This document shows, piece after piece, positions 1 through 64,000 of a stretch of 64,000 bases of DNA (position 1 is the stretch's first letter; the number at the start of each line of letters is the position of its first letter). Under the pieces are notes generated by a model. It was not told the DNA's origin, did no database searches, and saw only the letters and a list, made by a program, of their open reading frames with translations. The translations under genes were made by a program, and so were the position numbers. The stretch is from Eledone cirrhosa (taxonomy: Eukaryota), in NCBI GenBank assembly GCA_964016885.1, contig OZ024741.1:105276001-105340000 (forward strand), in the 5' to 3' direction.

Positions 1-680
<680 letters not shown>

Positions 681-805
681 GTGAATAAGACCGTTATTGC
701 TCCAATCAATCTACAAACACTCAGCAAACACCCTAAACCGAACGCCAGCCTGTACTCATGACTCCTACCAAACCAAACCGCACTCACCCTCTAAATTCGG
801 TAAAT

Positions 806-815
806 CACACACACG

Positions 816-911
<96 letters not shown>

Positions 912-912
912 A

Positions 913-946
<34 letters not shown>

Positions 947-1046
947 TGTGTGTCCCAAAAATGTATACATACCTCAACAGTATTGTAATAAATATTGGCT
1001 GTACAGGTAATCAAAGTGTCTATATATTTTGGAGGGACACTCTGTG

Positions 1047-1081
<35 letters not shown>

Positions 1082-1549
1082 ATTGAGAGGTATTTTATTG
1101 AATAGATATAGATAATAAATTGATTAATATATCTAGATATATCTGGGAAGGCATGTAAGGAGATTTCTGTCCATGGCGGCCGAAGTAAATTGAAAAAAGA
1201 CGTCGAGAAACAAGTGAATGAGAAAATATAATTAATAATATATAAGAAATAAAAAGAAATACACAAACACATACATCACCTCAAACACATATATACATAC
1301 ATCCCGTTACACAAACATACATCCTGTCACATACACACATACATCTCTTCACACTTACATATACATCACTTCACACACACATACTTCTCTTTACATACAC
1401 ATACTTCTCTTTACATACATTTATTTCTTCACACGCACATACACATACATCTCTTCACACGCATACATCTCTTCACAAGCATACATCGTGTCACACATAT
1501 AACCCTCATACTCCCACGCACATCCATCCCTTCACACTCATATATCTCA

Positions 1550-1591
<42 letters not shown>

Positions 1592-1950
1592 TCACACACA
1601 TACACATACACACATACACACTCACACAGACACACACACATCCATACATCTCTTTCACATACGCACATACATCCCATCACACACACATAGATCCCCTCAC
1701 ACACATATACATCGCATCAAGCACACACATACACACACGCACATATACATCTCTTCACACATATACACATGCATATTCTTCACACTCACAAACATTCGTC
1801 CCCGCACACACAAATAGATTCTTTCACACACAGATACATCTACTCACACACATATACTTCCCTACACACACAAATACACACACAAACATACATATACACT
1901 GACACACACACAGACAGTCATATACATACACATACGCCAATATATGTATA
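806..1950. repeat. (CA)n, (GA)n and degenerate CA-rich low-complexity tracts
   Basis: Direct inspection. Confidence 0.85.
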
Positions 1951-2166
1951 TAAATGAACGACTTTATTCATTATATTATATATATAGATGACAAATATAG
2001 ATATGCCATAGCAACATTAATAAGTATAATGATGATATTGCTGGGAGACTTTTGACTTGATTATTACTGCTCCTATGAAACAAAAGATGGTTTGTATGAA
2101 AAATGAAGAAATATACAACAATTGAAGACAGAAAATAATTTTGGACGGAGGCATATATCAGTTATG

Positions 2167-2255
<89 letters not shown>

Positions 2256-2350
2256 ATGTGTGTATGTATAAATGTATAAATAGAAGTAGTAACACAAGTT
2301 AGTTCACCATAGCGAGAACAATTGTTTCACCTTATGCGGATCTTCATTTC

Positions 2351-2415
<65 letters not shown>

Positions 2416-2469
2416 CGTGTATGTATGTATATATATATGTGTCAGTTATGATTATATATATATATATAT

Positions 2470-2850
2470 ATTATAAAGCTGGCGGCCGTATGTATGTAAC
2501 AAACTTTTCGCCAAACGGCTGGACCAAACAGCACCAAATTTGCACCATAGATGTAACTTTTTCCAAGTAAGAAAGTGAGGGTATTTTTGTCTTCTAAATT
2601 TTATTAAAAGATTAAAGATATTTTATCATTTATTTAAATATAATTTTCAAATGTCAACACTTCCGGTTATACGACATTCCTCTCTCTTTCTTAGTCTGTC
2701 GTTTTAGATATAACGTCGCACTCTTATAATATGTCTCTGTATGCATTAGATAAATAGCTATAACGTCGCACGCTTATAATGTCTGTTTGGCTGGGTGCCT
2801 GTTTACATTGACTTCGCTTCTAACCAACTTTTAATTAAGTCAATGTATAT
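2470..2850 (+). mobile_element. Non-autonomous Helitron-like 5' fragment
   Basis: TATAAAG...tatgtatgtaac...ggctggacc...aaatttgcac start typical of Helitron 5' ends; shares sequence with 11420-11705 (-). Confidence 0.45.
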
Positions 2851-2859
2851 ATATAATTA

Positions 2860-3165
2860 GTAATAATAATAAATGTGAAGACTAAAATCCAAAGAGGCTC
2901 GATAGGGATAAATATATATCAAATATATAAGAACCCTAGAGCAAATATTGTTCTCTTGCTGACGTATTATCTTCGGGTTTTTCCGTTCATTGCCAGGGAA
3001 CGTCTTCACGAACCAAACTATCGTCTTCCTTTTTTCCTACGGTTGCAACGTTTTACGAAATATTTACATCTGCGTTCACAGATTGATTTTTTTAGTTTCA
3101 AAAGATCCCGTTAAGGATGAAAGCAATGATTCTTTCCTTAAACATTAATCTGTTATTTTAATATA
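2860..3165. mobile_element. Dispersed non-coding repeat with degenerate HHR-like motif
   Basis: Partial copies at 39140-39250, 39925-39970 and inverted at 3512-3556. Minus strand 2972-3012 reads GUGAAGA-CGUUC-loop-GAACG-GAAA. Confidence 0.55.
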
Positions 3166-3167
3166 TA

Positions 3168-3514
3168 CTAGCAGAATGGTCCGGCGTTGCTCGGGATTCT
3201 AAACATAGATTGGCATGTTTATCCCTCTTTTCTGAAACAGTTTCGTCGTATGTTCACCAATTGATGCAGAAGTCCTAATAAAAAGTGAAGTCGCCTTGGG
3301 TGAATAGGCAAATACTTTTCCATTAAGATTTTTCAAAAGCATGTAATTGCGTTCCCTCTCTTTTTTGTTAAAGTTTTTGCTGCTGTTGGTGTGATAGCAG
3401 CGGTTGGTCGTACTACTAACACATTCTCATCCTTCTTCAGCCAATCGTGTATATCCCCTTCTGCCGCGTCAGCAATGAGAACAATATTTAAATATCTGTA
3501 CACGAATATATATA
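3168..3514 (-). mobile_element. Short non-autonomous Helitron
   Basis: 3' end on - is cccgagcaacgccgg hairpin followed by CTAG. 5' end TATATATTCGTGTACAGATATT is shared with the element at 11725. Confidence 0.7.
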
Positions 3515-3553
3515 TCTGTGAACGCAGAAGTAAATATTTCGGAAAACGTTACA

Positions 3554-3611
<58 letters not shown>

Positions 3612-3870
3612 TGTATATATATATATATATATAGTTTTGCGTGGTTTTTTATATGAAATCGTGTGTCGAAACAAATATTGTTATACTTGGGGAGGGTCAT
3701 ATTTGTGTAATAATATTGCCAGAATTAATAACAGAACACACTCACTGTTTGGTTGGTTTTCGCTTCTGTGTCTTTGATATCGGTTAATTTAATTTATTCG
3801 GTCCTCAATGTTACCATTGACTGACCAACGGTCAAAAATACAGATACAATATAGACACAAACACATATAT

Positions 3871-3924
3871 ATAGTCTAACAAAGTTCTTTCGTTGCACAT
3901 CTGCAACATCGTCAGTGGTGCTAT
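3871..3924 (-). ncRNA. Hammerhead ribozyme (type I, minimal stem III) in PLE tail
   Basis: CUGACGA-U-GUUGCA-gaug-UGCAAC-GAAA-GAAC-UU. Confidence 0.75.
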
Positions 3925-4223
3925 TATGTTTCCTCCCGTTGTATCGTATGCTTACGCCATCTTTATTTAGTCTGTTTATTTATTTATTTATTTGTTTATT
4001 TTTTTGTCTTGTCTGCGCATGCGTTTGGGTTTGTGTATAGTGTTTTGTTTGATGTGTGTTCGTGTTTGGGTGACTGTGTATTGGTTATTGTATTCTATCT
4101 TAGTTTATTAGTGTGTGTTTATATGTGTTTGTTGTTATTGTGCTTCTGTATGTATTTATTTATTTATTTATTTATACTTCTCTTAGGTCAGTGTTGTTTG
4201 TTTGGGTGTTGTTGTTATTCCAT

Positions 4224-5648
4224 TCATTTTTTTCTGTTTAGCCTTGGCCTTCTAAGTTCTATTTCGCTGGCCTCTCTGATTTGCCTATCTGCTGGGTCAT
4301 TTCTATGTTTAGATATTATTCTAATTTCTATGTTGTCTATGTTACCGTCGTGTTGTTGTCTGGCATGTTCGTATAGTACTGAACCGTTTTTTCGTTCTTT
4401 TAGTTCCCACCAGTGATGGTCTATCCTTTCACCTATGCTACGAGCTGTCTCGCCTATGTATGTTGTTGTCATGTTTCTGCAAGTACCCTCTGTACATCTT
4501 ATGCTATAGACTACGTTTCTAGTTTTACAGTTTATCTGGGGGTTTACTTTACATATGATACATTTCCTATTAGTACAGTGGGTTTTCTTAAAAGAGTAGG
4601 TTTTGCTGATCAGGGATTTTATGGTGGTTCCTGGCTTTTCTACCACCTTAATCTTTAAGTGGGTCTTTCTCGGGGCCTTTCTACACTGGTTAGCTAATTT
4701 CCCTCCAGGGGTAGCGTCCACAAACATGACACTCTGGTATCTCTGGTTGTCGTACCATGAGGTGGCTTTCTCTATCTTATGTCTAGTCCTATCTAAGCTT
4801 TTCCATGATTTGCTCCTGTATAATGGGCAAATTCCTTTCATGTCCAGTTCTATGAGTGTCTTATACTTCTCCGTGGCTCCTTCGTATACTCTGATTCTGT
4901 CTCTTTGGTTGTAGCCATAGAACTGCATGCGGTTGATGAAGTGTTGGATGTGTCTTTCCATTTCTGTTGGGTCGCACATGCGGGACACGTTCTTCATTAC
5001 TCGTACCAAGTCTGCGATCAGAATATTAAACTTAGCACTACTGAGTTTTTGAGTATCATTTTTGAGTAGCATTGCTGAGTTTTTGAGTATCAGGTATTTG
5101 GAGGCCATGGGTTTAGCATAGTGTGAGTGGAGAATTTGGGCTCTCTCGTCTATAGTGTTAATCCAGAGTTCCGTGTCTAATACAGGTAGTCTATTGTTAG
5201 GGTGTTTGGAAGGGTAGTCGATAGTTACAGTTATACTCTGGTGTATGTAATTAGCTATCTGCTGGATGCTTTCCATTGTGCTACGTTCTAAATAAAACTT
5301 GTTAGTGCTCTCTTGTGGGGATGTCCTTATTACTATAATGATGTCGTCTACGTAACGAGAGTACATGATGAGGTCTATGGAGCTCTCATCAAGGAGATCT
5401 TTGAGTCTCATTTCCCACCATACCATAAAAGGGTTGGCAACGTCACCAGCTATGCTGACGCCAATGGCTGCTTCCTCATTTTGGGCGTAGATCTTCTCGT
5501 TGAATTTGAATATGTGGCCCTTTAGGGTAGTTTTGATACTAGCCCCTATTGCATGTGCGACCATTTTTCTTACCTGATCATTGTTTTGGGGGATCCGTAT
5601 AGCTTTGGTCCACCCAATCCATCTTTCCATGGGAGTCTTTTTTGCCAT
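4224..5648 (-). pseudogene. PLE RT C-terminal half + GIY-YIG endonuclease (474 aa fragment)
   Basis: YSRYVDD, CxxxxCxxC linker, VVY..YIGETAR. Separated from the upstream RT (5757-6586) by a stop and a frameshift. Confidence 0.9.
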
Positions 5649-7857
5649 TGAGGTTATGGTGAGGAGTCTACCTCTTATAGGTCTACTAGGGCAGAGGGGG
5701 GGTATACCCCTTATGGGTCTACTGGGGCAGAAACGTCTAAGGTCATGGCTGTCTAGTTAGTTAGTGTCGTAAGTAAGTCTAAGTAGGAGGCCCAGTTCGT
5801 CTGTATCGACGTCGCAGAACTCCACCTCACAGTCAATGATCACCTCCACACATTTTTCCACAGCAAAATCAATGTTAATGGATGGGTACAGTGATACCAC
5901 ATCCATACTGCTTATTATGCAGTTGGATAGGTTCCTGTTTTTGTTGCACTCACTGATTCTGCTGAGGAGGTCCTCTGTACTGTCACATACATCTGGGGAC
6001 ATCTTGATTATGGGGCGTATAACCATTGAGAGGAAATAGGAGATCCTGTACTTGCTAGCTATATTAGCTCCGCATACGGGTCTTGTTGGTGGTCCTGTTG
6101 TCGGGTCGTCGACTGTCTTGTGGTCTTTGCATACAAGGGTGGTATGCCATTGTTAGACGCCTGGAAGTTGTTGGCAGTGCGTCTGCTTGGCTTTAGGATG
6201 TCGGTCCACATCATGATGTGAGCGTTGAGGATTTTCTCTCTCCCATCATGTATTTGCTGTGTAATTTCGCTCGTGTTGGTGATGTGGGGTTGCATAGCCT
6301 TGATGTAGTTCGGCATGCTACCTATTGACATCCTACCAGACTTATCCGTGGGTAGACATACTACCTCACCATCCATTGTGCGTTGCTTGAGGCTAACCAA
6401 GCCTTCTACAGTTTTCCTCCCAAGTTGTTGGACCTCTGGTCTGCTTTGTCTCTTAGTAAACCGGTCTACTATTTGTCTAATCTTATTTCTAGCTATGATG
6501 AACTGTGCCTCTGTCTCGTCATCTATTTGTCGTGGTATGCAAACCCTTTTATTAAAGGGTAACCTTGTAGGATAGATATTACCCATCTTATATGTTTTGT
6601 CAGCTGGGTTGAAGAATAGTTTCTCTAAGGGGTTGTCATTATATCTATCGTCGTAGTTGTGTGCGTTGCTATTATTGTTATTATGGTGGTTGTTGTTGTT
6701 GTTCCTATCATTAACATTATTATTATTGTTATGATTGCTAGATGTATTGTTGCTGTGATTGTTATATGTATTGTTGTTGTTTTCTCCACCGTTATTGTTG
6801 TTGTTATTGTTGTTATTGTTGTTATTGTTGTTCTACCATTGTGGTTGTTACTTTTATTATGTTTCTTGTTTTTGTGTGTTGTTGTGTCTATCATTAATGT
6901 TGCTACATATATAATTTCTATTATTACCACTGTGGTTGTTGTTGTTGTTACTCGTATTGTTACCGTTATTACTACTGTGGTCGCTGCTGCTGTGTCTGTA
7001 GTTAATGTTTCTATTATTATTATTATTATTATTGTGGTTGTTGTTGTTGTTCTGTCTATCGTTAATATTATTACCATTATTACTATTTCTCACTCTCCTG
7101 CTATTGTTATTGTTATGACTATTACTATTATAGCTGCTATTTCTATACTCAGAGTTATTTTTTATATTACTACTACCGTTATTGTTGTTGTTGTTGTCCG
7201 TATAGTTGTTGTTGTTGTTTACTTTTGCATTCCAACGTATTTTTGTGAAACACTTTTCCAGCTTCGTTTCCCACCACTCCGTTTCTCACCACACCAAACG
7301 AGAGGGATGAACTCATGAGCGTCATTCGACGTGAAACGAAATTCGCCCGAAACGAATGCAATAGGCATTTCAATAAGAAATTAGAATGGATGAATAAGAA
7401 AAAACTAGAAGAAAGAAAAGTAGAATATTCTCAAAAATACCCAGATGACATCAACAATATCCGTATGACTGATGTAGAACTACTGGAAGAATTTACCAAT
7501 GACCACACAGTAAATATTTATGGGAACACTTTAATCAGTGAACAAGAACAACAAATTCTGCAGCTACCACCAAAATTTGCTATCTACAAAAAGATTAACC
7601 CTATCGAGTGCAAAACGGAGCTGGAAAAGTGTTTCACAAAAATACGTTGGAATGCAAAAGTAAACAACAACAACTATACGGACAACAACAACAATAATAA
7701 CGATAGTAGTAATATAAACAATAACTCTGAGTATAGAAATAACAGCTATAATAGTAATAGTCATAACAATAGCAATAGCAGGAGAGTGAGAAATAGTAAT
7801 AATGGTAATAATATTAACGATAGACAGAACAACAACAACAACAACCACAATAATAAT

Positions 7858-8025
7858 TGTTTCTACTTTAGGCACAAGGCCAGCAATTACCCGGTACATT
7901 ACTGGTACTTTATTTTATCGACCCGGTAAGGATGAAGGCAAAGTTAACTCAGACTGTAAAGGGACGTAACTATGCTAGAAAGCATAGCGTCCAACCCTCT
8001 ACCGATTCTGCCAATTCACCGCCCT
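7858..8025 (-). mobile_element. tRNA-derived SINE inserted in the PLE right arm, with TSD
   Basis: 17-bp TSD acaaccacaataataat (7841-7857 / 8026-8042). Core ttcatcctt..gggtcgataaaataaagtaccag recurs at 19445, 47800, 51040 and 63230. Confidence 0.85.
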
Positions 8026-8474
8026 ACAACCACAATAATAATAATAATAGAAACATTAACTACAGACACAGCAGCAGCGACCACAGTAGTAATAACGGTA
8101 ACAATACGAGTAACAACAACAACAACCACAGTGGTAATAATAGAAATTATATATGTAGCAACATTAATGATAGACACAACAACACACAAAAACAAGAAAC
8201 ATAATAAAAGTAACAACCACAATGGTAGAACAACAATAACAACAATAACAACAATAACAACAACAATAACGGTGGAGAAAACAACAACAATACATATAAC
8301 AATCACAGCAACAATACATCTAGCAATCATAACAATAATAATAATGCTAATGATAGGAACAACAACAACAACCACCATAATAACAATAATAGAAACACAC
8401 ACAACTACGACGATAGATATAATGACAACCCCTTAAAGAAACTATTCTTCAACCCAGCTGACAAAACATATAAA

Positions 8475-10879
8475 ATGACTAATATCTATCCTACGAGGTT
8501 ACCCTTTAATAAGAGGGTTTGCATACCACAACAAATAGATGACGAGACAGAGGCACAGTTCATCATAGCTAGAAATAAGATTAGACAAATAGTAGACCGG
8601 TTTACTAAGAGACAGAGCAGACCAGAGGTCCAACAACTTGGGAGGAAACCTGTAGAAGGCTTGGTTAGCCTCAAGCAGCGCACAATGGATGGTGAGGTAG
8701 TATGTCTACCCACGGATAAGTCTGGTAGGATGTCAATAGACAGCATGCCGAACTACATCAAGGCTATGCAACCCCACATCACCAACACGAGCGAAATTGC
8801 ACAGCAAATACATGATGGGAGAGAGAAAATCCTCAACGCTCACATCATGATGTGGACCGACATCCTAAAGCCAAGCAGACGCACTGCCAACAACTTCCAG
8901 GCGTCTAACAATGGCATACCACCCTTGTATGGGCTCCGCAAAGACCACAAGATAGTCGACGACCCGACAACAGGACCACCAACAAGACCCGTATGCGGAG
9001 CAAATATAGCTAGCAACTACAGGATCTCCTACTTCCTCTCAATGGTTATACGCCCCATAATCAAGATGTCCCCAGATGTATGTGACAGTACAGAGGACCT
9101 CCTCAGCAGAATCAGTGAGTGCAACAAAAACAAGAACCTATCCAACTGCATAATGGGAAGTATGGATGTGGTATCACTGTATCCATCCATTAACATTGAT
9201 TTTGTTGTGGAAAAATGTGTGGAGGTGATCATTGAGTGTGAGGTGGAGTTCTGCGACGTCGACACAGACGAACTGGGCCTTCTACTTAGACTTACCTACG
9301 ACACTAACTAACTAGACTGCCATGACCTTAGACGTTTCTGCCCCAGTAGGCCCATAAGGGGTATACCCCCCCCCCCACCACCACCACCACCACCATAACC
9401 TCAACGGCAAAAAAGACTCCCATGGGAAGGTGGATTGGGTGGACCAAAGCTATACGGATCCCCCAAAACAATGATCAGGTAAGAAAAATGGTCGCACATG
9501 CAATAGGGGCTAGTATCAAAACTACCCTAAAGGGCCACATATTCAAATTCAACGAGAAGATCTACGCCCAAAATGAGGAAGCAGCCATTGGCGTCAGCAT
9601 AGCTGGTGACGTTGCCAACCCTTTTATGGTATGGTGGGAAATGAGACTCAAAGATCTCCTTGATGAGAGCTCCATAGACCTCATCATGTACTCTCGTTAC
9701 GTAGACGACATCATTATAGTAATAAGGACATCCCCACAAGAGAGCACTAACAAGTTTTATTTAGAACGTAGCACAATGGAAAGCATCCAGCAGATAGCTA
9801 ATTACATACACCAGAGTATAACTGTAACTATCGACTACCCTTCCAAACACCCTAACAATAGACTACCTGTATTAGACACGGAACTCTGGATTAACACTAT
9901 AGACGAGAGAGCCCAAATTCTCCACTCACACTATGCTAAACCCATGGCCTCCAAATACCTGATACTCAAAAACTCAGCAATGCTACTCAAAAATGATACT
10001 CAAAACCTCAGTAGTGCTAAGTTTAATATTCTGATCGCAGACTTGGTACGAGTGATGAAGAACGTGTCCCGCATGTGCGACCCAACAGAAATGGAAAGAC
10101 ACATCCAACACTTCATCAACCGCATGCAGTTCTATGGCTACAACCAAAGAGACAGAATCAGAGTATACGAAGGAGCCACGGAGAAGTATAAGACACTCAT
10201 AGAACTGGACATGAAAGGAATTTGCCCATTATACAGGAGCAAATCATGGAAAAGCTTAGATAGGACTAGACATAAGATAGAGAAAGCCACCTCATGGTAC
10301 GACAACCAGAGATACCAGAGTGTCATGTTTGTGGACGCTACCCCTGGAGGGAAATTAGCTAACCAGTGTAGAAAGGCCCTGAGAAAGACCCACTTAAAGA
10401 TTACGGTGGTAGAAAAGCCAGGAACCACCATAAAATCCCTGATCAGCAAAACCTACTCTTTTAAGAAAACCCACTGTACTAATAGGAAATGTATCATATG
10501 TAAAGTAAACCCCCAGATAAACTGTAAAACTAGAAACGTAGTCTATAGCATAAGATGTACAGAGGGTACTTGCAGAAACATGACAACAACATACATAGGC
10601 GAGACAGCTCGTAGCATAGGTGAAAGGATAGACCATCACTGGGGGGAACTAAAAGGACGAAAAAACGGTTCAGTACTATACGAACATGCCAGACAACAAC
10701 ACGACGGTAACATAGACATCATAGAAATTAGAATAATATCTAAACATAGAAATGACCCAACAGATAGGCAAATCAGAGAGGCCAGCGAAATAGAACTTAG
10801 AAGGCCAAGGCTAAACAGAAAAAAGGAATGGAATAACAACAACACCCAAACAAACAACACTGACCTAAGAGAAGTATAA
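8475..10879 (+). pseudogene. PLE RT + GIY-YIG polyprotein, interrupted
   Basis: ORFs 8475-9311 (TDKSG, LYGLRKDHK, RPVC, SMDVVSLYPSI) and 9422-10879 (YVDD, GIY-YIG). TAA stop at 9309-9311. Confidence 0.9.
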
Positions 10880-11121
10880 ATGAATAAATAAATAAATACA
10901 TACAGAAGCACAATAACAACAAACACATATAAACACACACTAATAAACTAAGATAGAATACAATAACCAATACACAGTCACCCAAACACGAACACACATC
11001 AAACAAAACACTATACACACACGCAAACGCATGCGCAGAGAAGACAAAAAATAAACAAATAAATAAATAAACAGACTAAATAAAGATGGCGTAAGCATAC
11101 AATACAACGGGAGTAAACATA

Positions 11122-11175
11122 ATAGCACCACTGACGATGTTGCAGATGTGCAACGAAAGAACTTTGTTAGACTAT
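11122..11175 (+). ncRNA. Hammerhead ribozyme in PLE tail
   Basis: CUGACGA-U-GUUGCA-gaug-UGCAAC-GAAA-GAAC-UU. Same layout with compensatory stem changes at 40214-40256. Confidence 0.75.
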
Positions 11176-11349
11176 ATATATATGTGTTTGTGTCTATATT
11201 GTATCTGTATTTTTGACCGTTGGTCAGTCAATGGTAACATTGAGGACCGAATAAATTAAATTAACCGATATAAAAGACACAGAAGCGAAAACCAACCAAA
11301 CAGTGAGTGTGTTCTGTTATTAATTCTGGCAATATTATTACACAAATAT

Positions 11350-11382
<33 letters not shown>

Positions 11383-11419
11383 CTATATATATAGACACCT
11401 ATATATACACACACACACA

Positions 11420-11705
11420 CACAAATAGTGTCATAATGTCGTAATGCAGACAGCCAGACATACAGACAGATATTATAAGGGCGCATGTTATATCTATGTA
11501 TCTATCTAAAAAGACAGACTAACGAAGAGAGAGAGAGATCACTAAATCGCCTAATGCGGGCCCTAGGGCATTGAAAATTTGAAATATTTTTTGCCCAAAA
11601 CACAAACACGACCATAAGTATTACATGTGCAAAATTTGAAAAATTTAGGTTGGGTGGTTCTCGATTTTTAGGGAGTCAGACAGACAGACATTCTCTGTTT
11701 TAGAT
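11420..11705 (-). mobile_element. Helitron-like 5' fragment
   Basis: Minus strand begins TATATCTAAAACAGAGAATGTCTGTCTGTC...aaattttgcac. Confidence 0.5.
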
Positions 11706-11724
11706 ATATATATATATATATAAT

Positions 11725-12401
11725 TATATATTCGTGTACAGATATTTTTGCATACACAAAAACAAAATATAAACAAACGTATTTATTTCACGAAAGCACA
11801 GACGGCTTATCGTCATTGTTACTGTCGATATGCCACCCAAAAAGTCCCAACATGGCCGCAAGATCAGATTTTACAGAAGAAAAAATGTTACTAGAACAAC
11901 AGAGAGACTAAGCTTCGCGATTACCATCAACAAAGCTCAGGGTCAAACCCTAAAAGTGGCTAGCCTTCATCTGGGAAAACCATGCTTCTCCTATGGTCAA
12001 TTTTATGGTGAGCTCGACAAACAATCTCTTCATCTTTGCTCCCGATGGCCGAACAAAAAATATTGTATACTCTGAGGCTCTAACAATGTAATTTATGTAT
12101 TTTCGGTTACTTGGAATTTCCATTATGGTTGTACAAATTATTGTAAAGTTTGTTAAAAAAATGTGTTCTCTGTTCAGCCTTTATTGTTGTAACTATCAAT
12201 TTTCTTTAACGTACTGGCTGCTGAACTGGGAATCCTAAAAACTATTCGAACTCAACATCAGAGCACGTTAACCCCCCCCACCACCACCAACCTCGCTGAC
12301 TTGAGAGGGTGTGCGGTATCTTTGCACTGAAGTGGAGGGGGAATCCTGAAAAGATAAAATGCCGGTATACCTAGCCGAGCGCCAGCCGGACGGGCCAACT
12401 A

Positions 12402-12402
<1 letters not shown>
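11725..12402 (+). mobile_element. Non-autonomous Helitron with Pif1 C-terminal remnant
   Basis: RLSFAITINKAQGQTL..PCFSYGQ (helicase motif V/VI region). 3' GC hairpin followed by CTAG at 12399-12402. Confidence 0.85.
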
Positions 12403-12448
<46 letters not shown>

Positions 12449-12453
<5 letters not shown>

Positions 12454-13420
12454 CTTGCTTCCTGAAGCTCCCACACTTCAGTGACGAAACAACAGCCATC
12501 CGCAAAGCTATCAGACGAGAGGGACTAGATATCCAACTAGCCCACTCAGGACCTTCTCTACGCGGACAGCTAACCAAAAGACACTCCACCAGACATGACA
12601 GCCGCTGCAGGCTAGCCAACTGCCCCATCAACGACACAGACCTATGCCACCAGGCTTACGTCGTATACAGACTAGAGTGCGACAAATGCAGCAACTTCTA
12701 CGTAGGTAGCACCACCAGACCACTTCACATAAGAATAAAGAACACCTCAATACTAACGCTTCCTCATTTAAGAAACACCTAGTGAAATGCAAAAACACCG
12801 TCAAACCATAACAGTTAGGATAGAAACTAAGGAAAGAAACCTCGGCAATCTTAGAATTAAGGAAGCACTAATTATAGACAAAACACAACCACCAATCAAT
12901 AATAGACTAGAACTCAACACCCAATTTATAACTTGATAGAGCATCTAGCTCCATACTTACACCCCCCTCCCACACACACGCGCACACACACACACACACA
13001 CCTACACCTCCACTCATTCTCTCTCACACACACGCATACACACACAAAGACCAGTTCTAACACGAGAGAGCATCTATCCCCACATTTACGTATAGACATA
13101 TCTTCTCACACTCACACACACACATACTTACACCTTCAGGTATTCTCCCACACACTTAAACATACATGTACAAAAAAAAACTTTTAAAGGGAGACTACTC
13201 TTTATCCACCTAACCTTAACTCTTTGACATTAGAGATAGAACAGATATTCTATACCATTTCCTGTCAGCATGACTTGGCAAGCTATTTAGAACACTGATT
13301 TAACCGCTTTACTTCCCTCCGAAGAAGAGATATTATCTCGAAAATTAAGGACATTTAAATAAATTTAAGGTAAAAGACTAATTGTCAACAATATCTTTTT
13401 CATTTGCATTTATATTCTAT
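12449..13420 (+). mobile_element. 5'-truncated PLE (GIY-YIG + tail with HHR)
   Basis: Translates LKLPHFSD..CRLANCPI..C..VVYRLECDKCSNFYVGSTTRPLHIR. Starts directly after (TA)n. Confidence 0.85.
13316..13350 (+). ncRNA. Minimal hammerhead (U4C variant)
   Basis: CCU-CCGAAGA-A-GAGAU-auu-AUCUC-GAAA-AU-UA-AGG. Confidence 0.55.
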
Positions 13421-13472
13421 GTCCATACCTGCATTGTTTTGGCTTTACAAATACAAACGTTTATATATATAT

Positions 13473-13551
<79 letters not shown>

Positions 13552-13686
13552 GATTAATAGATAGATAGATACATAGATAGATGCATACATACAAGCATGC
13601 ATACATACATACATACATACATACATACATACATACATACATACATACATACATACATACATACATACATACATACATACATACAT

Positions 13687-16600
13687 AGTCAGTCAACGCG
13701 ATCAGGCGTTGGAGACTATTCATTAAATTTAAGATGAATACTATCTCCGACAGTAATGCCACAACTACCAGTCATATTGAATAACTGGATATTCTTCTAA
13801 CTATATCCACTGAAGACACCTTTTAATCGAATTCGTAGAGATATCCGACTAAATACATAATCCATTTTACAAGGATCCGCTACAAACGGCATGGTTGAAC
13901 AAAACATCAACAACAACAACATCAGTGGAATATCGAAGAAAAACGAGAAAGTAAACAAAATTTATTCAGTTGTAGCTACAGAAGAAACCGAAATTATAAA
14001 TCGCATTTCTCTCGGATTTGCGAACTTAATGATGATTTATTTAATTGTTATAAAATGGCAAAAAACAATCCCTCCATTGGCTATATGAACAGAATGAAGC
14101 TACGCTGGGACGAAATACACCCAGAGCTAAATTAGTTCACAGCGAAACAAGCGACGCTTGTTGAACGTAAAAATAAGATAAATATTATTAATTGTAAGTC
14201 CCCCAGAACAAACATGGAATCAACAACACGTGCTACAGGTCGCCATGCTACTAGACTTCCTAGCAGACAGGTTGAACAGTGCCTTGAAACAACTATGCCT
14301 GTAAGAAACTTGACACCACCTGTACCATCTAAGTCTACCTCGAATGCTGGGGAAAACACTATCGATAATAATAATAATCGAAGAAATTTTACACCACGTG
14401 TACCATCCGAGTCTACCTCGACTGTTGTGGAAAATACTATCGATAATGATAATAATCAAAAGTATAAACAATTGAAAAATTCCCTCAACGAAATCTTCCA
14501 GAAAGAAATTCATTCATGTATAAACATTTCTCTTGCTGAACGTATTAAAACAACAATATTTAATTTAAAAAAAAAAAAAAAATAATGAAATATTACGTGT
14601 TGTTGACGAAATAAGGGATGAATATTTACGACGGATAAAAACCCCGACATTTTGGCAAATCAACGCCTGTTTATATGCCTTAGCAACAACAGTGAAGCAT
14701 TATCTTGGTGATAGCAGAGATATTAACAAGAACAAAACACCACCAAAAATACCATCATATATAACTAAAATAGAAAAAAAAGATTGCTGACCTACGAAAA
14801 ACCATAGGATAGACAATGCTCCTTACATGCAAACAAACACAAAAAAACTTCACTCCTCACCAACAAAGAGTGAAAAATAAAATAGAGATGATGTTTGGTA
14901 ACAGTAGAACCAGAACTCTTCAATATAAGCTGATCACCCTCAAACAAGAATAGAGAGCTGTTAGCGAAAAACGCCGATACCTGAAGAAGGTAGATGAAAG
15001 AAAAGTGTTTAATAAAAGATTCAGACGAAACCAAACATCAGTCTATAGAGATATGAAGAACAAAATAATAAGTGTCACTGAGACCCCAGCTCAGAAAGAC
15101 ATAGACTCCTTTTGGAGACAAATATGGGGTGAAAAGAAGAATTTCAACCAAGATGCAGTCTGGCTAAAAGAAATCCAAAAGAACTATTGCTCCTACACTA
15201 CAACAAAAACATACGAAATAAGTGAGGGTACCCTTGAGACTGATAGGAAAACTCCAAGATAAGAAAACACCGGGGAGAGACATGATTGTCAGCTACTGGT
15301 ACAAAAAAACTGATATTCTATCGGAGGTATCTTACCGACCTCTACCAACAAGTTCTTAATGGAGATACACTTATACCAGAATGGTTGACATTAGCACAAA
15401 CATTACTCGTCCCCAAGAACAAATACACCCACCTGACAAAAAACTACCGACCCATTTCATGCCAGAACCTAATGTATAAGATGTATACAGCATGCCTGAA
15501 CCTATTCCTCCAAGATCACTGTGAAAATAATAACATCATCACAGATGAACAAGCAGCTGGAAAGAAAGGGATTTGGGGATGTACTGAACAACTCCTCATC
15601 AACAAAACTGTGATGTAGGAGGTGGGACAACTTAGGAGAAATATGGCTACAGTCTGGCTGGACTACAGGAAAGCTTTCGATTCTGTTCCCCACTCTTGGA
15701 TGATAGAGGCCCTCCGACTTGCTAAAGTCCCAGACATTATTATCAGAGCCTTAGAGAAGCTGTCTTCTTCTTGGGCTACTATCCTAAAGTTAAAGACAGG
15801 GAAGGAGGACTCTATTTTCACTGATAAAATAAAATATCGTAGGGGTATATTTCAGGGAGACAGTCTCTCTGTGATATTATTCATCCTGTCATTAAACTCC
15901 TTGTCCTTTCTGCTCAAGAAATGTGAAGGATACATCATTGGCTCACAGGAGAACATAATTTCTTTGTGGATGATCTGAAACTCTATGCCAAGAACATGGA
16001 TGGGATGAAGAAAATTCTCGACCTGGTTACAACATTCTCAAAGGATATAGGAATGGAGTTTGGCCAAGATAAATGCTCATATACGACTGTAAAGCGGGGA
16101 AAAACAACAACACAATCTAGCAATATTTGTATCAATGGCCTAGCTGTTTCACCAATATCTGATGAGGACTGTTACAGATACCTGGGGATAGATGAGAACA
16201 TATCCTATAATGGTATCTGTAATAAGGAACGCGTAACCAGCGAATACTACACCCGATTAAGAAAGATCTGGTCATCGGAACTCTCTGCTCAAAACAAAAC
16301 AGTGGCTCACAATGTGTTTGCTGTGCCTGTCCTAACACCAACTTTTGGAATGCTCAATTGGACGATAGACGAAATCCGAGCGATTGATGTTAGAACTCGA
16401 AAAATACTAAACAACACCGGAAACTTCCACATCAACAGTGACATAAACCGCCTTTACTTGAAACGTAAGCAAGGAGGCAGAGGCCTAACATCAGACCAGA
16501 CAGCATTTGAATGTCGCATCATATCCCTCCGACATCTACGAACCTCAAAGCGTAGGAGCCCGTCTCTCGAGCAAGTCTGTCTGCTTGAAACAGATAAGAT

Positions 16601-17756
16601 CATGAGAGTTGGGAAGGAACTCCTCGAGAGGTATTGCCTGTGTGATAATCAAAAACTCACACTCAGGGAAGTCGCTCAGCAGTATCGCAGTGAATCCATG
16701 GATGAAAAACTTCATGCTTATCAGCAAAAAATCATGCATGGATATGTTGCCAGGAAGCTCCAGAGTGAGAGTAATATAGATAAAGAAAGTAGTCTATCTT
16801 GGACCAACAACCGCTATATTGGCTCCCGCTTTGAAGGATACGCTTTTGCAATCCAAGAACAGGAAATCAACACGAAATACGTGATTCACAAAAGAGATAG
16901 GGATGCAAGCAAAATATCTAGATGTGATAACAAGTGCAGACTCTGCAGAATTAACATCAAAGATGTCACCCATGTCATAAGCAGCTGTCCAAAGATGTCA
17001 TCGCGGTACTATCTACCTATGAGACATGATGTAGTGGCCAAAACACTGTACAATGCAATCTGTAGAAAAGATAGCCGCGATAATAAACACATTAAAAGCT
17101 ACAGCAATGTGGAAGACATCCACGTACATAATATGAAAGAGAACTGGTGGAATGTTCCAGTAAAAACCCCAATAAAATGCAAGCATAACAGACCAGATAT
17201 TATGATATGGGACAGGGAAAAGAAGGCATGCACAGTAGTGGAAGCTAGCTGCCCAGCAGATGCCAATATAATATCAAAGATTAGCGAAAAGGAGAATATT
17301 TATGCAGAACTGATGAGAAATCCTCAGATACTCCACCCTGATTATACCTTCAGATTTATACCTGTGATTATTGGGGCACTGTGATATGTTAGTAACTGCC
17401 TCAATACAAATCTTGAGAAGCTGGGCTTCACAGGAACAGAAAGAACACAACTAGTTAGGAAATTACAAGTACAATCCATTAATGGAACAGTAAAAATATA
17501 TAAAACATTCCCAAACTGTTGCATCTAATAACTGCATATACACATGTACAGATACTAAGCATATACACATGCACACATACAACTCAAAATATACACATCC
17601 ACATATACAATAACATCCATATCTACACATGCAGACATGCATACATATCTACCTAGTTGATGTTGTGTAAATTCCAATGAGAGAGTCTTGTGTCTATGTT
17701 AGAAACCGACTCTCTCTCTATTGGCAAAAATTTGTGAAATTATAAAACCAGAAGAA
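13687..17756 (+). mobile_element. R4/Dong-like RLE non-LTR retrotransposon, near full length, degenerate
   Basis: RT (YRPISC, DYRKAFDSVPH, FQGDSLS, MDDLK), CCHC (CRLC..H..C), RHD and RPD..E endonuclease motifs. Multiple stops and frameshifts. (CATA)n on both sides. Confidence 0.9.
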
Positions 17757-18194
17757 CATACATACATACATATGATATATTGAGAGAGGTGGGCAAGAGG
17801 AGAAGGGGGAGGAGGGGTAAGTGGAATGTTGTGATGGTTGTCCAAGTCATAACAACGTTGAATTGAAATTCATGCTGTAGTTTTGTGTCTGCCTTTCTTT
17901 TTGTATGTTTATTATACATGAACATATCGTACACCCCTCTATCATGAACGATTCTATGTTAGTGTTACTGCTAATATATATTTGTATTCAGTCAGTAGAG
18001 GAAAGGCAATGACCACAGCTCTTTTCACGTCTCTCAGCGGTCGTGAGAGGTAAGGAGCACATTGTCCTCAAATTATCGACCTTAGCTGAATCATTGCAGA
18101 AGAATCTTTGTACTTTGTTAAAGAAATGTCAACAAATTTTTGTCAAAATAGATAATGGATTGCTTAAAATATAGAAGAGGAGCGGATCTAACAA

Positions 18195-18350
18195 CGGGCC
18201 TTACTACACAGTTTCCGTCAACCAAAATGCATAACAAGACTTTCGTTAATCAGAGGTCATGATAGGAAAGAGTTGCCCAGGATAATGTGCAGAGGAACTG
18301 AACCCGCTACCACGTAGCTGTGAAGCAAATATCTTAACTACACAACTATG
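18195..18350 (-). mobile_element. tRNA-derived SINE (second family), degenerate
   Basis: Minus strand gtgtagttaag..cggttcagttcc..tgggcaa; similar to 48650-48880 and 51765-51960. Confidence 0.55.
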
Positions 18351-18413
18351 TCTCCATTCAACCATAAAATCATACTTATGCCCAACAATATAAAGCAAAA
18401 GGAAAATATAAAA

Positions 18414-18755
18414 CAGGGGTCTCAAACAAGCAGCCCACAGGCTGCTTGTTTGAGACCCCTGTTTTATATTTTCCTTTTCTATGGCTCACGACAGAACAAT
18501 TTTCCTGATTAATATTTTCCGAAAACTTGGTAATTTGTTCCTCCTAAATTTTGTATTAATTCACATATTCCATTCACTTATCATGTGCGTATTCATTTTG
18601 CTGAAAAATAAAATAATAAACAGCCTATCAGCTGTATTGCAGATTAGCATTATAACTGGCGGAAATCACGCCTCCACCTTATCTCCTTTTTGGCCCACTG
18701 TGCCTCTTCCCCATAACGTAATGGCCATTTTCGGTCCTTGAGTTTGAGACCCCTG
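18414..18755. mobile_element. hAT-type MITE
   Basis: TIR caggggtctcaaac / gtttgagacccctg. 8-bp TSD atataaaa / atataaag. Confidence 0.8.
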
Positions 18756-18774
18756 ATATAAAGATTACATAGTA

Positions 18775-19000
18775 CAGTGGCGGTAGAAGCATTTCTGAAT
18801 TTGGTCAATTTAATTTTAGTGATTAATTTTGCTTTTTGTACTCTAAAATGGTCAGAAAACTTCGATATGCGATAAACCTAACATGTACATAAAGTGTAGC
18901 GCATATCCAAATAGATGTGTGTTTTGGTAGTTTGGGGAGAAAATATAATTATTGGAGGGGGGGGGGGGCATGCTTCCCACCCCCAGTTCCTCCGCCAATG
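18775..19000. mobile_element. MITE with CAGTGGCGG-type TIRs
   Basis: TA-cagtggcgg ... ccgccaatg-TA. Internal segment repeated at 20480-20580. Confidence 0.6.
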
Positions 19001-19033
<33 letters not shown>

Positions 19034-19444
19034 AAATTATGCTCTGCGCCCTTTCCTAAGGGGTTAATATATCGAGCTTCTTCGCATTTGTTAAGAAACT
19101 GGTATTGTACCCAATTTATTTATCTCCTATATATATATATATATACATTTATTATAGCTATTGGGTGCGCAGGTGAGACTCCAGAGTAACAAGGATTAGC
19201 CATAATAAATGAATATTTAAACTCTACTTCAGTATTAAGTTTTCATTCTTACGTCCGTCAACAATTCAGTATTCTCAGGTCTTAAATAATCGTCCTCACC
19301 CCGCGTTTATTAATTTGTCAGATTCCCTCCCACCCGGTTTTATTCCACCCCCATCCCCCACCCGCTTATTACATTTTGCTAATCTATCTCCGGCGAAATT
19401 TTATTGTAAACGATTCATATTGATAGAGCAGCTGGACAATCTAA

Positions 19445-19632
19445 TAATTGTTTCTACTATTGGCACAAGGCCAGCAAATATCCAGTACATTACTGGTACT
19501 TTATTTTATCGACCCCGTAAGGATGAAAGGCAAAGTTAACCTCGGCGGGATTTTAACTCAGACCATAAAGGGGCTTAACTCTGTGCTGTAAAGCCTGGCG
19601 TCCGACCCTCTACCGATACTGCCAATTCACCA
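19445..19632 (-). mobile_element. tRNA-derived SINE
   Basis: Homologous to 7858-8025; A/B-box-like head on -. Confidence 0.8.
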
Positions 19633-19779
19633 ATTTTATTTTACATTAAAAAACATTATATAAGACAAAAGAAGAACATTACAAGAAATCCCATATTTAC
19701 GAACGTACACTATACAATTACTGATTTACCAATCCCCCCCCCCTACTGCCACCCCCTCCTATTAATAGGGACCCGAGAG

Positions 19780-20480
19780 TACCACCAAACTCTCCACCTC
19801 TCTGTGTCTATCACACGAAACTCTCTTTTAATCCCCCTCTCTGTATCTACTAAAGCCAAACTCTACCCCTCTCTATATCTGCTACTCGGAACTCTCTTCC
19901 AATCCTCCTCTATATATCAATTAACACCAAACTCCCCCGCTCACTATATCTACTACACGGAACTCTCTTCCTGTCCTCCTCTCTATATCAATAAACATCA
20001 ACCCCCCCCCCTCTCTCTACATCTAATATACAACACACTCTCCCTACGCCCATCTCTATATCTATCAATTCTCTCCCTCGATTCATTACCACCAAATTCT
20101 CCCCTTATCTATATCAACTAACACCAAACTCTCCCCCTCTCTATATCAAGAAACACCAAACACTCCCTCTCTATAGATCTACTACATGGAACTCACTTTC
20201 AATCCCCCTCTCTGTATCAATTGACCCCAAACTCTCCCCCTATCTAAATCTACTACACGGAATTCACTTTCAATCCCCCTTTCTATATCATTTAACGCCA
20301 AACTCTCCTCCCCGTTTTATCTCTTCAAATTCCTCTCTCTATATCAATAAACATCAATCTCTCCCTCTCTCTATATCTAATATACAACACACTCTCCCAA
20401 CCTTCCTCTCTATATCAATTACCACTAAACTCTCCCCCTCTCTCTATTTATATCTATCTCTCCCATCTGTCTCTACATAA
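19780..20480. repeat. Degenerate CT-rich minisatellite (accaaactctccccctctctatatc units)
   Basis: Recurring ~25-30 bp unit. Confidence 0.75.
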
Positions 20481-20998
20481 CTAACATGTACATAAATTGT
20501 AGCGCATATACAAATAGATGTGTTTTGTTAGTTTGCGGAGAAAACTATAATTATTGAGGGGCGGGGGGGGGGGGTAACGTGCGGTGGAATTGAACACACT
20601 ACCATATAAAGATTATATAGCATTATAATATATTGCTGAAATGATTCGATTGTTAAAAAAAAAACAATTTCGAATAATCGCATCAAAAATCATAGAAATT
20701 TAGAATAACAATTAAAGCCGTCTGTTATAATATTGAGTAAAAATAAAACATTCTAATTATAAATATAAAATAAATATTAATACTTAAATCCGTTCACAAA
20801 ATTTAATGTGATAAAAAAAACATTGTTTACATTAAGATTTAAGGCTTATTTTTAAGAGCTAAGTTTGTTTTTTTTATGATGACGACGTTGATGATAGTGA
20901 CAATGTTTTAGATTATAACAACAAAAATAAACTAGAAATACTGTTTATAAAAGAATATATATGACTTGTTCGAAGCGAATATGATGCACACACACACA

Positions 20999-21001
<3 letters not shown>

Positions 21002-21085
<84 letters not shown>

Positions 21086-21517
21086 TGCATATATATATAA
21101 TATATATACATATATATATATACATATAATATATATACATACATATATATATAATATATATACATACATATATATATAATATATATACATACATATATAT
21201 ATAATATATATACATATATATATAATATATATACATATATATATAATATATATACATACATATATATATAATATATATACATACATATATATATATACAT
21301 ATATATATAATATATATACATACATATATATATAATATATATACATACATATATATATAATATATATACATACATATATAATATATATACATACATATAT
21401 ATATAATATATATACATACATATATATATAATATATATACATACATATATATATGATATATATACATACATATATATATGATATATATATATACATATAT
21501 ATATGATATATATATAT

Positions 21518-21578
<61 letters not shown>

Positions 21579-21659
21579 TATATATATATACACATATACA
21601 TATATATATATACACATATACATATATATATATACACATATACATATATATATATACAC

Positions 21660-21748
<89 letters not shown>
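21002..21748. repeat. Compound TA / TACA microsatellite
   Basis: Direct inspection. Confidence 0.95.
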
Positions 21749-21751
<3 letters not shown>

Positions 21752-22314
21752 GAAGTTAGTAAGCCCGTGGGTACTAAGTACCCCTGGAAATACATAGGTT
21801 GTCTATGATTTAAGGTTGTTCTATGGTATCAATTTGACATACCAGAACTATAATATTAATATAAGCAGAACAAGCAAAATTCAACCAATTTTTTAAAATA
21901 AATTAAAAAATATAATTTAAATATTTACCTATTCATATGGCTCTTACCGATCGGTTTCGCCTTGTAAAACACCAGAGACCCAATGGATTTCCAATGGAAA
22001 ATCAAGGCTCATCAGAGAAGCATTTTCCCTTCCTAGGGCTAAAGACCCAGGAACGATAAAATATATTATCTGCCAGCTAGCACAGATCCAAAAGGCCGAA
22101 AAATGACCTGTACGTGAACTACCCGAGGTGAAAGCGGGAAAAACATAGACGTGTTGTCTATCTCGTTACTAAAAATAGCAGCTAAATAGAAACAACATGA
22201 TTGTTCTCAACAAATGGAGGGTGATAGAAGAAGTTAGTAAGCCCGTGGGTACATTAAATTATATTTTTTAATTTATTTTAAAAAATTGGTTGAATTTTGC
22301 TTGTTCTGCTTATA

Positions 22315-22321
<7 letters not shown>
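21746..22321 (-). mobile_element. Retrozyme-like insert: 478-nt monomer + terminal direct repeat + inverted arm
   Basis: Direct repeat 21746-21774 / 22224-22252. Inverted repeat 21853-21920 / 22254-22321. One HHR, no ORF, (TA)n flanks. Confidence 0.8.
21941..22020 (-). ncRNA. Hammerhead ribozyme, canonical core
   Basis: UUCU-CUGAUGA-GCCUUG-long loop-CAAGGC-GAAA-CCGAUCGG-UA-AGAG. Confidence 0.88.
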
Positions 22322-22367
<46 letters not shown>

Positions 22368-22435
22368 AGTTAAGAACTCAGGGTAGTCTCTTACAATTAA
22401 ATAGCTCTAAGAAAAAAGCTTTTCCGAGCCGTACA

Positions 22436-22885
22436 ATATAATTGAATAAACAAGAGAGATGAACACTAATATAAACATACGTGTGTTCAAATCGTAAGGA
22501 CCAAAATTTGCTAGAGTGGAAAAATACTAACTACAGCAATATAGTTTGTTATCCTTAACTTTAAATATTAAATTAAGAAAAATAAAGAAAAATAACAGAC
22601 CTATATTGGGCAAAAATGCCTGGTAACAACTAGACAGTGTTGGAGAACTTCACTTAACAAGTCGTTGCGAACAGTCTCCAACACTGTCTAGTTGTTACCA
22701 GGCATTTTTGCCCAATATAGGTCTGTTATTTTTCTTTATTTTTCTTAATTTAATATTTAAAGTTAAGGATAACAAACTATATTGCTGTAGTTAGTATTTT
22801 TCCACTCTAGCAAATTTTGGTCCTTACGATTTGAACACACGTATGTTTATATTAGTGTTCATCTCTCTTGTTTATTCAATTATAT
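22436..22885. repeat. Long inverted repeat, 211-bp arms, 28-bp spacer
   Basis: 22436-22646 is the reverse complement of 22675-22885; no mismatch noticed. Confidence 0.92.
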
Positions 22886-23134
22886 ATATATATATATATA
22901 TATAGTGTTTTCGCAAAATTCAAACTCTAAAGAATGTTTCCAGTCCGGCCTTCTGTTATTTTTAAATGAATATTTAACTCCTGCACCAGCCACAGAGTAC
23001 CACATCTACGATGGATGATTTGCATAACGTCGAGTGCTTTAATTTATTGAATCATCATTTACTAACCTGTTCTACCTACTGTTAAACAACATAACATAAA
23101 TGGTATATATATATATATGTGTGTGTGTACATAT

Positions 23135-24131
23135 GTATATATATAAAATTAAGTATGTGTCTGTGTGTCTGTGTATTATCTATAGGGGCCTACATCTTAC
23201 GACCGATTTTCATGAAACTTTACAGGCTCATAGATTAGTCATCGGGGAGTATTTTCTATATATCAGCGTATCGTTTTTTTTTATTCCTGCAGATAAAAAT
23301 CGATAGGGAGGTCACCTTTTTTTAGGTATCGAAAAATAAGATTTTTGGCTCTAGTTCCCACATTTTGTCACCGATTTCGTTCAAATTTTAAAGCAAAATA
23401 AAATTTATCATTGCACATCCTGTAATGGCTTTATATTTTGCATTTGTTGTTCAGGGACGGCGTGGCAGACGCTTAAATATTCAAAAATACCACTTTTAGA
23501 CTCAAATTTCCACTTTTTCGGCTCTAGCTCCCACATTAATCAACCTACTTTGTTCAAATTTTACACTACACTAGATCTGATTATTTCACGTTTTAAAGTG
23601 GTTTTACATTTTGGATTTTTTAATTCAGGAACGGTGTGGCAGCCGCTTAAATATTCGAAAATACCACCTTTTCGCTCAAATTTCCGCCTTTTCGGCTGAA
23701 GCTCCCATAATTTTAAACCGATTTCGTTCAAATTAGAAACTTCGGTTCCACCTCACACATAAATCAATTTATTTGGTTCAACTTTTATACTACGATAGAA
23801 CCTATCATTGCACATCTTATAGATGGTCAAAGGCAAAACGATGGGCACTGACGTCGTCTGAGCTTTTAGTTGTGTATTTGAGAATTCATCGGTTTCCAAT
23901 CAAGTAGCGTGAGGAAATTTGGCTTAGTGTTAGGTCATTATCTCCCTCCCCCAGCTTGCCCCTTCGTCAGTCACCCGCGTTTCTCAGTGATAGAGGTCAT
24001 CACCACCCTGCCCCGCATGGCCTGTGTGTGGCCATAGATGAGTTATCGAGAAGCAGTCGCTAAGATCAACACCTTTTCATCAAAGCAGATATTATTTTAC
24101 GTACCCAGGCAACGCTGGGTACTGTTACTAG
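23135..24131 (+). mobile_element. Non-autonomous Helitron
   Basis: 5' TATATATAAAATTAAGTATGTGTCTG..ccgattttcatgaaact. 3' gtacccaggcaacgctgggtac hairpin + CTAG. Internal ~180-bp repeats. Confidence 0.8.
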
Positions 24132-24301
24132 TATATATATATTAAGAAGTACGCTAGTAGCTGAATATACGATAAAGTTATATCTCTATTTATGGATAGA
24201 CGTAACTGTGTCAATATGTATATAAATATACACATTTTTAATATGTAGGCATGTAAAAATGCCAGAAATTCGAATTTCACAGTAAATCGAAAATAATTAT
24301 A

Positions 24302-24352
24302 AACACCTTTAATTGATTTTCAGACCTAGTTGGACCCTGATCAGAAGGTGTT
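24302..24352 (-). ncRNA. Hammerhead-like motif with G8C change
   Basis: AACACCUU-CUGAUCA-GGGUC-loop-GGUCU-GAAA-AUCAAU-UA-AAGGUGUU (8-bp stem I). Confidence 0.6.
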
Positions 24353-24609
24353 AATATCATCCAAACAACCACAAGAAACATCTATTTGATGGGTGTATAT
24401 ACCCATTCGCTTTTAATATTATTCTGAAATGTATATGTACTAATTTGCATATAACTAGCATTTATGTTGGTAGTTAATTAAGAAATATATATATATATGT
24501 GTGTGTGTGCGTGTGTTTTCTTACTTGTTGTCACGTGACCCTTCATATTCCGTCGTAGCAGGAAACAAAAAATAACTATTTTTTATACACACACACACAT
24601 ATACACACA

Positions 24610-25050
24610 CATAAATTATTTTCTTATACACTTCAAAATATGGGGGACTCCCACTCTATAGACTTGACTACTTAACACAATAAAATAAACATGAATTCCT
24701 TTTAAAATTGTCACTACCCACATTCACTGAACCATCATACTCCCAATTTTTGGCGCAAAAATCTTCAAGCAAAACTCTATTCCTAATCACGTTATCAACA
24801 ATTTTTTGTGCAAAAAATCTACACCACTCTATACCTAATCAATAAAACTGAATCTTCTACAACCAGTCCAATTGTATTTAAAACAAATAGCAATCTGAGC
24901 CACCTTTTTGCATAAAACGGAAGGAAAGTTACCAAAAAATCAAATGCGATAGACATCATCACATAGTTACACATCTCTCATCTCACCTAACTTTTGAAAC
25001 CGGTAAAGTTATTCCTAAGAGTCCGATTGCATTTTCAACTTCACTTCCCT
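24610..25050 (+). mobile_element. Non-coding family B element, degenerate
   Basis: Similar to 41490-42160; ends ttttgaaaccggtaaag..gcattttc..ccctata. Confidence 0.55.
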
Positions 25051-25175
25051 ATATATATGCGTACATATGTATATGTATATATGTGTGTATGTATATATGT
25101 GTGTGTATGTGTGTGTGAGTACGTATGCATACTTACATTTATTTATCAGCTGTGCTAGGGCGAGAAATAAAATTC

Positions 25176-25209
<34 letters not shown>

Positions 25210-25216
<7 letters not shown>

Positions 25217-25512
25217 GTGAGGGTTTTTTTTTACAAAATGAAAAATAACCGAGGTGTCCTACACGAGTGAAAGTATAAAGAAAAAAAGATGAAATCGAAA
25301 ATGCAACTGGAGTCTTATTTTTAAAAATATATATATATTTATTTGGTTCCTTTACCGGTTTCGCAGTTCTTCTGCTTTTCAAAAGTAGAGTTGAGGTGGA
25401 GGGTCTGTGGTTTTTTTCACATCTGGTAAAGGAACTGGTAAAGGAACCAAATAAATATATATATATTTTTTAAAATAAGACTCCAGTTGCATTTTCGATT
25501 TTATCTTTTTTT

Positions 25513-25518
<6 letters not shown>
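25210..25518 (-). mobile_element. Family B fold-back insert in (TA)n with HHR
   Basis: Inverted repeat about 25275-25356 / 25437-25518. Confidence 0.75.
25350..25385 (-). ncRNA. Minimal hammerhead with U3-A8 covariant core
   Basis: CUU-UUGAAAA-GCAG-aagaa-CUGC-GAAA-CCGG-UA-AAG. Confidence 0.72.
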
Positions 25519-25564
<46 letters not shown>

Positions 25565-25571
<7 letters not shown>

Positions 25572-25792
25572 AGATTCAGGACCCCGACGGCTGAGCCCTG
25601 GCCGTTTCGACAGCTAGATCCGAACTAAACCACCAGTATACCGGTGGATTAGTTCGGATCTAGCTGTAGAAACGGTCGGTACTCAGCCGTCGGGGTCCTG
25701 AATCTTTTCATATTACCCACTCTACTACCCTAAGTATCGAGTACTCTGGTGGGTTATGTTATGGTCCACCTGATATTTTACCACAACCTATC
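25565..25792. mobile_element. Family A fold-back insert
   Basis: Inverted repeat about 25565-25634 / 25643-25712. Tail tacccactctactaccctaagtat is the reverse complement of 196-219. Confidence 0.75.
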
Positions 25793-25834
<42 letters not shown>

Positions 25835-25884
25835 ACACAGACGAGAAAACTATATATTCTCGCCTGTGTTCTAGTCCAACAGTC

Positions 25885-25956
25885 GCAAGCGGCGGGAGGG
25901 ACCGTCCTGACGAAGGCCAGTTAAGCCTGAAATACATAGACGGTTGTCCCGCTTGC
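25885..25956 (+). ncRNA. Hammerhead ribozyme, canonical core, extended stem I
   Basis: ACCGUC-CUGACGA-AGGC-caguuaa-GCCU-GAAA-UACA-UA-GACGGU; distal gcaagc..ggga / uccc.gcuugc pairing. Confidence 0.88.
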
Positions 25957-26095
25957 TTCTGCTGGACATCACCAGAGGGCGTTAGCCCCCCGGTGTTTTC
26001 ATAGCTACGGCTTCCTGAAACCGTATTTCTTTGGCGATACGAAATATTTATACATATTGTATAAAGCTATGCTTGAAGCGAAATCCTATTTCTCT

Positions 26096-26175
<80 letters not shown>

Positions 26176-26476
26176 GTTAAAGAGGAGATAAAGTTCCATA
26201 CAAATCGAAGATATTAGAGGAAATACACAGAAGTGCATTTAAACTACTGTTTGTCCTTTAATCTATCAAAACAAATGTTTCTATATTTGGTACATCAAAT
26301 ATATTTGAGTTTTATCAAATATTTTTTACTAGTTTCAACAAACCTATCAAATAATAATTTACATTAATAAATTCTGTTCTCATATTTTGGAAGCTCTTAA
26401 ACAAATGCATTTTGTCAAAATGTTTTTGATAAAAGTTGAATTTATTTAATGTATCAATACTTTTGTTGGATTAAAG

Positions 26477-26631
<155 letters not shown>

Positions 26632-26633
26632 GT

Positions 26634-27240
26634 CAGGTCACCAGTTGGTGCTACTGGTAACATGTATCCCAGTACAACCTGTCTCATGGTCGGGTCGTTG
26701 GCGACTAAACTGGCAACCCCACCAAGGTTTCTTGGTGAGGAGGGTGACTTTGGACATCCTGCAGGACTAAAAACATAACCTGTCAAAGGGCAAAGGAGCT
26801 CTTAAGAGTCAATGGCCATCCAAAATCACTGGGAGAGATGACCCCTTAGCCTTTGTCAAGGCAGAATTCTAGGAGAAGGAAAACTCTGATATAACACCTG
26901 CAACCCTGATGGTATCCAATGATGTTGACTTGTTCTTCTTTTTTGGTAAATATCATCTTGGTTAAGAGAGTGGGACTGGCTTTGTGCAGTGCCTTTGCTC
27001 ACTATAAAAGCTTCACGGCACAGGCATTGCTTTATATCTGGAGATCTCTCTGCACTTGTCGTCACATGGTACCATGGGCCCAGCACTATGTGTCAATAAT
27101 TGTCACAAGTGTAGTGTTTGTTCCAGAGTTTTCAAGTCGCTGGCTGGACTAAAAAGTCACACTCGTTCAGCGCATCGGTAGGGGTTCTCCTACATGGATA
27201 TAAAGTAGTGGCCGTACTCGAAAACGAGTTGGCAGCCACC
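26634..27240 (+). mobile_element. Probable retroposon (LINE 5'-UTR/SINE-like) fragment
   Basis: GC-richer unique block between microsatellites; no coding motif recognised. Confidence 0.3.
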
Positions 27241-27259
27241 ATATATATAGATATAGATG

Positions 27260-27307
<48 letters not shown>

Positions 27308-27519
27308 TGTATGTATATATATATATATATATAGATGTATGTATATATATATATATATATATAGATGTATGTATATATATATATATATATTTATATGTAT
27401 ATATATGTATGCATATATATATGTATATATATATTTATATGTATATATGTTTATATGTATATATGTATATATATATATATATATGTATATTTATATATAT
27501 ATATGTATATATATATATG

Positions 27520-27550
<31 letters not shown>

Positions 27551-27551
27551 G

Positions 27552-27583
<32 letters not shown>

Positions 27584-27655
27584 CATATATATATTTATAT
27601 ATACATATATATATTTATATATACATATATATATTTATATATACATATATATATT

Positions 27656-27689
<34 letters not shown>

Positions 27690-27721
27690 CATATATATAT
27701 TTATATATACATATATATATT

Positions 27722-27752
<31 letters not shown>

Positions 27753-27771
27753 ATTTATATATATATATATT

Positions 27772-27804
<33 letters not shown>

Positions 27805-27807
27805 ATT

Positions 27808-27856
<49 letters not shown>

Positions 27857-27859
27857 ATT

Positions 27860-27932
<73 letters not shown>

Positions 27933-27971
27933 ATATATTTATATTTATTTATATATATATATATTTATATT

Positions 27972-28030
<59 letters not shown>

Positions 28031-28059
28031 ATATATTTATATTTATATATATATATTTA

Positions 28060-28117
<58 letters not shown>
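27241..28117. repeat. Long compound (TA)n microsatellite
   Basis: Direct inspection. Confidence 0.95.
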
Positions 28118-28120
<3 letters not shown>

Positions 28121-28330
28121 TTTTTTCCGTTGTGTTGTAATATAAATATTACACACAGTAGATTATCAGCTCACGTAGAGTTTGCTCGACGGTTCCAGTT
28201 GTAGTTCCAAAAGTAATCCGGAGAAAAATAGAAAGATTTGAATGGATACAGTTTAGTTGAAAGGAATTTATTGACACGTGTTTCTATAACAGTTACATAA
28301 CCTAAAACAGCTATCTACAAACTTTTAGTT

Positions 28331-29746
28331 ATGCAGACATTCAATATTTCAATAGATAGACCCTCTAACTTTGACATAACAATGGGCTCTAACGATTCGG
28401 CGGAAATAACTGATATTGTGGGGTTATTTATCGCCTTTAGACTCCAGGAAAAATTCAGCAATCTCCACGGCGGAATATACCGCGACGATGTTCTCCTCCT
28501 AGCTAAAAACCTTAATAACCAAAAACTAGAAAAACTACGCAAAGATATAAGAAAACTACTACTCGAAATAGGACTAACTATAACATATGAATACAACCTT
28601 AAAGTAGTTAACTTCCTGGATGTCACACTCAATTTAAACTCTGGTTTGATTAAACCGTTTCATAAATTGAATGAAAATCTCAAATACGTAAATGTTGGGT
28701 CTAACCACCCCATCTCTATAATTAAATCTATCCCTAAAAATATTTCCCTTAGAATCTCGGGTCTATCTTCTAACATACAAGTATTTAAGGAACACGCCGA
28801 GTACTACGATAACGCCCTTAGTAAAGCAGGCTACCTCAACAAAATAGAGTACATAGATGGGAACAATCAAAACACCCAAAATAAATCCCACATAGGTAGA
28901 TATAATAACACAACACCAAACCACACTTACTACCATAGTATGCACACCAGTAAACCAACAAACAAAACTAATAGAAAGCGATGCAAAGAGTACTTATGGT
29001 ATAACCCCGAATACAATAGCTCCATTAGTACAAATTTACCAGTACTCTTCTTTAAAATAATTAAAAGACATTTTCCCACATCACACAAATACCACAAAAT
29101 CCTAAACCCTACCACTATAAGACTGTCATACTCTACAGCGTTAAACCTTGAACAACACATAAAAAAGATCAATACTAGAAGGTTAAACGAAAACACTAAG
29201 AACTTAAGTACAAAGAACCCCAAAAAAACAGTAGACAATACACTACAGAACATAAATAAACCACACCTAAGTTCGTCCGCAATACTACTCCAGAGAAAAC
29301 CCAACGTACACAACTGTAACTGCACCTATCCTGACAACTGCCCCCTCGGCAATAACTGCCTGGAAAAAAATATTATTTATAAGTGTACCATTAAATCCGG
29401 AGGCAACGAGTGGTATTACGTGGGATCAACGGCAACATCGTTTAAATCTCGATTGTATAGGCATTCTTACTCAATAAAACACCAGAGCCAAAGAAATGTA
29501 ACAACTTTAGCAGAAAAAGCTTGGACGCTCAGGGATAGCAATCAAAAGTTTACCCTAAAATGGGAAAAATTAGCTAAAACCCAGAGCTTTTCCAGGAGCC
29601 AAAATTTCTGCAAATTGTGTAATCTTGAGATTTATTACATAATCACACACAAGAAGAAACTGCTGAATAACAGAATTGAACGAACATTATTCTGCCGTCA
29701 CAGAACTAAAACCCTTTTTTCCCACTACAAGCAGAATATTACATAA
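28331..29746 (+). CDS. PLE RT (motifs B-E, thumb) + GIY-YIG endonuclease, open but 5'-truncated
   Basis: FDITMGSNDSAE, GIYRDD, VNFLDVTL, CNC..CPL..C, IIYKC..YVGST..FKSR. The first residues come from the inverted arm. Confidence 0.88.
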   Translation: MQTFNISIDRPSNFDITMGSNDSAEITDIVGLFIAFRLQEKFSNLHGGIYRDDVLLLAKNLNNQKLEKLRKDIRKLLLEIGLTITYEYNLKVVNFLDVTLNLNSGLIKPFHKLNENLKYVNVGSNHPISIIKSIPKNISLRISGLSSNIQVFKEHAEYYDNALSKAGYLNKIEYIDGNNQNTQNKSHIGRYNNTTPNHTYYHSMHTSKPTNKTNRKRCKEYLWYNPEYNSSISTNLPVLFFKIIKRHFPTSHKYHKILNPTTIRLSYSTALNLEQHIKKINTRRLNENTKNLSTKNPKKTVDNTLQNINKPHLSSSAILLQRKPNVHNCNCTYPDNCPLGNNCLEKNIIYKCTIKSGGNEWYYVGSTATSFKSRLYRHSYSIKHQSQRNVTTLAEKAWTLRDSNQKFTLKWEKLAKTQSFSRSQNFCKLCNLEIYYIITHKKKLLNNRIERTLFCRHRTKTLFSHYKQNIT

Positions 29747-30015
29747 AAGAGGGACATCCCCCAACTATATAAACCTTAATCTAGTTAGAAAAATATAAAA
29801 ACAATCTCTTCTCAACATATATTAATAACCTTAAATTACCATACTAATAATGAAAAGATATGCTGATGAGAATAGGTACAAATATGCGATAATGAATGTG
29901 TCTAAAAACGTCCATAAGTATGTATATATATGTGAAAATGTATATAAATAAGTAAATATATATATATGTTTGATGTGTATAGTTAGATGTAAGTGTATTC
30001 ATGTATTAAAGTGCT

Positions 30016-30048
<33 letters not shown>

Positions 30049-30071
30049 ATATGTGTGTATATATGTATGTG

Positions 30072-30102
<31 letters not shown>

Positions 30103-30697
30103 GTATATGTATATATGTATATATATATATGTGTATGTATGTATGTGTATATGGATGTGTATGTATGTGTATGTGTGTACACATGGACTAGAGTATGTAT
30201 GTATATATGTGTGTGTCTATACGTGTGTATATATAAAGATAAGTTGAGTATGAAAATGTATACACATGAGCGCGTATGTATGTACATGAATACATGTGTG
30301 TATATATATGTGTATGCATGTGTATATATATGTAAGTATGAATATGTGAATTGTGAGTATATGTATTTTGTAGAGGTGTGCAAATATATTTGTGTGTGAA
30401 TGCGTGGGTGAAAGAATACGTACACTTGAAAGAAAAATTTAAGTCTGAATGTTAAGTGCAAACACAAAACCAACCACGCATATCTTTACTATCTCTAATC
30501 CTTCTATAGATTTAGAAAAAATAACCAATAATATATTCTATAAAAAATGTCAAAACAACAGATGGGAATCTAATTAATCACTGCCACCAAGAATTCTCAT
30601 TGCTATCGAAAAACCACTCCTTCAACTATTCTTCTAACAACTTCACCCCTTCCTCCTAATATTCTCTATAAAAACTAAATAGGTCCTCAGTAATATT

Positions 30698-30741
30698 ATT
30701 CTGATGAAATGACAGTAAACAATAACATTGAAATATTGAAT
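30698..30741 (+). ncRNA. Hammerhead-like motif in PLE tail
   Basis: AUU-CUGAUGA-AAUG-loop-CAUU-GAAA-UAUUG-AAU; cleavage triplet imperfect. TATAAAA about 30 nt upstream. Confidence 0.55.
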
Positions 30742-30846
30742 GTCTGCATAACTAAAAGTTTGTAGATAGCTGTTTTAGGTTATGTAACTGTTATAGAAAC
30801 ACGTGTCAATAAATTCCTTTCAACTAAACTGTATCCATTCAAATCT

Positions 30847-30883
<37 letters not shown>

Positions 30884-30934
30884 ACTTCAAAATATCAAAA
30901 TATTAATAAATATAGAGATTCATGTGATCAAATA

Positions 30935-31000
30935 TATTTTATTATACATATTTCAGAGGTACTGAGCTATTTCATCAGTACGTTCTCATCAGATAAAATA
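30935..31000 (-). ncRNA. Hammerhead ribozyme motif (orphan)
   Basis: UAUUUUAU-CUGAUGA-gaac-GUACUGA-loop-UCAGUAC-cucu-GAAA-UAUGUA-UA-AUAAAAUA. Confidence 0.68.
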
Positions 31001-31299
31001 AATTGATGTCTGACATCCCTCAACTGTGCTGATGGTTCAATTCCAGTCTTGGCAGTGATTAGTTATGACAAAACTCAATATTTATATACCATAATGTGTA
31101 ACATGACAAACTACATATAATAGAGAGGGTACGTAGGAGAAGGTGTATAAAAAAATATAATAATAAATATAATAAGTATATATAAAGGCAAGTAAAAAAT
31201 ATAAACATATAACTACATAACTGTTAAAGATTTAAATAATTAAATATGTAAAGCTCCGTATTATAGAGGGAGCTAAAACCTTTCCTTTTTGATTCATAC

Positions 31300-32150
31300 A
31301 TATACACATACATGAGACAGTAGTGTCTGATTTGAAGGAAGTTTTGCTGCTAGTTTTAACACAAAGGTCTCACTTATGTAGCAGAGGTACTCGGGGATAC
31401 CTGAGTATTTTCCCAAAATGCAGTAAAGTTAGAACTTCAGAATTCCTACGAACTAAATAACTGAGGAAAGTGGGGCCAGAGATAGGATGTTTTCAGACAG
31501 GCATTGACCTGATCAGCTCAGATCCCTCAAGGAATTACAGGCAGATTTTGCCCGAAATCACCTGCAAGAACCATTATCACTCTTTCCATTGTGCAAGTAC
31601 TGTCTCTCATATCACTTACTGTCCGGTCCAAAGTATCAACTGCTTGTTTATGGCTCTTAGAGACTTCATTCCAAATTATCATCTTGCATGTTTGCAGGAT
31701 CTTGCCCTTGGGTGAGTTTTTCTTTGTGTTGCAAAAATATTGTTCGTCCCGTGTAAGGTCTATTGGCAGCGGAAATACGGAGTGTGCAGTTCTTCATCCA
31801 TCCAAAAGTGCTGCTGGAATGCAACCTGAAACCACAGCAAGGGCAACATGTTGCTTGTGGCAGAGTTTTGCAAGCAGGGGGTTTATGAGAAATGTCTTAC
31901 CTGTGCCATCAGGAACAGCGATGAAGGAAAATCCTCCCCTGTCATTTTCAATGTTTTCCATGATATTGTAGTAGGCATGATTCTGGTCGTCTACTAATCG
32001 AGGTTCATTTTCATCCGAAAACTTACCCAAGGCTTGAATATCGTAGCTTCTCTCCTGAAAAAATCTCTTGTGCTACCATCATTTCATCATCTAGCTCAGG
32101 CATGCCACAGTTATCTAATGTGCTAAAGTCGACGAGATAGGTAACAGAAA
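31300..32150 (-). pseudogene. Degenerate Helitron Pif1 helicase fragment
   Basis: PDGTGKTFL, VALAVVSG..AALLDG, then IIWNE..LDRT..LAGDF.Q.LPVIP in shifted frames. Confidence 0.8.
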
Positions 32151-32582
32151 GCTTGATTGTAAATCCTGGGGGAACGTTTCATATTCATATTGTCATGATG
32201 TCTTCGGGCTAGATGTAAATAGTCTTCCGGATTTTTCGATATGCAAACGGAAATATGTACAATTGAATTTAAATGAATTGCTTGCTTTGTAAAGCAAAAA
32301 CATTGTTACCATTACTCGTCCCGTGATGTAGTGAATATATATATATATATATGTAATTTTGTCGGTGTCCGTTCGCTAATCGTTTTAGGCAGACACACTG
32401 AATCAGGAACTTTGTAAGAATACTTAATTTTTTGAGATTTCCTCTCAATGTTCTAGTAATACATGCTTTGATACAATTCTCATTAAAATTACTGGTAAAA
32501 AAACTTGACTGTGATGTAAATATAAATATCATGATATATGTTTGAAAATATCAGCAAAACTTATATTTCTGTCTTTCTTTAG

Positions 32583-32787
32583 TTCTTGGATGGATGGTCG
32601 GTGAACAACCAATTATTTCCCAGTCCAATCGATCTACACAGGAGCCCGTACGGTAAAAGATATTGTGGGACCGATAAAATAAGAAACAAATTCATTGCAT
32701 CACTGAATGCAGCCCTTATTAACTTTTATGTTCCTACGGAAGGACAGGGTTTCACCTTACGGGTAAATTTTATCGAGAACCTATTGC
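32583..32787 (+). CDS. CRHBP: CRF-binding protein, internal exon
   Basis: [42 protein letters not shown] resembles CRHBP DGW..FPS..SQNVAMI.F..P.GNGFTL. Polypyrimidine-AG acceptor and GTAAGT donor, phase 1. Confidence 0.88.
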
Positions 32788-32825
32788 GTAAGTATAATTA
32801 CACTTTCTTATATTTACGAAACTGT

Positions 32826-33415
<590 letters not shown>

Positions 33416-33535
33416 AATATAATTTCAGCGAGAATCGTATTTCGGCTGTGATCAAAAGCAAAGCGAAACGCAATTTTCGAGATATGTGGCAACAAGCGCT
33501 CAATGGACTATATATATATACACAATATATATATA

Positions 33536-34146
33536 TAAAATACAATATGTTGAAAAGGTAACACACTAGAGAGAGATAATGCGCCATCAATAAAACAGGG
33601 AAAACGACCAGTGTAAGGAATCTATAACCTATGAAAGGCAGGGTAGACACACAATAATTAAAAATATAAATTAAAATGTATATACGCACCTCTATAACTA
33701 TATAAGACACGCGTACAAATCCAAAGAGATCTGTTTCGCCAGGAAGTTGTTGACTGAAATGGAATAGCCTATGGTTCATCAGCGCGTGCAAGGCTATACA
33801 TTCCAGACAACTCTAAGAGAATCTAAAGCGACCGTCCAGCTACACGCGGGAGAGAGATGTCACAGCGTGTTTAGGGCAGTGAACCAGTGGTATTTGACGA
33901 GCTGCTAGAAATGGCAGCCCAAAAACCACTCAGAGAAGTGTACTCAACCAAACAGTGAGAGAGGAAAGACTGTTATAAGGAGCGAAATATCGCGATAAAT
34001 TAACGGAGCCATAGACTCTCGTTATTCCCTGTCAATAATGTACTCAAAGGAGAAGGAATCCTGAGCTCTTTAAAATACAATATGTTGAAAAGGTAACACA
34101 CGTTATTGACAGGGAATAACGAGAGTCTATGGCTCCGTTAATTTAT

Positions 34147-34154
<8 letters not shown>
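33536..34154 (-). mobile_element. Retrozyme-like insert: 535-nt monomer + terminal direct repeat + inverted arm
   Basis: 31-bp direct repeat 33536-33566 / 34071-34101. Inverted repeat 33987-34038 / 34103-34154. One HHR, (TA)n flanks. Confidence 0.82.
33708..33788 (-). ncRNA. Type I hammerhead ribozyme with full stem III
   Basis: CACGCG-CUGAUGA-aCCA-30-nt loop-UGGc-GAAA-CAGAUC-ucuuug-GAUUUG-UA-CGCGUG. Confidence 0.88.
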
Positions 34155-34228
<74 letters not shown>

Positions 34229-34503
34229 GCTTAATATGCAGGCACTCGGAAAACAGCAGTTATCAACAACGAACTGCTACGACTTCGAGTCGTCTTTAAC
34301 ATCGCAATTATTGGTGCCTGTGCAAGGAGGTGTTGATAAAGGTTCCACATGAATTATCCCCTGTTATTTGGGCCGGGCTTAGTTGATGGATTTTTTACTC
34401 TTGGTGCTACTTCGTTCGTCCCTAGTGTGTCCAGTATTCACTGAAAAAAGCCTTCTTATAATCAATCCATGCTGCTGCTTCTTCTTATTATTATTATTAT
34501 TAA

Positions 34504-34570
<67 letters not shown>

Positions 34571-34748
34571 CCCACTTATTCCACGCACTCTCACAAACAG
34601 ACACAGACATATGTGTAAACTACGATTGTTTACCCAATCGATGAGGGAGCCACATGTTTTATATCTATTTTACCTCGTTCCCTGTTCTCTGGGCTTGTTT
34701 TTCTTTCTCTTGTTCTTGTGCAATTATTGGCACACAGATACTCACACA

Positions 34749-34793
<45 letters not shown>

Positions 34794-34800
34794 ACACACA

Positions 34801-34922
<122 letters not shown>

Positions 34923-35499
34923 GTGAAAGAGTGAAGAGTAACCTGGTTGGCTGTACAAGGGGCTTTATTTCAGGTATTAACAATTGGTTCATTGATCAGG
35001 TGAGTCTAGAGGCCGCTAATCGCTCAAAGTTGCGTCACTCGATCGTCATTACATTATTTACCTCTGATCAAATCCTCAGAATACAAAAATAATTCACACA
35101 AGGTAAGTTATATATAGAGAAATACCGTATAATCAAAACAATAACATCAATAATAAAATATATATGATAAATAGGTAGAGAAGTTACAGATGTAAAAAGT
35201 AAAAGATATAAAAAAAGATAGAGAGTCTGAGGTAGTGACAGATAAAAGAAAAAGCAATAAATTAGAGATTAATTGGGAGATACTAGTATGAGATCCAAGG
35301 GCTAGAGGTGGATTGTGAAGGGAGGTTTGACAAATGTGTGTGGTAAATGTTTTGCTGATTGTCTTGTCTTAAAGGGGTTGATGCGGTTTCAGGGAGAGAG
35401 GCTGAAGGAGATGTTAAGAGATTTATGATCTAGTGACCAGTTGGCCATTTGACAGCTAATAGCGGTGTGATGGTGTGTATTCCATACGTTAAAATACAT

Positions 35500-35562
<63 letters not shown>

Positions 35563-35565
<3 letters not shown>

Positions 35566-36684
35566 CGAAGGAAATGTGGTAAGGAACCAGATGGACCATA
35601 ATGCACCAAAGTACTCAATACTTAGGGTAGTAGAGTGGGTAATAGGAACGAGTAGGACCCCGACGGCTGAGCTCAAGCCGATTCGACGGCTAATTCTGGA
35701 CTAAATGAAAATTGTTATCCTGGTAAATGAATAGCCAAACTTCTCAGAGGGTAATTCCATATATGGTAAAAGTGATTGTCACAAGAATTGGTCATAAGTT
35801 TGTTGTTGAGACACATGATTCTATCATGGCATTTTGTGGAAGGTAGGGGTAGCTGAACTTGCCAGTAGAAGAAAGAGGGAGAGGGAGTGGAAGAAATCCA
35901 GTCGAGCGTTGAAAGTGACAACTACAGCAGATTCTAAGGATAGGAGGTTGAAAAAAGTATACTAGAGAAGGGGGGGGAGTCGAAACAATAAGTAAATCTA
36001 TTTGGAGTAAATATATAGAAAAATATTAAAAAATATTAAAAATATTAAAAAAACACAATTTCTGGTTACTATTCCCCTACCACAATCATCAAGTCTCTCA
36101 CTGGTACTGCTAAGCTATAGAAAAGTTTAATAGGTGGGACGGAATACTAATATACGAGATTGTAGTGAAAGAATTTTATGAGTTAGTAGTAATCCGCCAA
36201 ATCTATCTTACAATGACAGGTCAACAAGTAGGGGGCCAAAATACTAAAAAAAAAATTTTTTTTAAACGAAATAATAATTCAGGGTCCCGAAACTAATACG
36301 AAATATTAATTCAGAATCCCGAAACATGAATACTAATACGATATATATGAGTACTGCTACGATACATAAATTCTAATACAAACTACATAAATGCTCGTAC
36401 GATATATATGAAAAACTAATACGAACAATTAATTCAGAATCATCCCCCACCCCCCACCCCAAAAAGTAAATACTGATATACGAGAAACTAAAGCAGAAAT
36501 ACCACTAAGAAATCTAGAAATCACGGAAATGGGGCAGCAATCGGAGAAGAAAGCAAGTATCTGGGGTCTAGCACATCTGCTATAAAAAGCGGAATCGGCC
36601 AATTATGGAATTACTCCCTGAGAAGTTCGGCTATTCATTTACCAGGATAAAAATTTCCATTTAGTCCAGAATTAGCCGTCGAAA
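35563..36684 (-). mobile_element. Longer family A element with inverted arm and HHR-like CUGAGAA motif
   Basis: 35563-35700 matches 141-275. 35683-35762 is inverted (diverged) at 36604-36684. Confidence 0.7.
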
Positions 36685-36689
36685 ATACA

Positions 36690-36836
36690 CTGAAACTGAA
36701 GCGAAAACCAAATCAAACAGAGTGTGTTTTACTATTTTTTGGCAATGTTAGGACAACATGACTCTCCCCAAATATAATAATATCTGTTTCAACACACAAT
36801 TTCATATTTAAAAAAAAAACTTGCAAAACAAATATA
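36690..36836 (+). mobile_element. Isolated PLE 3'-tail copy
   Basis: Diverged match to the reverse complement of 3634-3775. Confidence 0.65.
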
Positions 36837-37194
36837 TCGCCGCCATTCCTGTTATGAGATATATTATTTTATATTATTAATGTATGTCCATACACGGGAC
36901 AAAAAGCGCTACCTAAGGTTTTAAGGTCCGATTTTTTTCATTATATGTTTTTTTTTTATTTGTATATGAATGGAATGGAATGGATCTTCGTCGATTAAGA
37001 CGATGAAGGTTCTAGTTGTTCGATCAACGGAACAGACTGCTTGTAAAATTAACCTGCAATAGTTTTTTGTTCTCACATATCGAGATTAGAAACATAAGAT
37101 TGCATATTCGATATTTAGTCAAACATAAAGAAAAAAAAGTAGCATTGCAAAAGACTATAAATGAGAGGAAATGAAGGGAAAGGGCAAGGATTAT

Positions 37195-38508
37195 TAACCG
37201 CCTCTACCTGAAACGTAAACGGGAAGGCAGAGGCCTAACATCAGTCAAGACAACATTTGAGTATCGCATCATATCTCTCCGACAACATATACGAACCACC
37301 AAGTGTACGAAACCATCTATTGAGTAAGTCTGTTTACATGAGACAGATAAGATCATGAGAGTTGGGAAGGGGCTCCTTGAGAAATACTCCCTGCATGATA
37401 ATCAAAAACTCACACCCATGGAAATTGCCCAGCAATACTGTAGTGAATCCATGGATGAAAAACTGCATGTTTATCAGCAAAAAACCATGCATGGGTATGT
37501 TGCCAAGAGGCTCCAGAGTGAGAGTAATATAGATAAGCAAAATAATCTATCTTGGACTAACAACCGCTATATCGGCTCTCACTTTGAAGGATATGCTTTT
37601 GCAATCCAAGAAATACAAAATACCTGGTTCACAAAAGAGATAGGGATGCAGGCAAAACACCTACATGTGACAACAAATGCAGACTCTGCAGAATTAACAT
37701 TGAAGATGTCACCATGTCATAAGCAGCTGTCCAGAAATGTCGTCACGGTGCTATCTACCTATGAAGCTTGATGTAGTAGCCAAAACACTATGCAAAGCAA
37801 TTCATAAAAAAATAGCCCCGACCATAAATATATTATAAGTCACAGCAATGTGGAAGACATATACATACCTAATATAAAAGAATACTGGTGGAATGTTCCA
37901 GTCAAACCCCCAATAAAATGCAAGCACAACAGACCAGTTATAATAATATGGGACAAGGTAAAGAAAGCCTGCACAGTAGTGAAAGTCAGCTGCCCAGCAG
38001 ATGCCAATATAATATTAAAGATTAGCGAAAAGGAAAACGTCTATGCAGAACTAATGAGGAATCTCAGATACTCCACCCTGACTATACCTTCAGATTTATA
38101 CCTGTGATTATTGGGGCACTGGGATATGTTACTAACTGCCTCAGTACAAATCTTGAGAAGCTGGGCTTCACAAAACCAGAAAGAACACGACTAGTTAGGA
38201 AGTTACAAGTACAATCCATTAATGGAACTGTAAAAATGTGTAAAACATTCCAAAAATTCTGCATGTAATAACTGCATTTACACTTATATAGATACAAAAT
38301 AAATGCACGTGTACACATTACTCAACGCATACAGATCCACACATACATTAACATCTATACCTGCACACACATGCATATATGCAGACAAGCAGACATATCT
38401 ACCTAGTTGATGTTGTTTAAATTCCAATGAGAGAGTCTTGCATCTATGTTGGAAACCGCCTCTGTCTCTCTATTGGTAAAAATTTATAAAATTATAAAAC
38501 CAGAAGAA
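37195..38508 (+). mobile_element. 5'-truncated R4/Dong-like LINE (same family as 13687-17756)
   Basis: Aligns to 16445-17756; same 3' end followed by (CATA)n. Confidence 0.9.
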
Positions 38509-39022
38509 CATACATACATACATACATACGTAGATACATACGTACATACGTATATACCTGCATCCATATAGGCAATCTCATCGCTGGCTATGACAACCTG
38601 CTATTGAGAGATAAGCTGCAATGAAATGATTTTAAGCGATGTTTATGACATATTCAGAAAAGAACTTTTATTATGTGACACCCACCTCAATCCTATAGCT
38701 TCCTGCAAGTCTCTTTCAGACTTTCTACAAGATAGATTTCTTAGCTTATACGCGGATGTGTTTTCTTTTTAGTAATCCTTCACATAATATCCTTTCTCTA
38801 TTATGATTGCATTTGGATCCATGGATGTATTTTCCAACCAATTTTTTTCCTTTTTTCTACTTTTCTTTGTCTCCTTATTATATCCTCTTTCTGGCGCTAC
38901 AACTCCCCTCTGTTTCTATTTCCAGGCTCTATTTCTAATATGTGTCCCGTCTAAATCGTTTATCCACTCAATCTTATCCTCCCCCTCTTTCTCTATCTCT
39001 TTCCCCTCTCTCTCTCTCTATA

Positions 39023-39071
<49 letters not shown>

Positions 39072-39089
39072 CATATATATATATTTGTA

Positions 39090-39146
<57 letters not shown>

Positions 39147-39245
39147 ACAATAATAAATTTGAAGACTAAAACCCAAAGAGTTTCAAAAGATCCCGTTAAG
39201 GATAAAAGCAGCGATTCTTTGCTTAAACTTTAATCTGTTATTTTA

Positions 39246-39381
<136 letters not shown>

Positions 39382-40023
39382 ACGTAAGTATGTATGTGTG
39401 TATGTATGTATGTGTGTGTGTATGTATAAACAAAGAAACGCTTTCTTTTCAAACATGTTATATATTGAAAACATAACTATACTCTAGTTTGATCATTTTT
39501 AAGGTTTTTACGTATTCCCTTATTAATTATTTATGCTTAGTTTGGAACAGTAGCGTTTCTAAATCCATGTGCGTATTAACGCTTCGAAGACTTCACGGCT
39601 CCATTTTCAGAATGAAAAGGGCCTTACTGTTGGTGTATTGGTCATGAGCTTAGTAGTGGTCATAAAGAATGAGGGGAGTGGAAGGAGATCGAAAACACCT
39701 GATTTAACATTTCATTAAAAAAACTCATAACACCCTATACAACATGCATCGATCCTAACCACACAGTCATACTTAGAATATTCTCCAAAATAAAAACCTT
39801 CATAATAAAATTAAAAAAACCTCATTAACACACAACCACTCAAACTGCTAAACCACAGAACGCACTGCAGGTGACCAATGTGATATATATATAGAGAGAT
39901 GTGTGTGTGTGTGTGTGTGTGTGGTAATAATAAATGTGAAGACTAAAATCCGAAGAGGGCTCGATAAGAATTATATATATATATATATGTGTGTGTGTAT
40001 ATATATATATACATGTATGTATG

Positions 40024-40059
<36 letters not shown>

Positions 40060-40064
<5 letters not shown>

Positions 40065-41100
40065 ATACTTTGGGAGGGTCATGTTGCCAATAAGAAACAC
40101 ACGCACCAGTTGCTTTCACTTCAATTTATTATAATAAATTTATAATAAATTTATAAGTTTATAAATTTCTGGTTGGTGGGTTGGTTCCACAACCAGATAG
40201 TTGTTTATATATTGTCATAGTTCTTTCGTCACACACTCTGTGACCTCTTCAGTGACTGGGGATTCCTTTCTTTGTTTTTGTGCCTCTCCTTTGTTCTGTC
40301 CTACGCCATTTTGTTTCTGTGTGTGTGTTGTGTGCTCAGTCTGCGCATGCGCCACATCCGGGTGTCTGTGTGTGTTTATGTTCATTTATTTATTTGTTTA
40401 TTTACATGTTACTGGTTGGTTGTTTGTTCTATGTGTGTGTGTGTTTTCATTTTGTCCTTAATTGTAAGTTGTGATGTTGCTGTTCCACTCATATTTTCTA
40501 TTTAATTTTGGTTGTAATTCTTTTATGTTTATTGCCTCTGTGATTTGTCTAAACATTGCGTCTTTTCTGTGTGTAGATTCTATTTTTATTTCTATGTTCT
40601 CTAATTTACCCTTGTGTTCTATTTTAGCATGTTGGTAGAGTACAGATGATTCTTTACTATCTTGAAGGTCTCGCCAGTGTTCATTTATCCGTTCCCCTAC
40701 ACTACGAGCTGTCTCACCTATGTACACTATATTTTTGTCTCTACATTGTCCTTCAGTACATCTTATGCTATACACTACATTTCTAGTTTTACAGTTAATA
40801 TGGGGGCTTAATTTACAGGTTATACATTTCTTATCTATACATGAGGGTCTTTGAAAAGGGTATGTCTTGCTAATAAGTGTTTTTACGGAGGTACCTGGTC
40901 TTTCTACTATCTTAATATTGAGTTTATGTTTATCTAGGGCCCTTCTAAATGTGTAAGCTAATTCACCTCTAGGGTTGTATCGATGAACATTACACTCTGG
41001 TATTTATTGCTATCATACCATGAGTTTATTCTATTAGCCTTGTTCCTAGTTCTTTCTATTCTATTCCAAAATTTGCTCCTATAGAAGGGGCAGGTAGAAA
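40060..41100 (-). mobile_element. 5'-truncated PLE related to the fold-back element
   Basis: YSIRCTEG..YIGETARS GIY-YIG, YQSVMFIDTT, HHR, shared 3' tail. Both ends in (TA)n. Confidence 0.9.
40214..40256 (-). ncRNA. Hammerhead ribozyme in PLE tail
   Basis: GUCA-CUGAAGA-G-GUCACA-gagug-UGUGAC-GAAA-GAAC-UA-UGAC. Confidence 0.85.
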
Positions 41101-41104
41101 CGAA

Positions 41105-41224
<120 letters not shown>

Positions 41225-41489
41225 AATATATAATATTAAGGATACTATTTATGGTTATGTATATTTTAAACTTTTTATAGTTATGTATATTTTAAACCTT
41301 AAACAGTGAAGGTCAGTAATTTATTACTACCTTATTACCAGTAAGATAAATAGCTCAATGTAATAACAACAGTTGTTCTATATATATATATAAAGAAAAT
41401 ATATATATATAAACCCATAGAGCAAATATATATTATATGTACAAATTAAGTTTAAGCAAAGAATGCTATATATTTTCTTTATTTCAATA

Positions 41490-42157
41490 GAAAGTCTGAA
41501 TTTTGACACATCAGCACATCAGCCATACTCACTGAACCAGAACAATTCTCCCCATCCCTTTTTTTCATGACAATTATCTTTTTTTTGGCACAAAACTCTT
41601 TATGACAAATCATGTGACTGTGAAAACGGCTACAAAGAACCCCCAAATACGAACTGGCACGTGACAGTCATAACCAATCAAATTACATTTATAAAAAAAC
41701 ATTTTTTAGCCACTTTTTAACTGAAAATAACAATAAAGAACCCTCAAACACGAACTGGCGCGGCAGTTGATGTGCTTATTCACGTGACTGCATCAACCAA
41801 CCAAATTTCACTCGTATATGAAAAAACAATCTGAGCCCCCTCCCCCTCCCCCTCCCCTTTTTTTTTAAAGGCAAATACAATAAGAACTTTGTAACGCGAA
41901 CTGGCACGAAATTTGTTATACTTATTCACGTGACAGTCATCAACCATCAAATTACTTTTCTAAAACACCTAGCATTTCGAGCCACTTTTTTCCACATAAA
42001 ACAGAAGTAACATTCCAACACCAGCCAGATGCGAGAAAAACCACAAACCCTCCATCTCAATTCTACTTTTGAAAAGCATAAGAACTGTGAAACCGGGAAA
42101 GGAAACAAATAAATATTTTAAAAAGACTCCAGTGGAATTTTCGATTTCATCTTTTTT

Positions 42158-42162
<5 letters not shown>
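41490..42162 (+). mobile_element. Family B non-coding element with internal repeats and decayed HHR
   Basis: 3' part matches the reverse complement of 25280-25420. HHR at 42066-42101 carries mutations. Confidence 0.65.
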
Positions 42163-42188
<26 letters not shown>

Positions 42189-42504
42189 CTAGCAGTTTAG
42201 CACGGCGTTGCTCGGGTTTGTTCATTTGCTATGAAAAGTTACAAACAGGTAAACGTAGCTTGAAAGCGAATAAGCTTATCAATTAAGTGCATAAAGTAGT
42301 TGAACCGGTTATTAAAAGTTACGAACTAATTAGCATTTTGGACAATCAATGATGGGTTAATAATCTTCCAATAGCGAATTTAGTAGACCAAAGTTGCAAA
42401 ATGGTGGTCCTGATGCCGCTGGGTGTCAGATCTGTCCGCTATGTGTGACCCTACCAGTTTTCCAGGCGGCATAGCTCCAACACCTCCAACACTTGCACCA
42501 ACAT

Positions 42505-45420
42505 CTATAGCATCTCTTTGTAGACGATATTGCGTGTCATCCCTTGAGGAGTGTAAGCAAAAAGTCCATTCCTGCTCCCTACGCGGGAACAGGCAACATA
42601 AAGTTGGCCATGGGAGAAGCATGGCTCCCCCAAATGGATGCCCGCCACCGACAATGTTTGCCCTTGTGACTTGTTAATGGACATGGCAAAACATGGTCTC
42701 ACCGGAAATTGAGATCGCCGGAAATCGAACGGGATATCTGATGCCGAGGGGAAAAGGTTCATCTTTGGAATAAAAACATTCTCCCCTCTCCCGCACCCCG
42801 TTACAATGGTAGCCTCAATCAAGTGGGTGTCAGTGACTTGACCACCATGCGAGTACCGTTGCACTGCTTTGGTGGACGCAAGTTCCTTATTAGCATAATG
42901 GGACAGCCAACCCTAAGCTTAAGAATGTGAGGTGAGAGCCCTGGGGGCTCAAGGGAATTTAATAACTCAACCGGATAATTAACGATATCGTCGGGGTCTG
43001 ACGTCCTGTCGATAGATTTGAAGATGTGTTCTTTACCGGGAATTTTCTCAATCAGCTGCTCGTTAATAAAATTAACCATGGTATTTTTCGGAGCAAGGAT
43101 GGCTCTTTCGCTGAGCCAATCGAAGTTTTTAAAGTTAGATGAGACATTAGGAAAAACTGCTTCCCAAAGGTCAGAAGGGCTGCTCACAATGTTGCACAGG
43201 GAGTCGATTGCTATGCTGCCATTGTCATCCGCAGGGACCTTGCCCTCACCAAGTGCTAAAATATTCTGAGCAAATGCTGCAGACATGTTGTCACCATGTA
43301 AATGAGCACACATATTTGTGCTCAGATACAAACTCTTCACCTGGATCCACAACATGGACGACTTAAGACAGGCACGCACTTCATCAGCTCTTGTCCCTTT
43401 GGGGATGACAGGCAGCGTTTGCCGAAAATCCCCTGATAGCAGAAGGGTTACGCCACCCATATGAGCCGTAGAATCCCTAATGTCTTTCAGGGTCCTGTCC
43501 AATGCCTCAAGGACACCCTTGTGTGCCATTGTGCACTCATCCCAAACAATGAGGCAACATTTTTTGAGAACCAGAGCTTCGTGTGAACTCTTGCTGATAT
43601 TGCATGCTGGTGTCTCAGTTTTTACTAAATCCAAGGGGAGTTTAAAGGTTGAATGGGCTGTCCTGCCTCCCGGCAGCAAAGTAGCAGCGATCCCGGACGA
43701 TGCAACGGCCAACGCAATTTTTTTCTCCTGAAGAATCTTAGCGAGAATCAATTTCGTTACATAAGTTTTTCGCATACCCACGGGAGCATCGAGAAAGTAA
43801 ATACCCTCAGTCTGATTTTGAACCGCGTCAATGATAGTTAAATAGGCCAACCTTTGGTCCGACAGAAGTTTGGGCTCACTTTCCTCTAAGTATTGGGAAA
43901 GAGATTCGATGTTATATGCTGTTTCCCGCAACAAATCCGGGGCCAACGTGTTAGCTTCCTCTCTGACGGTTGACGGCAAGCCATACGTCGCCAACTCACT
44001 CCCACCCATGTCGAGGAGGGCGTCCTCGATATCAATGAGTGCCCTGTTGTAGATAATGTCGCTGTAACCAACTTCCACTGAAGTATACTGCAGATGAGCC
44101 AGGCGCAGGAAGTCCTCAGACATGACGTCTCTGTACTTGACCCATAAAGATTTGGGATCACCCAATTCACACTTTTGAAACAAAATAGCAAAGAGTTCCC
44201 GTATACCTTTAGGTGATTTCAACAAAGCACCCTCTGCTAAAGTGGAATCCCATTGCGAATCATCTTCCAAAAGACCACGCTTAAAGCAGGCTTCCCGTAC
44301 GTGTCACATATTTCTCCATCAACAGTTTTGAGGTCCTGAAAACTTTGTGGGCCTACAACTTCATGCAGAAGAAGGCGGAGATGAAAGCACTCATGCTGAC
44401 TTAGGGGCACAGTGTAAACCCTTCCAAGACAGCTGTCAAATTTTACACCAGGATGTCTTTCAGCAACCTGACCTGACTTTCTTCGCACCCAAGTGTTTTT
44501 CGACCATATAAAGTAGGATGGAACCTGGGAGTACACAATTGTTTGCGCAAATCATCGAACTGGCAAAGTTTCAAGAAACCCGTCAGAGTGGTCTCTTTCT
44601 GATCGGCGGCCAACTTGGCGGCGGTTTGGTCCGTAAAGTAAACCCTTTGCCCATTTTCCAAATGTACCGCAAGCTGTACGATGGCGGGGTGACGTTGGTG
44701 TAGGGGTAAACCAAATAGGCGCCAAAAAGCTTCATTGCTACTGATGTACCGCCCCGCCAGGTATTCTGTGACCTCGTCCCTGCTATTTTCAGCTTGAAAT
44801 GCGAACATTGCGGCATCAGAGCCCTTATTTACATATTTGCATATGTATTTTATCGACTTGACGGAGTTGCAAAACTCAACGTTGATGTGGGCGTTGAACA
44901 TCTTCAAGAGAAGTGGGCAGTAAGGGACCAGCCATCTATTGTCGACTTGACCTCCCCTTACTGTTGTGGTGAAGCCACCGTTCTCGGGCCGTCTCCGCCT
45001 GTACAGGGGGTACCCGTCGCCACCAGTCTGAGTCTGGTCAACAAATTTTTTGGGGTATCCCTTACTGCACGACCCCCACCCACCCCTTCAGACATGTGTG
45101 ATGCTCATTAGGACCCGACTCACACGGACCATGAATCATGTTACCTTTGACGATGTCATGTAATTCCTGGTCAGTTGCTGGGTTAGGGATTTCAGCCGAA
45201 ATGAAGCTGTCTATGGCATTTGAATTGATTTTATCAGCTAACCAAATCAAAATGTGAGCATGTGGCAGCCCTCGTTTTTGCCATTCGACGGTGAACATGT
45301 CACATTTTACAGCTCCAAATACATGACCTTTTTGATTAAAGCCATGAGTTTAGCCAGTTTCAGTCTGAACACTCTGGCAATGAGGTCATGTCTGTTCGAA
45401 TAATTTTGCCCAGGAAAAAG
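42505..45420 (-). pseudogene. Helitron Rep/Pif1 helicase, frameshifted
   Basis: HUH motif VEWQKRGLPHAHIL, YICKY, damaged Walker A, IVWDE, GDFRQTLPV, SINKSQGQTL, HGQLYVACSR, spread over 5 or more ORFs. Confidence 0.93.
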
Positions 45421-45524
45421 TTCAGATTCATATGTCTATAGCATTAATCTGTTATATGAAGTGTTATTTTTCGGGTTGTTATTTGCAATAAGCCGATTGA
45501 AAATGCCCCAGATAAGCCGTATGT

Positions 45525-45838
45525 CAATACGGAACGCTCCACTGCAGTGTTGTCATATAGGGAGTGAAGAGCGACAGAGAGAGTAAAGCAGTTAAATTAT
45601 AGAGAGGAGGAATATACGGAACGCTCCATTTGATCATATACATTGTTTCTCTCTCTGCAGTGTTGTCATATAGGGAGTGAAGAGCGACAGAGAGAGTAAA
45701 GCAGTTAAATTATAGAGAGGGGGAATATATGGAACGCTCCATTTGATCATATACATTGTTTCTCTCTCTGCAGTGTTGTCATATAGGGAGTGAAGAGCGA
45801 CAAAGAGAGTAAAGCAGTTAAATTATAGAGAGGGAGAA
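45525..45838. repeat. ~115-bp tandem repeat (about 2.7 copies) within Helitron
   Basis: ctgcagtgttgtcatatagggagtgaagagcgac repeats near 45542, 45655 and 45768; diverged echoes at 46310-46450. Confidence 0.85.
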
Positions 45839-46935
45839 TGATCATGATCGATTTTTGCCCTTATTGTTGATTGATTTGAAATTGTTTTGCTTCATGACCT
45901 TCTCCTGACCAAAAGCAATAATTGTCCCGACTTTGAATAGAATCCCGTGAAAAAAGTTCTCATTAATTTTTTGTCTCATATTGAGAAAAACAAAGAAAGA
46001 AAATTACAAAAAGGACAACAATAAAATATAATGTCTTTGTTGAGAATCATGTAAATAAATGCTTAAGCGTCGTTATTGTTACGTTTGTTGTTTTATAAAT
46101 TCATCTGTTGCTTTTGAATATTTGTTATTTGATGTAAAATGTAAGTGTGTAAAATGTAACGTTGAGAGAGCAGTATGTATTTAGTGTTATCGGCTTTTTA
46201 AATTTTGATATTTGATGTATGAGTGTCGTTATGACTGTTTGTTGTATAAAAGGATGTGTTGCTTAGTTATCAAAGTTTTTTTCGCGTTCTCGAACGAATA
46301 GGGGGAATGATCTATTATATAGAGAGAGAAGAGCGACGGATAGAGTGAAGCTAGTGTTAAACCTCGAAGCATGAAGAGTAAAGCAGTTAAATTATAGAGA
46401 GAGGGAATAATCTATCGTAGAGAGAGGGAAGAGCGACGGAGAGAGTAAAGCTATGGTTGTTGTGTTGCTTAGGTTTCAAAGTTTGTGTTGCGTTCCTTCA
46501 AAAGAAGGTTTTTCATTGTTCTAAATTGTAATGGTGATAGAGTAGTAGACGGAGGCAGTAACCTTTTAAAGAGAGTTGCAGAGGAGATTGAGGGGGGAGT
46601 AGAGAGAGTGATGAACCTTTTACAGAGAGTTGCAGAGGAGATTGAGAGTGGAGTAGAGGAAAGGATGAACTTTTTAAAGAGAGTTGCAACATGGATGTAG
46701 TTTCATATATTTTTGATGGTAGTAGTGAGAGGAATGAAGCGTGTAAGAGAGAGGGTTACAGCATGTATTTAGTTTTATCGATTTTTTTCATAGAAGCAGG
46801 AGATTTTTGGCAAAAATAATTACGCGTTGACCTGTCCTGGTAAATTTGGAGCACATTGAAACAAAAATCATCAAAATCGGTAGAGAAATGTGGAAATGCA
46901 TAAAAATCATACACACACACAGACAGACATCTACC

Positions 46936-47009
<74 letters not shown>

Positions 47010-47060
47010 CATATATGTATGTATGTATGTGTGTGTGTGTACATATATGCATATATGTAC

Positions 47061-47146
<86 letters not shown>

Positions 47147-47244
47147 ATGTATCTGCGTACATGTCTGTGTGTGTATAAAATTTCTGATGTCTATATCTAC
47201 TGATTAACTTTCAATAGTTATGTATTTGATTTTTTTATGTGTAG

Positions 47245-47414
47245 CTTGCAACGTGATATCAATTGCCAACTCAGGAACCTACACACTAAAAAACTACGGT
47301 ACCAAGATGAACTGTAGTTTCTCATTCATCTACCCAGCCGTCATCAATACAGTGGCGGTAAATGTGGGAATTACATCAACTAGGAACGTTATCAATATAC
47401 CCCAACGCCGTGAG
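47245..47414 (+). CDS. CRHBP: CRF-binding protein, internal exon
   Basis: (P)CNVISIANSGTYTLKNYGTKMNCSFSFIYP matches CRHBP PCNVISQ..G.FTL..RNCSFSIIYP; phase matches the previous exon. Confidence 0.9.
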
Positions 47415-47799
47415 GTAGGCTTATATACAATCTTTCTCTCTCTCTCTCTCCATATATAAGTGTGTGTGTTTGTCTGCAAGCGAGAGTGTGCGTGTTTATA
47501 TTATATATATACATACACAAACAAACAAACATACATATATGTATTTGAAATGTTGGAATCTAGATGCTGAAATCACTATATAAAAATGTAGCTTTAAAAA
47601 TTCGGGGAAAATACCCTTATGAACAGAAAAAGTGACTAGCTGCCACTGCAGAGAATTGAACTTCGTATCTCACGAATTCGAGAGTCACGGATTTCGCTTC
47701 TTCGTAAAGACTGTTGGCCACATTTTTATGTCCTTATAGGTATTTTCACCGACCTTCTAAAACTATTATTATTTATTGTCATTTATTTATCCAAGGGTG

Positions 47800-47995
47800 G
47801 TGGATTGGTAGTATTGGTAGAGCGTGGACATACTTTGTGGCATAAAGTTACGTCCTTTTGCGTTCTGAGTTTAAATCCCTCCTTGGTCAGTTTTGATTTC
47901 ATCTTTACGCAGTCGATAAAATAAAGTAATCGACTTTCTCCTTCCCCAATTTCTGTTTGAATTCCAACATTCAAATTTGAAATCATCCAAGCGCC
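47800..47995 (+). mobile_element. tRNA-derived SINE
   Basis: ggtggattggtag..ttctgagtttaaatcc..gtcgataaaataaagta. Confidence 0.7.
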
Positions 47996-48051
47996 TTGAT
48001 AAATCATGTGTGTGTGTGTGCCTGTGCGTGTGTGTGTGTGTGTGCGTGTTC

Positions 48052-48114
<63 letters not shown>

Positions 48115-48248
48115 TGTGTGTGTGTCCAATAGATTAAATGCTTCTATGAATGTTCTTGTTTAAAAAATGTATATATGTAAAACATGTGTTGTGTAGACAT
48201 ATATTTCTGTAACCATTCATTCTTCTATATTTTTCATTACCATTGCAG

Positions 48249-48305
48249 AGTCTTCTGTCGTTCTTTAGGAAACAAATCACTCCAACTCTGAGATATGGCC
48301 ACGAG
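48249..48305 (+). CDS. Candidate 57-bp in-frame exon of the CRHBP-like gene
   Basis: ttttcattaccattgcAG acceptor, GAG|GTAAAG donor, phase 0/0, SLLSFFRKQITPTLRYGHE. Confidence 0.4.
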
Positions 48306-48649
48306 GTAAAGTAACTTCTATAATTGCCAACCGCAGGCATGGCAGTATGGTTAAAGAGTTTGCTACGCAACCATGGGGGTTCAAGTAATAATAATCTATA
48401 ACGATTACGACCCCATTACGTAACAGGCTTAAAACTCACACATAGCCAGTTCAACTCTTAGGAACCGACCCAAAACCCTTACAAACCAGACCCGGTATAT
48501 AGACACACACTGACGCTAACTCCACACTCAACGACCTGAACCTGAGCTGACCCAATCCAGCCGGGACTCTACAATCACCCATCAATTTATTCGTAACCTT
48601 TACCCACTTCACAAACCGACAAAGAAAAAAAAAACAATCTATAAACAAG

Positions 48650-48880
48650 CATGGCTGAGAGGTTAAGAAATTAACCTCGCAATCATCAGGTTCCGAATTC
48701 GATCTCACTGTGTAACATCTTAGGCAAGGGTGTCTTGTACCATACTTTCCAGTCGACCCAAACCTGTGAATGAAACTGGTAATCAGAAACTGTATGAAAG
48801 TCTGTCAGTTTGACTGTACTTGTAATTCAAAAGTCCAGCCTTGTCACACTGTTTCACGTTAAATATGTTTGTGAATTACA
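48650..48880 (+). mobile_element. tRNA-derived SINE (second family)
   Basis: gcatggctgagaggttaag..ttcgatctc..taggcaagggtgtctt; copies at 51765 and 55200. Confidence 0.65.
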
Positions 48881-48889
48881 TTATATCCA

Positions 48890-49780
48890 AGGTTGCTCAG
48901 CTCTTTGAGGATATCTGTATGAATTTAGTAAAAATGCATAAGTCATGAAAGAAGAGTTTTATTTGAAAAGATATGTCATGCATAATCTTGAGACTCTTCT
49001 TGACGCATATATTCAATGGCTCCGCCGTTAACATCGATAACTGAATACGAGGTCAGAAACGTTGACATGCTCGAATCAAATGATCTTTATTTGGGACATT
49101 GTACTAGCTATAGCGGACTTCAGAGATTTTATAGTGTTATGGGGGAGTTTATTAACTTCCCTCTCGACTATACCCCATACGTAGTAATCTAACGGTTTCA
49201 GATCTGGGGTGACGTAATTCGTTCTTGGTTGGTCTTTGCCTCATGAGACGATAGTGTCTTGTCAGTAAGTATACGGCTTTCCATTGCTCACGTTCTCTAT
49301 CCAAGGCCTCCTGCCCTCTTCAACACTTTATAGTCAGCAGCATTGATCCTTAAGCCCTAAGAAAAGAAGTGAGGAGGTATGACATATCCCTCATTGCTCC
49401 TGATTCATAAAACCATCACAGTTGCTGGAATATTTATGTGCATGACCCTTTGAATGTCTTTAGGGTCTCTGCATAGCCATCCGTCATTCTTTCAGTTGAC
49501 CTATTGGTCCTGATCAAAGTTTTTCTCATCAGAGAGAAACCAAAGCATTCTAGCTTCTTGATGTTTCAACTTGCTCCATAAGCGCTTTGCCCATATCAAA
49601 CAGTTATCTTTTGACTTTGCAGACATTATTGGCCTCAGAATAAGTTGGAAAATTTTTAGAGCTATTAAAGGACGTATCCTCCAAGAACTGAGCAAAATTT
49701 TTTCAAGAAATATTTCTTTTCATTCTTTGATTCTCAGCTAGAAACATGCCAACGATTTTAATTTAACGAGTGACTGTAAT
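48890..49780 (-). mobile_element. Degenerate Tc1/mariner transposase
   Basis: WFLSDEKNF (first catalytic D region) and SPDLKPLDYYVWG on -. Confidence 0.8.
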
Positions 49781-49809
49781 GTTTTTGCTTTCCGATGTCT
49801 TTTCGGACT

Positions 49810-50130
49810 TCATCATTATCATCATCATCATCATTGTTGTTGTTTAACGTCCACTTTCCACGCTAGCATCGGTTAGACGGGTTGTCCTATCTGAGGCAAG
49901 TTGGGTCAAGTGACCGTTTCTTACTCATATAGGAATGTTTCTGGCAGGATTTCTATAGCTGGATACCCTTCCTAACGCTAACCACATTTAGTGTGTGCTA
50001 GGTGCTTTTTGCAGTGACTCCTACACGACCACTTTACAATGTGGGTTGGTTGCTTTTTGTGGTGACACCTACACGACCACCTTACCGTGTGAGCTGAGTG
50101 CTTTTTGTTGTGAACCCTACACGACCACTT
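49810..50130 (-). mobile_element. RTE-LINE 3' end / derived SINE
   Basis: Reverse complement of 60780-61050 including the (GAT)n tail; further copies at 51970-52330, 57420-57483 and 58130-58430. Confidence 0.75.
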
Positions 50131-50430
50131 TAAAATTGAAAATTCACATCTTTTCGTTTAAGAAAAAATATTGACAATAATCCAATGGGATAAATACAAT
50201 GGCTATTTAAAACACCAACAGAACATGGTTCTTTGTTTTTATTAATTGTCTTTTTTCTTTCTTCATATTTTTAAACTTGATTTTTTAAACATTTACATTT
50301 TATTTTTTTATTTTTGGGGTCTTATTTTTCAACAATTTTCACGTGATGATTGTGGCAATATAAATTTAATTTCTCATGATTTATGCAATAGAACATATCA
50401 AAGATTAAAAGATTATATTGTTTGTTTCAG

Positions 50431-50545
50431 TGTAGGCAACGAGGTGTTGGTGATTACTTCCAGATAAAGACAGGAGATGGACTTGATCCAAGCTTTATGC
50501 AATACACTTCATCTTCTATCTGCGGAACTTCTTCTTACGACCGAT
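50431..50545 (+). CDS. CRHBP: CRF-binding protein, internal exon
   Basis: CRQRGVGDYFQIKTGDGLDPSFM..ICG matches C..GDFV.L.GG.GLDPSKM..LC. tttcAG acceptor and GTGAGT donor. Confidence 0.9.
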
Positions 50546-50579
50546 GTGAGTATAAACACCAGACTTTGTTTCTGATTAT

Positions 50580-50920
50580 TGCTGATGCCGTTGTTGTTGT
50601 TGTTGATGGTGGTGGTGGTAGTGATGGTGGTAGTGGTGGTACTGCTGTTGCTGCTGCTGCTTTTAGAGGTGTTGGTGGTGCTAGCTTTAGAAGGGATGGT
50701 GCTGGTGTTAGAAGGGCTGGTGATGTTAGAAGCGGTGGTGGTATTAGAAGTGGTAGTGATGGTGGCAGTGTTGGTGTTTGAGGTGGTGCTGGTATTAGAA
50801 ATGGTGGTGATGGTGGCAATGCTGGTGTTTGAGGTGGTGTTAGTGGTGGTGATGGCTGTAGTGCTGGTGGTGGTGATGGTGGTGGTAGTGGTGGTGGTGG
50901 TGATGGTGATGGAGGTTGGT
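50580..50920. repeat. GGT/GTT/GCT triplet low-complexity tract (intronic)
   Basis: Direct inspection. Confidence 0.85.
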
Positions 50921-51039
50921 AATGATATATTTCTAAGATTACCAATCTGCTCCAAACCAACTTTATTTAACTATTCAAATTTAAATCCAAATCTTGGATT
51001 GAAATCTCATTATTACACAACAGGTGAATTGACAAAATC

Positions 51040-51240
51040 ATGAAAGCATCCAACAAGTGCTTTACAGCATTTAGCTACGGATGTTTACATTCTGAGTTCA
51101 AATCCTGTTAGGGTCAATAATACCTTTCAACCTTCCAGGACTGATAAAATAAAGTACCATTTAAATACTAGGAGAGGGTTGACATAATCGACTTTCTTCT
51201 TCCCACAAATTGCTGGCCTTGTGCCAATGTTAGAAAGAAT
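51040..51240 (+). mobile_element. tRNA-derived SINE
   Basis: ttctgagttcaaatcc B-box, gataaaataaagtacc core, gctggccttgtgcc tail. Confidence 0.7.
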
Positions 51241-52582
51241 TAAGTTCAAAGTTAGTTTAAATTTATAACAAATATCTTCAACAATTTTCTATATACAGAT
51301 TCATTAACTGCTTAATGGACATAACCACAAGGATATGGTCTGAACGTGGAAGAGCCGAACTCCCACTGTCATCGCCTCCATCTCTCTCACCCTCCCCATC
51401 TCCCTGTATGGTGAGCAAATAGGGTCCCACGTGCTGGCCTCCCCACAGCCCCGATGGACGGAATGGAGAAGGCGTTTCCTCGTAAGGGAGATGCGCTAGA
51501 AGAGCCATTCCAGCTCACAAGGCTCACACCTGTGGCTGGCCAGCTCAGCGCCTATGATGGTGAGTAGGGAGGTAGCCCTAGGGCCAAGGACATCAGCAGT
51601 CTCTACTGCCAAGGGCACGACTGCGAATCTATCGGAGAGCGACCAGTGTTATTTCACTAAGCCACTAATTAATAATTCTTGATTATTTTCATAATTAATA
51701 CACAAAATTAGTAGATTCTTGTTAGAAATGGGACCACAAAAGGATTAATGATTTTGATGGACATAGGCATGGCTGAGTGGTTAACAAATTTACTTCGCAA
51801 TCTCAAAATTCTGGATTCTATCCCAGTGTGTCATCACAAACAAGTGTCTTTACCACAGCCTCAGGTTGACCCAAGCCTTGTAAGTGAAATTTGCTAGACA
51901 GAAATTGTGTGTAAGCCTGTCAGATAGATTGGATTGCAACTGTAATGCAAAGGTCCAGCATTAACACATTCATCATCACCATTTTATGTCCGTTCTTCCA
52001 CGCTAGCATGGGTTAGATGGGTTATCCTGTTGTGGGCAGTGTTCAGTCGGCTGACCTTGTCTTGCTCATACGGGAACTGATTCTGGCTTGATTTCTACAG
52101 CTGGATGCCCTTCCTAACACCAACCTCATTTGCAGTGAGTGCTGAGTGCTTTTTTTCCGTGGTGCCTACACGTCCACTTTACAGTGTGGGCTGGGTGCTT
52201 TTTTGCCGTGGCACCTCCACGACCACTTTGCAGTGGTAGAACACTTTCATCTATGTTTGGGAAATCAGAATTTGGTGTCACTGATTTTACCCTAAATTTA
52301 CTTCATGATCAACTGTCAAGGGCTTTGGTCAAGCCAAAGAGTATGCAAGGCATTTGTTGATTTCTTGGGTGTATTCCAACATTCTAAAAATTGATTTCCA
52401 AGTGGTAATACTTCAATTCTCAGAGCCCATTCCAACATTCTATGAACTGTTTGCCTGGAGATGTATTACTGCTGTAATGGAGGACCTATTCCCACAGGAA
52501 ATTGTGTTTTATGGCTTATGTTAGCCAATAAAACTGACTGTAAATACTGCTTCATAACAGATTTTCTTATCTCCATTGACAG

Positions 52583-52722
52583 ATAACCCTGGAGTGTTGT
52601 TGGGCTGTGGTCATTCAGTTGTCCGTATGGTATCCAGTGGTTACTACTATAACTCAGTGAAATTTACCTTCCAAGAAGCATCTGAAAAAGAATTGGAAGC
52701 CCAGCAGTATGACTTTTGTTGA
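52583..52722 (+). CDS. CRHBP: CRF-binding protein, last coding exon
   Basis: (Y)NPGVLLGCGHSVVRMVSSGYYYNSVKFTF..ELE..FC* matches GC..TVVRMVSSG..N.V.F; phase 1 matches; TGA at 52720-52722. Confidence 0.92.
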
Positions 52723-53583
52723 CAGGTAAGTTAGAGACTAAAAAATATCAGAGAGGGTCAGACTCCACCTTCTACTCCGACAGTATAACACATTTTGGAA
52801 AAATTAGTGGATATCGGTTGTAATGCCTTGTAGTATTTCATTACATACTTTTATGTTCTGAGTTCAGTTTCCACCAGGATCTGCTAGAATTCTGATTTTT
52901 CTTCAAACTCAGATACAACTGATTTAACAAGTCATCCCTTTGAGCATTAAAGTTAAATAACAGTAATATACTGAGGTCAATTTAACTGACAACACTGACA
53001 ATATCAGCAATTGAAAGTGCAAAGGTAACAGTTTTCTTATGACTGACTCTTTTTTTTTTCTAATCATCCAGATATTGTTGGTGATGAGAAGGAAACTGCA
53101 TTAGAGGAGGACTGTGTATTAACTATTATTAATCACTCATTTTATTTCTATTTCAGCCAAGAACCGATGTGTTAGAAAAGAAAACAAACATTAGAATATC
53201 GGTCCAGAACTGTGCATTAATAAAGAGTAGCATCATCAAGCAAGACAAAATGAAAATGAACGAAAACTGACAAAAACTGACGAAACCATTTGAAAACCAC
53301 ACGAAAATGACTGAAAACAAAAGAAAATTTTTTTAAATAAATAAACAAAACTTTTTTCTTTCTTTCTACCTCTACCTCGTTCTTTGTTTAGCCTGATTTA
53401 ACACCTGTCTATTCCCGTTTATCTACCTAAGGTAACTATATCCTACAACTTCAAACATGAACAACTCCACCCCAAACATATTGGTTTTACTACCCTCATA
53501 CAAAGATCAACATACATGCCAACATTACACAATTAAACGTATGTGCCCTGACAAACATATTTATACACACACACACACACACA

Positions 53584-53619
<36 letters not shown>

Positions 53620-54199
53620 TATATGCATATATATACATACACACATTATATATGTGTGTGTGCGTGTAACACTGAAATTAAATTCTTAGACATGATGCAA
53701 GCAAATACATATTTACATTAATGCTTTATTTCAAAAATATCACTATGGTAACTGACCTAACTCAATTATAAGACTACAAATCAACACCTGACATTGATGA
53801 CATCACAAAATGAATGGTAATGTCCCTTAGAAAACCCCAACAATTAGTAAAACAACTGGAATTAAGCCAAATTAAGGATTTGGGGAATGACCAACTATAA
53901 GAGACTAAAAGAACTTATGAGTGAAAAAAAAATGTGTTGGGATTGTCCTGAGAAATTAAATGTTAATTATTCCATTACAACTGTTTGTGTTACTGTTAAT
54001 GTTGTTGTTGTTATTGTTATGGCTATACAAGCATAGTTGGTCAATATACATGTACAAGAGTAATCGTTTCTATTTTACTGTTGTTGCTTCAAAGGACTAA
54101 ATAACAAATGTGCTACTCCTTAAGAGTCAGTTCAATTCACATGACTCGTTCTTGTGGATGACCCACTCTGACCTGATTACAGTAAGTAGAAAGATGATT

Positions 54200-54560
54200 C
54201 AAGAAGCTAAGGTGCTAGATATTTCCATTGCTATTGTTTCAACAAAAAACCTATCAGAGAGTAACCTGTATTTTGATAACTAACAATCTTCAGTGTGTTG
54301 AACAATCGTGCCTGTGTCTAATACTGAATTCACCAAGATGCCACTTGAGAAAGTATCGTTGCATATCACCATCTCAGATGAGGGTTTACCATCTCGAAAC
54401 AGGACGACTGTGATACCATCTGGACTTACGTCATCCCCTCGTTTAAGCCTAACTGTTTTCATTTCAGCAAAAAGAGTTACAGCTAAGTTGGTAACATGTT
54501 GGCCTGTTAACTACAGAATGGATGTTTCACAGCCCGTTGCCAACATTTTATCCCAATATA
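54200..54560 (-). mobile_element. Highly decayed CRE-like LINE endonuclease fragment
   Basis: PDGITVVLFRDGKP..ICNDTF resembles RPDG.T..PW..GK...WD..C.DT. Confidence 0.5.
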
Positions 54561-54837
54561 ATGTTATTTAAAAAGTACAGCCAGCTTGTCTGTAAAAGAT
54601 TATCATTGCTTCCAATAGACAAGACTTGAAATACATTGTATTTCCTATATAAGACATGATATTCCTCTACTAGAGTTGTCCTAATTATTAATGAGGACAA
54701 TTTAACAGTTTTCTCTGTAGCAGACAATCTGGTAAGAAACAGTAAAGACATATTTGTTATAATTGACAATAACTAATACTATTCAAAACTAGACTTCAGT
54801 CTTAAATTTCGTTATATTTAATTTTTCATTGAAGAAT

Positions 54838-55072
54838 GAAAATAGAAGAACAGTAACCATAGTAACAGTGGAAATAGAAGAGCAGTTACCATAGTAACAG
54901 TGAAAATAAAGAGCAGTTACCCTAGTAACAGAGAAAATAAAGGAACAGTTACCATAGAAACAGTAAAATTAGATGGAGCTATTACCATAACAGTGAAAAT
55001 CGAGTGACGGTTATCACATTAATAAAGGGCAGTTACCATAGTAACAGTGAGAATAGAGGGGCAGTTACCATA
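54838..55072. repeat. ~29-bp minisatellite
   Basis: aaatagaagagcagttaccatagtaacagtg, about 8 degenerate copies. Confidence 0.85.
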
Positions 55073-55667
55073 GCCAGTTGTTGCAGTTTTATTTTGAATA
55101 GCATTTATACTAACAAAGTAAAGGGACGTAACTACCGGGCACACGGTTGTTATGAAAACACAAAATAATGGTACAATATAATAATTATGCATTTGAACAG
55201 GCATGGGTGAATCATTATGAAGTTTGCTTCACAATCATGAGTTCTCAACTTCAATCTCACTGTGTGACAAACTGGGCAAGGGTCATTAAATCTTTAGGAT
55301 GTATTTGTGGATTACAAGACTACAACACAGAGAATGGTTTCCAACATATTCCGCACAATAATTTTTTCTCCAGTGTGTATTAATCTGTAAATTACAAGTG
55401 TCAACTTACTTCACACTATGATTACCCCAAAGATTTCACATTCATATAGTTTTTGCTCCAGTGTGTATTTATTTGTCAACTACAAATAAGGATTTCCCAA
55501 ATATTTTAGTGAAAGGGTTTCTCTCAAACAAGAGCACATTTGGAGACTACAAGATGAGAATTCGAAGAGAATTATTTCCAACATATTTCACCATAATAAA
55601 TGTTCTTCAATGTGTACATATTGGTGGACAATAAGTTTATATGAGCAAGAGATTTCTTATTTCACAG

Positions 55668-57075
<1,408 letters not shown>

Positions 57076-59419
57076 ATTAATTCTTGGGCAATTCTTAAAA
57101 GCTGAGAAATGTCTGTGAGTATAATATATTATAGTTCAGTTTATTTTTTTGTGTTGGATATACTGGAACTGTGTTTGGATGATATAATGAGATGAAATGA
57201 AGTATAATATATTGTAGTTCAGTTCCTTATCTTGGATATCATGTTCTGTGTTTACATGATATAATTTGATTAGATAAAGTATAATTTAATTTTCTTGTCT
57301 TAGATATAATGTGACTGTAGAAAATATGTAGATATGTTTTCTACTTGCAATGAAAATACTTGTCCTGAAGTGTGTCTCCTCTGTGTGATATATATATTGT
57401 TGTGACAAGTGGAGAGATGCTGAATAGGACCCGTCCCACCCTTGCAAGCAGGGAAAAGTGGACGTAAAATGATGATGATGATGAAAAAACTTGTATTTCA
57501 ACATTAAGAAATGTAGATATGTTTACTAGATGACATAGGCTAATACAATATATAGAGCAACGATAAATGACTGACAGCAGACGTTCTGGTGAAATTTCTG
57601 TTCATCTATGGAATATTCAGCACAACTGTAAAATAAGAAAGGATATCACGGTGTAAGACTGGTGTATGAGAAAGAAAATGTGGGAGAGAGGGGTACTAGT
57701 AAACCAAAATTGTTCACAATGGATAGTATGATAATTGACATGTTATGTGATGGTATAAAGTATTTCAGATCTGAAGGTCAACTAAAAAGTGAAGGGTCAG
57801 AAGAGCTAATCACTCATTGAACTCTATTTCTTCTCTCCTGTAAAATGGAGAACAACCAATTCATGATGTAGAGTAGTTTGCAACAAAATGAATTATGTGT
57901 CATATGAATTGTTGTATCTGTTCTATTTCTTATTTGTTGCTGTATTTGCTCTGTTTGTGCCCTAGATCTAATATGCTGTCTGTTTCTATTGTACAGATGT
58001 TGTTGTGAGTAAACAATTGATGCAAGACTTGACAGTTTTGTCACAAATGTGTCACTCTTTACTCTCATGTGATATCTCTCCTGTCATAAAATCTAGCTTA
58101 ATAATCTCCTGTTCTAGAACATGTTTTCATCATCATCACCATCATCACTGTTTAATTTTCCATGCTTGCATGGGTTAGATGGCTGTCACATGCTGAAGCC
58201 AAACTGGTTAGATGACTAGGTCCTGCTCATACACTTTGTTTTGGCTTGGTTCCTATGGCTGGAAGCCCTTAGTAAGGAAACCATTTTACAGCATATATTG
58301 GGAGCATGTTTTCTGCACTTCCTATCACCAAGCACTTTACAGAGTATAGTGGGAGCATTTTATTCTGACTCTGACATTACCACCTTACAGAGTGGATTGG
58401 GTGCCTCCTGTAGTGGCACCAGCACTATCACCTAACCCTAACCTTATTTCATAAAAATCACCTTATTTTATGCAAATCACCATAAGGAGCCAGAGTATAT
58501 ATTCTCACCAGAAAATTCTTTGGTAATTCTGATGGCAGCTGCTTCATTTAAAAAAGTGTCAGTTTTTCTTTGGGTTTTATATAGCATTGTATATCGTTCA
58601 AAACAAAGTCAAATGAGCATTTTACAACATTTTATTTTTTAAAGATCATATCCACAATTTTTACTAAGGCATCAACACCACATTGAAATAGGAAATGTAT
58701 CCTCATCTGTTCTTCAGTAACATTCCCAATCTTCATTTTTACATCTGAACCAATATTGGCTCATCAAAGTTCAAATATTTCACCAACATTGTTGTATTAT
58801 TTTATTTATCAAATTAGGGAACATGAGATCAGTAGAATAGAAACAGAATATTAAATCTAGAAACAATATTAAATCTAGAGCACAAACAATAAAACAGAGC
58901 AAATATAACAACTAAGAAATAGAACAGATACAATAAATATCAATCAATTTATATGACACTATTTAACTGTGCAAGTGATGAAACAGTGAGCCTGAAACAT
59001 GTAGGTCGCCCTGTGTTGGATTCACCTTAACATGAAACCAGATTTGTGGACAACTAAGTCAAACAACCTGATAATATATGTAAAAATATTACAGTAACCT
59101 AAAGTAAAAACCTTATAAAAGCAAGATTTATTAAACAAATCTAAAATTTTACATATATATATACAATATATAGAGGGGAAAGACACAGAAGAGTGTGTTT
59201 TTCTTTACAGGAATTTCAAACCACCAGTGTGAAGAGAATATATATATATATATATATATATATCCATGTGGTTGACAGCCAAGAGAAAAAAAGTAATGAG
59301 TACCAAAGGAGAGATTAAATATTCATTTTATTAAGGCTAAATAGTGAGTCTTGTTACTCTGGAGTTTTGCCTGTTATCAGGGTCATCCCACAGCTGATTA
59401 GGGACCAAGTTAACCTAAG

Positions 59420-61050
59420 AGAAGTACCTAGCTAAAAGTAAACCCCTCTACTTAGCTTTTGTTGATCTGGAGAAAGCCTTTGACAGAGCTCCCGTTCCAT
59501 TATCTAGTGGGCTTTTAGAAAACTAGGAGTAGATGAGTGGCTTGTAAAGGCTGTACAAGCCATGTATAGAGGAATAGTCAACAAGGTTAGAATTAACAGT
59601 GACTATAGTGTGCAGGTAGGTATCCATCAGGGCTCCATCCTTAGTCCATTCCTATTTATTATCGCCCAGCAGGCTATAACAGAAGAGTTTAAGACTGGCT
59701 GCCCATGGGAACTTCTGGATGCAAATGATCTAACCTTTATAGCTGAATATATGGCAGAATTAGAGAAGAAATTCCAAACCTGGAAGCATGGCCTAAAATC
59801 AAAAGGTCTTAAAGTTAACTTGTCAAAGACTAAAGTCCTAGTATGTAGAAAGGAAAACAGGGCCCAGATTCCCTCAGTGAAATGGCCCTGTTCAGCGTGC
59901 AGAAAATGAATATGTAGAAATTTCATCCTATGTCCCAAATGCAAACTATGGGTACACAAAATATGTAGTGATATCACAGGAAGGCTATCAAAGAATGTAG
60001 GTTTTATGCATCTGATGCATGAGCCCTCAGCATACTAGCTCCTTCAAATGCCCAGGGGGCTCTGTAGAAATAGTCGACAGTTTCTATTACCTAGGTGTCC
60101 AAATTAGCAGTGGAGGTGGGTGTTCTGAAAGTACAGTAGCCAGAGTAAAAACAGGATGGAGAAAGTTCAGGGAGCTACTACCACAGCTAGCTCCAAAAGA
60201 CTTTTCCTTCAAAATGAAGAGTACATTGTATTATGCATGTATACAAACAGCAATGTTGCATGATAGTGAGACCTGGGCACTGTGTGCAGAGGAGTTGCAA
60301 AGATTGGAAAGAAATGAAGCCTGCATGCTCCAATGACAAAGTGTAAATGAACTGAGAGAGAAACTAGGCATATGTGGGATCAGATGCAGTGCACAGGAGA
60401 GGAGATTGCATTGGTATGGATATGTGATGCATATGAAGGATGACAGCTGTATAAAAAGGTGTAGAGCACTCAAAGTTGATGGAAGCTATGGAGTAGGAAG
60501 ACCCAGGAAGGCCTGGGATGAGGTGATAAAAGCTGACCTTGCACAATTGCATCTCTCAAAGACAATGACACAGGATCGAGATCTTTCGTGTTATTCAGTA
60601 ATACAGAAGATCCGCCTTCCATTGTGCACGGTCTCACACATACACCCAGTAGGTACCTCTTAATCCACTATACCCCCTTCCATACACCTCCCACGTCCTA
60701 ACACCCCACCCATGTCCTTACATTCCACTCCTCACACACGTCCTTATATCTCCCCCCCCCCCAATCCCCACACATCTCCTTCACCAAAGTTCCCAGCCCA
60801 CACTGTAAAGTGGTTGTGTTGATATCACGACAAAAAACACCCAGCTCACACTGTAAAATGATCGTGTAGGTGTTACGACAAAAAGCACCCATCACACACT
60901 GTAAATGAGGTTGAAGTTAGAGTATCCAGTCGTAGAAACCAAGCTAGTTCTGTATGAGCAAAACACGGTCACCTGACCCGACTTGCTTCGAATGGGACAA
61001 CCCGCCTAACCCATGCTAGCGTGGAAAATAGACGTTAAACGATGATGATG
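59420..61050 (+). mobile_element. 5'-truncated RTE-clade LINE, degenerate
   Basis: AFVDLEKAFD, GIHQGSILSPFLF, decayed YADD (DAND), F.YLG, WYGYV, GRPRKAW; (GAT)n tail. Confidence 0.88.
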
Positions 61051-61379
61051 ATATATATATCATAAAATATAAAGATATAGTACTGAAATATTTCCAAAGG
61101 GCATATGTCTTTAAAAAATGTTTTCCATAAGTTTTAGTACCGAATCCTTTCCTAAATACCACGGACGACACTCAACTTGAGATAATTACTACACATAAGA
61201 TAATCAGATGAGATGAAGTATAGTATAGTTCAGTTCCAATTAGTGGCAAGTACAATAAATAACATTACGAATTATTTATAATTCTTATAGAATGAAAATA
61301 ATATATACAATACTTAATTACATAAATATTTCATCTAAAAATATAAAATCAAAACGAAAGAAAATATTAATTCAACACT

Positions 61380-62080
61380 AAGTGTATCAAGCGATCACAC
61401 ACCACAAGGCCTTGTAAGAGGCACGGGAACCTCTTTCTACTACTTTTTGAGGCAAGCCAACACACTGGCAGCAACACCGCGGGTGATAGTATGGCTAAGG
61501 TGCTGGAATTACCAAATACCCTGACAGGCATTACCTGATACCTCGGCAAGGTGAGCCGCCAACGATGACACGAAATTTGTTGTCGGTGGTCCTGCTCTCC
61601 AAAACATGTTGAACGCCACAGGCAGGGTAAATAGTTTGCTGATAATTCCTGGTATTTAAAAATATTGTTGTTTGGATATGGAAGCAATGACCCTTACATT
61701 TACCGCAGAATGTGGGAAGTAACTAGAGTCACTGACTGGGGCGTCCCAAATGAGACATCTACTTCTTACCCAGGGGCAAAGGGTTAAACAATCTGGTCTC
61801 TTCTCATCAACCCTGGACAATCCACCCGGCTCCAGAGTTGAGGGGAATATTTACCCGAGCCAATGCCCACTTAATAATTAAGTTTAGCTCGGTATGACGA
61901 AAAAAGTGACCTGCATTCAAGCAGCAAGGCAAACCATGAAGACCTGTGGAATTAAGGGGCCTACCACAGTGACATTTCAGTTTCCCACATACAGGCTCCC
62001 ACTCTGAGTGTAATGGAGATGCGGAGCTCATCCAGACTATCCTACACTGTATCAGAAACTTACAAACCTAGCTCCCTCCG
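61380..62080 (-). mobile_element. CRE-like non-LTR retrotransposon 3' fragment
   Basis: CHCG..GLHGLPC zinc knuckle, RHTELN, KRPDCLTLCPW..CLIWDA. Confidence 0.78.
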
Positions 62081-63229
62081 CTGTAGTAGAGCCTTAGCCA
62101 TCTCCCCTGTTGGAACTAATCCAACTAATCCATGTTGGAAGAAAGAGGGTTACCCACCAGAGGGAAGCAAGCCTGGGTGGAGGAAAGAAAGCAGGGAAGA
62201 GACAGGGACAATCATTTACACGGGATTGTGTATATCTGGAAAATATGTTATGGAGATATGTTTTCTACTTACAACTAAATACTTGTTGTTAAGTATGTCT
62301 TCTTCGTGTGACATAGATATTGTTCCAGATAAAATGACTTGTATTTCAACATTAGATGATAATTACACATATAATTAGATTAGATGAAGTTATAAAGATA
62401 ATTAGTTAACAGTATCATCAACAACGTTTCTACTTCACTGAACAATACCGGTGACATAAATTAAAAGTCCCTAAAATAATTTAATACATGCAGAAACATA
62501 TTCAATTATATCGATTTACTGATTTAATTGTATCCAACACATGGTAAAGCAAAATGTATCCACCAACAAAATAACTGTTACATATCAAGGAAACTTGTAG
62601 GTGATCACTGGATTCGTTAAAAACAATAGCCAAACTGTACTTAAATCACAACCCGGCGGAAACGTTCGACATTATAAATCTAATTGTACAAAAATAAAAC
62701 GGATGGTCACAGCTGGAATGCACTAGATCAAACAACAATAACTGCCGTATAAAAATTGACGTGACTGTGGTAACAAAAATTTTAATCTTAGGACAATAAC
62801 GAAATGTTGGTGTAAGATGTATTAAAAATTCGATAATATTGTATTTCTTACATGATTAATAAAATAGATTTAAATGTAATAGTACAAGCTAAGAGTGTCT
62901 AAAACAATATAGTAAGCTAGGAGTTTCTAAAGCTATATGATAAGCTAGGAGATTCTTAAGAAAACAAAAACTTATTTTTTGTTACTGGTGTTATTTAAGC
63001 GGAGAAATTGTTACTGACACCAGAAGTTAACTGTCAAGTATTCCAAAAGGGCAATGTAATGATCATATTAAGTAGATTTATATTTCTTAAAGTCGAGTAT
63101 GTTAAATAAACATTAAATAATTTATAATTTTAGTAGATTATAAAATTTATCAATCACATTCGGAATACTAACACGATTCTTCGTTAAGCGTATCTACTAA
63201 GGGGAGATCACTCTATATTAACATCGTTT

Positions 63230-63320
63230 TCTAATTTAGACGCAAAGCCAGTAATTTGGAGGAGGGGTAGTCGATTAAATTGATCCACTACTTCACCGGT
63301 ACTTTATTCTATCGACCCCA
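63230..63320 (-). mobile_element. SINE 3' fragment
   Basis: ggtactttattctatcgacccc core. Confidence 0.55.
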
Positions 63321-64000
63321 ATCAAAACTATCATCTTACCTGAAGAATTATTAATTAAATAAACGAAGCAATATGACCAATGACACTAAAACCAAGCCAT
63401 GTCACTTTCCACGATGAACCCGCTGAAAAATTGTTCCACTGGACGTAGAGACAAGTTGGACAGCTGTATATCACCTTGAAATCAATCGAGATAGACACGG
63501 ACCTCACGGTAGTGGATCTGCATACTGCAATCTTCTACTGAGGACTCTGCAGTTCGATATTTGTCGACGTTTATCCTCTGCTTCAAGGCAGCAGATGATT
63601 CGAGAAAATGAAATAATCAATAAGCTGGACTTACCTGATAGATCAGAGCTGTATAATTTTAAAAGACCTCAATTTGATTTAAAAGGCCATAAAGCGAACT
63701 TGGAAATAAACCCAACTATGGGGCTGATTTGTCAATTGAAATCAGATATATGAAATATAAGTAAGGCTATAATATTCAAAGTACCGCATTTCGAAAACAA
63801 AAAAATAACAACTTTTATACAATTTGACTACTATTCCTTGATTTCACTAATTCTGCTCAACAAAGTTCTAATATTCACAATGGAAGTGTCTGCCTTAACT
63901 AGGGAAGAGATTAATATAATTCTAGTGGCTAGAAAGTCTATTACTGAATTTTATAGAAGTTATTGACACGGGTCAATGGGGTAAATAACTTCGATATTAC

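Follow-up and report, generated by a model that had tools for sequence, protein, structure and literature searches.

How does a short non-coding unit come to lie in a (TA)n microsatellite as one full copy, a brief overlap into the next and a truncated inverted arm, and what kind of enzyme puts it there? The question is raised by an element carrying a hammerhead ribozyme in the window, the whole 64,000-nt stretch of Eledone cirrhosa DNA analysed here. We read this element as a young non-LTR retrozyme, copied in trans from two fixed starts by a Hydra-type Penelope-like element (PLE), probably from circular RNA, and put the probability of this reading as a whole at roughly 0.6. The element class is already known; the advance is a mechanistic refinement, an insertion grammar that ties a retrozyme to Hydra-type PLEs.

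The window copy consists of a 507-nt arm that begins at one site, S1, and a 68-nt arm that begins at another, S2 (Table 1). Positions 21746-21774 recur at 22224-22252 as a direct repeat of 29 nt (100% identity, spacing 478), and the inverted arm at 22254-22321 repeats 21853-21920 in reverse complement without a mismatch (68 nt, 100%). An earlier, sequence-only reading of the locus had pointed to both repeats, to (TA)n on either side (21002-21748 and 22318-22365), and to a minus-strand hammerhead with a palindromic stem III and a GUA cut site, placed by sequence at 21945/21944; all of these stand. Its 478-nt monomer is right for this copy, which is 3 nt shorter than the usual 481-nt unit of the family, and its description of the hammerhead as canonical holds for the core, whereas stem II is unusually long and Rfam gives no match.

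Table 1. Parts of the window copy and the related mobile elements of the window (positions are those of the window).
Feature	Position	Strand	Remarks
Left (TA)n microsatellite, the insertion target	21002-21748	.	
Main arm	21746-22252	-	478-nt unit plus 29 nt of the next unit; cDNA on +, predicted RNA on -
S1, distal start site	21746-21749	-	ATA (3 nt) homology with target; fixed outer end in 45/53 insertions
S1-to-S2 stretch, the 108-nt 'tail'	21749-21856	-	
S2, proximal start site	21853-21857	-	ATAT homology with target
Type I hammerhead	21937-22023	-	Stem I with a C-C mismatch
Hammerhead CUGAUGA	22015-22009	-	
Hammerhead long stem II	22008-21959	-	50-nt region
Hammerhead GAAA	21958-21955	-	
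Palindromic stem III, ACCGAUCGGU	21946-21955	-	Predicted to favour a dimeric hammerhead
Predicted self-cleavage site, after GUA	21944-21945	-	From sequence only
Hydra-type distal-site motif, CUCC-N4-GUUGAG	22206-22219	-	4 nt 3' of S1 in the circular or tandem unit
29-nt overlap, start of the second unit	22224-22252	-	
Single extra base at the arm-arm junction	22253-22253	.	
Inverted arm	22254-22321	+	Begins at S2 on the right-hand target end
Right (TA)n microsatellite	22318-22365	.	
Family B retrozyme (33.5-kb element)	33538-34150	-	535-nt unit; same two-site grammar
Family B distal motif	33943-33982	-	Split by a hairpin
PLE1, autonomous Neptune-type PLE	3634-11352		
PLE2, autonomous Hydra-type PLE	28118-30849	+	5'-truncated, with an inverted arm; one end at either of two sites, 113 nt apart

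The 29-bp repeat is the overlap between successive units. As the sequence-only reading had anticipated, it is not a target-site duplication (TSD): it is unit sequence, and the length of the overlap varies from copy to copy. A TSD is unreadable in the window copy and in the other insertions of the family because (TA)n lies on both flanks. Judged by the same variable overlap, the terminal repeat does not represent LTRs. The unit is tandem, non-coding and low in GC; read as a circle on both strands it holds no Met-to-stop frame longer than 40 aa, and an ORF with RT plus GIY-YIG is absent from the element.

Directly to the right of the element, the same microsatellite contains another (TA)n-bounded inverted insertion (22366-22880), with arm starts offset by 75 nt. 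Short insertions bounded and inverted in this way also lie at 25568-25792 and 143-333, with arm offsets of 83 and 80 nt, and insertions resembling the one at 25568-25792 also occur in the flanks of two of the loci collected below (L154 and L191). Elsewhere the window holds Helitron-like fragments with a PIF1 helicase domain (42819-45087), a C2H2 zinc-finger array on the minus strand (55300-57135) and a non-LTR retrotransposon that matches RT weakly and is present twice, at 15927-17772 and 37193-38524, with 85% identity between the copies.

The window copy belongs to a family, A, that is both numerous and recent. Searches of the 3.0-Gb genome returned at least 2352 first-look candidates with the whole unit as query and at least 1281 with a 121-nt internal query, figures to be read as minima and not as copy numbers. 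In each search the 40 top-scoring candidates were scored, so young copies are over-represented in what follows. Arrays reach 7.4 units, and in 19 of the 40 insertions with a near-full unit the sequence differs from the majority letters by at most 0.8% (7.3% in the oldest). Two sister families were recovered, A2 (72% identical, ~525 nt, 3 loci) and A3 (477 nt, 2852 candidates). Sequencing runs X1-X4, contigs of one study, were used for variants and loose ends only.

Three observations concern the relatives themselves. Two A3 loci ~213 kb apart on contig C1, L178 and L179, have identical insertions and flanks, reflecting either a segmental duplication or an assembly duplicate, and were counted once. 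One A3 insertion (L152:1495-1608, the same as L076:655-765) consists of nothing but the tail: it spans S1 to S2 and is flanked by (TA)n at either end. At L159:2055-2194 lies another hammerhead family, in which stem II is comparably long and stem III nearly palindromic.

A strict motif scan of the whole window yielded two hammerheads only, the single one of the window copy and one at 25907; the latter (25900-25950, plus strand) is a minimal type I hammerhead with a 7-bp stem I and a stem III that is nearly absent. A candidate second hammerhead of the element, on the plus strand near 21787, was rejected for want of CUGANGA. Rfam matched no hammerhead and no other ribozyme in the whole window or in the element alone; the miss is probably due to the long stem II. 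A search for relatives with a shorter stem II gave no matches.

Sequence variation supports a real hammerhead family with compensatory changes, as judged from an alignment of 20 sequences hand-picked from a longer list to span A, A2 and A3, with the structure taken from the window copy. Standard pairs fill 90.4% of 291 cells and two-sided changes occur in 28, values that none of 500 shuffles reached for either measure and that slid controls did not approach (at most 51.5% pairing), and that kinship among the 20 sequences can inflate. Two of five covariation measures were not above shuffles (41/500 and 362/500). Stem III is paired in 20/20 sequences; it is still a perfect palindrome in A2 and in locus L194 despite substitutions, and in A3 a palindrome with one central base. 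Across family A the core is intact in 91 of the 96 units that span the ribozyme.

The palindrome is predicted to favour a dimeric hammerhead. Folding calculations give the stem III hairpin -0.9 kcal/mol and its self-duplex -16.6 kcal/mol, and the hammerhead lies outside the minimum-energy fold of the circle, where forcing it costs 5.1 kcal/mol. Among animal hammerheads, a palindromic weak helix III is described as common and linked to dimeric cleavage in the accessible parts of PMC4209133 and PMC7229834. We regard it as very likely that the element is of retrozyme type.

The insertion grammar was read from 77 loci of family A, which reduce to 53 distinct insertions. An outer end falls at S1 or S2 in all 53, the two sites being 108 nt apart, and these ends nearly always abut (TA)n with 3-4 nt of homology. 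The same two registers appear with the internal query, which favours neither. The opposite, truncated ends vary across the whole unit, and 5' truncation, partial tandems and an inverted truncated arm are all present among the insertions. The copies had been described from sequence as permuted; free permutation is rejected by the fixed starts, and what varies is the truncated end.

Inverted insertions nearly always use each site once. Among the 32 insertions with an inverted piece, 30 combine S1 with S2, none pairs S1 with S1 or S2 with S2, and two are short fold-backs; under independent site choice, 30 mixed pairs have a probability of at most 9e-10. One of these, L190, was scored S1+S2 after a short arm that BLAST had missed was read directly, and L194 contains a third, older piece. 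The longer arm may start at either site, and the 21 single arms divide into 14 from S1 and 7 from S2. Subfamily variants made 7 of the 29 arm-arm junctions unreadable; the 22 readable ones comprise 14 with 1-6 nt of microhomology, 3 that are blunt and 5 with 1-2 extra bases. In DNA contigs of X1 and X2 (one study, possibly the source of the window), loose (TA)n ends occur at 21853. A module duplicated inside the unit behind each start site was considered and dropped as marginal (10/500 and 38/500 shuffles).

The rule extends to other hammerhead families, as the sequence-only reading had proposed for a shared insertion grammar. In A3 (30 loci), one arm per site holds in 8/8 inversions with both arms at a site, and in 4 more inversions one arm begins elsewhere. 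In family B (30 loci), it is kept in 10/10 such inversions, with 6 more head-to-head cases that have a decayed or unassigned end. This strict use of two sites suggests that a single complex, for example a dimer of the kind predicted for the Poseidon element PAc, may hold both.

What RNA is being copied? At least one cleavage site is crossed by 69 of 83 arms, and one arm crosses seven; the template is therefore a circle or an uncut multimer and not a linear monomer. We favour a circle as the main template. Units of the same arm diverge by 0.55%, those in the two arms of an insertion by 1.4% and those of different insertions by 3.3%. In four insertions (L007, L059, L061 and L187) both arms share a variant absent from the other insertions (n = 53). 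Low divergence within insertions and shared private variants fit a single molecule or a single source.

The strongest competitor, in our view an unlikely one, retains the same Hydra-type two-site priming and replaces the circle by a linear, partly uncut multimer transcribed from genomic arrays, with circles a by-product or absent and the hammerhead mainly trimming 5' ends. The L076 insertion speaks for it: after crossing one uncut site, its arm stops exactly at a cleavage site and folds back, which is what cut linear RNA would give and counts against a single circle. Variants are also uneven among units, with a private variant in 3/3 units of one L015 arm and absent from the other, and variants in some units only of L072 and L082. 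The weak stem III predicts slow cutting, the autonomous PLE2 likewise yields partial tandems, and uncleaved RNA is the dominant in vitro substrate in the accessible text of PMC11167929. Set against this, units are nearly identical within an insertion, private variants are common to up to three units and to both arms, and an exact-cut end occurs in just 1 of 83 arms. A further look at arm ends places 6/83 within 195-204, in a region, 160-220, where ends are generally frequent; arm lengths give no clear sign of self-collision on a circle, the ends following sequence rather than turns in a distribution biased by the queries. Related animal retrozymes, moreover, accumulate mostly as circles according to the accessible part of PMC7229834.

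Which enzyme primes at S1 and S2? The window itself contains two autonomous PLEs. PLE2 carries RWK, DKT and CxCx5C, marks of the Hydra clade in the portions of PMC8557442 available, where that clade is also reported to insert into (TA)n; the clade labels of PLE1 and PLE2 rest on the motifs of that paper, and Pfam named neither element. PLE2 returned 60552 first-look candidates, many of them 99-100% identical over the queried part, with many identical intact frames of 785 codons; the family is very young. In 20/20 opposite-strand pairs of PLE2, one arm begins at a proximal and the other at a distal position 113 nt away. These neighbouring pairs were chosen before their ends were inspected; 19 were called by script, and the remaining one, L242, ends 4 nt beyond the proximal site.

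A protein search added four more Hydra-type families, bringing the genome to at least five; Hydra elements described so far come from few families. PLE2, H6, H7 and H8 have (TA)n junctions at two sites 94-135 nt apart, a range that includes the 108-nt tail of family A, and one junction only was seen in H5. In all five families CUCC-N-GU(U/C)GAG lies immediately 3' of the distal position. This motif occurs at the corresponding place in family A, and 5 of 3000 shuffled circles contain it anywhere.

With a two-block profile whose only input was the five Hydra-type families, the S1 position is the top match in family A (22.3 bits, 0/500 shuffles, best antisense score 9.2). Inspection of A and B had already revealed the motif when this profile was made, so the test is not fully blind. 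The equivalent position ranks first in A2 (23/500 shuffles) and A3 (100/500), neither being significant alone, and the distal site of family B ranks first given a long, hairpin-holding spacer of 31 nt (0/200 shuffles), against 65/500 for family B without the long spacer. By eye, the motif of H7 is closest to that of A. The proximal site of A lacks the CUCC found at Hydra proximal sites. The idea that the distal motif is itself a hairpin found no support, no stable one being predicted in five stretches (one of which, from L256, lay too far 3' and missed the motif).

Families A and B had been called independent and unrelated in sequence. Similarity is indeed invisible to BLAST, yet a profile of family A gives a weak alignment to B that keeps the register (3.0 bits, E 0.044; best of 200 shuffles 0.0), and both elements carry the Hydra distal-site motif, so independence was overstated. 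The accompanying proposal of one integration machinery fares better, with Hydra-type PLEs as its likely source, given the 20/20 rule in PLE2 and the shared distal motif. The hammerheads of the two families differ: that of B (33700-33785) has a 7-bp stem I and a long, non-palindromic stem III, and most of the listed copies carry a basal A-C mismatch in stem II.

Longer similarity to any candidate mobiliser was sought as well. No convincing DNA similarity links A or B to PLE1 or PLE2; a 15-nt match between B and PLE1 (E 0.001) was set aside for its orientation, opposite to priming. The family-A profile, run against ~760 kb of loci, found no autonomous relative among the matches listed, and 42 Hydra-search loci, covering the five Hydra-type families, contain no extended similarity to A.

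Mobilisation by a PLE is almost as secure as the class of the element, and a Hydra-type PLE is likely. A Neptune-type or other Penelope-like family in this role strikes us as improbable, and it has its own evidence. PLE1 is abundant (35096 candidates), inserts in (TA)n and combines one tailed with one untailed arm in 5/5 pairs, and every Hydra family found lacks extended similarity to A. Because PLE1 shows the rule too, one arm per site is a general rule, and only spacing and motif indicate Hydra. On both counts PLE1 departs from A: its tails measure 48-65 nt against 108 in A and 94-135 in the four Hydra-type families, and it lacks the distal motif, scoring 6.9 with the Hydra-only profile, in a survey of Hydra-type and Neptune-type families. 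As for its own structure, PLE1 has a long inverted arm and an asparagine-rich insert, and its ends map to the opening codons of the ORF or, alternatively, 48-65 nt beyond them.

A more radical possibility, very improbable in our judgement, is that a single generic integration machinery takes up unrelated and perhaps viroid-like circular RNAs, entering the circle at arbitrary positions. Several hammerhead families do coexist here without BLAST-level similarity, and the family A circle folds better than shuffles (z -3.5). The predicted fold is, however, branched and not rod-like, with a hammerhead on one strand only, and an exact 23-nt ribozyme pattern found no match in viral contigs, a weak test. 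Above all, arbitrary capture is contradicted by two registers that are fixed in 53/53 insertions and conserved in sister families, and by a Hydra motif common to A and B. Least credible of all is a satellite-like repeat that arose from orphan pseudo-LTRs and was locally amplified through unequal crossing-over, with inversions made by DNA repair in (TA)n: tandem arrays exist, the accessible text of bioRxiv 10.64898/2026.07.22.740005 discusses such a route and some uneven L082 variants fit later local exchange, but the insertions are dispersed over many contigs, each with its own (TA)n ends and fixed starts, they show variable truncation and multi-unit arms in both orientations, and no parent coding element was found among the matches listed for ~760 kb of loci and the 42 Hydra-search loci.

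Our preferred reading, a retrozyme copied by a Hydra-type PLE, builds on two studies that describe non-LTR retrozymes and propose their mobilisation by Penelope elements, PMC7229834 (Cervera and de la Pena 2020) and bioRxiv 10.64898/2026.07.22.740005 (Li, Clavereau and Pollet 2026). As in the non-LTR retrozymes of their accessible sections, the unit of family A is non-coding, tandem and low in GC, has one type I hammerhead and occurs as monomers to multimers; a weak stem III that is predicted to need dimers recalls the amphibian retrozymes described there. At 481 nt the unit exceeds the 170-400 nt given in PMC7229834 and falls inside the 51-972 of the bioRxiv study. Family A differs from them in its 50-nt stem II region and in having no TSD visible in (TA)n, and the available text of the two papers does not describe two fixed starts, inverted arms begun at one start each or a clade-specific motif.

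The Hydra clade, as set out in the accessible parts of Craig et al. 2021 (PMC8557442), shares with family A the (TA)n targets, hammerheads in the terminal region, partial tandems, an inverted truncated arm and a tail on one end. Tails of PLEs in general are given there as 30-40 bp; it is with the local Hydra-type families that A shares a tail length in the 94-135 nt range and the distal-site motif. Family A has no ORF, unlike the Hydra clade, and its unit is the whole element; it has no extended DNA similarity to the five local families. Chlamys elements such as MRC1 offer another parallel as non-autonomous, Penelope-type head-to-tail multimers, and the same paper, in the part available, has them resembling their autonomous partners at the 3' end. 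Family A, in contrast, has retained a hammerhead and has no more than a short motif in common with its likely partners. In L1 twin priming, the element RNA is copied from the two target ends and the products join head to head at microhomology, as an inversion; the position of the second site varies, and there is no overlap between the pieces. Family A differs in that neither site varies and that each of the two arms can be longer than a unit.

The closest biochemical model is PAc, a Poseidon element of the green anole (Frangieh et al. 2024, PMC11167929). In the accessible text, two internal start sites bound its tail, cleavage and extension of both strands are demonstrated in vitro, a dimer is predicted, and the in vitro template is uncleaved RNA, with initiation in the absence of homology. 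Family A likewise has two start sites bounding a tail and an AT-rich target. The PAc sites lie inside the start of the ORF in an AC-rich stem-loop and require no homology in that account, whereas those of family A are 108 nt apart, show 3-4 nt of TA homology and are accompanied by a distal motif with no stable predicted hairpin.

From these elements a plausible cycle can be assembled. Tandem copies would be transcribed on the minus strand, and hammerheads are predicted to pair through the palindromic stem III and to cut multimers into monomers. A host ligase would close the monomers into circles, and a lone circle should cut poorly. The Penelope protein would then bind near CUCC...GUUGAG and nick both (TA)n strands. 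One DNA end would prime at S1 and the other at S2, each through the 3-4 nt of TA homology seen in the insertion pattern. From there the arms extend for variable distances, through up to seven cleavage sites, and, as the junction sequences record, the two truncated ends are then joined in opposite orientation at 0-6 nt of microhomology, unless there is just one arm, which is linked to the other (TA)n end. We tentatively suggest a more specific form of this cycle, in which a protein-free RNA circle carries both loading sites and a two-headed RT complex of the Hydra clade primes the two ends of a cut (TA)n at these sites and proceeds round the circle from each.

Published support for retrozymes borrowing Penelope machinery consists, in the accessible literature, of co-occurrence, shared hammerheads and a similarity of frog pseudo-LTRs. 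Here the insertion scars themselves match Penelope: the two arms begin at separate, fixed positions whose spacing is Hydra-like, and a motif is held in common. Literature covering few subscription journals and no supplements contained no two-site or inverted retrozyme insertions and no strict rule of one arm per site; within the same coverage, Hydra elements with ~110-nt tails and a CUCC...GUUGAG motif were not found either. How the inverted arms and tails of PLEs originate is an open question according to PMC8557442, and the occurrence of one arm per site in three retrozyme families and two autonomous families constrains how these structures form. The genome holds many identical intact Hydra-type ORFs, and a 481-nt RNA together with young, intact candidate enzymes makes the system testable in vitro. 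If the two-headed complex is real, it would name the class of enzyme that moves an animal retrozyme, and one arm per site would be the general cause of the inverted-plus-tail anatomy of PLEs.
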